IMG/VR virus record: IMGVR_UViG_2548876943_000023 | Length of the DNA stretch: 13,384 bases | Origin: a virus | Taxonomy: Duplodnaviria > Heunggongvirae > Uroviricota > Caudoviricetes | Strand: one strand, 5' to 3' | Shown: positions 1-13,384 of the stretch, piece by piece | Layout of the letters: every line of letters starts with the position of its first letter | Position numbering within the stretch: position 1 is the first letter of the stretch | Program-made: the position numbers and the translations under genes | Notes under the pieces: model-generated | What the model saw: the letters and a program-made list of their open reading frames with translations, nothing else | The model's database searches: none | What the model was told of the DNA's origin: nothing

Positions 1-200
1 AGTTTGCTCCTGCCATAACGTGAAGAAGCAATGACCTGGTGGTCCGTGACTTCCCTACGCTGGCATTATCCAGATCAGGTAATACGGGTATTTCTTACTA
101 ATTACTTTTACCAGTTGATAATAAATAAGTTTTTAAGAACGCATAAATTAAAAGCCTCAGAACTGACCACACAACTGACCACACATTTTGTTGAAGCTCT

Positions 201-230
201 ACGAACAACGACGAACAATAACAAACAAAA
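201..230. repeat. Three tandem ~10-bp units ACGAACAACG / ACGAACAATA / ACAAACAAAA, preceded by a 2x tandem ACTGACCACACA (about 163-186)
   Basis: Read directly from the sequence. A similar ACGAACAA decamer triplet recurs at 7951-7980. A promoter-like TTGCTG-N18-TATCAT follows at about 238-267. Confidence 0.5.
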
Positions 231-1069
231 GGGAAATTTGCTGGTGGTTTTGCTTAACCGTTATCATTTTTCGGCTATCCGTCATGAAGCTGGTGGATGA
301 TCACGGATAACCAGGCATCCACAGCGCCTTAAAAAGCTGAACCCGACAAACATTTCTGCTTATCGGGTCCGATCGCTCTTTCTACTCGTGGCAGATGAGT
401 TTATTGGGAGAGGCGGAAACATTGTATCAGGCTATCCCCTTTCTGTGCTGATTTGCATAGTTGTATATAGCTGTGCGTCCACCAGACACGCAGGAATGGA
501 GTTTGTGAGGAACTATAAATCCTGCGCAAATTTTCCCGGCCCACTCAAATTGAGTTTTCCGAAAATATCAACGGCTTAGGCCAAAGACCGAAAACGGGCT
601 TTGTAAAAAATTAACCTAATACGGTCGCTTTAACCTACGGTAATCGTTCTGCTTCGATGTGTGTCCCCTCTGCGGCCATCATGACCATGCCATAACAAAA
701 ACCCCATATTCGTGGTTTTTCTGTGTCGGGGCTATTCTGCTGTTGCCGTGCTCGTGGATATTCTCCGGTATGCGGCTCCCCATATCGACATCAGGCCCAC
801 CAGCGTGAAGCGTTTTTCATTTTTCGCGGGTATAAAAAATCGATGGGGCTGGCAGTCCGGAAGACGTCAGGGTACAGAGATTTGACCCGCCCCTCCCTGT
901 GCATAAGCACAATAAGTAACCGAAGGCGGAATTCCGCCCTCGGTACTCACATATGAGAAACGATATTTCTTCCACCGATACCCTTTATTTGGGTATCGCG
1001 AGTAAGCCCCAAAATCTGGGTGTTACTCTTACTACCCAAACTACGGGTAGTTTCCGTAGTTTCATGGTC

Positions 1070-1089
1070 GAGTTGCAGATCTGCAACTC
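1070..1089. repeat. 20-bp perfect palindrome GAGTTGCAGATCTGCAACTC centred on AGATCT
   Basis: Exact 10+10 inverted repeat seen in sequence. Nearby are a CGATACCC-tttattt-GGGTATCG hairpin (976-998) and tandem GTAGTTTC x2 (1047-1063). Function unknown. Confidence 0.6.
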
Positions 1090-1220
1090 ACCCACCAGCG
1101 CAAGCAGAGCCACTAAATGATACGATATGAAGTGATACAAATCAGTAAACCACTTCAATTTTAAAAGACGCTACTCAACACAGTAAAGCGCCTTTTGTTA
1201 TTGTTTATATGCTTTCGAAA

Positions 1221-1260
1221 ACACAAATAAAAAGCACCAGTATGGTGCTTTGTGCTTTTA
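1221..1260. terminator. Bidirectional rho-independent terminator, mainly serving the minus-strand gene 1275-1637
   Basis: Stem AAGCACC (1232-1238), loop agtat, stem GGTGCTT (1244-1250). On the minus strand it is followed by TTTATTTGTGT; on the plus strand by TGTGCTTTT. It lies 25 bp past the stop of the 1275-1637 ORF. Confidence 0.6.
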
Positions 1261-1274
1261 ACGAGTCCAAATAC

Positions 1275-1637
1275 CTAGTACTCAGGAAGATTTTCTAAAT
1301 TATCCTTAGATGTACCATTGGCTCTAGTTGTAATGTAATCAATGTTGTTAACACGGTCTTTAACCACTTTTTGACCCTTCTTCCACTTACCGTCATCACC
1401 TATGAAAATGGTGTAAAACGTATAACCACTATCGATCTTATTCACTACCCACTGCCGTGTTTCTGATACCCCTCCCCCAACAGTATCCCCCTTATCAACA
1501 TGCACATACACATGGGTAATGTGAGTGTGCTTGTCGTTATATCGGACTTTAGAAATAAGGTAATCAGCCCATTTATCAATCATATTCCACCATAAGTTTG
1601 AACAGGAAAAGTCCTGCAATACTCTTATAAACAACAA
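1275..1637 (-). CDS. Hypothetical AT-rich cargo protein, His-rich motif HTHITHVYVHVDKGD; unknown function
   Basis: ORF in the six-frame track. The listed start is TTG at 1637 (upstream GGTAGGAAG). An alternative ATG at 1583 (MIDKWADYL..., upstream GGTGG) would give 101 aa. Visibly AT-rich compared with the adjacent terL. Sits between the terL stop and a terminator. No family recognised. Confidence 0.5.
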   Translation of the reverse strand: MLFIRVLQDFSCSNLWWNMIDKWADYLISKVRYNDKHTHITHVYVHVDKGDTVGGGVSETRQWVVNKIDSGYTFYTIFIGDDGKWKKGQKVVKDRVNNIDYITTRANGTSKDNLENLPEY

Positions 1638-1732
1638 AGCAGCGGCTTCCTACCCCACGATGGTAATATAGTGATCTAGAGCAATTTATATTTCCGATAA
1701 CATCGACACAACTCCACATTTACACTCTATTC

Positions 1733-3394
1733 TCAAATTCCATTAAATAAAGCCAACCGTTCTTTGTGGCTGTCGCTCATATCGAATGCAAATTCCTCAT
1801 GCTCTGCCTGGAATGTGCCAAACGCCATCAGCGCCGCAACACTCGGGTCTATCTTGTTGGATGATTTTTTCTTGTTCGGCTTGATATTGGCGTTTGCGTC
1901 ACTCTGCATCACAACATTACTCATTGACCAGGCCAGCACCGGATCACCACTATGCACAATCACCTTCCGGTTAACAAAAACCTCGAACGATTTCGCCGCC
2001 GGACTGAAACGAAGGTATGTTTGCGGGAACGGCTCCACCTCAAATCCTGCCCCCTGTAGCTGCGTCCTCAGGTGTGTGGCGTTCCATGTATCGAAACCCA
2101 CCAGCCTGATATTGAAATTCTCTGCATCCGCCATGATGTCATCACGGATACGGTCATAATCAATGCAGTCACCCGGTGTTGTGCGTATCCAGCCCGCCTT
2201 TACCCACTGGCGATAGATGGCGCGGTTTTTATTGGCGGGGTTCTGTAGCTGAAATTCCGGTAGATAGTGACGTGAAACCAGCATAATCTTTTTACCGACC
2301 GGGAAGGCATAGCACACGCTGGAAATATCGCTGGTTGATGATAAGTCCAGCCCCGCGTAGCACTCCTGCCCGTATAAATCCACCTCCGCGAACGTTCCGG
2401 CGCACTCCGCCCATGCACCGTTACCCATCCACGGCGTAGCCCCCTGACACCAGATATTGAATCGCTTGGTGAGCATTTCCACCCACTGCGACGGAATACC
2501 CCGCGCTTTCTGGATGGTTGAGGCCAGTTTTTCACGATCGACGGAAACATCGATATTGGGATTCGCCTTTATCCACATCGCCGGATCGTCAACCTCGCTT
2601 TCATCATCCAGCTCGTAAATCAGCACGAACATGGATTCGTTCACCTCTTCACCATCCAGTATCTGGCAGCAATAGTCGTAGTGTTGTTTACAGGCTGAAA
2701 CAACGTTGCTCCCCGATGTGGTGATGGCAAATAATAACCCCTCCGGACGCGCCCCCATTCCCAGTTCAAGCGCGGAATAAACCCCGTTGTCAGGGTGCAG
2801 GTGATATTCATCCACAATGGCAAGACTCGGATTTGTACCTTCAATGGTTGCCGCTTTTGCTGCCAGTGGCTTTAACAGGCTGTTGGTTTTCGGGTGTATC
2901 ACCTTGTGTGCCTGAATATTTACCCGCTTTCGTAACGGTCGGGATAAAAGGCACATCTGACGCGCATCATCAAACACGATCCGCGCCTGATCACGACTCA
3001 CGGCGGCGGTGTAAATATCCTGCTGCCCGTTTTCCATAACCAGAAACCAGTTAGCCAGGATAGCGGCGACCGTGGATTTGGCATTTTTTCGCGGTACTTC
3101 AATGAATGCGCTGGTGTATTTGCGCCGTCCGGTGGCCTTAACCTTAAAGCCCAGGATGCAGGCAAAGGCGAACTGCTGCCACGGCTCCAGTTCAATGGGG
3201 CTACCGCGCATTGCGCCTTTTACGTGCGGGCACACCCGGGAAAAGGCAATAAACCGCTCCACGACCTCCGGATCGAACGTGTAAAGGGGGTTTTCAAGGT
3301 CAGAAAAATACCGTTTAACGGCCTGTTTCAGTCGTTTACAGGCCGTAATTTTGCCGTTTTTTACGCCTTCTGCGTACTCATGCCAGGCGGTCAA
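1733..3394 (-). CDS. terL: Phage terminase large subunit (ATPase/nuclease)
   Basis: 553-aa ORF whose length and overall sequence character are those of a phage large terminase, placed immediately after terS. Start is TTG at 3394 with an upstream AGAGGAAGAGGA Shine-Dalgarno; it overlaps the terS 3' end by 17 nt. Confidence 0.9.
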   Translation of the reverse strand: MTAWHEYAEGVKNGKITACKRLKQAVKRYFSDLENPLYTFDPEVVERFIAFSRVCPHVKGAMRGSPIELEPWQQFAFACILGFKVKATGRRKYTSAFIEVPRKNAKSTVAAILANWFLVMENGQQDIYTAAVSRDQARIVFDDARQMCLLSRPLRKRVNIQAHKVIHPKTNSLLKPLAAKAATIEGTNPSLAIVDEYHLHPDNGVYSALELGMGARPEGLLFAITTSGSNVVSACKQHYDYCCQILDGEEVNESMFVLIYELDDESEVDDPAMWIKANPNIDVSVDREKLASTIQKARGIPSQWVEMLTKRFNIWCQGATPWMGNGAWAECAGTFAEVDLYGQECYAGLDLSSTSDISSVCYAFPVGKKIMLVSRHYLPEFQLQNPANKNRAIYRQWVKAGWIRTTPGDCIDYDRIRDDIMADAENFNIRLVGFDTWNATHLRTQLQGAGFEVEPFPQTYLRFSPAAKSFEVFVNRKVIVHSGDPVLAWSMSNVVMQSDANANIKPNKKKSSNKIDPSVAALMAFGTFQAEHEEFAFDMSDSHKERLALFNGI

Positions 3395-3734
3395 GCTCGT
3401 CCTCTTCCTCTGTTTCCGGTGGATTTCTGCGGCGGCTTACCGGGTCAAAACCCAGCAAAGAAGCCATTTTGATCATTATTCTTTCTGCGTCAGCCTTTGC
3501 GCTCAGGGCGGGGTTTCTGCTCTCGCTGCCCTGACTGTTAACAATGCTGAACCCGCGCGTCGCAAGGTCTTCGACGGCTTTGCGGTATATGGAGTAGTTA
3601 ACGCAATACAGTTCCAGATTGCTCCAGTCGGCTGGGGTAAGGTCTTCCCGCCCGGAAAGCTGGCGCGATTTTTCCTTCCACTGCCTGACCGCGATTTCAT
3701 CCAGGTAAGCGGGGACTTTTGGTGGTCTTGCCAT
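3378..3734 (-). CDS. terS: Phage terminase small subunit, P27-family-like
   Basis: 118 aa from an internal ATG (MARPPKVPAYLDEIAVRQWKEK...), with an acidic C-terminus EEEDELDRLA. The longer N-terminal extension in the ORF track is rejected because it is not protein-like and overlaps upstream sequence. Shine-Dalgarno is weak. Confidence 0.8.
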   Translation of the reverse strand: MARPPKVPAYLDEIAVRQWKEKSRQLSGREDLTPADWSNLELYCVNYSIYRKAVEDLATRGFSIVNSQGSESRNPALSAKADAERIMIKMASLLGFDPVSRRRNPPETEEEDELDRLA

Positions 3735-3853
3735 GTTCTTTTTTCGCCCAATTATTTTCAAAAAAATTCCCGTGCACAAAAATTTGAGGAGGCGGTCGGT
3801 GTCCGGCAGGGACGGTTTCGTCCTGAAAACCACCCCCACCCCCTCTGACGGCC

Positions 3854-4030
3854 TCACCAGCGATTGCGAAAACATTCCATGACCTCGCGGTCACGGTCGG
3901 TTAATCGCTTCGCTGTGGTGCGTTTTGTGCGCCCTGTCCTGTTGGCTTTGTGCTCTGTCTCCTGTGTCTTCCATGTGTCACGCTGCCTTATCAGTCCACG
4001 TATCAGCCTGGTTTGCTCCTGTTCAGTCAT
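3854..4030 (-). CDS. Small basic hypothetical protein (58 aa), possibly coupled to HNH
   Basis: Internal ATG at 4028-4030 overlaps the HNH 3' end by 8 nt (ATGACTGA). Product MTEQEQTRLIRGLIRQRDTWK... is highly basic. No recognisable family, so it may be spurious. Confidence 0.3.
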   Translation of the reverse strand: MTEQEQTRLIRGLIRQRDTWKTQETEHKANRTGRTKRTTAKRLTDRDREVMECFRNRW

Positions 4031-4463
4031 CATCGCCATACATCCAGTCGTTACGGTGTGCCGCCCGTTCTTCCTGCTCGCGATACATGCCCGCTTTACG
4101 GTTTGCTTTCGTGGCTGGATCTTCCCGTGTCGTCTTACGGTTGTGGCACGTCTGGCACAATGCCTGGTGATTCCACTCAGGCCAGAAGAGAACATCACCG
4201 CCGCCATTGATGGGAATGATGTGATCCACCACAAGAGCTGGTGTATAAATACCCTTAGCCAGACAACGCACGCATAACGGGTTTTTGCTCAGGTACAGGG
4301 CGCGGTATTTGTCCCACTGTCGGGAATACCCACGTGCGCGGCGGTGTCCCCGTCTGGCATCCTCTGCACGCCATGCAGCCCGCCTGTGCTCTTCACACTT
4401 GCCGGACTTCACGCGCTTATTACAGCCCGGCTCAGTGCATCGCCTTAATGGTTGCCACGGCAT
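4023..4463 (-). CDS. HNH endonuclease (packaging-associated)
   Basis: Cys pairs and the motif CVRCLAKGIYTPALVVDHIIPINGGGDVLFWPEWNHQALCQTCHNRKT (CxxC...DH...N...CxxCH) are typical of HNH. It is adjacent to terS/terL, as in HK97-like cos phages. Its ATG overlaps the connector stop. Confidence 0.85.
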   Translation of the reverse strand: MPWQPLRRCTEPGCNKRVKSGKCEEHRRAAWRAEDARRGHRRARGYSRQWDKYRALYLSKNPLCVRCLAKGIYTPALVVDHIIPINGGGDVLFWPEWNHQALCQTCHNRKTTREDPATKANRKAGMYREQEERAAHRNDWMYGDDD

Positions 4464-4765
4464 CAGTACACCCCCACATCACGATAAACCGACCAGAGCG
4501 CAGAAATAGCCATAGGCAGTTCCGAGTGCTCAACTGGTGAAACCGCTTCCCGGTTCTCGTACAGAAAAGCGATGTACATCAGGCAACCAACACGTATTGC
4601 CGGGGTAAATTCCAGGCCGTCTTCAAAACGTTTCCCGATATGCTTCTGGCAGGCTTCCAGCGCCGCATCGGTATATATTTGCAGAAGTTCAACCTCACCA
4701 TAAAAATCATCATCAAGGCGAAGATGGGCCATTACTTCATTAAGCGTAATTCTGGATTCACTCAT
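4463..4765 (-). CDS. Head-tail connector protein (gp6-like)
   Basis: 100 aa from ATG at 4765 (MSESRITLNEVMAHLRLDDD...), the characteristic N-terminal pattern of gp6-like connectors. Shine-Dalgarno AAGGTG is upstream. Start overlaps the portal 3' end by 8 nt. Confidence 0.75.
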   Translation of the reverse strand: MSESRITLNEVMAHLRLDDDFYGEVELLQIYTDAALEACQKHIGKRFEDGLEFTPAIRVGCLMYIAFLYENREAVSPVEHSELPMAISALWSVYRDVGVY

Positions 4766-5972
4766 CTTTTTCACCTTTAATTTCCACAGTCTGCTTCCAT
4801 GCCTGGCTGAACTCATCACCACCTTCACGCGGCGGCATACCCTCACGCTCACGGGCTTCGTTCGGATTCATGATCCCGTTCTTAATCCCTTTCTCATACG
4901 TGGCATAACGTTCGGTGGGTGTGGCGCGTAATAAATCGGCTGAATCAAACTCAACCAGATAACGGGTACCAGGTACGGGAGAAGCCACCAGCAAAGCGGC
5001 CTTGATTTGCTGTTCGAAGTTCGCCAGCCATGGGCGCATTGTCATGGTCAGAAACGCGCGGCTTGCCTCGCTGAAATTGCTGTAGGTGCTGTTGCTGTAT
5101 TCCTGCAGAAAAATAGGCGATACGTTGAACATGCGGGCGATGTCTTCAATGGAGAAGCGACGGGAGGCCAGCCATTCCGCATCCTGGTTACTCATTCCCA
5201 GTTGCTTGTAATCCATGCCCCCTTCAAGGATTGGCGTTTTTCCGGCATTTTTCGCCCCCTTGTAGCGTTCCAGAGCATCTAATGCCTGTTTACCTTTCAC
5301 GCCGTCCAGCCATTCGCCTGACGTGATAATCCCTGCCGCCATCATGCCATCTTTCATAATGCTGGCTCCGTGGCGCTGTTGAGCAAGGCCAAGCCCAAGT
5401 GCCTCACGGCAAATCGTGACGGGGGAGCGCCCCAGAAAGCCATCATCCGAGGCATAGCGGAGATGCAGAACTTCTTCCTGTAAATACGTGCGCACCGTTC
5501 CTGTATAGGGTTCGGTGATGGTATATCGGTATTTGTGTGCGCCTGTGCGTTCCGGTACAACACAACCCGGTGCATAAGGATGAAGTGATTTGGGCTGCCC
5601 GTCCCGCCCCCACTCAATAACCGCATAGGCGTTACCGTTCAGCAGGCAGTGACGCATCATTGTGCGTTTAAACTGGTAAGGTGTCTGGCACGAATTAGGC
5701 TGCTCATTCAGCAGAATATCTACCGGGTGACTGTCCAGCCATTCCCGCGCCTCCCTGCCCTTGTCATTACGTACCAGATACAGATAACACGGCATCGTGG
5801 CCACCGCCTCAGCGATGACAGAAACCGCGTTCATCACTGCAGGCAATGATTCAGCCGTCCCGGCAGAAACATATTCTCCGGATCCGGTATTCGGTACGCC
5901 GGACAGCGCCAGAAAATCATCAATGGACAGGTTACGCTGCTCGCTTTTTTTACGACTAAAAGGCCACCACAT
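4758..5972 (-). CDS. Phage portal protein, HK97 family
   Basis: 404 aa from ATG at 5972 (MWWPFSRKK...). Size and position fit an HK97-type portal, with an acidic C-terminus. The start lies 1 nt from the protease stop. Confidence 0.9.
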   Translation of the reverse strand: MWWPFSRKKSEQRNLSIDDFLALSGVPNTGSGEYVSAGTAESLPAVMNAVSVIAEAVATMPCYLYLVRNDKGREAREWLDSHPVDILLNEQPNSCQTPYQFKRTMMRHCLLNGNAYAVIEWGRDGQPKSLHPYAPGCVVPERTGAHKYRYTITEPYTGTVRTYLQEEVLHLRYASDDGFLGRSPVTICREALGLGLAQQRHGASIMKDGMMAAGIITSGEWLDGVKGKQALDALERYKGAKNAGKTPILEGGMDYKQLGMSNQDAEWLASRRFSIEDIARMFNVSPIFLQEYSNSTYSNFSEASRAFLTMTMRPWLANFEQQIKAALLVASPVPGTRYLVEFDSADLLRATPTERYATYEKGIKNGIMNPNEAREREGMPPREGGDEFSQAWKQTVEIKGEKDE

Positions 5973-5973
5973 A

Positions 5974-6534
5974 TCACAACCCCGCCAGCTCAGACCAACG
6001 ATGACGATTATTTCCTGTCGGACGTAATTCAGGGTGCTGTGCAAACAACGAACGGCGGGCAATCTCCACGCCAGATTCTGGATAAGCAGGCATCGACGTT
6101 ATTGTGATTTCACGGAGTTCAGCGGCGGTTACGGTACGCAGATACGGTTTTTGCGCAATACTCCACTCCTCGCATAATGCGCGAAAACCAAAGCTCATTC
6201 CTGTAATGTCGCCACGCTCCACCAGCGTAAGCACATCTTTTCCAAGCTGGGTATCCGGCGGTGTCAGCTCAAAACGTAACCCGGTGTTATCCTCAGTCAG
6301 TACCAGAGTGCCGGATTTGGTGCGCCCCAGCAGTTGGGTATAGTCATGCTCATACAGGCAGCGCACATCATTACCCGCCGCCAGATAGTCAGCAAAAGCC
6401 CCCGGCGTGAACTGTTCGCGGAATTCGTCCCAGATAATTTCTGAAAGGCTGTTCCAGCGAACGGCATACCCCACCAGCTTTTTATTGCTGGCGGTCAGTT
6501 CAGATGTGCGGATTTCAAAATCGGTGTTTTTCAT
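5974..6534 (-). CDS. Prohead protease, HK97 family
   Basis: 186 aa with motifs LVGYAVRWNS...FTPGAF...YEHD...LGRT...TEDNTGLRFEL...GMSFGF consistent with HK97 prohead protease. GGAG Shine-Dalgarno 8 nt upstream. Confidence 0.85.
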   Translation of the reverse strand: MKNTDFEIRTSELTASNKKLVGYAVRWNSLSEIIWDEFREQFTPGAFADYLAAGNDVRCLYEHDYTQLLGRTKSGTLVLTEDNTGLRFELTPPDTQLGKDVLTLVERGDITGMSFGFRALCEEWSIAQKPYLRTVTAAELREITITSMPAYPESGVEIARRSLFAQHPELRPTGNNRHRWSELAGL

Positions 6535-6554
6535 CGGTGTACTCCATAAAGCTG

Positions 6555-6580
6555 AAAAAGGAGGCCGCAGCCTCCTCCTT
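6555..6580 (-). terminator. Intra-operon hairpin with T-tract between the capsid and protease genes (likely a partial terminator)
   Basis: On the minus strand: AGGAGGC-tgcg-GCCTCCT (7-bp GC-rich stem, 4-nt loop) followed by TTTT. It sits 9-34 nt downstream of the capsid stop. Confidence 0.45.
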
Positions 6581-6588
6581 ACTCATGA

Positions 6589-7758
6589 CTAGCCAGCTTT
6601 CATTTCCAGAATTTTGATGGCGTTTGAATCCACCACACCACCGCCCAGATATTTATCCGTGTGGACCTTGTAGAATCCGGGTTCAGTAATGTTGTCCGGT
6701 CGGGTGCGAATCCCTGTTACATGATCAACGATGAAATAACCACGACTGAAATCGCCAACCGCTAGCGGTGCTTTTCCTGCGCCGATGTCCGGCATGGACT
6801 CCAGGCAGTAAACAGGACGACCAAGCAACATATCCGGCGCACCTTCTTTAAGGCTGTCGCGCCAGATATAATCGCCGTTCTCATTTTTCAGCTTCTGTAG
6901 TGTCCCTGCCGTGCCCGAGTTCATCACCCAGACGGCATTTTTGCGGTATTTCGCTTTCAGCTTGTAGAGAATGTCGATCAGTTCGTCCGCTGTAATGGCG
7001 GTTCCACTTGCCGCTACCATTTTTTCAATGGTGCCAAAAGCGCGGGTTTTGTCACTGGTCGCCGCACGGGTGTAAGCCATGAAGCCTTTCGGCTTGCCGT
7101 TACCGTCGCCATTAACAAAATCATCCTCTTCGGTGCTGGCGAACGTGTCGGCAATTTCGGAGGATAACCAGCCCAGAATATCCACCTCTGAAAAATCAAG
7201 GATTTCCTGCGTGGTTTTCGGGTAGGCGTAGATCGGATTCAGCTTGATGGTTACGCGTTCAATTTTCGGGGTGTTGGTTTCACTGCGTGCGCTGCCTTCT
7301 GTGCCTCGTCCTACAGTTGCGCCGCCAGTGGAAACCAGTTTCTGAAACTCATTTGATTTTGCGGTCTTCACGGTCGCGATCACGCGCATAACACTGTCAT
7401 CCTGTAGCTGGCGCATGACTTCGCGATCGAGCTCAGGAATTACGGTATATCCGCCATCCCTGCCGCTGTCAGTGCTGGTGGACAGTGATCGCACATCTCC
7501 GGTTACGATGTAGTTACGCAATTCATCAGATGATAATTTCTGGATGCCCGTTCCTGGCTTGCTGCGTTCTTCATCAGCCACAGACTCGAGGCGGGAAATT
7601 TCTGTGTCGAGGGAGTCGGCTTTTGCACGCAGTTCATCAAACTGTTTGCCCTCGTCATCGTTCAGGCTGCGGTTTTCACTGTCGGCTTTTTCCAGCAGAG
7701 ATCGCATCTGGTTTTTCAGGGCGGTTTTTTGCTGGCGGAGTTCGATTAATTTCTTCAT
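6589..7758 (-). CDS. Major capsid protein, HK97 family, with N-terminal coiled-coil (delta/scaffold-like) region
   Basis: 389 aa. The N-terminal ~70 aa (MKKLIELRQQKTALKNQMRSLLEKADSENRSL...) look like a coiled coil, followed by a body typical of an HK97-fold capsid. Gene order context supports the call. Confidence 0.9.
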   Translation of the reverse strand: MKKLIELRQQKTALKNQMRSLLEKADSENRSLNDDEGKQFDELRAKADSLDTEISRLESVADEERSKPGTGIQKLSSDELRNYIVTGDVRSLSTSTDSGRDGGYTVIPELDREVMRQLQDDSVMRVIATVKTAKSNEFQKLVSTGGATVGRGTEGSARSETNTPKIERVTIKLNPIYAYPKTTQEILDFSEVDILGWLSSEIADTFASTEEDDFVNGDGNGKPKGFMAYTRAATSDKTRAFGTIEKMVAASGTAITADELIDILYKLKAKYRKNAVWVMNSGTAGTLQKLKNENGDYIWRDSLKEGAPDMLLGRPVYCLESMPDIGAGKAPLAVGDFSRGYFIVDHVTGIRTRPDNITEPGFYKVHTDKYLGGGVVDSNAIKILEMKAG

Positions 7759-7828
7759 GAAGGTTTTCTCGTATTGGTTAAGATTCAGGACGTGAAACCA
7801 ACACGGAGGGAGCGCCGCCCGACACTCT

Positions 7829-7878
7829 CGGCATCTCGCAGATCAACCCGGCATCGCGCAGGGGGTCAGGCGGCATTG
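7829..7878. promoter_or_regulatory. Phased direct repeats CGGCATCTCGCAG / CGGCATCGCGCAG / CGGCATTG upstream of the capsid operon
   Basis: Repeats start at 7829, 7849 and 7871, about two helical turns apart, and lie 70-120 bp upstream of the capsid ATG on the minus strand. Possibly activator sites; function inferred. Confidence 0.3.
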
Positions 7879-7950
7879 TGGCGGCTCACGTCTGAGTGCC
7901 ACGCTCCAACATATACATAAAAATCAGTATGTAAACACCTGTCAGTCAGA

Positions 7951-7980
7951 CCGAACAACCACGAAAGAACACGAACAAAT
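7951..7980. repeat. Three tandem decamers CCGAACAACC / ACGAAAGAAC / ACGAACAAAT directly upstream of the cassette promoter
   Basis: Read from the sequence. Same ACGAACAA motif family as 201-230. Confidence 0.5.
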
Positions 7981-7982
7981 AA

Positions 7983-8044
7983 TTTACAAAAGAAGTAAAC
8001 CATGGCCTATTATTGCTGTCTCTGACTACAACAAAGGACGCATC
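7983..8044 (+). promoter_or_regulatory. Sigma70-like promoter and RBS for the antisense cargo gene
   Basis: TTTACA (7983-7988), about 18-19 bp spacer, TATTAT (8008-8013). Shine-Dalgarno AAAGGA (8033-8038) is 6 nt before the ATG at 8045. Confidence 0.45.
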
Positions 8045-8551
8045 ATGAATTTAAGCGCAATGGTATACCCTGATACTTTCATAATTAATGGCGAATCATT
8101 CAGAGGTAAAAGAAACGCAAAAGAAAACAAGGTATTAATTCCATATACAAATGAACCGGAAGTAACTATTGGTCAACACATTATCCAGCGTGTCGGTAAA
8201 AACGAGATAAATCTAAAAATTATAGATATGAAGTTGCTTCCCAATGGAACCCTCAGACAGGGAACCAATCATCCAAATATGTTGACTCTCTATATTGAAA
8301 ATATCACGGGAAATGAACATATGACGCCAACTAAAAGTAATACATTTAACATTGGTTCAATTAGTGGTGATCAAGTGCAGATAGGTGAGCATAACCATAT
8401 GCTGGTAAACATCAGCATCACTGAACTGGTTGAAAAAGTCGCTAAATCGGGGGATGTACAAGCCAAATCAGTATTAAAGCAGTTACTGGAAAACAGTACC
8501 GTTGCCAGCATTGTTGGGGCTGGCGCAAGTGCCCTAATAGGCTTACTGTAA
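8045..8551 (+). CDS. Hypothetical cargo protein (168 aa) with hydrophobic C-terminal segment; candidate defence or helper-interference effector
   Basis: Clean ORF on the opposite strand to all backbone genes. Visibly AT-rich, with N/I/K-rich codon usage. Has its own promoter, Shine-Dalgarno and terminator. The C-terminal 17 aa (TVASIVGAGASALIGLL) form a small-residue-rich hydrophobic helix. No family recognised. Confidence 0.7.
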   Translation: MNLSAMVYPDTFIINGESFRGKRNAKENKVLIPYTNEPEVTIGQHIIQRVGKNEINLKIIDMKLLPNGTLRQGTNHPNMLTLYIENITGNEHMTPTKSNTFNIGSISGDQVQIGEHNHMLVNISITELVEKVAKSGDVQAKSVLKQLLENSTVASIVGAGASALIGLL

Positions 8552-8557
8552 AAAAAT

Positions 8558-8588
8558 GGCCTGGATTTTACCAGGCCTTTATTATTTT
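8558..8588. terminator. Bidirectional rho-independent terminator between convergent genes
   Basis: GGCCTGG-atttta-CCAGGCC, followed by TTTATTATTTT on the plus strand and, in reverse complement, by ATTTTTTT on the minus strand. Confidence 0.7.
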
Positions 8589-8835
8589 ACCGTTTCACGG
8601 GATCGCGCATTCTGCGCCTTATTTTCCACAGATATTCGATCATCGCTTCCACCTGTTCACGGTTGGTTGCGAAAATTTCCCCGGTCAGTGAGCTACGCAG
8701 AAAATCATGATGATCCACAACAAACAACGCATCGGAAGAAAGCAGACGGCGATATTTTTTTGCTGTCATGGTTTCCAGATCATCAAAATCATGAAACTTT
8801 TTATGTTGCTGGACTTCTTCAAATGTCACTGGCAT
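8587..8835 (-). CDS. Hypothetical small protein (82 aa)
   Basis: ATG at 8835 (MPVTFEEVQQHKKFHDFDDLE...) with a GAGGGGA Shine-Dalgarno, 16 bp after the SSB-like stop. The N-terminal extension shown in the ORF track would overlap the SSB-like gene and is rejected. Confidence 0.55.
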   Translation of the reverse strand: MPVTFEEVQQHKKFHDFDDLETMTAKKYRRLLSSDALFVVDHHDFLRSSLTGEIFATNREQVEAMIEYLWKIRRRMRDPVKR

Positions 8836-8851
8836 GTCCCCTCTGTTGTCG

Positions 8852-9277
8852 CTAAAACGGTATGTTGTCCCCGTACGGATCATCGTGCTGACCCGTCTGC
8901 TGTTTTGCCCTGTTCAGTGCGTCAGTCGCCTGGCTCTGCTGGCCTTTTTTGCCGCCCGGTCGCACCGTTCGCGCACTGATTACGCTGTCTGCGATAACCT
9001 GCCAGCCTTGCCGCGTTTCGCCGTTCTGGCCTGTCCACTGGCTTACCTGCATGTTACCCACCACGCTCACCAGTTCGCCTTTGTGGTGTTTTGCCAGTGC
9101 ATCGGCCTGTCTGCCAAACGCCAGAACAGAAAGCCACATCGTCACCGCACCATCATCAGCCTGACTGCATGGCTGGGGGACCGCCATACTTACCATCGCC
9201 ATTTGTGTACCCTTGCTGGTGGTCTTTAACTGCGGGTCATTTGTCAGCCGCCCGTAAGCGGCTATCTGTGCTGTCAT
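8852..9277 (-). CDS. SSB-like OB-fold single-stranded DNA-binding protein (short form)
   Basis: The N-terminal pattern (IAAYGRLTNDPQLK...) and the core (W-LSVLAFGRQAD-ALAKHHKGELVSVVGNMQVSQWTGQNGETRQGWQVIADSV) resemble bacterial SSB. The C-terminal tip ...DDPYGDNIPF matches the SSB acidic tail ending in IPF. ATGA overlap with the upstream ORF and GGAGGGA Shine-Dalgarno. Confidence 0.65.
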   Translation of the reverse strand: MTAQIAAYGRLTNDPQLKTTSKGTQMAMVSMAVPQPCSQADDGAVTMWLSVLAFGRQADALAKHHKGELVSVVGNMQVSQWTGQNGETRQGWQVIADSVISARTVRPGGKKGQQSQATDALNRAKQQTGQHDDPYGDNIPF

Positions 9278-9519
9278 GATTCCATCCCTCCGGTGTTAAC
9301 GTTGATGGTTGTCACCTGTTCCGCTTCGGCAATCTCCCGCTCTATCAGCGTGGCAAAATTTGCCGCCGCCGTGGTCATGAATGCGCTTATCAGTTCGGGA
9401 TGTGCTTTCGCGTATCCTTCCCCGGCGTTGCGGTCGATGATTTTTATCGACACCCTTAACCAGTGTTCCGTCAAATCAAGGGCGTGCGATTGTGATTTTT
9501 TTGTGTGCTTCGCTGTCAC
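9274..9519 (-). CDS. Hypothetical small protein (81 aa), GTG start
   Basis: ORF translationally coupled to the SSB-like gene (ATGA overlap). Only a GTG start is available at 9519, with a weak Shine-Dalgarno. No family recognised. Confidence 0.4.
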   Translation of the reverse strand: MTAKHTKKSQSHALDLTEHWLRVSIKIIDRNAGEGYAKAHPELISAFMTTAAANFATLIEREIAEAEQVTTINVNTGGMES

Positions 9520-9564
9520 AGGCTTTATCTCACAGCAGTAAATTAAAATTTTTGCGTTTTAACC

Positions 9565-9786
9565 CTTCACCTGTTCACCTTTTGATATTTTCTCTTTTAA
9601 TTCATAATGTTAAGGGGTGAACAGTTTCAAAAAAACTATTCACCAACTGTTCACCACTGTTCACCCTTGAAGCTCAATAAACAATCAAAAAGGTGAACAG
9701 TGAATAGTTTGGTGAACAGTTCATAAATAACTGTTCACCCTATAATATACTGATATAAAAGATATTTATGACAGGGTGAACAGTTA
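9565..9786. repeat. Iteron array (about 10 copies of GGTGAACAGT(T) and variants, both orientations) flanking an AT-rich core; putative origin of replication
   Basis: Copies at about 9571-9579, 9616-9626, 9636-9644, 9645-9655, 9656-9666, 9692-9700, 9700-9707, 9711-9721, 9729-9740 and 9775-9786. AT-rich stretch 9741-9770 includes TATAAT. The array lies immediately 3' of the primase/helicase stop, as with PICI/SaPI origins. Confidence 0.6.
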
Positions 9787-9796
9787 TTCCATAAGT

Positions 9797-11614
9797 TTAA
9801 TTTTTGCTATCGCCATTAGTGACCGATACACATGATGGCATCCAGTCTTCTGATTCCTCCGTCAGTGTCACGTTTGAACGCAAACCGTGCTTCGTTTTCC
9901 GTTTCATATACTCCCTGCCATATTCCGCCATTGCCCCCGGCATATCTTTACCGAAGCGCGTCAGTGTTACAGGTTTACCAAACCCATGTGCCCTCATATA
10001 AGCCAGATAGGCATGATAGAGATACCTGCGTGGGCTGAATGGCACAATTTCAGCATTACCCACTAACAGGCCATCACACATTACCGACGCCATGAGATAG
10101 CCGCAGAAGTCCACCAGCGAATCCCCCTCTCGCTTTATCGCCAGTGCTTCTTCAGATTTCTGCTGCTCATATAACAGGCGTCTGGCTTCGTCCTGGTCAG
10201 CAAACCGTGTAAGCAGATGGCGAATCACTACCGCCAGCTCACCTTCTATTTTTTCCGCCAGCATTGGATCACGTTCGTTCTCCGGTACAACTTCCGAAAA
10301 ATTGAATATCACCCGACGACGTGAGATCCCCCCGCTGCGGTCACTGAATGACATAGCGTTATTGTTAACCGCCAGCACTACTGCCGGAATACGTGTTGAG
10401 TAGGGGGCTTTGTGTTTCGGGTCAATTGCCACCTTGTCACCGCCTGTAATAGCCTTAATCCCTGCCCCATCACCAGCGTAGCGGGTCATATCCGGCATGA
10501 TAATCAGCGAAAAGCCAACCACTAACGCGCGTTCCCTTGCATCTTCCAGCGCCTTCATGCTTGCCGATACTGTGTTGGCCTTACCCGCCAGCATGGTGCA
10601 AATCTCCGCCATCACGCTTTTACCACTTCCCCCTGGACCTGTTACCTCAATGAATAACTGCCAGTCGTACCGGTTCGCCAGCACCATGAATAATGCAGCC
10701 AGTACGCGATCCGCCTTGCGGTCATTCTCAGCCACCGAACGGCGTAACCACTTCCAGAAATTCGGCGCATGTGTTGCCAGCGTTTCCCCCTCTGCTGGTG
10801 GGCTGAAAGGTAATTCACTGGCAATTAACAACCAGTCGTTTTTGTTATGCTCCCGAAAATTACCTGTTCTGGTATCAAATACCCCGTTACTGAATCCAAT
10901 CAGGTTACGGGCTGTATTCCCCATTACAGGCAAACTTAACTTCATGGTATCGACCGCCGATTTAATGGCGTTCTGCGAATAGCTGATCTCCGCATCAATG
11001 AAAATCTGTGCCATAGCTCGCTGTAATTCTTTATCCTGTACTGGCTCCCATACAACGCCGTTGTAATGGTGAACAGTGTCAGAGTCAGCATGAATCGCCA
11101 GTTCACCGCCATAATGTGCCAGGAGAACTTCGCCGCGTTGACTTGCTCCCATCTGGTTAAGCGCCAGTGATGAAGCGTTATCGTCTTTTACCCGCTCTTT
11201 TTTCTTTACAGGCAGTTCAACTACCTTTTTCTTTTCCGCCAGCTCTGCCCGTTCACGTTCCAGATATTCGTGCCAGTTCTCCCGTTTCTGGCTGTGCATT
11301 CCTTCAGGATAATAATCAGCATCCCTGACACCTGCCGCTGCCAGTTTCTGCCCGATGGTATTAACAAGCACCGGACGCAATAACCCCGCCTGATAGAGAC
11401 GCACGCGATAGCGTCCGTCCGGTACGATTTGCAGGTTGTCCAGTTCGGCAAGTTGTTGCTCTCCAAGCCAGACAGGTGGCACGTTATCGCCTGCCAGTCG
11501 CCCGTCCTGTTCCTGCCACTGCTTCGCATGTGCCCACGCATCACTACCCGCAAAAATGATGACTTCCGTCATTTTGTCACGCGGCTGGTGTTTTAAATTT
11601 GGCGCTTTTTTCAT
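9797..11614 (-). CDS. Primase/helicase, P4-family (D5-like) replication protein
   Basis: About 605 aa from ATG at 11614 (MKKAPNLKHQ...). Walker A motif VTGPGGSGKS and the downstream layout are typical of phage/plasmid P4-family primases. GGAGAG Shine-Dalgarno. ATGA overlap with the upstream ORF. Confidence 0.85.
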   Translation of the reverse strand: MKKAPNLKHQPRDKMTEVIIFAGSDAWAHAKQWQEQDGRLAGDNVPPVWLGEQQLAELDNLQIVPDGRYRVRLYQAGLLRPVLVNTIGQKLAAAGVRDADYYPEGMHSQKRENWHEYLERERAELAEKKKVVELPVKKKERVKDDNASSLALNQMGASQRGEVLLAHYGGELAIHADSDTVHHYNGVVWEPVQDKELQRAMAQIFIDAEISYSQNAIKSAVDTMKLSLPVMGNTARNLIGFSNGVFDTRTGNFREHNKNDWLLIASELPFSPPAEGETLATHAPNFWKWLRRSVAENDRKADRVLAALFMVLANRYDWQLFIEVTGPGGSGKSVMAEICTMLAGKANTVSASMKALEDARERALVVGFSLIIMPDMTRYAGDGAGIKAITGGDKVAIDPKHKAPYSTRIPAVVLAVNNNAMSFSDRSGGISRRRVIFNFSEVVPENERDPMLAEKIEGELAVVIRHLLTRFADQDEARRLLYEQQKSEEALAIKREGDSLVDFCGYLMASVMCDGLLVGNAEIVPFSPRRYLYHAYLAYMRAHGFGKPVTLTRFGKDMPGAMAEYGREYMKRKTKHGLRSNVTLTEESEDWMPSCVSVTNGDSKN

Positions 11615-11910
11615 TTCTGCTCTCTCCACGCGGCAATCATGTTTTTCAGTTCCTGTAGTTTTTTATCAACATCCATACATGACACATGGTTATTTCTGGA
11701 AAGCGGGATTTCCCGCCTGAATCTGCTAATAAAGATCTCCACGTTCAGCGAACTATGAAATGAATAGCCATCACGAATAAAATACACACGGTCAAACATC
11801 AGTTCTTTTACCGTTACTCTGTTACCGTTCTTATCCAGATAAATAGCGCCGGGGATAATTTTGGGGTGTGCATAACCGCTGGCAGTCAAGCCAGATAAAT
11901 ATGTTCTCAT
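11611..11910 (-). CDS. Hypothetical protein (99 aa), translationally coupled to the primase
   Basis: ATG at 11910; its stop overlaps the primase start. Visibly lower GC than the primase. No family recognised. Confidence 0.55.
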   Translation of the reverse strand: MRTYLSGLTASGYAHPKIIPGAIYLDKNGNRVTVKELMFDRVYFIRDGYSFHSSLNVEIFISRFRREIPLSRNNHVSCMDVDKKLQELKNMIAAWREQK

Positions 11911-11916
11911 GATTAT

Positions 11917-12237
11917 TTATCCCCGATTTGAATCAGTATTCGCTTTCTTTATGGCATTTAATGCATCTGCGGCATTTTCAATGGTGCACCGTAACGAAAT
12001 ATCAAACTGCCCAAGCATTGCCAGTAACAAACCGATATTACCCATATCAATGCGCATAGCCTTTTCGTCATAGTCCTCATTTTCTGACGCATGCCACATC
12101 AGGCTACCAATTGACGCAATACCCATTGATATATTGTCAGTAGCCCCATCCGCAGCGGAATAAACCTTTTTAGCAATATCATGCTCACAGTTAAAATGCG
12201 GATTAATCAGGTACTGGTAATTTGACATATCAGGCAT
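11917..12237 (-). CDS. Hypothetical protein (106 aa)
   Basis: ATG at 12237 with an AGGGGGTG Shine-Dalgarno; 6 bp before the next ORF. No family recognised. Confidence 0.55.
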   Translation of the reverse strand: MPDMSNYQYLINPHFNCEHDIAKKVYSAADGATDNISMGIASIGSLMWHASENEDYDEKAMRIDMGNIGLLLAMLGQFDISLRCTIENAADALNAIKKANTDSNRG

Positions 12238-12433
12238 GGCACACCCCCTGACGAATACGGGCGGCGAATACCATCACGCAGCCAGCCGGGGATTGCTGGC
12301 GTGCTTCCTGTTCGCTGGTGGCCACGATGTGAATCACGCGCGGTTGTGCCGTGCTCAGGGCGATAAAACGCCAGATGAATTTATTCAGGTTGTGCGAGTC
12401 CCGCCCTTGCGGGTGTGTGGTATGATTTAACAT
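12230..12433 (-). CDS. Possible small protein (67 aa), first gene of the minus-strand early operon
   Basis: ATG at 12433 with a GAGGT Shine-Dalgarno; overlaps the next gene's start by 8 nt. It is the C-terminal part of a long non-protein-like ORF in the track, so it is uncertain. Confidence 0.3.
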   Translation of the reverse strand: MLNHTTHPQGRDSHNLNKFIWRFIALSTAQPRVIHIVATSEQEARQQSPAGCVMVFAARIRQGVCHA

Positions 12434-12529
12434 AGCTACCTCGATACTTCTGCTATCGTTGGTGGTTAGAAGCCCGGTTAGTGTTAGCGCACTGCCGGGT
12501 TTCGTCGTTTCTGCACCTTGCATCAACAA

Positions 12530-12584
12530 GGTGTTAAACACCAATTTAAGCCTAGGTGTTAAACACGTCAAGTGTTGAACACTT
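12530..12584. promoter_or_regulatory. Three palindromic operator-like sites in a divergent promoter region
   Basis: GGTGTTAAACACC (12530-12542), GTGTTAAACAC (12556-12566) and AAGTGTTGAACACTT (12570-12584). A promoter-like TTGAAC-N17-CATACT overlaps site 3. The region lies between the minus-strand operon start (12433) and the plus-strand small ORF (12633). Confidence 0.55.
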
Positions 12585-12632
12585 ATTTTTTTTCCTGCAT
12601 ACTGCATTTGTTTTTTGTAAGGAGTACACAAC

Positions 12633-12812
12633 ATGGCGACAAAAGCAGTAAACGCAAAATCACAAACAGTTGCGGCAAGGGTTCCGCATGAAGTTATGAA
12701 CAATGTTGAGGCGGTAAAAATGCCTGGTGAAAGTACAGGGCAGTTTGTAACAGCAGCATTAAAGCGAGAAGTTGAATACCGCCAGCGTCGCAAGGCCAAA
12801 GAGCAGGAGTAA
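12633..12812 (+). CDS. Small ribbon-helix-helix-like DNA-binding protein (59 aa), candidate repressor
   Basis: Not in the ORF track (under 60 aa). Strong Shine-Dalgarno AAGGAG 8 nt before ATG. Translation MATKAVNAKSQTVAARVPHEVMNNVEAVKMPGESTGQFVTAALKREVEYRQRRKAKEQE fits a strand-helix-G-helix RHH pattern. Confidence 0.55.
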   Translation: MATKAVNAKSQTVAARVPHEVMNNVEAVKMPGESTGQFVTAALKREVEYRQRRKAKEQE

Positions 12813-12869
12813 CCATCACCAGCGCCGTGGTGCGGTGAACTGTGGCGCACAGGGTTACAGGTATCTACG

Positions 12870-13049
12870 ATGACTGACAAATCATTAAAGAAATTATCCT
12901 CATCCAAGAAAAAACAACGCAAAAATGCGGTAAACGAACATGAACCGGAGAGATTCGCACCATGTGCGTTTATCCTTGAGAAGTACCTTAAAGAGTATTC
13001 TAGGAAAATACGCTCATTGCAGGCATGGCAGCGAATCGAGCCAGACTGA
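12870..13049 (+). CDS. Possible small Lys-rich protein (59 aa)
   Basis: ATG at 12870 with a weak AGGT Shine-Dalgarno. MTDKSLKKLSSSKKKQRKNAVNEHEPERFAPCAFILEKYLKEYSRKIRSLQAWQRIEPD. Uncertain. Confidence 0.3.
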   Translation: MTDKSLKKLSSSKKKQRKNAVNEHEPERFAPCAFILEKYLKEYSRKIRSLQAWQRIEPD

Positions 13050-13113
13050 TAGCATTGCCCACTAGCCGACAACCTGGTATTCTGGATATGCTCAAGTTTA
13101 GTGTTATGCCACT

Positions 13114-13141
13114 GGCGACCGCCCCCGGTCGCCTTTGTTTT
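13114..13141 (+). terminator. Rho-independent terminator ending the plus-strand small-ORF transcript
   Basis: GGCGACC-gccccc-GGTCGCC followed by TTTGTTTT. Confidence 0.7.
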
Positions 13142-13159
13142 ATGTGTCATAGCTCCCCC

Positions 13160-13384
13160 CTAGGCTGCCTTACCTGAATTAACGCGGTCACGGCTTTGCA
13201 CCCAGTCCATAACTTCGGAAAGCAACCAGCCTACAGAACGCCCCCCAAGATTACGGCGAGACGGAAAGCCCCCTTTCTTCTCCAGTTCGTAGCGTGTAGT
13301 ACGGCTGACGCCTGTTAACTTACGACATTCATCCTCACGAATTACGCGATCTGTTAGTGATTGAAATTGTGTATTTTGATTCAT
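13160..13384 (-). CDS. alpA: AlpA-family (excisionase-like, MerR-type HTH) transcriptional regulator
   Basis: 74 aa. The pattern LTGVSRTTRYELEKKGGFPSRRNLGGRSVGWLLSEVMDWVQSR is typical of AlpA/prophage regulatory proteins. The ATG is the last three bases of the window, so its promoter and any integrase lie outside. Confidence 0.85.
   Translation of the reverse strand: MNQNTQFQSLTDRVIREDECRKLTGVSRTTRYELEKKGGFPSRRNLGGRSVGWLLSEVMDWVQSRDRVNSGKAA

Follow-up and report, generated by a model that had tools for sequence, protein, structure and literature searches.

Gene content and layout of the window

The window (the whole stretch of DNA that was analysed, 13,384 nt) is a segment of E. coli chromosome with its first base at the thiM start codon. 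Pfam searches identified genes, all on the minus strand, for TerL, a P27-type TerS, an HNH protein, connector, portal, prohead protease, capsid, a D5-type primase and a DUF3892 protein. The integrase gene lies beyond the end of the window and is annotated in the near-identical RefSeq islands L006 and L007; near-identical islands have it next to rcnR. Capsid, protease, portal, connector, HNH, TerS and TerL genes were found together with a replication gene and an integrase, and with no tail or lysis genes, which is the composition by which a capsid-forming PICI (cf-PICI) is recognised. The order of capsid, protease, portal, connectors, hnh, terS and terL genes, plus a primase, is also that described for Proteobacteria in the searchable text of the report on the cf-PICI prototype EcCIEDL933 (bioRxiv 10.1101/2022.09.08.507074).

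The region of interest, 960–1100, lies within the first ~1.27 kb, which a first-pass annotation of this DNA had described as having no convincing ORF. That description held up: RefSeq annotation is empty there in nearly all related genomes, and the short ORFs that are present have no Pfam match. The first ~1.27 kb is a composite of six parts and not a single unit. These parts, the features inside them and the adjoining gene are as follows.

1–95, minus strand: thiM leader with the 3′ part of the thiM TPP riboswitch, host DNA (99% match to K-12)
82–95, no strand: att core (attL copy) ATACGGGTATTTCT, the true island boundary, which recurs at attR
96–311: attP arm, which goes with the thiM-type integrase
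161–184, plus strand: tandem AACTGACCACAC ×2; a 68-nt block including this doublet recurs near attR
312–676: rare mosaic insert (genome search with the query 305–690)
~783–897: cos region
898–1099, no strand: satellite-specific hairpin-rich module (E. coli genome comparison), with a universal core at ~1006–1099; most copies begin at 972 or 898
1100–1274: variant-specific spacer with a terminator
1275–1637, minus strand: DUF3892 gene, the last late-operon gene in this variant (Pfam, alignment)

Position of the island boundary

Alignment with the island-free K-12 allele revealed homology to the window over positions 1–95 only (99% identity). A direct repeat of ATACGGGTATTTCT (14–15 nt) was found at 82–95 and at 21106–21120 of L007, at the integrase end, where K-12 homology resumes. 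The boundary therefore lies at 95/96, and not in 960–1100. On these alignments, the cf-PICI, a phage satellite, is inserted at 95/96 inside the thiM TPP riboswitch. In L007, whose island is near-identical to that of the window, the 68-nt block with the AACTGACCACAC doublet is repeated directly beside attR (88% identity), and different doublets take its place in islands with other integrase types; to judge by this pattern, the AACTGACCACAC tandem probably consists of integrase arm-type sites of the attP arm. The adjacent insert is rare, with coverage of at least 80% of the 305–690 query in two genomes only.

One of two interpretations offered by the first-pass annotation was that 960–1100 is itself the island boundary, with recombinase or host-factor (att) sites. 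Viewed in isolation the region does resemble a junction, in that homology to several genomes ends near 1089–1106; this break, however, is a mosaic joint within the element. Both the end of homology with the island-free allele and the terminal direct repeat fall outside 960–1100, and nothing from 960–1100 was found at the other end of the island when this was searched via L007. A 99%-identical island in B1W1, located at clpS/cspD and equipped with a different integrase, shares the window from 783 onward and thus carries the region at another site, so that 783–1275 travels with the satellite independently of the integrase. Islands bearing the module sit at thiM/rcnR, clpS/cspD, phoQ, yejO/narP and inside prophage gpA, and at least five distinct integration sites and integrases were seen to accompany the module. 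A boundary role for 960–1100 is accordingly refuted.

As for the host side of the insertion, Rfam finds an intact TPP riboswitch in K-12 that spans the junction, and no TPP riboswitch match in the window or in the island strain L007; the island splits the thiM riboswitch from thiMD.

A cos site next to the module, placed by homology

To the left of the module lies a segment related to phage ends.

815–897, minus strand: cos region of the satellite (82–95% identity to phage ends)
845–854, minus strand: putative 10-nt cohesive end TGCCAGCCCC (alignment with the phiP27 cos-site)

Positions 815–897 match the record ends of SfV, SfII, SfI and ST64B, as well as the annotated ‘cos-site’ feature of phiP27, with 82–95% identity; given this homology to phage termini, the segment was taken to be the cos of the satellite. 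Packaging of the cos type is stated for cf-PICIs in a further report (10.1101/2025.02.11.637232). The annotated 10-nt cos-site of phiP27, CGCCCGCCCC, aligns with 854–845 of the window, TGCCAGCCCC (phage orientation corresponds to the minus strand of the window), and the end of the SfI record corresponds to position 845. We infer from these alignments that the cohesive end is 845–854. It differs by one base between the satellite (TGCCAGCCCC) and the phages (TGCCCGCCCC in SfV and SfII, CGCCCGCCCC in phiP27). In this way, the cos site of a cf-PICI is placed by homology.

The island resembles P27/HK97-type phages, which have an HNH-dependent cos, in that it encodes a matching HNH protein, P27-type TerS and TerL. 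The arrangement, however, is different. In the phages (SfV, SfII, SfI, ST64B and phiP27) the order is HNH gene, cos, terS, whereas in the satellite it is terL, DUF3892, hairpin block, cos, att, with cos thus placed after terL and the hairpin module found where the HNH gene would have its 3′ end. With this gene order, 960–1100 would lie 45–250 bp inside the last-packaged end. Phage homology stops at 897, and 960–1100 is therefore without a phage counterpart; the possibility that 960–1100 forms part of a phage-type cos was rejected on this ground and because 40 module loci have no such cos adjacent. The searchable text of the two cf-PICI reports (10.1101/2022.09.08.507074 and 10.1101/2025.02.11.637232) contains no mention of the cos position or of a hairpin block, nor is such a block mentioned in the cf-PICI and PICI cos papers searched.

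Palindromes and predicted folding

The palindromic and neighbouring elements of the module and its right flank are listed below.

919–944, minus strand: GC-rich hairpin followed by a U-rich tail, terminator-like (terminator scan)
976–998, no strand: hairpin CGATACCC-N7-GGGTATCG, 8-bp arms and a 7-nt loop, i.e. 16 paired bases
1000–1028, no strand: hairpin GAGTAA..CCCA..TGGG..TTACTC (folding and variant alignment)
1038–1062, no strand: hairpin AAACTACGG / CCGTAGTTT, including the tandem 9-mers (GTAGTTTC ×2)
1070–1089, no strand: perfect 20-bp palindrome GAGTTGCAGATCTGCAACTC (repeat search)
1092–1099, minus strand: Chi site GCTGGTGG, exact octamer, ~240 bp inside the inferred right cos end
1231–1251, both strands: intrinsic terminator with stem AAAGCACCA/TGGTGCTTT, 3′ of the DUF3892 gene (terminator scan)

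Most of what the first-pass annotation had listed here was recovered. The perfect palindrome at 1070–1089 is present in the sequence and was returned by the repeat search, and the tandem repeat at 1047–1063 consists of GTAGTTTC at 1047–1054 and 1056–1063, with a third, inverted copy at 1038–1045. The hairpin at 976–998 also exists, but its arms measure 8 bp and not 16, the latter figure being the number of paired bases. Absent from the earlier list were the hairpins at 1000–1028 and 919–944, the minus-strand Chi site at 1092–1099 and the terminator at 1231–1251.

The minimum predicted by folding 915–1100 was −84.6 kcal/mol on the minus strand (z = −8.0 against shuffled sequence); for the plus strand it was −75.3 kcal/mol (z = −7.7). 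No shuffle out of 200 matched this stability, and with z of about −8 on either strand the clustering of palindromes, already pointed out in the first-pass annotation, is therefore not due to chance. A perfect 20-bp palindrome would be expected ~0.01 times in 13.4 kb, and no second copy of that at 1070–1089 or of any other module palindrome was found in the window. In conjunction with the genome comparisons, 960–1100 is very probably the core (972/1000–1099) of a ~200-bp hairpin-rich non-coding module in a cf-PICI-type satellite, situated between the DUF3892 gene and cos.

Distribution of the module

Relatives of 898–1100 were detected in 707 of 5,426 complete E. coli genomes, at a median of one place per genome (maximum 6), and in three plasmid records, while none was present among 50,697 phage records. 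Alignment of the variants revealed sharp module borders, with unrelated sequence beyond both sides. The inspected copies all occupy the integrase-distal end of a satellite, after the last late gene, and all are oriented alike with respect to the late operon. The module is shared by no fewer than four types of E. coli satellite that otherwise differ: P27-type cf-PICIs (two subtypes), satellites that lack a terminase and carry a ClpP-capsid fusion gene, satellites combining TerS with a lambda-like capsid and a decoration protein, and one PerC-type island. Satellites that do not count as capsid-forming in the published sense are among its carriers, a difference from the published cf-PICI descriptions.

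In most of these types the last late gene encodes a conserved 93-aa protein (66–81% identical, with no Pfam family; all relatives among the best 120 matches listed were at least 84% identical), and in this window DUF3892 replaces that gene. On the left, the module is joined to one of three alternatives: a P27-type cos at a constant distance of 178 nt (38 loci), another conserved block (‘type B’, with no match in phages), or a junction with a truncated prophage gpA gene and no cos (40 loci). With three left flanks and such varied partners, the module is therefore not linked to any single cos, terminase, replicase or integrase. Lambda cosN was also considered as a module neighbour and dismissed, its 12-mer occurring near the module in 3 loci only.

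The 100–200 bp of imperfect palindromes in non-coding DNA are reminiscent of REP/BIME, ERIC/IRU and MITE elements. Unlike these, however, the module is not dispersed, and is found as a median of one copy inside a satellite at a fixed position; it is missing from the K-12 thiM-rcnR spacer and shows no target duplications. An identity as a dispersed repeat was rejected given the low number of places per genome and the location of all inspected copies at satellite ends. By its distribution across genomes, the module is a mobile block specific to satellites. Searching a 21-base pattern against a species-representative genome collection returned two chance matches only, and palindrome matches in viral contigs fell mostly in a phage KilA-N gene carrying GAGTTGCAGATTTGCAACTC, which was treated as a coincidence because the shared stretch is only 21 nt long.

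A proposed structured 3′ end of the late operon

As the best explanation, we propose that the module functions as a nucleic acid, most likely as a minus-strand 3′ UTR or RNA of the late operon, and we assign a probability of roughly 0.35 to this explanation as a whole, including the anatomy described above. Its mechanistic part is put forward as a tentative possibility. The transcript of the late morphogenesis and packaging operon would run along the minus strand through the module as its 3′ untranslated end and would finish at the GC-rich hairpin with the U-rich tail at 944–919. The row of hairpins would block late transcription and 3′ exonucleases, so that cos, attP and int would be insulated from late read-through in the excised circle, and thiMD in the integrated state. 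A stable 3′-end-derived RNA could remain, and the structured non-coding RNA named as the second interpretation in the first-pass annotation is in this respect possible. Among satellites, the sRNA SviR of PLE offers a precedent (bioRxiv 10.1101/2022.04.08.487710).

The likeness to 3′-UTR hairpin arrays, terminators and 3′-UTR-derived sRNAs concerns both position, right after the last gene of an operon, and make-up, a series of stable hairpins whose last member, read on the operon strand, is a GC-rich stem followed by a U-rich tail. The distance from the stop codon of the final late gene to the start of the module is 36–120 nt in most variants, and no terminator on the minus strand intervenes. 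A GC-rich stem-loop followed by a U tract, as expected of an intrinsic terminator, was found at 944–919 (minus strand) and at 1231–1251 (both strands), and no U tract follows the hairpins at 976–998, 1000–1028, 1038–1062 and 1070–1089. For the variant present in the window the 3′ UTR model is weakened, because the good terminator at 1231–1251 separates the operon from the module. In other variants the GC-rich hairpin of 919–944 is found on the other side of the module.

A model of six helices on the minus strand was evaluated over 46 distinct variants, in which 93% of the cells concerned were paired. The RNAalifold covariation term was −0.46 kcal/mol, and covariation has little power here because the core helices (1–4) are almost invariant. 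Compensatory changes were confined to the hairpin at 976–998 and the terminator-like helix, and exceeded the shuffle control, but in sequences that are closely related. At 976–998, one pair follows a path from CG to UG to UA (minus-strand reading) and another changes from AU to CG; in L013 and L104 this hairpin is replaced altogether by unrelated perfect or near-perfect hairpins. Similarly, the hairpin just to the right of 1099 changes fully in sequence among variants and is kept as a hairpin. In the L004 and L011 types, one 9-nt unit of 1038–1062 is missing.

Common one-sided changes leave G.U on the minus strand at 5 pairs versus A.C at 1 pair, a weak lean in favour of structure. Other comparisons are less favourable to the RNA model. 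Counted by pairs, the figures are 11 G.U and 7 A.C (minus strand), a weak strand lean that speaks against the model. Polymorphic positions are not rarer in stems (13 of 54) than in loops (13 of 39), and the hairpin at 1000–1028 is broken in the most divergent variant (L011 type), both of which also count against it. Covariance models of Rfam 15, a search proposed at first pass, gave no match at gathering score in the whole window and only chance-level hits in 700–1300 (E of at least 2, searched to E 10). A tRNA/tmRNA scan of the sequence gave no match either, the promoter scan returned a single weak promoter-like site (1187–1158, minus strand) that is no better than chance, and the module was less complementary to the remainder of the island than expected by chance. 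A sigma-54 promoter, an Xer/dif site, a tRNA-like 3′ end (ACCCACCA) and FNR/CRP-type or LacI-type operators were considered and set aside.

Real terminators drift in sequence, and the variable hairpin beside 1099 behaves in this way. The module, as a predicted RNA, differs from the usual terminators in being far more conserved, as well as in having no Rfam match. Conservation of the core in sequence points to sequence-specific recognition, which the RNA model leaves unexplained.

A possible site for DNA-binding proteins

Sequence-specific recognition would be accounted for if the module consisted of one or more double-stranded DNA sites bound by protein and acting in packaging, replication or end protection. 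A dimer would then use the 20-bp palindrome as its operator, and the three CGTAGTTT copies would serve as iteron-like sites, with a host factor, a helper-phage protein or the 93-aa protein encoded beside the module as candidate binders. The core sequence itself is 92–100% identical among copies, against 66–81% for the neighbouring 93-aa protein. In L188 the palindrome with ~10 nt to either side of it, adjoining the att arms, is all that is left of the module, and L013 has an extra inverted pair of the AACTACG motif. The position of the module, 45–250 bp inside the last-packaged end in the island of the window, would suit such a site, as would the two copies that flank an iteron-type origin in some islands.

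Several proteins would be needed, however, to recognise four different dyads, none of which has a second copy in the window. Terminases, replicases and integrases all differ among the carriers, and no cos is nearby in 40 loci. The palindrome at 1070–1089 is invariant except at its centre (G to A, C to T) and at one outer base; the centre, including its GATC, is not conserved. Overall, we regard a protein-bound DNA site as unlikely, and as the second-ranked mechanism.

A possible small protein

The conservation of the core might also reflect coding.

953–1120, plus strand: candidate 55-aa ORF (frame open in 45 of 46 variants)

If translated, this frame would give a 55-aa protein with the conserved core SKPQNLGVTLTTQTTGSFRSFMVELQICNS. 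Beyond the near-universal openness of the frame, an in-frame ATG is present in two unrelated left contexts, the indels measure 9, 6 and 3 nt (all multiples of 3), the changes in the palindrome and at position 1090 are all synonymous, and pN/pS is ~0.4 against the most divergent variant. The same period-3 signal and a pN/pS of ~0.4 were, however, obtained in the antisense frame, which shares third positions, and two further frames are also open across the core. The ratio of synonymous to non-synonymous changes in the core is ~10:18 versus ~7:21 expected, and synonymous sites are much more conserved than in the neighbouring genes. No Shine-Dalgarno sequence precedes the ORF, and the start codon is missing in second copies. 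The product has no Pfam match, no tblastn match in phages and no distant relative, and RefSeq does not call it; a back-translated search recovered relatives at the DNA level only, at identities of at least 73%. A small protein is improbable, and was placed last among the mechanisms considered.

A possible recombination joint without function

Finally, the module may have no function of its own and be a recombination joint kept alike by frequent exchange among co-resident satellites, in which case it would mark the border between a conserved late operon and a variable accessory or att-proximal region. Both borders are indeed abrupt mosaic joints, with a wide variety of partners on the left as well as on the right, and the tandem duplications fit unequal exchange. 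In some cases accessory genes (Abi, an ATPase) are found immediately outside the module, whose inner edge carries a Chi site. What such a joint leaves unexplained is the dense row of palindromes (z = −8) and the replacement of one hairpin by unrelated hairpins; many repeated exchanges within ~100 bp on both sides would, moreover, be unusual without selection. We consider this possibility quite unlikely, and we infer an overall ranking of late-operon 3′-end RNA, protein-bound DNA site, recombination joint and small protein, in that order.

Chi sites of the island

The putative Chi site at the inner edge of the module is an exact 5′-GCTGGTGG-3′ on the strand ending 3′ at the presumed entry end of RecBCD. 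RecBCD entering at the right cos end would meet it as the first Chi in the active orientation, and about half of the module variants have it.

The window as a whole contains 13 Chi octamers versus 0.46 expected, a 28-fold excess, and in L007 13 lie within the 15-kb island, compared with one in the 12 kb that flank it. Eleven of the 13 in the window, including that at 1092–1099, are oriented so as to be active for RecBCD entering from the nearer cos end, a polarity that is weaker in B1W1. Island-wide Chi enrichment, the octamer at the inner edge of the module included, would protect cos-ended linear DNA from RecBCD. At about one Chi per kilobase, mostly directed toward the cos ends, the pattern suggests that satellites without a RecBCD inhibitor protect linear DNA with Chi.

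Implications

For practical purposes, the module would be a simple sequence marker for finding E. coli phage satellites. The splitting of the thiM riboswitch and the Chi excess may matter as much as the module itself. It is possible, though on balance doubtful, that the module is an undescribed functional element of several satellite families, in the form of a structured RNA made where the late operon ends or of a DNA site to which a protein binds, and that it is needed in the satellite life cycle. If functional, the module would add to the published, gene-centred descriptions of E. coli satellites a common cis-element or RNA that they do not cover. Such an element may control late, int or helper expression, or may take part in the processing or protection of the end that is packaged last and injected first.

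Predicted cos site and distribution of Chi sequences

Based on homology to the termini of phages SfV, SfII, SfI, ST64B and phiP27, the cos site of the capsid-forming PICI (cf-PICI) can be placed at 815–897 of the window, with a predicted cohesive end at 845–854. Unlike in the phages, the satellite site would be located after terL rather than before terS, and a single base separates its inferred overhang from those of the phages. No cos position is stated in the searchable text of the cf-PICI papers.

The Chi octamer GCTGGTGG occurs 13 times in the 13.4 kb of the window, against 0.46 occurrences expected:

Chi octamers, window: 240, 289, 797, 1092, 2098, 4985, 6219, 6471, 7474, 9215, 10111, 10794, 12314

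Eleven of the 13 are in the active orientation for RecBCD entry at the nearer cos end, with orientation flipping near the middle of the element independently of gene orientation. The related island in L007 likewise carries 13 Chi sites in 15 kb, with one in 12 kb of its host flanks, and polarity was weaker in the island of E. coli strain B1W1 than in the window.

Sequences accompanying the hairpin module

Immediately beside the hairpin module, most satellite types have a gene for a conserved 93-aa protein whose C-terminus is basic. The protein matched no Pfam family and has more than 900 relatives in the protein collection. In the window, a DUF3892 gene (1275–1637) takes its place. On the left side of the module, satellites of the phoQ and yejO types carry a second block of conserved non-coding DNA (GATATGGGGATCCCC ... 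CCGGAATTTTTTTCCGG ... CAGGCTGGTGGGC), palindrome-rich and with a Chi site inside. This block had no phage match and may represent a different cos.

Features near the hairpin module
L007 (near-identical island), 6795–7076: 93-aa protein gene
L014 (compared locus), 5236–5517: 93-aa protein gene
L012 (compared locus), 5412–5693: 93-aa protein gene
L011 (most divergent module type), 5317–5592: 93-aa protein gene
L012, 4700–4970: second conserved block
L013 (compared locus), 4700–4900: second conserved block
Window, 775–812, inverted: second conserved block, partial

In locus L029 (911–1505), and likewise in L021, L046 and L066, the module is duplicated, with copies ~ 435 bp apart. Between them, GCGGGTTAT iterons (three direct and three inverted) surround an AT-rich stretch, an arrangement that looks like a replication origin.

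A further satellite type, encoding a ClpP-capsid fusion and lacking terminase, directly adjoins the terminase gpA gene of a lambda-like prophage (L009 7743–9001, L014 3740–5000 and 40 viral-contig loci). The N-terminus of this gpA gene is missing, and the satellite appears to have integrated within its helper's terminase gene.

A phage KilA-N-domain gene (L097, about 551–571, and some 80 other viral contigs) holds GAGTTGCAGATTTGCAACTC, identical to the 20-bp palindrome of the module at 19 of 20 bases (20 of 21 counting one flanking base) and, like the palindrome, encoding ELQICNS. As the gene showed no similarity to the module outside this stretch, the match was set down as coincidence.

Regulatory region, att arms and insertion site

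No Pfam family matched the 306-aa ORF at 12230–13150 (minus strand), which lies in the island's regulatory or early portion.

At the opposite end, a tandem pair of AACTGACCACAC (161–184) lies within a 68-nt block that is repeated near attR in direct orientation (L007 20954–21021). Islands with other integrases carry different doublets (AACTACACC, TGCAATACA) at the equivalent place, and all three are probably integrase arm-type sites.

The att-proximal region also contains a rare mosaic insert:

Window, 312–676: mosaic insert, also present in locus L001
Window, 370–339, minus strand: terminator-like hairpin within the insert

Only two complete E. coli genomes covered at least 80% of a 305–690 query, the best being strain CH4784 (100% at 99%), and parts of the insert resemble other satellites and plasmids at ~ 82–88%.

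The insertion point itself is the thiM TPP riboswitch aptamer:

Window, 1–95 (att core 82–95): riboswitch/insertion site
L003 (compared locus), 2337–2433: riboswitch/insertion site
L007, 21106–21120: att core copy at the integrase end

The riboswitch is intact in K-12 according to Rfam, which gave no match to it for either the window or island strain L007. Its 5′ half and the promoter are displaced by ~ 15 kb and now lie beside the integrase, so that thiMD is severed from its usual control.

Follow-up and report, generated by a model that had tools for sequence, protein, structure and literature searches.

A mobile DUF3892 gene cassette in the post-terL position of an Escherichia coli capsid-forming PICI

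Background

DUF3892 (PF13031) is a very widespread and strongly conserved protein family, with about 1,500 representatives after clustering at 50% identity, drawn from many bacterial phyla and from archaea, and it recurs in conflict settings. The domain has been described as a three-stranded beta meander followed by a helix (bioRxiv 10.1101/2025.01.14.632903), and the prediction that it belongs to conflict systems is attributed to Burroughs & Aravind 2020 by Lau et al. (bioRxiv 10.1101/2022.04.27.489752). In the operons regulated by CapH/CapP, members of the same family are the sole cargo of the regulated unit (Lau et al.). In addition, homologous domains with the same C-terminal motif are found in the fusion proteins Min-Wnt-DUF3892 (bioRxiv 10.1101/2025.01.14.632903) and AbiJ_NTD5-TIR-DUF3892 (P0093). 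The literature that we searched contained neither an experiment on any DUF3892 protein nor a solved structure for the family.

Capsid-forming PICIs (cf-PICIs) have a characteristic gene order, as described for EcCIEDL933 (bioRxiv 10.1101/2022.09.08.507074). [quoted passage not shown] Immune cargo is also known from the hotspots of P4 and P2 elements (PMC9122126, PMC13586616), and six of eight randomly chosen unknown P4-hotspot loci protected against phages (PMC13586616). In islands of the EcCIEDL933 type, the position directly after terL is occupied by a gene for a 93-aa protein (e.g. WP_000133425.1).

Here we describe a DUF3892 gene from a 13,384-nt viral record (IMGVR_UViG_2548876943_000023), the whole of which is referred to below as the window. 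The encoded protein does not differ from other members of DUF3892 and PHROG 32719: it is a stand-alone protein of about 100 aa with a full-length family match, a DNL motif and a C-terminal LPxF. The gene does differ from the CapH/CapP-regulated operons, since the window has no divergently transcribed capH/capP pair upstream of it or elsewhere, its upstream neighbor is terL on the same strand, and its putative control consists of its own promoter and read-through from the late operon. It shares with satellite immune cargo the type of location, AT-richness, a swappable and apparently self-transcribed organization and conserved flanks; however, the P4/P2 hotspot systems are typically much larger, whereas this gene encodes a single 102-aa protein that matches no catalogued defence system. 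With the 93-aa protein of EcCIEDL933-type islands it has in common the position and the strand, but the 93-aa protein is unrelated in sequence, has conserved basic C-terminal residues and is translationally coupled to terL. The gene thus lies outside the catalogued defence systems, the cf-PICI core and the CapH/CapP-linked subset of its family.

The DUF3892 family, the RefSeq annotation of the protein and the variability of the post-terL slot were already known. The new observations are a promoter-to-terminator cassette that occurs in integrated elements of two unrelated kinds, the alternative genes that fill the post-terL slot, an orphan copy beside fis, and the absence of any conserved partner among the sampled loci and of any structural relative in PDB and BFVD.

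Organization and boundaries of the island

The window carries an E. coli cf-PICI inserted in the thiM leader. We assigned it to this class by the presence of alpA, a replication gene, genes for capsid, protease, portal, connector and HNH endonuclease, terS, terL and an integrase, by a size of 10-18 kb, and by the lack of tail and lysis genes. The open reading frames and their Pfam matches gave, all on the minus strand, an AlpA-type regulator (13160-13384), primase (9797-11629), SSB (8852-9277), major capsid protein (6589-7758), HK97-type protease (5974-6534), portal (4758-6062), head-tail connector (4463-4852), HNH endonuclease (4023-4463), terS (3378-3875) and terL (1733-3394, with TerL_ATPase and TerL_nuclease domains), the last gene of the packaging operon. 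No tail or lysis gene appeared among the open reading frames and Pfam matches of the window. The only missing element is the integrase, which is present, together with the full island of about 14.5 kb, in three collinear islands annotated in complete E. coli genomes (L001, L005 and L007).

The true left end of the island is marked by the att core AATACGGGTATTTCT at 81-95, as the empty site of strain K-12 matches only positions 1-95 of the window; the same 15-mer recurs in the homologous island L007, at its integrase-side junction. An island end at about 1100, suggested by the extent of chromosomal matches, was ruled out by the same empty site. The widespread matches to about 677-1098 arise because many genomes carry the ends of related islands. 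As for the att target, it is the thiM leader, and neither a tRNA nor a tmRNA is present. The sequence-only reading had placed the DUF3892 gene after the packaging genes and at the end of the island. It is indeed the last gene of the island and follows terL, but it does not mark the island end, since about 1.1 kb of further island DNA separates it from the att core.

The DUF3892 gene and its start codon

The DUF3892 coding sequence occupies positions 1275-1583 on the minus strand (309 nt) and encodes 102 aa from an ATG at 1583-1581 to a TAG stop at 1277-1275; the assignment draws on the open reading frame, the Pfam and RefSeq matches, the dN/dS values and the AF2 model. A longer frame (1275-1637, minus strand) would give 120 aa from a TTG, and the choice between TTG 1637 and ATG 1583 had been left ambiguous by the sequence-only reading. 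Several observations settle it in favor of ATG 1583, which is the true start. First, the RefSeq/PGAP annotation has the ATG form (WP_024226535.1, 'DUF3892 domain-containing protein', 102 aa). Second, the ATG is preceded by a Shine-Dalgarno-like GGTGGA (1586-1591, minus strand), and the homologue in Pectobacterium has GGAGGA at the equivalent position. Third, the 60 nt upstream of the ATG are conserved between the E. coli and Klebsiella copies but with a 1-nt indel, and this stretch is therefore not coding, because the indel would shift the frame. The TTG start is ruled out by this frame-breaking indel and by its location upstream of the conserved -10-like TATAAG described below.

The GC content of the gene is 0.392, and that of the entire cassette (1099-1757) is 0.376; terL, in comparison, has 0.519, and the packaging module as a whole has 0.525. 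The gene is thus clearly more AT-rich than its neighbors, as had been noticed from the letters.

Regulatory signals of the cassette

An intrinsic terminator lies 3' of the stop codon at 1222-1251 on the minus strand. Its hairpin, AAAGCACCA-TAC-TGGTGCTTT (1251-1231), has a 9-bp stem and a 3-nt loop and is followed directly by the T-rich tail TTATTTGTGT (1230-1222), and thus has the GC-containing stem and adjacent T-run of a rho-independent terminator. The RNA fold has a dG of -11.4 kcal/mol (z = -2.4), and the terminator scan reported three terminator-like sites in 900-2000 versus 0.7 +/- 0.8 in shuffled sequences. Cassettes from Klebsiella, Pectobacterium and the fis-site island have a hairpin of different sequence at the equivalent position. 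The strong terminator that had been proposed for this gene is thus borne out by scan, fold and positional conservation. On the minus strand between terL and the DUF3892 gene (1584-1732), in contrast, the scan found no terminator-like site.

Upstream of the gene we read a candidate sigma-70-type promoter (1624-1652, minus strand), with -35 TAGGAA at 1652-1647, a 17-nt spacer and -10 TATAAG at 1629-1624. The promoter-like site is kept in position across distant cassettes, for example as TTGGCA-18-TATAAA in Pantoea (L022), and from its sequence and position we infer that it is used. The consensus scanner did not report the site at 1624-1652 because its -10 element ends in G.

The predicted transcript would start with a short 5'-UTR hairpin, CAGGA-CTTT-TCCTG (1603-1616, minus strand). 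Its fold (dG -7 kcal/mol) is not significant when taken alone (z -0.9), but the stem is kept by changed sequences in the homologues (CAGG/CCTG, GCAGAA/TTCTGC, CAGC/GCTG). No Rfam family was matched within or around the cassette.

Protein family, conservation and fold

The protein is a plain member of DUF3892, as already annotated in RefSeq. It matched the Pfam profile PF13031 over positions 2-71 of 71 with an E-value of 1.7e-9 and 38.5 bits against a curated cut-off of 22.3; the only other family matches were two PHROGs of unknown function, including PHROG 32719. There was no meaningful match in NCBIfam and no significant match in PADLOC-DB 2.0, where only PtuA appeared at an E-value of 0.03 with no accepted stretch. 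Neither the protein nor a profile of 43 sequences retrieved anything from the PDB sequences. A word-index search found 48 close relatives. When 1.84 billion cluster representatives were searched with a profile, 1,526 reached E <= 0.001, and nearly all of these are stand-alone proteins of about 100 aa. One cluster representative is the AbiJ_NTD5-TIR-DUF3892 fusion (P0093). Being a bare domain without an effector, the window protein cannot act in cis as a sensor-effector fusion.

Across 189 aligned relatives, the strongly conserved features are the N-terminal K-W-A-D-Y-x-I-S, the residues R43, T58, W67, G70 and T86, and the C-terminal D-N-L-x-x-L-P-x-F/Y (D 99%, N 94%, L 99%, L 97% and P 96%). 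The DNL motif corresponds to D94 N95 L96, and with its 102 aa the protein falls within the range of about 80-130 aa of stand-alone DUF3892 proteins with this motif. Pairwise dN/dS values of 0.02-0.12 versus homologues show that the protein is under strong purifying selection. By residue count, its charge is near-neutral rather than strongly basic.

The AF2 model (pLDDT 91) has strands at 8-15, 22-30 and 35-42, a helix at 43-51 and three further strands, and thus contains the beta meander and helix previously described for DUF3892 (bioRxiv 10.1101/2025.01.14.632903). A structure search of this model against PDB and BFVD gave no significant match, and a significant superposition on a solved structure of the double-stranded RNA-binding domain (dsRBD) or ribosome hibernation factor (HPF) class was not obtained. 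Altogether, the homology and structure searches called for by the sequence-only reading yielded DUF3892 and PHROGs without a function, no homology to the head module and no structural match in PDB or BFVD.

Distribution among related islands

We searched 5,426 complete E. coli genomes with terL and the adjacent open reading frame as the query. Matches were found in 539 genomes, three of which had the DUF3892 part only, and the remaining 536 carry this terL lineage. The DUF3892 gene adjoins terL in 15 of the 536 (four copies are 100% identical and eleven are 90.9% identical). In strain 042, terL is 98.7% identical and no gene is annotated after it, whereas most other cf-PICIs have an unrelated 93-aa protein, or a 63-aa variant, in the post-terL slot. 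Over all 5,426 genomes, the 93-aa gene is present in 1,579 and the DUF3892 gene in 18. The gene is therefore absent or replaced in most related islands, as expected if it is accessory cargo. Homology to a head-module component or conservation as part of the core would have spoken against this reading; neither was found, and the cargo interpretation is supported on both counts.

BLASTN breakpoints delimit a replaceable cargo cassette at 1099-1757, which takes in the final ~22 nt of terL and extends just past the terminator: in one island (L023) the flanks align at 677-1098 and from 1758 onward, and in another (L003) the alignment runs from 1757. The cassette is also found in different islands. 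An identical DUF3892 protein is encoded in islands with different integrases at clpS/cspD and at thiM/rcnR, and a gene with 91% nucleotide identity is located at fis/yhdJ. Between the window and this fis-site island (L002), dS is 0.36 for the DUF3892 gene versus 1.63 for the adjacent terL. Together with the different integrases, this difference indicates that the transfer of the cassette between island lineages was independent of the packaging genes. Our analysis thus supports an accessory, mobile and self-contained gene, located at the att-distal end of satellites, that is not a component of the capsid or the packaging machinery.

The cassette and its family in other genomes

In Klebsiella and related Enterobacterales, a protein with 80-85% identity is always encoded by the last gene of satellite-like elements at the hpt site, read outward to hpt. 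These elements carry a P4-alpha-like primase and variable SEFIR/TIR, reverse-transcriptase, GAPS4, DUF4238 or SIR2 genes. The DNA homology between the window and the Klebsiella elements is limited to 1277-1642, that is, from the promoter region to the stop codon, and these copies have their own hairpin terminator. The aligned cassettes keep the -35/-10-like pair, the short 5' hairpin (in its pairing, not in its sequence) and a terminator hairpin, which differs in sequence. Three Pectobacterium genomes have the DUF3892 gene as a lone gene beside fis.

More distant relatives occupy diverse contexts. At about 50% identity, relatives are flanked by type IIG and type I restriction systems or by a Gabija-like pair and an OLD-family gene. 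A 41%-identical relative in a P2-like prophage adjoins tail-fibre and baseplate genes and has an IS transposase and a muramidase on its opposite side. True phages contain a DUF3892 relative in only one of 50,697 phage records. Viral contigs contain it in 23 of 2.9 million, and 17 of these 23 are 14-18 kb long with the gene near one end, which is the size of cf-PICIs. In a scan of one genome per species, we identified 226 relatives with 36-59% identity to the window protein. They are spread over Proteobacteria, Campylobacterota, Actinomycetota, Chloroflexota, Acidobacteriota, Bacteroidota, Planctomycetota, Saccharimonadia and Firmicutes among bacteria, and over Bathyarchaeia, Methanobacteriota and Nitrosotalea among archaea.

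For the analysis of neighbors, all open reading frames within 4 kb were clustered at 80 diverse loci. No neighbor family was common to more than eight of the 80 loci, and hence no conserved partner gene was found in this sample. The commonest neighbor (8 of 80 loci, 10%) is an upstream CapP-like HEXXH peptidase; some of these loci also have a gene for a CapH-like HTH protein. This reproduces the finding of Lau et al. The other nearest neighbors in this broad genome sample are mixed, and the majority are not defence genes; five Bathyarchaeia genomes, for example, have the DUF3892 gene after ATP-synthase genes, with universal-stress-protein genes nearby. The gene does not fit a toxin-antitoxin or toxin-immunity pair, as there is no partner open reading frame in the cassette and none is conserved at the 80 loci. 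The lack of a shared neighbor at these loci shows that the protein does not depend on an obligate partner, and given the breadth of the family in bacteria and archaea, its target is presumably one that both domains share. The association of DUF3892 with defence, as read from raw gene contexts, is genuine in Enterobacterales and in a number of other settings.

Proposed role and alternative explanations

Tentatively, and with slightly less than even confidence, we interpret the cassette as an autonomous accessory ('moron') unit whose stand-alone cytoplasmic DUF3892 protein acts as a single-protein factor in the conflict among phage, host and satellite. In the integrated island, the gene's own promoter would provide basal transcription; induction of the island by a helper phage would add transcription by read-through from the packaging operon, and the DUF3892 hairpin would end the whole late transcript. 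Such an expression model would parallel the damage-induced expression of the DUF3892 genes controlled by CapH/CapP. The protein itself is predicted by the AF2 model to be one compact beta-rich domain, beta-beta-beta-alpha-beta-beta-beta with a packed C-terminal tail, in which K4 W5 D7 Y8, R43, T58, W67, G70, T86, D94 N95 L96 and L99 P100 F/Y102 may form one binding site. The bound target, for example RNA, the ribosome or a nucleotide, would exist in bacteria and archaea alike, and its binding could protect the host or the island against competing phages.

In support of a role in conflict we count the membership in DUF3892, the accessory status, the mobility, the self-contained organization, the conflict contexts, the retention of a lone gene, the low dN/dS values and the breadth of the family. 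The prior for satellites, taken from the six protective loci out of eight in P4 hotspots, may also be regarded as favorable. Against it we count the lack of a PADLOC match, the mostly non-defence neighbors in the broad sample, the ATP-synthase setting in Bathyarchaeia, the near-neutral charge and the promoter missed by the consensus scanner, as well as the size of the protein, since 102 aa without a recognizable catalytic motif is small for a full sensor and effector. A bolder version of the proposal, to which we assign a rather low probability, is that the DUF3892 domain on its own suffices as a complete conflict module of minimal size, acting on a universal target (the translation apparatus, RNA or an immune signalling nucleotide), moved as a cassette at the att-distal ends of satellites and switched on with the late operon. 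If true, it would be among the smallest self-sufficient anti-phage or anti-defence factors.

The window provides a tractable case for these questions, as it holds a self-contained cassette of 450 bp in an E. coli cf-PICI for which there are natural isogenic comparators, namely the same slot with a different gene or with nothing. A function shown for this gene would give a function for the whole DUF3892 family and would at the same time test the proposed immune-cargo role of the post-terL slot in cf-PICIs. Conversely, inactivity in phage assays would limit the assumption that the cargo of satellite hotspots is defence.

Among the alternatives, the one that survives best, though we consider it unlikely, is counter-defence. 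The stand-alone DUF3892 protein would mimic the sensor or ligand-binding domain of immune proteins such as TIR-DUF3892 and Min-Wnt-DUF3892 and serve as a decoy or sponge that shields the satellite and its helper on entry into a new host. Tad1, Tad2 and Acb2 are phage sponge or decoy proteins that are likewise small, single-domain and partner-less. The existence of the same domain fused to effectors in host proteins agrees with this explanation, as does the nature of the carriers, which are elements that must establish in new hosts; late-operon read-through would also provide expression during induction. However, the orphan chromosomal gene in Pectobacterium and the apparently housekeeping neighborhoods in archaea leave no obvious beneficiary, control of the CapH/CapP type is typical of host defence operons (bioRxiv 10.1101/2022.04.27.489752), and the family is nearly absent from true phages and from viral contigs other than those of cf-PICI size.

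Slightly less probable still is a factor in general stress or physiology that has no link to phages, for instance a dormancy factor that binds the translation machinery or RNA, or a binder of a small ligand, which would benefit the host and hitch-hike on mobile elements. The deep conservation across bacteria and archaea, the synteny with ATP-synthase and universal-stress-protein genes in Bathyarchaeia, and the heterogeneous immediate neighbors without a partner gene all point in this direction, and CapH/CapP responds to DNA damage in general (bioRxiv 10.1101/2022.04.27.489752). Yet the distribution of the family is sporadic and clearly horizontal, the copies in Enterobacterales are confined to satellite ends and defence-rich islands, and fusions with TIR and AbiJ domains exist.

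An accessory role in packaging or in the capsid, as a functional substitute for the 93-aa protein, is very improbable. The DUF3892 gene has the exact position of the 93-aa gene, of which no trace is left in the window, it could be co-transcribed with terL given that no terminator lies between them, and a small gene of the EcCIEDL933 packaging module ('hypothetical gene 1792') affects transfer. On the other hand, a relation between the two proteins was ruled out, since tblastn with the 93-aa protein gave no match in the window, and no Pfam family covers the 93-aa proteins. The DUF3892 gene is not translationally coupled either: it is separated from terL by a 149-nt gap with a promoter-like site, in contrast to the 93-aa gene, which starts 2-13 nt from the terL stop. 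Furthermore, the hpt-site elements carry the cassette without capsid or terminase genes in the sampled flanks (up to 8-9 kb upstream), relatives reside in restriction-modification islands and archaeal chromosomes, the 042 island with its nearly identical terL has neither gene, and there is no match to virion proteins in sequence or fold. Carriage in 15 of 536 genomes does not correspond to a core packaging gene of cf-PICIs.

The emphasis that the sequence-only reading had placed on histidines fared less well than its cargo interpretation: the unusual stretch HTHITHVYVHVDKGD is present at residues 19-33, but its histidines are not a family feature. Metal binding through the histidines of HTHITHVYVH is thus the least credible explanation, despite four histidines within ten residues and a face of the predicted strand beta2 on which H24, Y26, H28 and D30 would share exposure to solvent if the strand alternates regularly, because the protein has no Cys/His motif typical of structural metal sites, its histidines are poorly conserved among the 189 relatives (H19 36%, H21 61%, H28 54%, and at position 24 His falls outside the three commonest residues, at under 12%), and positions 24 and 26 are most often occupied by lysine.

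Insertion of the island into the thiM TPP riboswitch

The island, a capsid-forming phage-inducible chromosomal island (cf-PICI) of Escherichia coli, interrupts the aptamer of the thiM TPP riboswitch (window 35-122, minus strand). The att core, AATACGGGTATTTCT, lies at 81-95, and the empty site of strain K-12 aligns to window positions 1-95 only. The intact K-12 aptamer scores 71.2 bits against the Rfam model versus 34.7 bits for the copy in the window, which falls below the Rfam threshold of 54.3 bits because its 5' third consists of island DNA. The insertion displaces the native thiM promoter to the island's opposite end.

Island DNA at the thiM-proximal end

About 1.1 kb of island DNA (window 96-1230) separates the att core from the terminator of the DUF3892 cassette, and in this interval we found neither a convincing ORF nor a match to an Rfam family. 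Tandem AACTGACCACACA repeats occur at approximately 165-190 and again at the integrase-side junction, and possibly represent arm-type sites. The segment 764-1098, which includes hairpins at 919-944 and 1064-1089, is 96-99% identical among islands residing at three different att sites. The adjacent segment of about 450 bp (311-763) is present in the window and in one comparison locus (L006), and is missing from two islands (L007 and L023) that occupy the same att site and are otherwise collinear with the window. This segment may represent a small insertion or deletion polymorphism.

Other variable genes of cf-PICIs

In most E. coli cf-PICIs, terL is followed directly by the gene for a conserved protein of 93 amino acids (63 in one variant), as in the comparison loci L034 (2173-2454), L035 (2191-2475), L023 (3295-3576), and L037 (2273-2464). 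The gene starts 2-13 nt past terL and is present in 1,579 of 5,426 genomes, and it is absent from the window. The protein has conserved basic residues at its C-terminus and matches no Pfam family. Mutation of 'hypothetical gene 1792' impairs transfer of the cf-PICI EcCIEDL933 (bioRxiv 10.1101/2022.09.08.507074); the 93-aa protein may or may not be the product of that gene.

A second cargo-like AT-rich region (GC content 0.38) is located directly upstream of the capsid operon. It contains a 168-aa ORF (8045-8551) on the plus strand, opposite to the capsid operon, that belongs to PHROG 5789 (function unknown) and shows a weak, sub-threshold RHIM-like match at residues 110-119 (E 0.014), followed by a 98-aa ORF on the minus strand (8587-8883; PHROG 1957). 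The 8045-8883 region corresponds to the other variable region of cf-PICIs according to He et al. (bioRxiv 10.1101/2025.02.11.637232).

Related islands in strains 042 and tcmA_3

In E. coli 042 (L003, region 7729-10642), the cf-PICI adjoins a truncated prophage gene for the TerL nuclease, and beside this gene lies an HK97-like head and tail module that is complete; from this arrangement, the island appears to have integrated within a prophage terminase gene. E. coli tcmA_3 is one of the genomes in which the DUF3892 region is 100% identical to that of the window; the annotation of its island records a frameshift in the major capsid gene (L001, 21482-22626), and this copy of the island may be defective in capsid formation.

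DUF3892 genes in other genomic contexts

The DUF3892 cassette also forms the end of each of the following hpt-site and related elements of Enterobacterales: L008-L017, L025, L028-L030, and L040. They combine a primase of the P4-alpha-like or DUF927 kind with a variable defense gene (SEFIR/TIR, RT, GAPS4, SIR2, or DUF4238) and with tail-related genes (a Gp53-like_C fiber, Caudo_TAP, Phage_TAC_7, and a 584-aa protein with an SLT domain), and the sampled flanks show no capsid or terminase genes. They may constitute a distinct satellite type. A shorter, 81-aa DUF3892 gene, found in E. coli Ec1120 (L004, 8999-9244) and two further genomes, adjoins hpt at the end of a BREX island riddled with IS elements; the N-terminus of its product has been replaced, and the first two strands are missing. 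The gene is probably what remains of an hpt-site cassette.

In five genomes of Bathyarchaeia (L107, L113, L115, L117, and L120), the DUF3892 gene is located shortly downstream of A/V-type ATP-synthase genes and of genes for a universal stress protein and a small membrane protein, a syntenic and apparently non-mobile setting unlike those in bacteria.

What the first reader, a model, noticed from the sequence alone, without database searches (positions are those of the whole stretch)
1275..13384. Tail-less HK97-type head and packaging module joined to a PICI-like control and replication module (capsid-forming satellite architecture)
The window encodes capsid, protease, portal, connector, HNH, TerS and TerL, but no tail, baseplate, fibre or lysis genes. 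Upstream in the same orientation are AlpA, a primase/helicase and an iteron origin, which are hallmarks of phage-inducible chromosomal islands. The head gene order (capsid, protease, portal, connector, HNH, terS, terL) is inverted relative to canonical HK97-like phages. About 12 kb is too small for an autonomous tailed phage.
Basis: partly seen in the sequence, partly recalled or inferred. Interest (0 to 1): 0.6.

Follow-up and report, generated by a model that had tools for sequence, protein, structure and literature searches.

The report
Capsid-forming phage satellite (cf-PICI)
This stretch of an Escherichia coli chromosome is a capsid-forming phage satellite (cf-PICI), a known kind of ~15 kb mobile island that builds its own small virus heads and packs its own DNA but must borrow tails from a helper phage; it is a clear but ordinary example.

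Summary
On the minus strand the window carries AlpA, Icd-like, DUF4222, a D5-type primase/helicase, an iteron origin, SSB, then capsid, S78 protease, portal, one gp6-like connector, HNH, a small ORF, TerS and TerL. It has no tail or lysis genes. The whole element is syntenic with EcCIEDL933, the experimentally characterised prototype cf-PICI (protein identities 58-93% in the packaging module). The gene order is exactly the one published for proteobacterial cf-PICIs. The window's left island end is an att core (81-95) next to thiM. In near-identical E. coli copies (99.5% over 11.6 kb), AlpA is followed by DUF6387, a tyrosine integrase, a second copy of the att core and then rcnR. That gives about 15 kb with chromosomal genes on both sides.

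The kind is already known (Alqurainy et al. 2022/23; He et al. 2025; SatelliteFinder).

Two details were not found in the papers read. This lineage lacks the head-completion ("adaptor", PF05521) gene, which was absent in 17 of 74 related loci across several portal lineages. Its att core also lies inside the thiM TPP riboswitch aptamer, which the insertion splits.

Interest is low (0.2).

The parts
1..95 (-). Chromosomal flank: the thiM 5' leader, holding only the 3' half of the thiM TPP riboswitch aptamer.
   Evidence: 98.9% identical to K-12 thiM upstream DNA. Rfam TPP scores 34.7 bits, below the gathering score of 54.3. The empty K-12 site scores 71.2 bits.
81..95 (.). att core AATACGGGTATTTCT, the left end of the island.
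   Evidence: Three-way alignment of the K-12 empty site, the window junction and the integrase-side junction of L001. The same 15-mer lies at L001 23106-23120.
153..228 (.). Candidate integrase arm-type sites, including the tandem AACTGACCACAC x2 at 161-185.
   Evidence: The same 76-bp block is repeated next to the integrase in L001 (22944-23021, 86%) and in L005 (95%). Tandem repeat found. The function is inferred.
229..1274 (.). Mosaic non-coding or accessory end region with three terminator-like hairpins on the minus strand (1251-1231, 944-919, 370-339).
   Evidence: Segment 300-790 is shared with a classical PICI at the same site in NZ_CP027550.1. Segment 783-1760 is shared with cf-PICIs at the clpS and proX sites.
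1275..1583 (-). DUF3892 accessory gene (102 aa) in the variable slot after the packaging operon.
   Evidence: PF13031, E 1.7e-9; phrog_32719. No PADLOC or NCBIfam hit. The identical protein is found in cf-PICIs at three att sites.
1733..3394 (-). Large terminase TerL.
   Evidence: PF03354 and PF20441. 93% identical to EcCIEDL933 TerL.
3378..3734 (-). Small terminase TerS (118 aa, P27 family).
   Evidence: PF05119, E 4e-23. 87% identical to EcCIEDL933 TerS. The start codon follows the RefSeq annotation of relatives.
3745..3843 (-). Conserved non-coding block; putative cos / terminase recognition site.
   Evidence: Conserved from Escherichia to Proteus, Xenorhabdus and Gilliamella, while the flanking small ORF is barely alignable. 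The motif CTCAAATTTTTnnGCACGG occurred once in 24 of the 26 IMG/VR loci scanned for it; the two without it are short fragments of 4.8 and 7.2 kb. The ends of the linear record LR881103.1 fall inside this block. The function is inferred.
3854..4039 (-). Small ORF (61 aa), homologue of EcCIEDL933 gene 1792.
   Evidence: 77% identical; phrog_3173. The 1792 mutant of EcCIEDL933 transfers very poorly.
4023..4463 (-). HNH endonuclease, partner of the terminase in HK97-type cos cleavage.
   Evidence: PF01844. 84% identical to the EcCIEDL933 protein.
4463..4765 (-). The single head-tail connector (gp6-like, 'Ad1'). No head-completion gene precedes it.
   Evidence: PF05135; phrog_40; TIGR01560. The portal stop overlaps its start. 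A profile of the head-completion protein finds nothing in six frames.
4758..5972 (-). Portal protein.
   Evidence: PF04860, E 6e-93. 81% identical to EcCIEDL933. Matches solved HK97-family and RcGTA portals in the PDB.
5974..6534 (-). Prohead serine protease (S78).
   Evidence: PF04586, E 6e-46.
6589..7758 (-). HK97-fold major capsid protein with an N-terminal delta domain.
   Evidence: PF05065. PDB 9gyi, E 1.7e-155; its N-terminal ~73 residues, as copied from the alignment, match the EDL933 capsid gene translation. 64% identity.
8045..8551 (+). Accessory ORF (168 aa), opposite strand, low G+C, hydrophobic C-terminus, in the variable slot before the packaging operon.
   Evidence: phrog_5789, function unknown. 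No Pfam, PADLOC or NCBIfam hit. G+C 0.43.
8587..8835 (-). Conserved hypothetical protein (82 aa).
   Evidence: phrog_1957. 45% identical to its EcCIEDL933 counterpart.
8852..9277 (-). Single-stranded DNA-binding protein.
   Evidence: PF00436. 65% identical to the EcCIEDL933 protein.
9274..9519 (-). Conserved hypothetical protein (81 aa).
   Evidence: phrog_1231. 78% identical to the EcCIEDL933 protein.
9562..9794 (.). Replication origin: nine copies of GGTGAACAGT in both orientations, flanking A+T-rich stretches.
   Evidence: [quoted passage not shown]
9797..11614 (-). Pri-Rep: D5-type primase-helicase replication initiator.
   Evidence: PF08706, PF19263, PF03288; TIGR01613. The first 114 aa are 74% identical to the EcCIEDL933 Rep; the rest is a different allele.
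11611..11910 (-). DUF4222 protein.
   Evidence: PF13973. Found at the same position in EcCIEDL933.
11917..12237 (-). Hypothetical protein (106 aa).
   Evidence: phrog_15327.
12230..12433 (-). Icd-like protein.
   Evidence: NF033153. 59% identical to the EcCIEDL933 protein.
12633..12812 (+). YlcI/YnfO family ORF in the variable region downstream of alpA.
   Evidence: NF041551. This variable region is described by He et al..
13160..13384 (-). AlpA, the PICI master activator. Its start codon is the last triplet of the window.
   Evidence: PF05930, E 5e-16. 100% identical to the AlpA of L001, and carries the same accession as in L005 and L174.

Best explanation
The window holds most of an integrated capsid-forming phage-inducible chromosomal island (cf-PICI) of Escherichia coli, read from its terminase end (left) to alpA (right).

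Proposed life cycle. All steps are inferred by homology to EcCIEDL933 and KpCIDSM30104, where they were shown experimentally; none was tested on this element.
1. The island sits in the thiM leader. It was inserted by a tyrosine integrase encoded just beyond the window.
2. A helper phage switches on alpA, which drives excision and the one-directional operon.
3. The D5-type Pri-Rep protein fires the iteron origin at 9562-9794, with help from the island's SSB.
4. Capsid, S78 protease and portal assemble small (probably T=4, about 47 nm) procapsids.
5. TerS, TerL and HNH recognise and cut the island's own cos site, probably the conserved block at 3745-3843. They package one genome of about 15-15.7 kb per head.
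6. The gp6-like connector finishes the portal vertex, and a helper phage tail is attached.
7. The particle injects its DNA into a new cell, and the island integrates again.
For: - Gene content and order match the published cf-PICI layout.
- The element is collinear and homologous with EcCIEDL933 from alpA to terL.
- The capsid matches the solved EcCIEDL933 capsid 9gyi at E 1.7e-155.
- In EcCIEDL933 the genes of the putative packaging module were each mutated; all abolished transfer except gene 1792, which severely reduced it. The particles are small island-made heads on helper tails.
- The iteron origin is statistically solid and correctly placed.
- Near-identical copies have an integrase, a 15-bp att repeat and chromosomal genes on both sides. 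They measure 15,025 bp core to core in L001.
- All ORFs are intact and 98-100% identical to copies in other strains.
- The same packaging module sits at the thiM, clpS and proX sites, which argues for recent mobility.
- No record among 50,697 phage records covers more than 40% of the window. Capsid identity above 60% occurs only in 15-16.5 kb satellite-sized records, two fragments and one 106 kb record. True phages reach at most 37%.
- Relatives occur across Enterobacterales and Orbales, as published.
Against: - Nothing was tested experimentally for this element.
- The integrase end of the source genome is outside the window.
- The lineage lacks the head-completion ('adaptor', PF05521) gene. 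This gene appears to have been among the packaging-module genes whose mutation abolished EcCIEDL933 transfer (the text does not list which genes were mutated). He et al. show that adaptor and connector together determine tail specificity. Step 6 may therefore differ from the prototype.
- The cos assignment rests on conservation and on the ends of one deposited linear record that lacks about 65 bp there.
- T=4 geometry is assumed from 64% capsid identity.
Confidence: 0.93

Rival explanations
1. It is a cf-PICI in ancestry but no longer transfers on its own. Loss of the head-completion gene would leave heads that cannot be closed or joined to tails, so the island is a decaying or purely vertically inherited relic.
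For: No PF05521 homologue exists in any frame of the window or of the whole L001 island, while the EDL933 control scores E 1e-40. Mutating the EcCIEDL933 packaging-module genes abolished or, for gene 1792, severely reduced transfer. Most relatives (57 of 74) keep the gene.
Against: Every other gene is intact and 98-100% identical between strains. Packaging modules 96-100% identical in all genes except the capsid (68-69% in four of the six loci) and the connector (88-89%) lie at three different att sites. The gene is missing in at least 7 separate portal lineages in several genera, while the rest of the module stays conserved; this looks like tolerated, repeated loss. SatelliteFinder reports 459 of 969 cfPICI with 10 of 11 core components.
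Confidence: 0.08
2. It is the remnant of an HK97-like prophage that lost its tail and lysis genes by deletion and lies next to an unrelated PICI-type module.
For: The head and packaging proteins belong to HK97-type families. The window alone does not show the integrase end.
Against: The boundaries are precise, with a 15-bp att repeat, and chromosomal genes flank both sides in relatives. The ~15 kb architecture is conserved in about 80 loci from many genera. The gene order differs from HK97 and equals the cf-PICI order. The closest true phage capsids are at most 37% identical. All genes are co-directional and tightly packed, with overlapping stops and starts.
Confidence: 0.02
3. It is a classical PICI or a P4-like satellite that remodels helper-made capsids rather than making its own.
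For: The int/alpA/Icd/DUF4222/primase half is shared with a classical, capsid-less PICI at the same thiM site in NZ_CP027550.1. AlpA and P4-type primase domains also occur in P4-like elements.
Against: A full capsid, protease, portal, connector, HNH, TerS and TerL set is present. [quoted passage not shown] No sid/psu/delta-type or Rpp-type genes were detected.
Confidence: 0.02

Closest known systems
EcCIEDL933 (E. coli O157:H7 EDL933), the prototype cf-PICI (Alqurainy et al., bioRxiv 10.1101/2022.09.08.507074; capsid structure in He et al., 10.1101/2025.02.11.637232)
   Same: Same overall layout: alpA, Icd-like, DUF4222, Pri-Rep, ori, small ORF, SSB, variable slot, capsid, protease, portal, connector, HNH, gene 1792, terS, terL, accessory gene. 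Protein identities: TerL 93%, TerS 87%, HNH 84%, portal 81%, gene 1792 77%, capsid 64%, protease 63%, connector 58%, AlpA 69%. Similar size (15.4-15.5 kb against about 15-15.7 kb).
   Different: The att site differs (roxA/phoQ region against the thiM riboswitch). The Rep allele differs (DUF927 against D5_N/Pox_D5) after a shared N-terminus. The accessory genes differ (PerC against orf168 and DUF3892). Here there is no head-completion/'adaptor' gene (EDL933 gene 1789, PF05521).
KpCIDSM30104 / EcCIGN02175 group of cf-PICIs (He et al. 2025). L016 is K. pneumoniae ATCC 13883; that this strain equals DSM 30104 is my own knowledge.
   Same: Head proteins are closer than to EDL933: portal 88%, protease 84%, capsid 76%, TerS 85%, TerL 82%. 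The four variable regions described by He et al. are the ones seen here: after alpA, before the packaging operon, after it, and at adaptor/connector.
   Different: Those islands carry both an adaptor and a connector; this one carries only the connector (63% identical). The window's connector is only 88-90% identical to connectors of several sister E. coli islands whose portal and HNH are 99-100% identical.
Classical Gram-negative PICIs (EcCICFT073 type; Fillol-Salom et al. 2018, PMC6092414)
   Same: Unidirectional transcription, alpA control, Pri-Rep followed by an iteron ori, and shared att sites. A classical PICI with the same int/DUF6387/AlpA/Icd/DUF4222/primase module occupies the same thiM site in NZ_CP027550.1.
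   Different: Classical PICIs have no capsid, portal, protease, connector or terL. They are packaged in helper-made capsids by redirecting the helper terminase.
Phage HK97 and HK97-like cos phages (helpers such as HK106)
   Same: HK97-fold capsid with delta domain, S78 protease, portal, gp6-like connector, and HNH-dependent TerS/TerL cos packaging.
   Different: No tail, lysis or lysogeny-switch genes. The head gene order is rearranged. Capsid identity to real phages is at most 37%. The prototype capsid is T=4 rather than T=7.

Membership tests
cf-PICI (SatelliteFinder 11-component model, PMC10085698; He et al. 2025 criteria) | Own major capsid protein, prohead protease and portal | tested here: met
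   PF05065 2e-71, PF04586 6e-46, PF04860 6e-93. Identities to EcCIEDL933: 64%, 63%, 81%.
cf-PICI | Own HNH, TerS and TerL | tested here: met
   PF01844, PF05119, and PF03354 with PF20441. Identities to EcCIEDL933: 84%, 87%, 93%.
cf-PICI | Head-tail connector (gp6-like) | tested here: met
   PF05135, phrog_40, TIGR01560.
cf-PICI | Head-tail 'adaptor' (head-completion protein, PF05521; EDL933 gene 1789) | tested here: not met
   The portal stop overlaps the connector start. A profile of 60 cf-PICI homologues finds nothing in six frames of the window or of the whole L001 island (best E 5.6, against 1e-40 for the control). The family model tolerates this: Type B has 10 of 11 components, and 459 of 969 elements are Type B. 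[quoted passage not shown]
cf-PICI | PICI-type regulator (AlpA) and primase-replicase | tested here: met
   PF05930 5e-16; D5_N/DUF5906/Pox_D5.
cf-PICI | Integrase and att boundaries | tested here: inconclusive
   The integrase lies outside the window. The left att core is present at 81-95. Copies 99.5% identical carry a tyrosine integrase and the second core.
cf-PICI | No tail module and no holin or lysis genes | tested here: met
   None found among all ORFs of the window. None is annotated in the complete islands L001 and L005 or in their flanks.
cf-PICI | Size about 10-18 kb | tested here: met
   15,025 bp core to core in L001. The window version has about 650 bp more at the left end.
cf-PICI | Proteobacterial order: capsid-protease-portal-connector(s)-hnh-terS-terL | tested here: met
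   Searches compared with the text quoted.
cf-PICI | Helper-phage induction, island-made small capsids, dependence on helper tails | not testable with these tools
   Shown only for EcCIEDL933 and KpCIDSM30104.
PICI (Gram-negative; Fillol-Salom 2018) | Iteron origin immediately 3' of rep, with iterons flanking an A+T-rich region | tested here: met
   Nine iterons in 9570-9784; 12 in the window against 0.72 expected.
P4-like satellite | sid/psu/delta/epsilon capsid-size and transactivation genes, helper cos site, no capsid genes | tested here: not met
   No such families were hit, and a complete head and terminase set is present.
Autonomous HK97-like temperate phage | Tail, lysis and immunity modules in a ~40 kb genome | tested here: not met
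   The modules are absent, and the element is about 15 kb with chromosomal genes on both sides in relatives.

The most novel reading that the evidence does not exclude
The most novel reading not excluded is this. This E. coli lineage, and at least six other lineages in Xenorhabdus, Pantoea, Symbiopectobacterium, Yersinia, Leclercia, Erwinia and Gilliamella, have repeatedly discarded the head-completion ('adaptor') gene and remain mobile. Either they take the helper's head-completion protein as well as its tail, or they dock tails directly on the single gp6-like connector. That would amend the rule that cf-PICIs 'only steal tails'. It would also change the expectation that they release stable, DNA-filled tail-less heads able to pair with tails from other species.
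Probability: 0.3. Interest if true: 0.45.

Novelty: already known. Interest (0 to 1): 0.2.

Why it matters
cf-PICIs are an important and recently recognised route of gene transfer in Enterobacteria. They build their own heads, and their DNA-filled heads can pair with tails from phages of other species. Recognising this window as one adds no new principle.

Two side observations could be useful to specialists:
- A recurrent adaptor-less sub-type bears on how heads are closed and matched to tails.
- The integration site splits the thiM TPP riboswitch, which may alter thiamine-salvage gene control in about 1.4% of complete E. coli genomes.

Tried and rejected
- Rfam at gathering thresholds found nothing in the window. 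At relaxed thresholds it found only the truncated TPP aptamer and a sub-threshold SymR-like hit.
- PADLOC and NCBIfam gave no names for the accessory ORFs orf168, DUF3892, hyp106, hyp82 and hyp81, so no defence function can be claimed.
- The Tai paper (PMC11364771) does not mention DUF3892 or cf-PICIs.
- I tried to map the packaged ends from IMG/VR contigs. Nearly all are prophage-trimmed predictions that begin or end at gene boundaries, so they say nothing about cos. Only one short contig ends in the conserved block. The linear record LR881103.1 ends in the block but lacks about 65 bp there, so this is only weak support.
- The source contig was not recovered. The exact DUF3892 protein occurs in 1125 index blocks, and the six places shown are mosaics that differ from the window.
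- No complete E. coli genome covers more than 92% of the window.
- Supplementary tables listing published cf-PICIs and their attB sites are not held. I therefore could not check whether this exact island or the thiM site is already listed.
- Literature searches for thiM together with PICI, and for the core sequence, found nothing relevant.
- I rejected the 165-aa TerS ORF and the 306-aa ORF at 12230-13150 as over-extended reading frames.
- tRNA scan: none found.

Full report
**What is in the window**

Nearly all real genes lie on the minus strand. Read in the direction of transcription, from 13384 down to 1275, they are:
- AlpA (13160-13384)
- an Icd-like protein (12230-12433)
- a 106-aa hypothetical protein
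- DUF4222
- a 605-aa D5_N/DUF5906/Pox_D5 primase-helicase (9797-11614)
- a non-coding stretch (9520-9796)
- an 81-aa ORF
- SSB (8852-9277)
- an 82-aa ORF
- HK97-type capsid (6589-7758)
- S78 prohead protease (5974-6534)
- portal (4758-5972)
- a gp6-like head-tail connector (4463-4765)
- HNH (4023-4463)
- a 61-aa ORF (3854-4039)
- TerS (3378-3734)
- TerL (1733-3394)
- a DUF3892 protein (1275-1583)

The profile matches are strong. Two small genes face the other way: YlcI/YnfO (12633-12812) and a low-G+C 168-aa ORF (8045-8551). No ORF matches any tail, baseplate, fibre, holin or endolysin family. There are no tRNA genes.

**The origin**

The motif GGTGAACAGT (at most one mismatch) occurs 12 times in the window against 0.72 expected, and none of 200 shuffles reached 12. 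Nine copies, in both orientations, lie in 9570-9784, directly after the primase stop codon, and they bracket A+T-rich stretches.

**Boundaries and surroundings**

The window is E. coli DNA. Bases 1-95 are 98.9% identical to the K-12 thiM leader. The best complete genome, NZ_CM163381.1 (L001), is 99.5% identical over window 1758-13384, and all compared proteins are 98-100% identical.

In L001 and in NZ_CP147535.1 (L005), AlpA is followed by a DUF6387 protein and a tyrosine integrase that has an arm-binding domain. After that comes rcnR, and thiM lies on the other side.

A three-way alignment of the empty K-12 site and both junctions gives the att core AATACGGGTATTTCT, at window 81-95 and at L001 23106-23120. 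The island in L001 is 15,025 bp from core to core. The window's version has about 650 bp more at its left end.

A 76-bp block containing AACTGACCACAC twice (153-228) is repeated next to the integrase. These are likely integrase arm sites, which is an inference.

Neither holds in near-identical copies. The source genome itself was not seen beyond 13384.

**Comparison with what is known**

Alqurainy et al. described EcCIEDL933, a 15.4 kb E. coli island. It has PICI-type int, alpA and rep genes plus capsid, protease, portal, head-tail connectors, HNH, TerS and TerL, and it has no tail genes. They showed the following:
- Helper phages HK106 and HK446 induce it through alpA.
- It makes its own small capsids.
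- It packages only itself.
- It needs only helper tails.

They state that proteobacterial cf-PICIs have the order capsid-protease-portal-head connectors followed by hnh-terS-terL, with 50-90% identity to EcCIEDL933 in the packaging genes.

I fetched EcCIEDL933 from the EDL933 chromosome. The window is collinear with it. Identities are TerL 93%, TerS 87%, HNH 84%, portal 81%, the 61-aa ORF 77% (this is gene 1792, whose mutant transfers poorly), capsid 64%, protease 63%, connector 58%, AlpA 69%, SSB 65% and Icd 59%.

The capsid hits PDB 9gyi at E 1.7e-155. Its N-terminal ~73 residues, as copied from the alignment, match the translated EDL933 capsid gene. He et al. describe that capsid as a T=4, 47.5 nm shell with a cleaved N-terminal domain.

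The packaging genes are closer still to the KpCIDSM30104 group: portal 88%, capsid 76% in L016.

Among 50,697 phage records, none covers more than 40% of the window. Capsid identity above 60% occurs only in 15-16.5 kb records of satellite size, two fragments and one 106 kb record. Genuine phages reach at most 37%. This is as published.

Relatives were found in about 80 loci from Enterobacterales and Orbales and in 401 IMG/VR stretches.

A classical, capsid-less PICI with the same int/DUF6387/AlpA/Icd/DUF4222/primase half occupies the same thiM site in NZ_CP027550.1. This illustrates the published modular relation between PICIs and cf-PICIs.

**Mechanism**

The mechanism is inferred by homology and was not tested here.
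1. Helper-triggered alpA expression leads to excision.
2. Pri-Rep and SSB replicate the island from the iteron origin.
3. Capsid, protease and portal assemble small procapsids.
4. TerS, TerL and HNH cut at the island's own cos site and package one unit-length genome per head.
5. The connector completes the portal vertex, and a helper tail is attached.

For cos I propose the non-coding block at 3745-3843, between the 61-aa ORF and the TerS start. It is conserved from Escherichia to Gilliamella, while the neighbouring ORF is barely alignable. Its core motif occurred once in 24 of the 26 IMG/VR loci scanned for it; the two without it are short fragments. The ends of the linear 'induced prophage' record LR881103.1, a related 16.5 kb island, fall inside it, although about 65 bp are missing there. 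This support is suggestive only.

**How this element differs from the characterised ones**

EcCIEDL933 has two genes between portal and HNH. Gene 1789 is PF05521/phrog_25, a head-completion protein that the Penadés group calls the 'adaptor'. Gene 1790 is PF05135/phrog_40, the gp6-like protein they call the 'connector'.

In the window the portal stop overlaps the connector start. A profile built from 60 cf-PICI head-completion proteins finds nothing in any frame of the window or of the complete L001 island, whereas the control scores E 1e-40.

Of 74 related loci, 57 have the ~340-bp gene and 17 have none. The 17 are scattered over at least seven portal lineages, so the loss is recurrent.

Published definitions allow this. 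Alqurainy et al. write 'all, or most' components. SatelliteFinder counts 459 of 969 cfPICI with 10 of 11 core components. I did not find this particular absence discussed in the papers I could read.

The absence matters for two reasons. The genes of the EcCIEDL933 packaging module were each mutated, and all mutations abolished or severely reduced transfer. Adaptor and connector together determine tail specificity.

The connector is also a local hot spot. It is 88-90% identical to the connectors of several sister islands whose portal and HNH are 99-100% identical.

**Verdict**

This copy is an uncharacterised E. coli member of the 10-of-11-component type. Interest is low. The only mildly novel threads are the adaptor-less sub-type and the riboswitch-splitting integration site, which is listed under things noticed in passing.

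Noticed in passing
window 35-122 and 81-95; L001 23057-23156; L006 337-433: The att core lies inside the thiM TPP riboswitch aptamer. The empty K-12 site gives a full TPP hit (71.2 bits, gathering score 54.3). In the occupied site only the 3' half stays next to thiM (34.7 bits). The 5' half and the region upstream of it are left about 15 kb away, pointing into the integrase gene. The island does not rebuild the aptamer. The occupied junction is present in 76 of 5,426 complete E. coli genomes. No paper linking PICIs and thiM was found.
   Followed up: partly
window 4758-4765; loci L005-L092: There is no head-completion ('adaptor', PF05521) gene between portal and connector. The gene is absent in 17 of 74 related cf-PICI loci, scattered over at least 7 portal lineages, including Xenorhabdus, Pantoea, Symbiopectobacterium, Yersinia, Leclercia, Erwinia and Gilliamella.
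   Followed up: yes
window 3745-3843: This non-coding block (GGGGTGGGGG ... CTCAAATTTTTnnGCACGG ... TTTTTTTGAAAATAA) is strongly conserved upstream of terS across genera and is the likely cos site. The ends of the linear record LR881103.1 and of one IMG/VR contig (L149) fall inside it.
   Followed up: partly
window 8045-8551 (+): A 168-aa ORF lies on the opposite strand in a region of about 43% G+C. It has a hydrophobic C-terminal tail and sits in the variable slot before the capsid gene, where He et al. expect immune systems. It matches phrog_5789 (function unknown) and has no Pfam, PADLOC or NCBIfam match.
   Followed up: partly
window 1275-1583 and 783-1274: The DUF3892 gene and about 500 bp of conserved non-coding DNA downstream of it (with two hairpins) travel as a cassette. 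The cassette is found in cf-PICIs integrated at thiM, clpS and proX. Its function is unknown.
   Followed up: partly
window 12434-12506 (+): A sub-threshold SymR-like antisense RNA hit (33.6 bits, gathering score 61, E 0.003) lies directly upstream of, and antisense to, the 5' end of the Icd-like gene. It may be chance.
   Followed up: no
window 300-790; L174 (NZ_CP027550.1 1655000-1676000): The left-end segment 300-790 is found complete in only 2 of 5,426 genomes. In one of them, NZ_CP027550.1 (the other was not examined), the thiM site holds a classical capsid-less PICI with the same int/AlpA/primase half. This shows recombination between PICIs and cf-PICIs that share an att site.
   Followed up: partly
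window 31-300 (+); L001 8031-8300: RefSeq annotates a 'hypothetical protein' (WP_096925474.1) across the riboswitch remnant, the att core and the arm repeats. It is very probably a spurious gene call.
   Followed up: no
L093 (LR881103.1) 2036-4333: A related 16.5 kb cf-PICI, deposited as 'Escherichia phage vB_KppS-Ant', has a 765-aa ORF after terL that is annotated 'tail length tape measure protein'. It sits in the accessory slot, so the annotation is probably wrong or the gene is an accessory or defence gene.
   Followed up: no

Follow-up and report, generated by a model that had tools for sequence, protein, structure and literature searches.

ORF168, a candidate phage-defence protein with a RHIM-like motif, in the cargo slot of a capsid-forming satellite of Escherichia coli

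Introduction

In the HET-S, HELLP and Bab proteins, a hydrophobic helix is set free once a short amyloid motif folds on a template, and this helix then attacks the membrane (for Bab see 10.1101/2024.11.07.622273). In Escherichia coli, the Bab/Agp system, encoded in prophage hotspots, is an example of a membrane-targeting abortive-infection effector under the control of an amyloid motif (10.1101/2024.11.07.622273). Bab/Agp is made of two genes, with the BASS11 motif located at the C-terminus of the effector and at the N-terminus of the 1094-aa sensor, and it acts by abortive infection through membrane damage. Effector domains of the Bell/Babybell type have an N-terminal hydrophobic helix, a MEPIS-type motif and about four cupping helices, and in Bab the hydrophobic helix is presumably pore-lining. 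A similar logic is found in EACC1, a precedent for a small latent pore former (10.1101/2025.11.14.688446). [quoted passage not shown] The trigger is an adjacent protease for EACC1, and a partner NLR or prion for HET-S. In the RHIM proteins RIPK1, RIPK3, ZBP1 and TRIF, as well as in the related fungal PP and bacterial BASS3 motifs, the amyloid core reads phi-Q-phi-G-x-x-N-x-(M/L) and is flanked by strands rich in N, G and S. The RHIM signature has been given as G-phi-Q-phi-G (10.1101/2020.01.06.895854).

Phage satellites also carry immune genes. The region after pri in phage-inducible chromosomal islands (PICIs) has been shown experimentally to carry such genes, namely the Tai systems (He et al. 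2024, PMC11364771). The Tai (tail assembly inhibition) systems, known from PICIs, prophages and P4-like satellites, are small single genes of about 170–210 aa, found in PICIs between pri and the packaging genes, and in lambdoid phages before terS; they were missed by both PADLOC and DefenseFinder when they were found (PMC11364771). The mid-island region of PICIs and capsid-forming PICIs (cf-PICIs) is treated as an immune-gene region, and immune genes are expected there in cf-PICIs (10.1101/2025.02.11.637232; PMC11364771). The PICI-encoded systems of Fillol-Salom et al. 2022 (Cell), on the other hand, are located at the island ends (PMC11364771).

Here, we analyse one gene in a 13,384-nt stretch of DNA (IMG/VR record IMGVR_UViG_2548876943_000023, Caudoviricetes), hereafter called the window. 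A first-pass annotation, made from the letters alone, had pointed to a plus-strand gene between the replication and capsid modules as a possible single-gene defence system.

Results

The window is a capsid-forming satellite with a variable slot

The window represents most of a capsid-forming, PICI-type (cf-PICI-like) phage satellite of E. coli, as indicated by Pfam matches and by the annotation of a related island. According to Pfam, the minus-strand genes are those for AlpA, a D5-type primase and SSB, for the HK97-type major capsid protein, prohead protease, portal and head-tail connector, and for an HNH endonuclease and TerS/TerL. A near-identical island, annotated with an integrase, lies between thiM and rcnR in E. 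coli TUM12357. The assignment to the cf-PICIs is based on the integrase, AlpA, primase, own HK97-type capsid, protease, portal, connector, HNH and TerS/TerL, with the lack of tail genes and an island size of about 15 kb also being part of the definition. None of the genomes in the collection contained the whole window, and the best match covered 92% of it, because other regions of the island vary too. No Rfam families were found in the window.

The gene of interest, ORF168, sits between the SSB/primase genes and the HK97-type capsid gene, as the first-pass annotation had placed it. The capsid gene (6589–7758, minus strand; Pfam Phage_capsid, E 2e-71) is the first of the packaging operon and is divergent from ORF168. 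On the other side, the replication-side operon ends with an 82-aa gene belonging to phrog_1957 (8587–8835, minus strand), as seen from PHROGs and related islands. This 82-aa gene is kept whether the slot is filled or not and is therefore not a partner of ORF168. The statement that every backbone gene lies on the minus strand was nearly right, the exception being a plus-strand YlcI/YnfO gene annotated in a related island, at the equivalent of window positions 12633–12812.

When 5,426 complete E. coli genomes were searched by megablast with positions 7760–8900, the flanks were found in 156, and ORF168 was present in 51 of the 156. In an evenly spaced sample of 40 matches, 13 slots were filled with ORF168, 19 were empty, spanning about 520–590 bp, two had a different insert of similar size, an unrelated 157-aa ORF, and six were divergent, with the match restricted to the capsid-proximal 140–180 bp. 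In three islands examined individually, the capsid leader is followed directly by the 82-aa gene, and another one has in the slot the 157-aa ORF, which is on the plus strand and unrelated to ORF168 (BLASTP E 4.9). This alternative cargo, ORF157, showed no relationship to Tai or to the PADLOC models either. The slot is thus empty, filled with ORF168 or filled with ORF157 in otherwise near-identical E. coli islands, and it behaves as the variable hotspot that had been suspected, rather than as a site with a gene fixed in all related islands. Defence genes in inter-module hotspots of satellites, which the first-pass annotation had mentioned, are in agreement with the literature (10.1101/2025.02.11.637232; PMC11364771). 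The hotspot is therefore already known in the literature, and the gene is not.

The slot has fixed boundaries, and these belong to the backbone

In the alignment of the E. coli islands, all states of the slot share GAACAAATAATTTACAAAA on the left and a hairpin of the GGCCTGG...CCAGGCC type on the right. The left boundary (7973–7991) is a backbone block which holds the proposed -35 box TTTACA (7983–7988). The block GAACAAATAATTTACAA, with TTTACA inside, does not vary among the islands of five genera (E. coli, Klebsiella, Serratia, Yersinia and one further island) and is found in islands with empty sites too. From position 7992 onward the sequences part ways. The right boundary is a bidirectional intrinsic terminator (8558–8577), GGCCTGG-ATTTTA-CCAGGCC, preceded by an A-run and followed by a T-run. 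Its hairpin is kept across genera and behind different cargo, and a homologous hairpin occurs in empty sites. Both boundary elements are kept in the Klebsiella, Serratia, Yersinia and one further island despite their diverged surroundings.

As the -35 box and the terminator are conserved over genera and in empty sites, both belong to the backbone. The insert covers about 7992–8555 and consists only of a possible -10 box, the Shine-Dalgarno sequence and the ORF. Therefore, the proposal of a fully self-contained cassette was overstated. The bidirectional terminator exists, being scored on both strands, but it is not the cassette's own. Similarly, the boxes of the sigma70-like promoter are both present, TTTACA and, 19 nt past it, TATTAT (8008–8013, plus strand), but the spacing is suboptimal and the -35 box is shared with the backbone. 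A promoter scan with spacers of 16–18 nt, taken as the optimum, did not report the pair, and TATTAT was not shared by the other lineages. As a predicted promoter, the TTTACA/TATTAT pair is plausible.

ORF168 is a real gene of an uncharacterised family

ORF168 (8045–8551, plus strand) starts with ATG and encodes 168 aa plus a stop, as first described. It is preceded by a Shine-Dalgarno sequence, AAGGA (8034–8038), 6 nt 5' of the ATG. The AT-richness reported for the gene was borne out, with a G+C content of 37.9% (GC3 35.5%), compared with 51–53% (GC3 57–60%) for the capsid, portal and TerL genes. In E. coli TUM12357 the protein is annotated as hypothetical (WP_024226529.1). About 100 full-length homologues, of 167–171 aa, were found in Enterobacterales, Pseudomonas, Shewanella, Xanthomonas and other Gammaproteobacteria, and dN/dS ranged from 0.03 to 0.24 for the pairs with measurable (unsaturated) dS, indicating purifying selection. 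ORF168 is thus a real gene and not a chance ORF. Looking at the domains separately, dS was saturated in most pairs, and the N-domain evolved faster only between the window lineage and the others; because this was not seen in every pair, we claim no general diversifying selection.

Full-length ORF168 had no match in Pfam or NCBIfam. Neither ORF168 nor five relatives, with the same or other N-domains, matched PADLOC-DB v2.0.0 at E values up to 1. In PHROGs, ORF168 matched phrog_5789, a family of unknown function, from end to end (E 1e-85). The earlier statement that the protein belongs to no family hence holds for Pfam, NCBIfam and PADLOC, but not for PHROGs. No housekeeping or structural homologue of ORF168 was found, and our literature search retrieved no paper mentioning WP_024226529, WP_001053661 or phrog_5789. 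The gene family is uncharacterised.

Family members occupy accessory sites in satellites, prophages and chromosomes

In satellites of Klebsiella, Serratia and Yersinia, and in one further island, this slot is filled with homologues of 53–65% identity, which speaks against a separate acquisition as a one-off event. In the lambdoid phage L008, a homologue with 27% identity is found in a moron site directly after the lysis genes, between Rz and the HNH/terS (terminase) genes. In a P2-like Pseudomonas prophage, another homologue lies in an accessory region, beside a HEPN protein and a subtilase. The chromosomal copies directly follow PADLOC candidates, namely PDC-S31 in Xanthomonas and Photobacterium and PDC-S60 in Shewanella. 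Altogether, the PADLOC matches adjoining chromosomal copies were PDC-S31 twice, PDC-S60, and a subtilase with a HEPN protein. A homologue is also present in Pectobacterium. A conserved upstream partner was considered and rejected: the chromosomal upstream genes are mutually unrelated (18–31% identity) and represent different PADLOC candidates. Since the neighbours vary with location, the family has no obligate partner.

An exhaustive profile search among 1.84 billion representatives retrieved 262 proteins. Many of them align only over residues ~90–168 of ORF168 (the C-module), and carry instead unrelated N-terminal regions of 70–170 aa, including Zn-ribbon-like and wHTH-like ones. Between the window protein and the satellite homologues of other genera, the C-module is 68–88% identical, a conservation similar to that of the capsid protein in these satellites (68–77%). 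In the same homologues, the N-domain is 41–44% identical, and 18% in a strongly diverged variant. This N/C asymmetry is absent in some pairs, and our claim is therefore restricted to domain shuffling around a constant C-module, which can be safely read from the sequences compared.

The protein combines a small barrel, a short motif and a hydrophobic tail

In an AlphaFold2 model, built with an alignment of 37 sequences (mean pLDDT 77.6), ORF168 begins with a small split beta-barrel (aa 1–86; 8045–8302, plus strand; pLDDT ~78–89), which we propose as the specificity or sensor domain. The barrel is followed by a disordered linker (aa 87–100), by three short low-confidence strands (aa 103–122), and by helices at aa 125–134, 138–149 and 151–167. 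The fold of the N-domain resembles a head-tail neck component, yet this is a very common small barrel, and PilZ and FMN-binding barrels score nearly equally. A Foldseek search against the BFVD viral models was uninformative. With the full-length profile, CsrA was the sole match among the PDB sequences and was judged to be due to chance.

The first two helices of the C-module (8417–8491, plus strand; pLDDT 82–96 in the C-module model) are amphipathic, with hydrophobic moments of 2.6 and 1.5, and share the conserved pattern LVEKVA...D.(E/Q)AKS.LK.LLEN. The protein ends with a hydrophobic helix rich in small residues (aa 151–168; 8495–8548, plus strand), on which A154, G158, S162 and G166 form a glycine-zipper-like face. 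This segment, TVASIVGAGASALIGLL, had already been singled out by the first-pass annotation; its mean Kyte-Doolittle score over 17 residues (KD17) is 1.91 and it is helical in AlphaFold2. In most of 84 family members the hydrophobic segment lies 0–2 residues from the C-terminus (median KD17 1.78). The tail of the lambdoid homologue is less hydrophobic than that of ORF168 and contains a lysine.

As to the suggestion that the tail is a membrane-acting helix, its terminal position and hydrophobicity stand, but with 17 residues and a summed Hessa-scale free energy of about +1.4 kcal/mol it is marginally hydrophobic and no clear transmembrane anchor. In the C-module model, the tail is packed as a GAG-kinked helix within the bundle. 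Judging from these models, the tail suits a helix that would enter the membrane only when clustered, and equally a helix buried in a soluble bundle, and it may never enter the membrane.

A RHIM-like motif is the most informative feature of the protein

The stretch VQIGEHNHM in ORF168 resembles the RHIM core. It lies in a motif region (aa 100–124, TFNIGSISGDQVQIGEHNHMLVNIS; 8342–8416, plus strand) in which I103, Q112, G114 and N117 are invariant. The core, V111-Q112-I113-G114-x-x-N117-x-M119, includes three of the residues that are invariant in the family (Q112, G114, N117). In the monomer models the motif is disordered, with low pLDDT, and the helical bundle is confident. The motif is always accompanied by the helical, hydrophobic C-terminal part.

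Pfam RHIM (PF12721) was the top match of the window C-module, with 16.7 bits (E 0.005), which falls short of the gathering cutoff of 20 bits. The same model matched six of 48 C-module relatives at E values up to 0.01. Relatives scored 14.8–18.4 bits, and one of the 48, with the best E value of 1.1e-5, would by extrapolation reach about 25 bits. Among all PDB sequences, the seven best matches to a profile built from 30 C-modules were RIPK1 and RIPK3 RHIM fibril constructs (E 0.03–0.38), with a viral RHIM protein ranked lower, while the window C-module alone retrieved no RHIM chains from the PDB. One family member bears the NCBI name 'RIP homotypic interaction motif-containing protein'. In ORF168, Q110 stands where the RHIM signature has its first G, and relatives such as P0240 and P0209 have GIQIG. 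Because the single scores are marginal, the window C-module alone retrieves no RHIM chains, and the first G is replaced by Q, we call the motif RHIM-like only, and, going by sequence, do not consider the protein a member of the RHIM family. The resemblance may reflect either homology or convergence. The RHIM-like motif is the most informative feature of ORF168, and was missed by the first-pass annotation. As far as could be found, the motif has not been remarked on before, and its single-chain architecture is new.

Discussion

ORF168 shares traits with several described systems and belongs to none of those that were compared. With Bab/Agp it has in common the enterobacterial hosts, the location in prophage or defence hotspots, and the combination of a short amyloid-type motif with a small helical domain that sheathes a hydrophobic helix (10.1101/2024.11.07.622273); an action through membrane damage, as in Bab/Agp, may apply to ORF168 as well. 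However, ORF168 is solitary, and its motif is internal, whereas the known bacterial amyloid-signalling motifs are terminal. Its hydrophobic helix is C-terminal, without a sequence or fold relation to the N-terminal one of the Babybell domain, and the Bell/Babybell traits, including the MEPIS-type motif, were not found in ORF168. Two-component amyloid signalling of the Bell-BASS/NLR or Bab/Agp kind was rejected, as the motif core, searched for as a regular expression in all six frames of 14 loci (204 kb), occurred in the family gene alone, and in no neighbouring ORF. From the RHIM proteins, with which it shares the core and the N/G/S-rich flanks, ORF168 differs in its partner domains, having no kinase, Bell, HeLo or NLR domain.

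The location of ORF168, in the window, in related islands, and in L008 between Rz and HNH/terS, is the one described for Tai genes (PMC11364771). Together with the size class and the Pectobacterium homologue, it suggested that ORF168 might be a Tai protein. This was rejected, as hhalign gave probabilities of 0.1–0.7% against TaiEcA (phi80 orf63) and TaiSalA (FSL SP-016). Moreover, the Tai proteins are all-helical and, unlike ORF168, lack a RHIM-like motif and a hydrophobic tail. Membership in EACC1 found no backing either: searches against Pfam at E values up to 10 gave only RHIM and H2TH_5, and in the satellites there is no adjacent protease. Neither the protease of EACC1 nor the NLR or prion partner of HET-S is found beside ORF168, and its domain order is another one.

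The layout of the protein, with an exchangeable domain, an amyloid-type motif, and a bundle with a glycine-zipper helix, follows the HET-S/HELLP/Bab logic in a different order. By its location, ORF168 is an accessory gene in the immune hotspot in the middle of a satellite of the capsid-forming PICI type. Its layout leads us to propose, tentatively and as the best explanation, that it could act as a one-protein anti-phage effector of abortive infection. Some role against phages or other mobile genetic elements is fairly probable, and ORF168 is probably a candidate for a new kind of phage-defence protein. We infer a defence function, a trigger, amyloid formation and membrane damage, which could be arranged as follows. 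The N-terminal beta-barrel would bind a component of the phage or co-assemble with it, perhaps the head-tail neck component of similar fold, and this binding would gather several copies of ORF168. The disordered RHIM-like segment (VQIGxxNxM) could then zip into an amyloid-like beta assembly, which would free the C-terminal glycine-zipper helix from the small helical bundle. The clustered helices would finally insert into the inner membrane and permeabilise it, and the infection would end. We regard this particular sequence of sensor, amyloid-like switch and membrane effector as possible, if somewhat doubtful.

The hotspot, the distribution, the modularity, the RHIM-like motif and the precedent of Bab/Agp count in favour of an abortive-infection effector. 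The absence of any PADLOC match, the marginal RHIM score, the failure of the window sequence alone to retrieve RHIM chains, the Q in place of the first G, the internal position of the motif, the lack of a motif-bearing partner gene, the marginal tail and the common barrel fold count against it. Guilt by location is weak evidence, and a gene kept in the same slot across genera could alternatively have a role in satellite biology. Such a role in the satellite's own life cycle might concern when lysis takes place, an activity of the holin or antiholin type, or the control of the divergent packaging operon. It would be in line with the hydrophobic tail, with the slot beside the control region of the packaging operon being kept across several genera, and with the lambdoid homologue directly following the lysis genes. 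We nevertheless give it only a slim chance, as about two thirds of the otherwise near-identical E. coli islands lack ORF168 or carry another insert, so the gene is dispensable, and as the family also occurs outside phage-like elements, adjoining candidate defence genes. Neither a dual start nor the multiple transmembrane segments of holins are present in ORF168. A membrane-anchored protein for superinfection exclusion or lysogenic conversion would make different use of the tail, as a constitutive anchor, with the cytoplasmic N-domain, at the inner membrane, blocking the entry of DNA or some other early step; neither self-assembly nor cell death would be involved. The hydrophobic segment is at the extreme C-terminus in nearly all members, family genes occupy prophage moron sites, and the orientation and separate terminator are typical of morons expressed in the lysogen. 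Yet 17 residues with a Hessa-scale sum of +1.4 kcal/mol are marginal for a stable anchor, a cytoplasmic domain is badly placed for blocking injection, and the strict conservation of QxGxxN is left unexplained, which makes this reading quite improbable.

Two further explanations were weighed. The neck-like barrel may serve as a decoy, capping or sequestering the heads, connectors or tails of phages, and the C-module would cluster the protein or tether it to the membrane. Competing or helper heads could then not be joined to tails, and a tail-stealing satellite would gain tails for its own capsids, following the logic of Tai. Such interference with assembly without killing the cell appears unlikely. 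Alternatively, the RHIM-like motif could co-aggregate with, and disarm, host abortive-infection systems that use amyloid signalling, protecting the satellite or prophage and its helper, in the manner of the herpesvirus proteins M45 and ICP6. The motif itself is in keeping with such a decoy, E. coli has an amyloid-signalling defence in Bab/Agp, and viral RHIM decoys are established in animals (PMC7375649). However, a simple decoy would not need the helical hydrophobic part that always accompanies the motif, the orientation of the gene suggests expression in the lysogen rather than early in the lytic cycle, and no motif-bearing host partner was found nearby by the regular-expression search in 204 kb from the 14 loci. 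We consider this the least probable of the explanations weighed here.

Returning to the proposed abortive-infection effector, the broadest form of the proposal has ORF168 as the founder of a new class of immune effectors that consist of a single protein. Tail-stealing satellites and prophages would spread this class across Gammaproteobacteria, and within it an exchangeable sensor (here a mimic of a phage neck protein) would be joined to a RHIM-like amyloid switch and a membrane-puncturing glycine-zipper helix. We see this as rather unlikely in its entirety. If it were true, unicellular bacteria would have in ORF168 an all-in-one equivalent of RIPK/MLKL or NWD2/HET-S signalling that does without a separate receptor. 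Amyloid-type (RHIM/BASS) death signalling would extend from two-gene receptor/effector pairs, described mostly in multicellular bacteria, to a single chain. Single-chain signalling of this kind would be widespread in Enterobacterales, Pseudomonas, Vibrionaceae and Xanthomonas, and would have been moved between genera by capsid-forming satellites. The C-module would represent a ready-made 'switch plus effector' module of 70 aa, present on many sensor domains, and would help to find what each of these recognises, as well as to trace the possible bacterial roots of animal RHIMs.

For now, ORF168 is a promising lead that lends itself to testing, still short of a discovery. As a candidate for the defence repertoire, it is one that current tools such as PADLOC miss. 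Should it prove to have no part in defence, its conserved motif and slot would still mark an unexplained and widespread gene of mobile elements. The cf-PICI slot itself now has exact sequence boundaries.

Variable cargo around ORF168

The slot between the capsid and replication genes, which in the window island holds the 168-aa cargo gene ORF168, is not reserved for this gene. In E. coli TUM9757 it is occupied by an unrelated ORF of 157 aa on the plus strand (WP_001293446.1; L003 2794-3267). This protein had no match in Pfam or PADLOC, and its comparison with Tai, a known group of immune systems found in PICIs, revealed no similarity. It is a second uncharacterised cargo of the hotspot. The cf-PICIs also have a second variable region, in which the window island carries, directly after terL, a DUF3892 gene (phrog_32719, 120 aa as listed, 38% G+C; window 1275-1637, minus strand). 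At the same position the TUM12357 island, an otherwise near-identical E. coli relative, has a different gene of 93 aa. The DUF3892 gene is a candidate for a further cargo gene.

Another interval, between the portal and HNH genes, corresponds to the tail-specificity region described for cf-PICIs (10.1101/2025.02.11.637232). In the window island (4463-4765) and in Yersinia island L019 its sole gene is Phage_connect_1, and a Phage_HCP head-closure gene is additionally present in the Serratia island L017 (3399-3734) and the Yersinia island L020 (3437-3772). Across these four islands, the presence of the Phage_HCP gene was not complementary to that of ORF168.

Conserved blocks in the leader upstream of the cargo slot

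The leader that separates the capsid gene from ORF168 (window 7760-7991) includes blocks that are invariant in five genera, amid diverged surroundings. The blocks are (i) GACGTGAAACCA (window about 7789-7800), (ii) the inverted repeat GTGGCGGCTCACGTCTGAGTGCCAC (about 7878-7902), (iii) a promoter-like TTTACA-16-TATGTT on the minus strand (7935 to 7908), and (iv) GAACAAATAATTTACAA (7973-7989). They probably represent the promoter of the packaging operon, together with either sites for regulators or a structure in the leader RNA. A search of the same leader against Rfam gave zero family matches.

Unusual homologues and their surroundings

Some homologues of ORF168 depart from the usual architecture. 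In P0123 (326 aa) and P0130 (334 aa) a long extension, in one of them a GNAT acetyltransferase, follows the N-domain and the RHIM-like motif and replaces the normal C-module, while the Photobacterium copy P0255 (L024 7860-8387) has a truncated N-domain. All three may be decayed or recombined copies.

In both Xanthomonas (L012 4900-5844) and Photobacterium (L024 6907-7638), a DUF2971 gene matching the PADLOC candidate defence model PDC-S31 is followed directly downstream by a family member. Because this adjacency recurs in two distant taxa, the two genes may form a functional pair, or may merely share a defence islet.

A further homologue lies at the end (96.5-106.5 kb) of the 106.5-kb "phage" record of Klebsiella phage P12620-1 (PQ569648), accompanied by a block of capsid, protease and portal genes of cf-PICI-like type and by another gene about as long as a primase gene. 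A satellite, either co-packaged or co-assembled, may form part of this record.

Finally, the 306-aa ORF that spans the regulatory region of the window island (12230-13150, minus strand) is probably spurious; the annotation of the TUM12357 island shows just two genes in this region, one short and Icd-like, the other a YlcI/YnfO gene on the plus strand (window 12633-12812).

Follow-up and report, generated by a model that had tools for sequence, protein, structure and literature searches.

The stretch of DNA analysed here (the window; 13,384 nucleotides, IMG/VR virus record IMGVR_UViG_2548876943_000023) carries a dense cluster of short repeats immediately 3′ of a gene encoding a helicase-like protein, Rep. 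Does this cluster serve as the replication origin of the element, or does it have another role, such as accessory control of replication, regulation of transcription or packaging of DNA? A sequence-only reading had proposed the first, by analogy with staphylococcal islands.

The island and its Rep protein

Judged by its genes, the window belongs to an E. coli capsid-forming PICI, a phage-satellite island. Pfam matches in the window are to capsid, protease, portal and SSB. In the relative strain B1W1, which is 98% identical over the 501-bp origin region, the full island lies between clpS and cspD and is ordered integrase, HTH regulator (alpA-type), icd-like gene, DUF4222, 'DNA primase family protein', small ORF, SSB, major capsid protein, protease, portal, connector, HNH, TerS and TerL. 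The gene set of a phage-inducible island (integrase, AlpA-type regulator, rep and packaging genes) is found. The origin region is present in 594–674 of 5,426 complete E. coli genomes.

In the window, a low-GC patch (35–38%) that holds a 168-aa ORF (8045–8551, plus strand) separates the replication module from the capsid module. The ORF belongs to PHROG 5789, the function of which is not known, has no Pfam match and is likely an accessory gene of the island.

Two other records carry the window's rep–ori allele in different settings. One (L078; NZ_CP148328.1, pZ1323HEC0475-3) is a 10,790-bp circular "plasmid" from a human E. coli isolate that is really a PICI, with an integrase, an HTH regulator, an icd-like gene, DUF4222, rep and a protease–capsid fusion. 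It may be an excised, replicating form of a PICI captured by assembly, and its existence as a separate circular replicon is suggestive of autonomous replication of the rep–ori allele. The other (L079), from an O157:H7 strain, is a classical PICI located between two fragments of prophage terminase large-subunit genes (5774–6904 and 17323–18327), an arrangement that points to integration of the island into a packaging gene of a prophage.

The genes and domains to which the argument refers are as follows.

8852–9277, minus strand: island SSB (Pfam SSB, E = 2e-17), in the rep operon, downstream of the origin
9797–11629, minus strand: Rep, 610 aa, with D5_N, DUF5906 (SF3 ATPase) and Pox_D5 C-terminal domains (Pfam)
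9836–10126, minus strand: Rep C-terminal origin-binding domain, aa 502–598 (PDB 1KA8, E = 1.8e-24; Pfam Pox_D5)
9872–9907, minus strand: Rep hypervariable segment, aa 575–586, inside the origin-binding domain, covarying with the iterons
10127–11179, minus strand: Rep D5_N and SF3 (D5/DUF5906) helicase core, with Walker A motif GPGGSGKS
11180–11629, minus strand: Rep N-terminal domain, aa 1–150, Toprim-like fold, not the P4 primase domain

Residues 150–600 of Rep are 51% identical to residues 320–771 of the phage P4 alpha protein, and the C-terminal match is to the solved origin-binding domain of alpha itself. Rep also gives a weak Pfam match to PPV_E1_C. The N-terminal 150 residues, by contrast with the remainder, do not align with the P4 primase region (hhalign probability of 0.5%), and they returned no meaningful match among Pfam, NCBIfam and PDB sequences. 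A fold search finds them to be Toprim-like, without the canonical acidic catalytic residues; the same domain also occurs in other E. coli proteins, where it is joined to RepA-type ATPases (PF13481). The protein had been called a primase/helicase in the sequence-only reading. The helicase half of that name holds, as both an SF3 helicase and an origin-binding domain are clearly present, whereas the primase half is doubtful because the Toprim-like N terminus lacks the canonical catalytic residues. With those residues absent and the P4 primase domain missing, primers could be made either by the Toprim-like domain of Rep or by host DnaG.

A palindromic array with two AT-rich spacers

Eleven copies of the iteron ACTGTTCACC/GGTGAACAGT, in both orientations, lie within 9562–9784, and nine of them have at most one mismatch, which bears out the earlier estimate of about ten copies in about 220 bp. 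When both strands of the window were searched for GGTGAACAGT with at most one mismatch, 12 copies were found against 0.72 expected, and nine of the 12 sit inside 9570–9784. None of 200 dinucleotide-preserving shuffles reached 12 copies, which rules out chance or low complexity as the source of the array. A threshold of two mismatches adds two more degenerate copies (9562–9571 and 9699–9708), giving the total of 11 sites. The exact octamer TGTTCACC occurs eight times within 9572–9782. The parts of the array are listed below.

9562–9579, top strand: two overlapping iterons, ACCCTTCACC at 9562–9571 (two mismatches) and CCTGTTCACC at 9570–9579 (one mismatch), at the outer left edge of the array
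9580–9615: spacer A, 36 bp, AT-rich, between inverted iterons; homologous to the spacers found in the 120-bp units of P4 crr
9616–9625: exact iteron GGTGAACAGT, inverted relative to 9570–9579
9635–9665, top strand: three iterons, ACTATTCACC at 9635–9644 and ACTGTTCACC at both 9646–9655 and 9656–9665, spaced by 11 and 10 bp
9666–9691: central spacer, holding the dyad centre of the entire array (9677/9678)
9692–9720, bottom strand: three iterons mirroring 9635–9665, exact at 9692–9701, degenerate AGTGAATAGT at 9699–9708 and exact at 9711–9720
9730–9739: exact iteron ACTGTTCACC, mirror partner of 9616–9625
9740–9774: spacer B, 35 bp, AT-rich, candidate DNA-unwinding element; resembles the P4 ori core spacer
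9775–9784: exact iteron GGTGAACAGT; a second tandem copy at the equivalent place in the relative L001 is absent from the window

As a whole, the array is a geometric palindrome centred on 9677.5. Complementarity over ±100 bp about this point is 52%, versus 28% ± 5% at neighbouring centres, and the members of five mirror pairs deviate by 0–2 bp from exact symmetry.

9570–9579 and 9775–9784: mirror pair
9616–9625 and 9730–9739: mirror pair
9635–9644 and 9711–9720: mirror pair
9646–9655 and 9699–9708: mirror pair
9656–9665 and 9692–9701: mirror pair

The window appears to be one 10-bp iteron short of its sampled relatives. The corresponding span measures 323–331 bp in the window and 333–342 bp in all 60 E. 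coli matches compared, which were sampled evenly down the ranking and of which L001 was the one aligned. At 12376–12393, L001 has a tandem GGTGAACAGTGGTGAACAGT where the window has 9775–9794, and the P4 ori core is arranged likewise. The iteron absent from the window would be the mirror partner of the degenerate copy at 9562–9571.

Two further matches lie within the rep coding region, an exact TGTTCACC and a one-mismatch AGTTCACC, at 11068–11075 and 11100–11107, 32 bp apart; the exact copy is kept in L001 (13679–13686). These copies could be due to chance or could form an internal Rep-binding site.

Spacers A and B are each flanked by one TGTTCACC and one GGTGAACA. By nearest-neighbour energy, 9740–9770 is the least stable 30-mer in the 13.4-kb window (z = 3.8), with approximately 16% G+C by direct count, and 9703–9803 is the least stable 100-mer. 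The AT-rich core with a TATAAT that had been proposed earlier is real, with TATAAT at 9741–9746 inside these least stable 30 bp; it is not the only one, however, since the array has two AT-rich spacers. Within spacer A, 9584–9614 ranks third among the least stable 30-mers of the window.

The array follows the initiator gene immediately, with short iterons flanking AT-rich DNA (11 iterons and two spacers), as in PICI origins. The last iteron base (9784) is separated by 12 bp from the rep stop codon (9797–9799); the distance of 10 bp given previously agrees with an array taken to end at 9786. No DnaA box was found in 9520–9796, and no Rfam family matched anywhere in the window at the gathering score.

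Kinship with P4 and covariation with Rep

The closest relative of the array is the pair of replication elements of phage P4, ori and crr. The annotation of P4 (NC_001609) names the octamer TGTTCACC 'ori type 1 repeat', and all 11 of its exact copies in P4 lie inside ori (9086–9809) or crr (4291–4590). P4 ori holds the extended GGTGAACAGT, such that the extended iteron GGTGAACAG(T) is common to P4 and the window array. The initiators are homologous, each having an alpha-type origin-binding domain fused to an SF3 helicase; we take P4 alpha to bind the type 1 repeats, as is also supported by the GenBank annotation and the PDB match. A module consisting of TGTTCACC, a 35–36-bp AT-rich spacer and GGTGAACA is found twice in the window and once in P4 ori, and each unit of P4 crr has the TGTTCACC–spacer module with GGTGAATA as its second arm. 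In position, P4 crr lies directly 3′ of alpha, past a terminator, much as the window array lies 3′ of rep.

The two spacers resemble different P4 elements. Spacer A is identical to crrB at 28 of 36 positions and to crrA at 26 of 36, and spacer B is identical to the P4 ori spacer at 22 of 35; in both comparisons, none of 500 shuffles attained the score. The cross comparisons, spacer A with ori and spacer B with crr, were not above shuffles. From these matches, the array looks like a crr-like and an ori-like module joined within 220 bp.

P4 and the window also differ. P4 has two cis elements 4.5 kb apart, whereas the window has one compact 220-bp cluster, and searches of the window, the complete island L001 and the Klebsiella-type relative L003 gave no second motif cluster. 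The P4 type 2 repeats (CAYTTAAAGY) form no cluster in the window, where a single one-mismatch match elsewhere compares with 3.5 expected. The alpha protein has an N-terminal zinc-finger/Toprim primase domain that Rep lacks, and the element in the window is a PICI with its own capsid genes and not a P4-like satellite. The 106-aa ORF upstream of rep shows no similarity to P4 ORF106, which we take to be the copy-number gene cnr. At its outer edge, P4 crr carries a perfect DnaA box, TTATCCACA (4280–4290 in P4), which has no equivalent in the window array. A P4-type crr is present in 1,078 of 5,426 complete E. coli genomes.

Other origin classes resemble the array less closely. The staphylococcal likeness put forward in the sequence-only reading is sound with respect to organization, as origins of staphylococcal pathogenicity islands (SaPIs) also lie 3′ of rep, have two sets of short iterons around an AT-rich melting region and use as initiator a self-loading helicase that binds through its C-terminal domain, according to PMC6092414. 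However, SaPIs have a Gram-positive host and the likeness is one of organization alone, whereas P4 ori and crr share the TGTTCACC core, a homologous binding domain and homologous spacers. The origins of papillomavirus E1 and SV40 large T antigen similarly have palindromic short sites beside AT-rich DNA and an SF3 helicase initiator with a separate origin-binding domain. This likeness is in working mode; the binding domains belong to another fold family, the sequences are unrelated and no membership of that class is implied. Iteron plasmids (RepA/pi/TrfA) have 17–22-bp direct repeats in one orientation, DnaA boxes and a WH1–WH2 Rep initiator. That class was rejected for the window array, in which the repeats are 8–10 bp long and in both orientations, there is no DnaA box and the initiator is a helicase.

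Across 185,579 species genomes, 72 loci were found to encode Rep relatives, and the iterons of these relatives were identified from de novo k-mer counts in the 450 bp past each rep stop codon. Their arrays have a similar layout (tandem pairs, an AT-rich gap and inverted copies), and the sequence of the repeat varies by group, as listed here by locus.

TGTTCACC: the window, L001, P4, L033 and L041; L003–L009 with another flanking base
TGTCTACC: L007, L011 and L012
TGTCCGCC: L014 and L015
TGTCCACC: L016
TGTGCACC: Proteus L044
TATACAYC: Xenorhabdus
TCTCTACC: L052

Among same-class relatives, the iterons are more conserved than the rest of the region. In an alignment of six loci from Escherichia, Klebsiella, Raoultella, Kluyvera and Pluralibacter, 70% of iteron columns are invariant compared with 29% of the others (Fisher p = 1.5e-10), and the TGAAT/TAAC columns of spacer A are conserved as well.

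An alignment of the C-terminal domains shows that differences between iteron classes concentrate in one segment, which in the window corresponds to aa 575–586 (MKRKTKHG-LRSN). The segment reads KRAKCTKGPDKGRVITN in elements with TGTCTACC, with a five-residue insertion, and KKAESKKKATRGRIQSN in elements with TGTCCGCC. Among 14 PICI-type Reps, pairs that share an iteron are 91% identical in the body of the binding domain and 78% identical in the segment, and for pairs with different iterons the figures are 83% for the body and 24% for the 12–17-residue segment, a covariation that rests on a limited number of independent switches among related sequences. The L007 helicase is 93% identical to that of the window, versus 89–90% for same-iteron relatives, and despite this closer helicase L007 differs from the window in both segment and iterons. 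P4 alpha, at its lower identity of 51%, goes with the same iteron, and its segment, EKRHTKQG-IQTN, is similar (common pattern KRxTKxG). The segment follows the last helix of the domain and, judged by this placement, probably forms the wing hairpin of a winged-helix fold. A single-sequence AlphaFold model of the Rep binding domain has a pLDDT of 47.

The sequence-only reading had allowed for a regulator other than Rep binding the repeats. This alternative is disfavoured, because only the Rep binding domain changes along with the iterons. The candidates considered and rejected were orf81, SSB, DUF4222 and orf106, each of which is absent from most relatives that keep the array or shows no covariation with the iterons; orf81, for example, is 83% identical in CFT073 despite the differing iterons there.

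Proposed origin function and its alternatives

The nearest tested counterpart of the array belongs to the PICI EcCICFT073. As described in Fillol-Salom 2018 (PMC6092414), the EcCICFT073 rep–ori segment, cloned into a temperature-sensitive plasmid, supported growth at the restrictive temperature; deletion of rep abolished this growth and deletion of ori reduced it significantly. The EcCICFT073 Rep is 49% identical to the window Rep over its full length, N-terminal domain included, and has the same neighbours (DUF4222 upstream, and orf81 and SSB downstream). In the tested intergenic region, too, the layout is that of the window array: a tandem pair, approximately 36 bp of AT-rich gap and inverted copies. 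The differences lie in the iterons, which are of the TGTCTACC type, and in the hypervariable segment of the binding domain; the island of the window, moreover, has a full capsid and packaging module. For capsid-forming PICIs, the prototype EcCIEDL933 replicates after helper induction (10.1101/2022.09.08.507074).

Taken together, the PICI-type element, the homologous EcCICFT073 region that acted as an origin and the shared layout uphold the proposal of an island origin. On this evidence, the array is very probably the cis-acting replication origin of the capsid-forming PICI, bound by Rep. We infer from the sequence that Rep binding, melting, helicase loading and the start site would all be located at the array. 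Upon induction by a helper phage, the island would make Rep, the C-terminal P4-alpha-type domain of which would recognize the 8–10-bp iterons through their core TGTTCACC. The five mirror pairs about 9677.5 (six in typical relatives) suggest that Rep would load as two opposed groups, and these would sit on either side of the AT-rich spacers. The SF3 part would then oligomerize and the DNA would melt at an AT-rich spacer, most likely at 9740–9774 near the rep stop codon, after which the island SSB would cover the single strands and the host polymerase would copy the excised circle.

The position of the array 3′ of rep is in itself no proof of initiation, because the P4 cluster 3′ of alpha is crr, an accessory element. 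This analogy of position makes the most serious rival an array that is crr-like and accessory only, used for Rep binding in cis or for copy control by looping or handcuffing, with synthesis starting elsewhere. In P4, the cluster of iterons that directly follows alpha is crr and not ori, the replication start of P4 is annotated at ori, 4.5 kb away, and spacer A is homologous to the crr spacers. An accessory-only array would, however, need an ori somewhere else, and no other motif cluster that could act as one was found in the window, L001 or L003. In addition, spacer B, which resembles the P4 ori spacer, includes the least stable DNA of the window, and, in PMC6092414, deletion of the EcCICFT073 ori cut the replication of a rep–ori plasmid that contained no other island DNA. 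We therefore consider an accessory-only role unlikely.

A role mainly as an operator or promoter, acting on orf81 or ssb or in the autoregulation of rep, appears slightly more improbable still. The array lies between genes of one operon and contains a TATAAT, and initiator proteins often autoregulate through their own iterons. But neither a sigma-70-like promoter nor a terminator turned up in a scan of both strands of 9200–10000, the strand that bears the TATAAT points into the 3′ end of rep, and most relatives in which the array is kept lack orf81 and ssb. An operator would also have no need of as many as 11 sites in a 220-bp palindrome with two unstable spacers. A secondary regulatory role of the array is possible. 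That the array is a cos or pac packaging site for the island TerS, TerL and HNH is barely credible: arrays of short repeats are among the possible targets of terminase small subunits, but the terminase genes are approximately 5 kb away, the repeat sequence follows the Rep binding domain, and classical PICIs and P4 have the same array although they package their DNA by other systems.

With the array read as an origin, it does not represent a new kind of system. Its kind is already described for PICIs, here with the short binding motif of P4, and the iteron allele may already be drawn in Figure 2a of Fillol-Salom 2018. The analysis may add three things: a PICI origin directly homologous to P4 ori and crr, two modules that are compactly joined, and an iteron and a segment that switch as a pair. 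The PICI origin is linked directly to the P4 origin, whereas the account in Fillol-Salom 2018 (PMC6092414) presents the organization of the PICI origin as common to no other known bacterial replicon. The result is a well-supported origin location for a satellite family present in approximately one-ninth of complete E. coli genomes.

The shared iteron and the similar segments (KRxTKxG) raise the possibility of cross-activation or of competition for origins. More speculatively, P4-like elements and the PICI and cf-PICI Rep allele that use the same TGTTCACC code could cross-activate or compete with one another, switching of iteron and segment could be a means of escape, and the origin could be a compact fusion of ori and crr; we advance this combined proposal tentatively and regard it as possible rather than probable. 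If it is true, the compact fusion would be a simpler system for learning what crr does. The short Rep segment and the two or three central bases of the iteron form a candidate swappable specificity pair, which might account for the way in which satellites living in one host evade the replication proteins of their neighbours or make use of them.

What the first reader, a model, noticed from the sequence alone, without database searches (positions are those of the whole stretch)
11611..12433. Three small, translationally coupled unknown ORFs ahead of the primase
ORFs of 67, 106 and 99 aa have overlapping or nearly abutting stop and start codons, and the last overlaps the primase start by ATGA. 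They look lower in GC than the primase and I recognise no family. Early-operon small proteins in satellites often mediate helper sensing or interference.
Basis: inference. Interest (0 to 1): 0.5.

Follow-up and report, generated by a model that had tools for sequence, protein, structure and literature searches.

The report
Antisense-gated Icd-like leader of satellite replication operon
The three small genes are real and chained to the primase gene, but the first is a known Icd/Kil-type toxic leader gene that appears to be gated by a previously unreported SymR-like antisense RNA, a possible missing "off switch" of Gram-negative phage satellites.

Summary
The window is an E. coli capsid-forming PICI (phage satellite). 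All genes of the finding lie on the minus strand. The three ORFs exist as described, and their overlaps are 8 nt, a 6-nt gap and ATGA.

Two of the three are not "unknown". ORF1 is an Icd-like protein, 40% identical to P1 Icd and related to P4 Kil. ORF3 is DUF4222. ORF2 belongs to a rare uncharacterised helical family. Only ORF2 and ORF3 are GC-poor.

New anatomy found here:
- A roughly 77-nt structured RNA lies on the opposite strand (12434-12516, +), exactly antisense to ORF1's Shine-Dalgarno sequence and 5' UTR.
- It is conserved in 50 distinct loci, with 17 of 24 pairs covarying and 58 G-U against 0 A-C cells. It matches E. coli SymR reciprocally.
- ORF1 is the 3' end of a conserved 306-codon open frame that starts 9 nt after alpA, like P4 eta/kil.

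Best model: the antisense RNA blocks ORF1 translation and, through translational coupling, blocks ORF2, ORF3 and the primase. AlpA-driven translation of the long frame bypasses the block.

ORF3 is a Tudor-like β-barrel and is always the last gene before the replicase, across three replicase families. No expression data were available. I classify this as a new variant of a known kind.

The parts
12230..12433 (-). ORF1, 67 aa, Icd/Kil-like; first cistron after the internal promoter
   Evidence: NF033153 E 4.6e-20. BLASTP against P1 Icd gives 40% identity over 43 aa, E 2e-7. An iterated HMM hits the P4 Kil region at 2e-17. dN/dS is 0.14-0.65.
11917..12237 (-). ORF2, 106 aa, rare uncharacterised family, predicted helical hairpin
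   Evidence: phrog_15327 only. 21 hits among 1.8e9 representative proteins. AF2 pLDDT is 61 with two long helices. dN/dS is 0.2-0.3. Present in 474 of 5426 E. coli genomes.
11611..11910 (-). ORF3, 99 aa, DUF4222: small Tudor/SH3-like β-barrel plus a C-terminal helix; overlaps the primase start by ATGA
9797..11614 (-). Replicase ('DNA primase family protein', 605 aa from the ATG at 11614)
   Evidence: D5_N + DUF5906 + Pox_D5. RefSeq annotation.
12434..12516 (+). SymR-like cis-antisense RNA, about 75-80 nt: two hairpins plus a U-rich tail, complementary to ORF1's SD and 5' UTR
   Evidence: Rfam symR 33.6 bits, E 5e-4. Own covariance model R1 scores 76 bits here and 29.4 bits on E. coli K-12 symR at its annotated 5' end. 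Covariation. 58 G-U against 0 A-C cells. Folding z-score -4.5.
12418..12426 (+). Extended -10 (TGgTATGAT) of the antisense RNA, inside ORF1 codons 3-6
   Evidence: Read from the sequence. A -10-like hexamer ends 7 nt before the RNA 5' end in all 46 satellite loci listed and in the E. coli K-12 symR locus.
12543..12571 (-). Internal sigma-70-like promoter of the ORF1-ORF2-ORF3-primase operon (TTGACG-17-TAAATT)
   Evidence: Consensus scan. An equivalent TTGAC(G) lies upstream of the leader in relatives.
12531..12582 (.). Three GTGTT(A/G)AACAC palindromes bracketing that promoter (putative operators)
   Evidence: Read from the sequence. Element-specific equivalents occur in relatives.
12230..13150 (-). 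306-codon open frame ('Eta-like') that starts 9 nt after the alpA stop with SD GGGGGAG and ends as ORF1
   Evidence: 0 stops in 239 upstream codons against 14 and 18 in the other two frames; shuffle p = 0.0016 for the parts not opposite a + strand ORF. The upstream frame is open for at least 100 codons in 35 of 45 loci, against 0 and 3 loci for the other frames.
13160..13384 (-). alpA (activator and master inducer of Gram-negative PICIs)
   Evidence: PF05930 E 4.8e-16. Literature.
12633..12812 (+). Divergent YlcI/YnfO-family gene, antisense inside the long frame; candidate repressor
   Evidence: NF041551 E 2e-16. Present in 41 related loci.

Best explanation
The three ORFs are the promoter-proximal cistrons of the replication operon of a capsid-forming PICI. 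They are not one functional trio.

ORF1 is an Icd/Kil-type small protein. Its homologues P1 Icd and P4 Kil are toxic or inhibit cell division, and they serve as the translational entry point of their operons.

A constitutively transcribed cis-antisense RNA of about 77 nt, related to SymR, is encoded on the opposite strand. Its promoter lies inside ORF1's first codons, and it pairs with ORF1's Shine-Dalgarno sequence and 5' UTR.

In the quiescent island this RNA blocks ORF1 translation. The divergent YlcI/YnfO protein probably adds to the block by acting at three operators. ORF2, ORF3 and the primase start by overlap or abutment with the preceding cistron, so the whole chain stays silent.

On induction the helper phage switches on alpA. 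Ribosomes leaving alpA re-initiate 9 nt downstream on a 306-codon frame that runs in phase through the promoter and leader into ORF1. ORF1's own ribosome-binding site is then no longer needed, and translation is delivered to ORF2, ORF3 and the primase. This is the P4 eta/kil logic.

ORF3 (DUF4222, Tudor-like β-barrel plus helix) most likely acts with the replicase. ORF2 is a swappable helical accessory protein of unknown role.

Shown here: gene identities, overlaps, the RNA's conservation, structure and strand, the conservation of the long frame, and the positional rule for ORF3.

Inferred: that the RNA is expressed, the repression, the bypass, the toxicity of ORF1, and the partner of ORF3.
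For: - ORF1 identity.
- P1 annotation: icd is 'required for expression of ant', overlaps ant1 by ATGA, and has C4 target sites just 5' of it.
- P4 eta/kil/CI logic as summarised in PMC10111431.
- Coupling junctions. The motif SD-ATG-(1-5 nt)-stop at the 3' end of every ORF1 homologue, including P4 kil, whatever gene follows.
- Antisense RNA, sequence matches: Rfam symR hit starting 1 nt 5' of the ORF1 ATG. The R1 model finds it in about 30 loci not used to build the model, always opposite the operon, and in E. coli K-12 symR at 9836, its annotated start.
- Antisense RNA, structure: 96.6% of cells paired, 17 of 24 pairs with compensatory change, slid controls 35-46%. 58 G-U against 0 A-C cells fixes the strand.
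- Antisense RNA, transcription signals: U-rich tail after the 3' hairpin on that strand only. A -10 hexamer 7 nt from the 5' end in all loci, as in SymR.
- Long frame.
- ORF3 position before D5-type, DUF927 and RepA-family replicases with a 4-nt overlap.
- Fold of ORF3.
Against: - There are no transcript or protein data.
- The Rfam score (33.6) is below the family's gathering score (61), and E-values from my model are rough.
- The related loci are not phylogenetically independent.
- The long frame is short or shifted in 10 of 45 loci.
- Whether elongating ribosomes or co-transcriptional translation really defeat a roughly 75-bp antisense duplex is untested.
- In Xenorhabdus and Photorhabdus the small ORF is only 26-53 aa and degenerate, so a toxin role is not universal.
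- YlcI/YnfO repression of the internal promoter could be the main control, with the RNA only a fine-tuner or an addiction module.
Confidence: 0.5

Rival explanations
1. One reading: the small proteins sense or interfere with the helper phage, or with other phages. [quoted passage not shown]
For: - In E. coli ECOR61 an Icd-like protein with an N-terminal extension, together with six linked genes including a primase, causes programmed cell death when a phage accessory gene is expressed.
- ORF2 and ORF3 lie in the variable 'dynamic zone' of PICIs.
- They are GC-poor and patchily distributed, as accessory or defence cargo often is.
Against: - No PADLOC match for any of them.
- The prototype cf-PICI does not reduce helper titres.
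- ORF3's strict position before the replicase across three replicase families fits a replication role better.
- The conserved RNA, leader and long frame are not explained by this view.
Confidence: 0.2
2. ORF1 plus the antisense RNA is simply a type I toxin-antitoxin (addiction or stabilisation) module of the island. It has no role in gating the downstream genes. ORF2, ORF3 and the primase are translated independently from their own Shine-Dalgarno sites.
For: - The arrangement is the same as symE/symR.
- Each downstream start has its own G-rich SD.
- ORF1 homologues are toxic in P1 and P4.
Against: - The SD-ATG-stop junction at the ORF1 3' end is conserved whatever gene follows, even where the small ORF is degenerate (26-53 aa).
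- The conserved long in-frame extension from alpA has no purpose in a plain toxin-antitoxin module.
- In P1 the same gene is required for expression of the next gene.
Confidence: 0.15
3. ORF2 and ORF3 are routine replication accessory subunits of the SF3 helicase/primase, such as a loader, an origin-binding partner or a primase-complementing partner. ORF1 is only a leader peptide whose product is irrelevant.
For: - ORF3 always abuts the replicase.
- The 605-aa replicase lacks a recognisable primase catalytic domain.
- Small ORF1 homologues are degenerate in Xenorhabdus.
Against: - No homology of ORF2 or ORF3 to known loaders or replication factors.
- ORF2 and ORF3 are absent from most related islands that keep the same replicase.
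- ORF1's Icd domain is under purifying selection in Enterobacteriaceae and is 40% identical to P1 Icd.
Confidence: 0.15

Closest known systems
Phage P1 immI operon: C4 RNA - icd - ant1/ant2
   Same: - Homologous small protein (40% identity over 43 aa).
- It is the first cistron and overlaps the next gene by ATGA.
- Its ribosome-binding region is the target of a small RNA.
- Its translation is needed for expression of the downstream gene.
   Different: - C4 is made from the same strand and acts through short a/b loops. Here the RNA is a fully complementary cis-antisense transcript, and no C4-family match is found.
- The downstream genes here are ORF2, ORF3 and the primase, not an antirepressor.
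Satellite phage P4 left operon: vis - eta/kil - CI RNA - epsilon - orf151 - orf106 - alpha
   Same: - Same gene order: AlpA-family gene, then a long frame ending in an Icd/Kil-like segment, then small variable genes, then the primase.
- kil is nested in eta.
- eta is coupled to the alpA homologue, and its translation allows read-through.
- The same SD-start-stop junction follows kil.
   Different: - P4 immunity uses the sense-strand CI RNA (Rfam C4, 74.9 bits at L002 8420-8507) and an isrK-like element. The window has neither.
- ORF2 and ORF3 are unrelated to epsilon, orf151 and orf106.
- A YlcI/YnfO gene lies antisense inside the long frame here.
E. coli SymE/SymR type I toxin-antitoxin locus (Kawano et al. 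2007, PMC1891008)
   Same: - A roughly 77-nt RNA with two hairpins.
[quoted passage not shown]
- Its promoter lies inside the target ORF, with the -10 hexamer 7 nt from the start.
- Covariance-model matches are reciprocal.
   Different: - The target is an Icd-like protein heading a replication operon, not the AbrB-fold SymE.
- The Rfam score is below the gathering threshold.
- In the window's subclass the RNA starts at -1 of the ATG rather than at +6.
- There is no LexA-type promoter.
ECOR61 prophage Icd-like programmed-cell-death system (bioRxiv 10.1101/2023.04.06.535777)
   Same: An Icd-like protein, described as having a long N-terminal extension, is linked to a primase and small genes.
   Different: I could not compare sequences, and the trigger and function are untested here.
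UvrD/PcrA C-terminal Tudor domain and CarD N-terminal domain (RNA-polymerase-binding β-barrels)
   Different: - Sequence identity is only 8-15%.
- ORF3 is a stand-alone 99-aa protein with an extra C-terminal helix.
- The fold is very common, so no function follows from it.

Membership tests
Icd-like protein (NCBIfam NF033153; P1 Icd) | Profile match above the curated cut-off | tested here: met
   71.4 bits against a cut-off of 25.
Icd-like protein (NCBIfam NF033153; P1 Icd) | Pairwise homology to the founding protein, P1 Icd | tested here: met
   40% identity over 43 aa, E 2e-7.
Icd-like protein (NCBIfam NF033153; P1 Icd) | Inhibits host cell division or is toxic on expression | not testable with these tools
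   Needs expression in E. coli.
Icd-like protein (NCBIfam NF033153; P1 Icd) | Controlled by a C4/CI-family RNA | tested here: not met
   No RF01695 match in the window even at E <= 10. The P4 positive control scores 74.9 bits.
P4 eta/kil nested genes | The short toxic ORF is the 3' end of a long frame that begins upstream of the internal promoter, next to the alpA/vis homologue | tested here: met
   306-codon frame starting 9 nt after alpA. Conserved in 35 of 45 loci.
P4 eta/kil nested genes | Sequence homology of the short ORF to P4 Kil | tested here: met
   BLASTP is weak (28% identity, E 0.01). The iterated HMM gives 2e-17 on the C-terminus of the P4 frame.
P4 eta/kil nested genes | Translation of the long frame prevents termination or repression | not testable with these tools
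   Needs reporter fusions.
SymR RNA (Rfam RF01809) | Score at or above Rfam's gathering threshold | tested here: not met
   33.6 bits against 61.
SymR RNA (Rfam RF01809) | Reciprocal similarity in sequence and structure | tested here: met
   A model built only from satellite RNAs hits K-12 symR end to end at its annotated 5' end: 29.4 bits, E 8e-6 in 20 kb.
SymR RNA (Rfam RF01809) | Two-hairpin structure supported by covariation, on the strand opposite the target | tested here: met
SymR RNA (Rfam RF01809) | Encoded opposite the target's 5' end, with its promoter inside the target ORF | tested here: met
   Geometry and -10 spacing. This is sequence evidence only.
SymR RNA (Rfam RF01809) | The target gene is symE | tested here: not met
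   The target is an Icd-like gene.
SymR RNA (Rfam RF01809) | The RNA is expressed and represses target translation | not testable with these tools
   No transcriptome data available.
DUF4222 (Pfam PF13973) | Profile match above the gathering score | tested here: met
   61.1 bits against 27.
Capsid-forming PICI (EcCIEDL933 type) | int, alpA and pri, plus its own capsid, protease, portal, connector, HNH, TerS and TerL in about 15 kb, with no tail genes | tested here: met
   RefSeq annotation of a 99.7%-identical copy lying between yphF and yphG. Family description.
   Pfam, NCBIfam, PHROGs and PDB sequence searches were negative. For ORF3 the fold search gave only a generic Tudor/SH3 fold.
Known anti-phage defence systems (PADLOC) | Any component match | tested here: not met
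   0 families for all seven proteins.

The most novel reading that the evidence does not exclude
AlpA-type phage satellites (PICIs, cf-PICIs, helper-embedded PICIs and the Xenorhabdus/Photorhabdus P4-like elements) share a previously undescribed immunity device.

A SymR-family cis-antisense RNA closes the translational entry (an Icd/Kil-like leader cistron) of the replication operon. A conserved 'translate-through' frame launched from alpA opens it.

This would be the missing repressor function of Gram-negative PICIs. It would also imply that the chromosomal symE/symR locus borrowed its RNA module from such elements, or the reverse.
Probability: 0.35. Interest if true: 0.75.

Novelty: new variant of a known kind. 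Interest (0 to 1): 0.6.

Why it matters

A conserved antisense RNA sitting exactly on the entry of the replication operon gives a concrete hypothesis. It can be tested with a two-nucleotide silent promoter mutation.

The region is present in about 30% of complete E. coli genomes (1610 of 5426).

The finding also links three classic systems into one design with interchangeable RNA parts: P1 c4-icd-ant, P4 CI-kil/eta and symE/symR.

It assigns a positional rule to DUF4222, which is the last cistron before the replicase whatever the replicase family.

Tried and rejected
- Rfam at gathering thresholds on the whole window found nothing. There is no C4/CI or isrK RNA here, although both are found in the P4 control, so P4-type immunity was rejected.
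- The phage database holds only one weak relative, a Klebsiella cf-PICI deposited as a phage.
- ORF2 against P4 ORF106 (same length, 106 aa) gave no similarity. ORF3 against P4 ORF151 gave none either.
- PDB sequence searches for all three ORFs gave only noise.
- PADLOC gave nothing.
- The AF2 model of ORF2 from a shallow alignment has pLDDT 61, too weak for a fold search, so none was run. The remote ORF2 homologues could not be used for structure prediction or context look-up under the tool rules.
- The BFVD fold search for ORF3 gave only unnamed small β-barrels.
- The N-terminal 239 residues of the long frame match no family, and I do not regard them as a conserved protein.
- Literature searches found no paper that links SymR or an antisense RNA with PICIs or P4-like elements.
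Full report
**Context.** The window matches E. coli chromosomes at up to 99.7% identity. In strain A65EC the copy is a 15-kb island between yphF and yphG. It carries int, a DUF6387 gene, alpA, a divergent YlcI/YnfO gene, an Icd-like gene, a hypothetical gene, a DUF4222 gene, a primase-family gene and ssb. It also carries a complete head and packaging set (capsid, protease, portal, connector, HNH, TerS, TerL) but no tail genes. This is the architecture of capsid-forming PICIs such as EcCIEDL933, whose induction requires alpA. All genes of the finding are on the minus strand.

**Observation.**
- ORF1 (12230..12433, 67 aa), ORF2 (11917..12237, 106 aa) and ORF3 (11611..11910, 99 aa) exist as described.
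- ORF1 and ORF2 overlap by 8 nt (ATGCCTGA). ORF2 and ORF3 are 6 nt apart. ORF3 and the primase share ATGA. Each start has a G-rich Shine-Dalgarno sequence.
- They are annotated in RefSeq and show dN/dS of 0.14-0.65 between E. coli alleles.
- GC content is 57.8% for ORF1, 41.1% for ORF2, 41.3% for ORF3 and 50.9% for the primase. The 'lower GC' remark therefore holds for ORF2 and ORF3 only.

**Identities.**
- ORF1 matches the NCBIfam Icd-like model and is 40% identical to P1 Icd over 43 residues.
- The PHROG label 'transcriptional repressor' most likely traces back to the old protein annotation of the P4 cI region, which is labelled that way in the P4 record. This link is my inference.
- ORF3 is DUF4222.
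- ORF2 has no Pfam or NCBIfam match. An exhaustive profile search of 1.8 billion representative proteins gave only 21 hits, about ten of them proteins of roughly 100 aa at 25-41% identity. A shallow-alignment AF2 model (pLDDT 61) shows two long helices.
- None of the three has a relative of solved structure by sequence, and none matches a PADLOC defence model.

**Comparative anatomy.** I fetched 72 loci that encode relatives of the replicase and scanned their six-frame ORFs with iterated HMMs.
- The Icd-like segment is the most widespread of the three (20 loci).
- ORF2 (11 loci) and ORF3 (7 loci) occur independently of each other. They occur together only in the window type and in L009.
- In 5426 complete E. 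coli genomes, ORF2 is present in 474, ORF3 in 472 and the ORF1-plus-leader region in 1610.
- ORF3 homologues are always the last gene before the replicase, with a 4-nt overlap. This holds for D5-type primases, DUF927 proteins and a RepA-family helicase.

**The leader and the antisense RNA.**
- A permissive Rfam scan gave one notable match: SymR, on the plus strand at 12434..12506. That position begins one base 5' of ORF1's start codon and is complementary to its SD (33.6 bits, E 5e-4, below the gathering score of 61).
- The same region is conserved upstream of Icd-like ORFs in diverged elements.
- An alignment of 15 such sequences in antisense orientation folds into a short 5' stem enclosing a hairpin, followed by a 14-bp 3' hairpin and a U-rich tail.
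- In that alignment 96.7% of cells are paired, against about 40% when partners are slid, and 11 pairs show compensatory change. There are 58 G-U cells and no A-C cell, so the structure belongs to the strand opposite ORF1.
- A covariance model built from these 15 sequences found the element in about 30 further loci not used to build it (Xenorhabdus, Photorhabdus, Gilliamella and helper-embedded PICIs). It always lies opposite the operon.
- The same model found E. coli K-12 SymR itself, aligned end to end from its annotated first base.
- On the 50-sequence alignment, 17 of 24 pairs covary.
- A -10-like hexamer ends 7 nt before the RNA 5' end in every locus, as in symR. In the window it is an extended -10, TGgTATGAT, inside ORF1 codons 3-6.
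- The window RNA folds with a z-score of -4.5.
- P4-type immunity is absent. Rfam finds C4 (the CI RNA) and isrK in P4 but not here.

**The long frame.**
- ORF1's frame is open for 239 further codons upstream, to an ATG at 13150. That ATG lies 9 nt after the alpA stop and is preceded by GGGGGAG.
- The other two frames carry 14 and 18 stops. For the 118 codons not opposite a plus-strand ORF, only 0.16% of shuffles stay open.
- Across 45 loci the upstream frame is open for a median of 174 codons, with at least 100 codons in 35 loci. The medians for the other frames are 8 and 4 codons. The open frame usually reaches the alpA stop.
- Its N-terminal part matches no family and is poorly conserved. 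It is the openness that is kept.
- This mirrors P4. There, kil is the 3' end of eta, eta is coupled to the alpA homologue vis, and eta translation allows read-through.
- The 3' end of every ORF1 homologue carries the motif SD-ATG-(1-5 nt)-stop for the next gene, whatever that gene is. This holds even where the small ORF has shrunk to 26-53 degenerate codons.

**Mechanism proposed.** See the best explanation. In brief, the antisense RNA closes ORF1's ribosome-binding site and, through coupling, closes the whole chain down to the primase. Probable repression of the internal promoter by YlcI/YnfO adds to this; the promoter is at 12571..12543 and is bracketed by three GTGTTAAACAC palindromes. AlpA-driven translation of the long frame bypasses the block. 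ORF1's product probably arrests division, by homology with P1 Icd and P4 Kil. ORF3 probably works with the replicase. ORF2's role is unknown. The regulatory steps are inferred, because no expression data exist here.

**Novelty.** Icd-like leader cistrons under RNA control are known in P1 and P4, and SymR is known at symE. The combination is not in Rfam 15 and was not found in the searchable literature. That combination is a SymR-like cis-antisense RNA opposite an Icd-like leader, nested in an eta-like frame, at the head of satellite replication operons.

Noticed in passing
window 9797..11614 (-): The 605-aa 'DNA primase family protein' has D5_N, an SF3-helicase domain (DUF5906) and Pox_D5, but no recognisable primase catalytic domain. 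Residues 1-139 hit only phrog_2850. Xenorhabdus relatives are about 806 aa with a P4-alpha-like zinc-finger/Toprim N-terminus. Where priming activity comes from is open.
   Followed up: partly
window 12531-12541, 12556-12566, 12572-12582: Three GTGTT(A/G)AACAC palindromes bracket the -35 and -10 of the internal promoter. Relatives carry different, element-specific palindromes at the same places. These are likely operators of the divergent YlcI/YnfO protein, which would make that protein a candidate PICI repressor.
   Followed up: partly
window 12870..13049 (+) and 13114..13133 (+): A second plus-strand 59-aa ORF lies downstream of ylcI. It is not annotated in the RefSeq copy and matches no family. 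It is followed by a strong terminator-like hairpin (GGCGACCGCCCCCGGTCGCC followed by Ts) just inside the start of the long minus-strand frame.
   Followed up: no
L006 3343-3410, L007 2631-2699: The Rfam int-alpA RNA motif (RF02996) lies between int and alpA in related islands. The window ends at the alpA start codon, so its presence here cannot be seen.
   Followed up: no
L077-L084 (E. coli and Salmonella): DUF4222-containing islands are inserted inside phage capsid genes, with Phage_capsid or Phage_cap_E fragments on both flanks. These are helper-embedded PICIs, and they carry the same RNA, Icd-like gene, small-ORF chain and replicase layout.
   Followed up: partly
L053 6875-8287 (Photorhabdus temperata): An ORF2-like N-terminal segment is fused in frame to the helicase part of the replicase (470 aa). 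This is either a decay product or a hint that ORF2 works with the replicase.
   Followed up: no
L076 9836-9912 (E. coli K-12 symR): SymR shares length, two-hairpin architecture, loop sequence (GUGUU..GCAC) and promoter spacing with the satellite RNAs. This suggests common ancestry of the symE/symR regulatory module and the satellite leaders.
   Followed up: partly

Follow-up and report, generated by a model that had tools for sequence, protein, structure and literature searches.

In the founding PICI paper, the global repressor of Gram-negative elements was left unclear. At the locus analyzed here, three palindromes lie in a 200-bp gap between a leftward operon and a small rightward gene of a phage satellite. 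An initial annotation, made from the letters of the window (the whole stretch of 13,384 nucleotides of viral DNA that was analyzed), took the gap and the small protein for a candidate master switch. The questions were which protein binds the palindromes, which promoters they could control, and what else the gap encodes.

The Window Is an E. coli Capsid-Forming PICI

The control region and its surroundings (1.2 kb) had 100% identity to a locus in the chromosome of E. coli TUM12357 and of other strains, and the identical island sits between thiM and rcnR in RefSeq annotation. On one strand, RefSeq lists integrase, DUF6387, AlpA-type regulator, Icd-like protein, hypothetical protein, DUF4222, and D5/P4-type primase, followed on the same strand by SSB, major capsid protein, prohead protease, portal, connector, HNH, TerS, and TerL. 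A "YlcI/YnfO family protein" is the sole gene annotated on the opposite strand in the regulatory zone. Family scans agreed with RefSeq (AlpA PF05930, Icd-like NF033153, DUF4222, and primase D5_N/Pox_D5). Capsid-forming PICIs (cf-PICIs) have been defined by int, alpA, and primase together with their own capsid, protease, portal, connector, HNH, TerS, and TerL, as well as by a single gene orientation and an island size of about 15 kb (10.1101/2022.09.08.507074). This gene set was found here, and the window is an E. coli cf-PICI. The genes and the terminator around the control region are as follows.

12230..12433, minus strand: icd-like gene, 67 aa (NF033153, E 4.6e-20; RefSeq annotation of the identical locus agrees)
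12633..12812, plus strand: predicted ribbon-helix-helix (RHH) repressor of the YlcI/YnfO family, 59 aa (Shine-Dalgarno AAGGAG at 12619-12624, 8 nt before the ATG)
12870..13049, plus strand: ORF2, 59 aa, in a variable cargo position (phrog_21027, E 5.4e-30)
13114..13141, plus strand: intrinsic terminator closing the rightward unit, GGCGACCGCCCCCGGTCGCC followed by TTTGTTTT (terminator scan and sequence)
13160..13384, minus strand: alpA, 74 aa (PF05930, E 4.8e-16)

The minus-strand early operon through primase, described in the initial annotation, was confirmed; it starts with the 67-aa icd-like gene (12433-12230), and its order is icd-like, hyp106, DUF4222, and primase. The alpA gene is convergent with the RHH gene and lies upstream of the leftward operon in the same orientation. 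A scan of one genome per species yielded 31 related loci encoding relatives of the 59-aa protein, in more than 20 enterobacterial species, and a minus-strand alpA was found downstream of the RHH gene in nearly all of them.

ORF2 is probably cotranscribed with the RHH gene. It was missing from all 31 related loci and is unannotated in RefSeq, and its position holds unrelated ORFs in other elements. PADLOC gave no defence match for the RHH protein, ORF2, or a 168-aa plus-strand ORF. A 306-aa minus-strand ORF (12230-13150) was rejected as a gene, as it has no family match and a nonsense-like sequence; it closes after 5, 27, and 37 codons in three related loci (L002, L008, and L018, respectively), and RefSeq keeps only its 67-aa Icd-like part.

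Three Palindromes Overlie Two Predicted Divergent Promoters

The sequence elements between the icd-like and RHH genes are listed below.

12531..12541: O1, putative operator GTGTTAAACAC, in the 13-bp palindrome GGTGTTAAACACC (12530-12542)
12556..12566: O2, putative operator GTGTTAAACAC, an 11-bp palindrome
12572..12582: O3, putative operator GTGTTGAACAC, in the 15-bp palindrome AAGTGTTGAACACTT (12570-12584)
12543..12571, minus strand: leftward sigma-70 promoter from a promoter scan, with -35 TTGACG (12571-12566), a 17-nt spacer, and -10 TAAATT (12548-12543)
12575..12603, plus strand: putative rightward promoter of the RHH gene, with -35 TTGAAC (12575-12580), a 17-nt spacer, and -10 CATACT (12598-12603)

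Both the coordinates and the sequences of the three palindromes of 13, 11, and 15 bp, as first reported, proved correct. GTGTTRAACAC had three exact matches in the window compared with 0.01 ± 0.10 expected, and none of 200 dinucleotide shuffles reached three. Across 31 kb of the native locus, no further copy was found with up to one mismatch.

The leftward promoter was the sole promoter-like site reported by a scan of 12200-13384, the rightward promoter having a score of 8/12, which is below the scan threshold. When 22 loci were aligned, the complement of the leftward -35 had an invariant TCAA and the leftward -10 was TATAGT in most; AT-ACTG at the rightward -10 was invariant or nearly so, and TATACT was found there in most loci. 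O1 begins one base past the leftward -10, where transcription to the left is predicted to start, and O2 occupies the spacer of the same promoter and abuts its -35. O3 covers the rightward -35. This placement corresponds to repressor geometry for both divergent promoters; binding and repression at O1 to O3 are inferred.

The initial annotation had treated the whole 200-bp gap as a control region. This stood for the part that carries the operators and promoters, whereas the left part of about 75 nt (12434-12510) appears to encode a structured plus-strand RNA, which is described below. An inverted repeat (12600-12611/12639-12650) was taken as chance, because most of its left arm precedes the predicted start of rightward transcription.

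The 59-aa Protein Is a Likely Ribbon-Helix-Helix Protein

The plus-strand 59-aa ORF and its Shine-Dalgarno sequence were found as initially described. The protein matched NF041551 (YlcI/YnfO; DUF3950) over residues 9-50 with 59.7 bits against a cutoff of 30 (E 2.1e-16) and thus belongs to this family; RefSeq likewise calls the identical protein YlcI/YnfO family, and K-12 YlcI is only 22% identical. It also matched phrog_949, which has no known function, and no functional literature was found on YlcI, YnfO, or DUF3950. The family is small, with 81 cluster representatives at E ≤ 1e-3 among 1.84 billion proteins.

AlphaFold (AF2), run on a 32-sequence alignment, gave a model with a pLDDT of 81, in which the N terminus is extended and two helices follow. 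The predicted layout is a strand at about residues 10-17, a helix at 19-28, a G32-E33-S34 turn, and a helix at 35-58. The turn was invariant in the 32 homologues and R16-V-P-H-E was conserved, while residues 11-17 alternate between variable or polar and hydrophobic residues, which is an RHH signature. The strand-helix-helix topology and the G-x-S/T/N turn before helix 2 that mark the RHH fold were therefore found in the AF2 model and the homologues. The likeness of the model to RHH repressors was weak, with Arc among the best structural matches, and Foldseek of the model against the PDB gave no match. Similarly, protein and profile searches against the PDB gave no meaningful match, and no RHH match was found in Pfam, close homologues included. 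Remote family members weakly matched PSK_trans_fac (four members, E 2.9e-4), RHH_1 (E 4.5e-4), HicB_lk_antitox, and TacA1, and hhalign placed KSQTVAARVPHEV on KMPQFNLRWPREV of Arc in the correct register, at 5% probability. Thus, for the initial proposal of an RHH-like fold, the predicted topology agrees, whereas the structural likeness and the alignment to Arc are weak; the evidence for the RHH fold is moderate overall, and the fold is likely but not proven. When the sequence signature is taken together with the operator covariation reported below, the protein is very probably an RHH DNA-binding protein.

Operator Sequences Covary with the Predicted Recognition Strand

Relatives of the protein occur in Edwardsiella, Pectobacterium, Kosakonia, Yokenella, Serratia, Xenorhabdus, Proteus, Klebsiella, and others. 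Upstream of nearly every relative, two to four copies of an 11-bp GTG-N5-CAC (or CTGG-N3-CCAG) motif were found at the same offsets from the start codon, namely at about -102, at about -77, and at either -61 or about -32. The O1 equivalent is placed between -98 and -104 in almost every related locus and agrees in sequence with the class of its own locus. The O2 equivalent lies at -76 to -78 in every locus with the module, always directly before [GTC]TCAA. The third site is at -61 in the GTGTTRAACAC class (the window, L002, and L004), and in the other classes it lies just after the rightward -10, at about -32.

The operator core changed together with protein residues 11-15, and at least 11 specificity classes could be distinguished. 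The following pairs of residues 10-16 and operator were found.

SQT[VLI]AAR: GTGTTRAACAC
SQSLKSR: GTGTGGCCCAC
S[KR]KLEAR: GTGTCAGCCAC
SKRFDVR: GTGTCGGACAC
SQKLQAR: GTGGACTCCAC
SQKMSAR: CTGGCACCCAG
SQKIQAR: CTGGATTCCAG
SQKTSVR: GTGryGGACAC

Four further variants were fetched as a test of the strand-operator pairing. In a quite different element, with a KilA-N neighbour and no alpA, SKRFDVR was again accompanied by three copies of GTGTCGGACAC, as predicted. The variant SKKIDVR was paired with GTGTCAGACAC, SQSVTAR with GTGTAAGACAC/GTGTCTTACAC, and SQALRAR with GTGTAGACCAC/GTGGTCTACAC. A 101-aa variant from E. coli Nissle 1917 (SQSLTAR) had degenerate GTAAG-type sites.

Positions 12 and 14 were the most variable, with five and eight residue types, respectively; position 13 was hydrophobic bar one threonine, position 15 was small, and R16 was invariant. 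Such a pattern is expected if alternate side chains of a β-ribbon face the DNA. The covariation of the core with these predicted ribbon residues also lends indirect support to a dimer whose antiparallel, two-stranded ribbon would read the major groove at each repeat. Among 21 de-replicated loci, operator mismatches averaged 1.0 in pairs that differ at no more than one strand position and 3.67 in the remaining pairs, a gap reached by none of 20,000 permutations in a categorical test that ignores phylogenetic relatedness. The Mantel rank correlation between operator and strand distance, which ignores shared ancestry as well, did not reach significance (r 0.13, p 0.09), as distances between classes are saturated, and the categorical permutation test was used instead. 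As all covariation tests ignore shared ancestry, the mosaic loci described below carry more weight. The pairing of the RHH protein with the palindromes, proposed initially, thus gained support from the covariation of the operator core with predicted β-strand residues in all of these classes, and the three palindromes are very probably the operators of the 59-aa protein.

The RHH protein might alternatively do no more than autoregulate its own small operon, for example as an antitoxin-like partner of the cargo ORF, and have no role in the life cycle. We regard this as unlikely, since in every class two sites, O1 and O2, occupy the leftward promoter core, and the gene's own promoter is touched by the third site only. 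In many loci, such as those in Xenorhabdus, alpA ends about 400 bp beyond the RHH gene and leaves no space for a partner ORF downstream, and ORF2 is not conserved and has neither a toxin nor a defence family match. Furthermore, divergence between coresident elements was focused on the operators and the recognition strand, as in immunity regions. In two satellites of one Xenorhabdus mauleonii genome, the flanks were 84-98% identical, and the operator/RHH segment was 40-72% identical.

A SymR-Like Antisense RNA Is Predicted in the icd-Like Leader

Within 12434-12812, the segment covered by the initial annotation, a SymR-like RNA gene had been overlooked. It is listed here with its putative promoter.

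12434..12510, plus strand: SymR-like cis-antisense small RNA of about 75 nt (Rfam match, covariation, and folding)
12418..12426, plus strand: putative promoter of the antisense RNA, an extended -10 TGgTATGAT (hexamer 12421-12426) inside the first icd-like codons

The predicted RNA consists of hairpin 1 (12434-12467), a terminator hairpin (12469-12503), and a U-rich tail, and is fully complementary to the 5′UTR and the Shine-Dalgarno sequence (GAGG, 12442-12439) of the icd-like mRNA. Rfam SymR RF01809 matched the plus strand at 12434-12506 with 33.6 bits (E 4e-4), and matches at the same place were found in L009 (45.6 bits), L008 (40.4), and L004 (28), all of them below the gathering score of 61. 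No gathering-level Rfam match was found in the window, including SymR, C4, and isrK, and no int-alpA RNA was found upstream of the island's alpA. RNAalifold on 24 loci gave the two hairpins, and 16 of 24 pairs showed compensatory double changes. Canonical pairing was found in 97.7% of the alignment cells, a value that none of 500 shuffles reached and that compared with 30-46% in slid controls. The TAnnnT of the antisense-RNA -10, which lies 7 nt upstream of the RNA start, was nearly invariant in 22 loci and aligned with the -10 (TAGAAT) of E. coli K-12 symR.

The alignment with K-12 SymR (RF01809), the RNA of the type I toxin-antitoxin system SymR/SymE, extends over the -10, both hairpins, and the linker. 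Like SymR, the island RNA has two hairpins, starts beside the start codon of the opposite gene (ATG at 12433), and covers its Shine-Dalgarno sequence. Unlike SymR, it scores only 28-46 bits across the loci against the gathering score, and its target is the icd-like gene rather than symE, which is SOS-induced and has a LexA box where the island has RHH operators. Nothing in the island suggests a toxin.

The hairpins at 12434-12503 might instead act in the leader of the minus-strand mRNA, as an attenuator or a processing site, with no separate antisense RNA. The same DNA is transcribed as the 5′UTR of the leftward operon, and the immunity RNAs of P4 and P1 are processed from a sense leader. C4 and isrK matches have also been reported in some PICIs (PMC10111431), yet neither was found in the window. 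Comparison of the two strands argues for the plus strand as the structured one, with 86 G·U pairs on the plus strand versus 1 on the minus strand, canonical pairing in 97.7% versus 82.9% of cells, and a minimum free energy of -35.8 kcal/mol (z -5.4) versus -20.5 kcal/mol (z -1.8). The U-rich tail after the second hairpin occurs on the plus strand only, and the conserved TAnnnT and the alignment with K-12 symR, an experimentally known plus-sense RNA, including its -10, point the same way. Action in the sense leader is thus quite improbable, and a plus-strand antisense RNA is preferred. SymR, P22 sar, and P1 c4 are RNAs that may be offered as analogues for a translation block, and by analogy the antisense RNA should block translation of the first gene and thereby lower expression of the operon.

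Mosaic Loci Argue against Other Binders of the Palindromes

In Edwardsiella hoshinae (L002), the RHH protein was 100% identical to that of the window and the operators were the same, while AlpA was 31%, the Icd-like protein 53%, and the primase 42% identical; at the DNA level, 85-100% identity was found only over 12400-12800. In the E. coli locus L033, identity to the window was 90-97% in the icd-like gene and the RNA, fell to 40-70% in the operators and the N-terminal half of the RHH gene, and returned to 82-95% in the C-terminal half of that gene. In effect, the specificity cassette seems to have been replaced in L033. As judged from such comparisons, the mosaic pattern is that of immunity regions.

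These loci bear on other candidate binders. According to the initial annotation, its proposal would fail if AlpA or a host factor bound the palindromes, and AlpA sites with an incidental small ORF would suit the position of alpA, about 600 bp away, the need of AlpA for cf-PICI induction (10.1101/2022.09.08.507074), and the plausibility of an activator site beside an operon promoter. This was contradicted in both directions, since L010 and L014 have an AlpA 100% identical to that of L027 and repeats that differ at 5 of 11 positions, whereas the window, L002, L003, and L004 have the same repeats and an AlpA of only about 30% identity. L039 and L040, furthermore, have the RHH gene and three matching repeats with no alpA nearby, and the position of the repeats inside the promoter core is that of a repressor, so that binding by AlpA is very improbable.

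It is equally improbable that the repeats are iterons or an origin bound by primase/Rep, or sites of the Icd-like protein or a host factor. Short repeats near a replication module could be iterons, and the Icd-like protein matched phrog_6196 and phrog_1743, both labelled transcriptional repressor. The repeats of L002 are nevertheless the same despite the divergence of its primase and Icd-like protein, and they differ in L018, whose primase is 82% identical, and in L033, despite its closely related icd-like gene (90-97% nucleotide identity). L039 has a KilA-N gene instead of icd. Binding by a host factor is further disfavoured because more than one class was found in E. coli and in one and the same Xenorhabdus genome. 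The mosaics thus largely refute the idea that the repeats are determined by AlpA, the Icd-like protein, primase, or host factors, as far as sequence comparison can tell, and leave the RHH protein as the preferred binder.

A Proposed Double Lock on the Replication Operon

We consider it fairly likely that an autoregulated RHH repressor and the antisense RNA together keep the icd-like-to-primase operon off. In the scheme that we infer, for binding and repression as well as for the effect of the RNA and every AlpA step, a dimer of the 59-aa RHH protein would insert its N-terminal β-ribbon (about residues 10-17) into the major groove of the three GTGTTRAACAC operators. In the integrated state, the protein would be made from the rightward promoter and would shut the leftward promoter; because O1 and O2 flank the -10 of the latter, a strong and conserved promoter, and occupy its spacer, RNA polymerase should be excluded and the operon off. 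Negative autoregulation is proposed because O3 covers the -35 of the gene's own promoter. The second lock would be the SymR homologue, a plus-strand RNA of about 75 nt that would be made constitutively; being complementary to the icd-like leader and Shine-Dalgarno sequence, it should block translation of escaped leftward transcripts and destabilize them. The RNA, the operators, and the N-terminal half of the protein would be swapped between elements as a cassette, which may have diversified into many specificities, as with immunity repressors of temperate elements. Induction would presumably come from upstream, with a helper phage turning on alpA and alpA-side transcription running antisense through the RHH gene into the operon, thus overriding the lock. 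Such read-through is suggested by the co-orientation of all island genes except the RHH module and by the T-run of the terminator at 13114-13141, which is on the plus strand only.

Helper phages are known to switch on alpA, and AlpA activates its own expression and that of downstream PICI genes (PMC6092414; 10.1101/2022.09.08.507074), alpA being essential for cf-PICI induction (10.1101/2022.09.08.507074). A Pseudomonas AlpA is a processive antiterminator (PMC7969949, PMC9371919), and no literature was found that ties PICI AlpA to processive antitermination. The region may act as the initially proposed "master switch", keeping the satellite quiet up to the arrival of a helper phage; we put this forward as a hypothesis, since published work makes AlpA the essential activator.

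A broader reading is possible, but we hold it only tentatively and would not expect it to be true in full. The YlcI/YnfO RHH protein might be the maintenance repressor thought missing in Gram-negative PICIs and cf-PICIs, and at least a dozen exchangeable cassettes of operators and recognition strand might define hetero-immune groups, with several satellites sharing one cell. AlpA-driven upstream transcription would override the repressor, and the chromosomal SymE/SymR pair might be a domesticated remnant of this leader module in which LexA replaces the RHH protein.

Comparison with Known Switches

Switches that combine an autoregulated RHH repressor with a cis-antisense RNA are well known; what is new is the assignment of such a switch to the YlcI/YnfO family and to a Gram-negative satellite class. 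The immI region of P22 has the RHH repressors Mnt and Arc, the divergent promoters Pant/Pmnt, and the sar antisense RNA. As in immI, a small RHH repressor gene is divergent from the operon that would be repressed, the putative operators overlap the cores of two back-to-back promoters, and a short cis-antisense RNA covers the ribosome-binding site of a gene in that operon; the 59-aa protein also aligns in register with the recognition strand of Arc, which was among its best structural matches. Unlike P22, with which no significant sequence similarity was found, the island has one RHH gene rather than two and three 11-bp GTG-N5-CAC sites rather than the single operators of Arc and Mnt, and it would control a satellite replication module, with an AlpA activator upstream, rather than an antirepressor.

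P4 immunity and Vis involve the promoters PLE and PLL and the CI RNA, with PLL-vis upstream of PLE, and P1 immI comprises c4 RNA, icd, and ant. The island resembles P4 in that a gene of the AlpA/Vis type lies upstream and is co-oriented with a constitutive early promoter, and in that the operon ends in primase. As in P4 and P1, an RNA-based immunity would act on the operon leader, and the first gene is icd-like as in P1. The island RNA differs in being a predicted true cis-antisense transcript rather than one processed from the sense leader, in line with the lack of a C4 or isrK match, and P4 has no RHH repressor at the position of the RHH gene.

With Stl/Rpr of SaPIs and Gram-positive PICIs, the island shares a repressor gene divergent from the excision/replication operon (PMC6092414), and keeping the island quiescent is the function proposed. 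The likeness, a divergent gene with putative operators in the core of the replication-operon promoter, is one of geometry only. Stl proteins are larger, belong to the HTH type, and lose their activity when they bind proteins of the helper phage, whereas the island's protein is a predicted RHH protein of 59 aa for which no helper-encoded anti-repressor is known, and induction of Gram-negative PICIs is via AlpA. The plasmid RHH autoregulators CopG (pMV158), omega (pSM19035), and ParG differ in family, operator type, and biological setting.

Distribution and Implications of the Module

No match to the 59-aa protein was found by tblastn in 50,697 phage records, so this YlcI/YnfO-type family is not typical of deposited phages. 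A later PICI survey described a "Bro zone" with immunity RNAs and left the 59-aa protein and the SymR-like RNA unmentioned (PMC10111431), and a literature search linking PICIs to ribbon-helix-helix proteins returned nothing relevant.

The module is a concrete and widespread repressor candidate for Gram-negative PICIs, and YlcI/YnfO (DUF3950), a family of no known function, gains a probable fold, function, and DNA target. The natural pairs of recognition strand and operator, of which there are at least 11, should be useful for work on RHH specificity, for engineering, and for orthogonal repressors. Furthermore, the orphan SymR antitoxin RNA can now be linked to leader regions of phage satellites. 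Of 5426 complete E. coli genomes, 638 carried at least 80% of 12434-12812, and 1131 carried part of it.

Exchange of the control module and its possible relation to SymE/SymR

We compared the control module of the window, which comprises the putative antisense leader RNA, the candidate operators and the predicted ribbon-helix-helix (RHH) gene (window 12400-12800), with that of L002, a related locus in Edwardsiella hoshinae, and found 85-100% identity. Outside the module the two elements are far less alike: the products of alpA, the icd-like gene and the primase gene on its flanks shared only about 30-55% identity. This sequence comparison indicates that the control module is swapped between genera, here E. 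coli and Edwardsiella, as a cassette. Furthermore, the K-12 symR gene together with the symE leader (L046:3808-3960) aligned with the satellite leader (window 12405-12545), and the -10, the start-codon position, both hairpins and the GGTTAG linker were shared. K-12 SymE/SymR, however, carries a LexA box at the place held by the RHH operators in the satellites. Judged by the alignment, a satellite control region of the window type may be the ancestor of SymE/SymR.

Repeats and an antisense frame around the RHH gene

A 20-nt direct repeat of 80% identity was found at window 12478-12497 (TTAGTGTTAGCGCACTGCCG) and 13098-13117 (TTAGTGTTATGCCACTGGCG), the former copy lying within a plus-strand terminator hairpin and the latter immediately 5′ of one. 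The pair may represent a duplicated terminator module or a common protein site.

The same region is crossed by a long open frame:

12230-13150, minus strand: 306-aa open frame, antisense through the RHH gene and operators and into the icd-like gene

Comparable antisense frames of 169-348 codons occurred in several related loci, a recurrence that is odd for an artefact. As a gene, the 306-aa frame is probably artefactual, because it lacked a family match and the antisense frame shuts after 5-37 codons in other related loci.

Position downstream of the RHH gene

12870-13049, plus strand: ORF of 59 aa, rich in lysine, that follows the RHH gene and matches phrog_21027 (E 5e-30)

This ORF has no RefSeq annotation and was found in none of the related loci. 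Since unrelated ORFs of 69-248 aa occupy the same position in other elements, the site has the look of a slot for variable cargo that is expressed together with the repressor.

Region upstream of alpA

The Rfam int-alpA RNA motif (RF02996) was detected in two related satellites, at L003:5853-5921 and L005:5893-5961 (both minus strand), scoring 39.4 and 44.6 bits, respectively, above the gathering threshold of 35.8. No RF02996 match was obtained upstream of alpA in the window element's native locus (L001, 15900-17200 scanned). Directly upstream of the alpA ATG, just beyond the window, lies the following element:

L001:16186-16216, minus strand: hairpin CCCTCG..CGAGGG followed by TGTTTTT

It ends 1 base ahead of the start codon, contains the likely alpA Shine-Dalgarno (GAGGG) and was not called by the terminator scan. 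The hairpin resembles a terminator or attenuator, and helper-dependent control of alpA could act there.

Other satellite genes

8045-8551, plus strand: 168-aa ORF between the SSB and capsid modules, mid-island
L045:7197-7502: 101-aa YlcI/YnfO variant in E. coli Nissle 1917, encoded by a satellite that lies at tRNA-Pro, adjoining yejM

The 168-aa ORF, on the opposite strand in an otherwise unidirectional island, had no match in Pfam or PADLOC and may be an accessory gene. The Nissle 1917 variant carries a C-terminal extension and occupies the equivalent position in a different satellite that also encodes a capsid. The operators next to this variant have degenerated, and the 3′ end of its gene is overlapped by an icd-like pseudogene.
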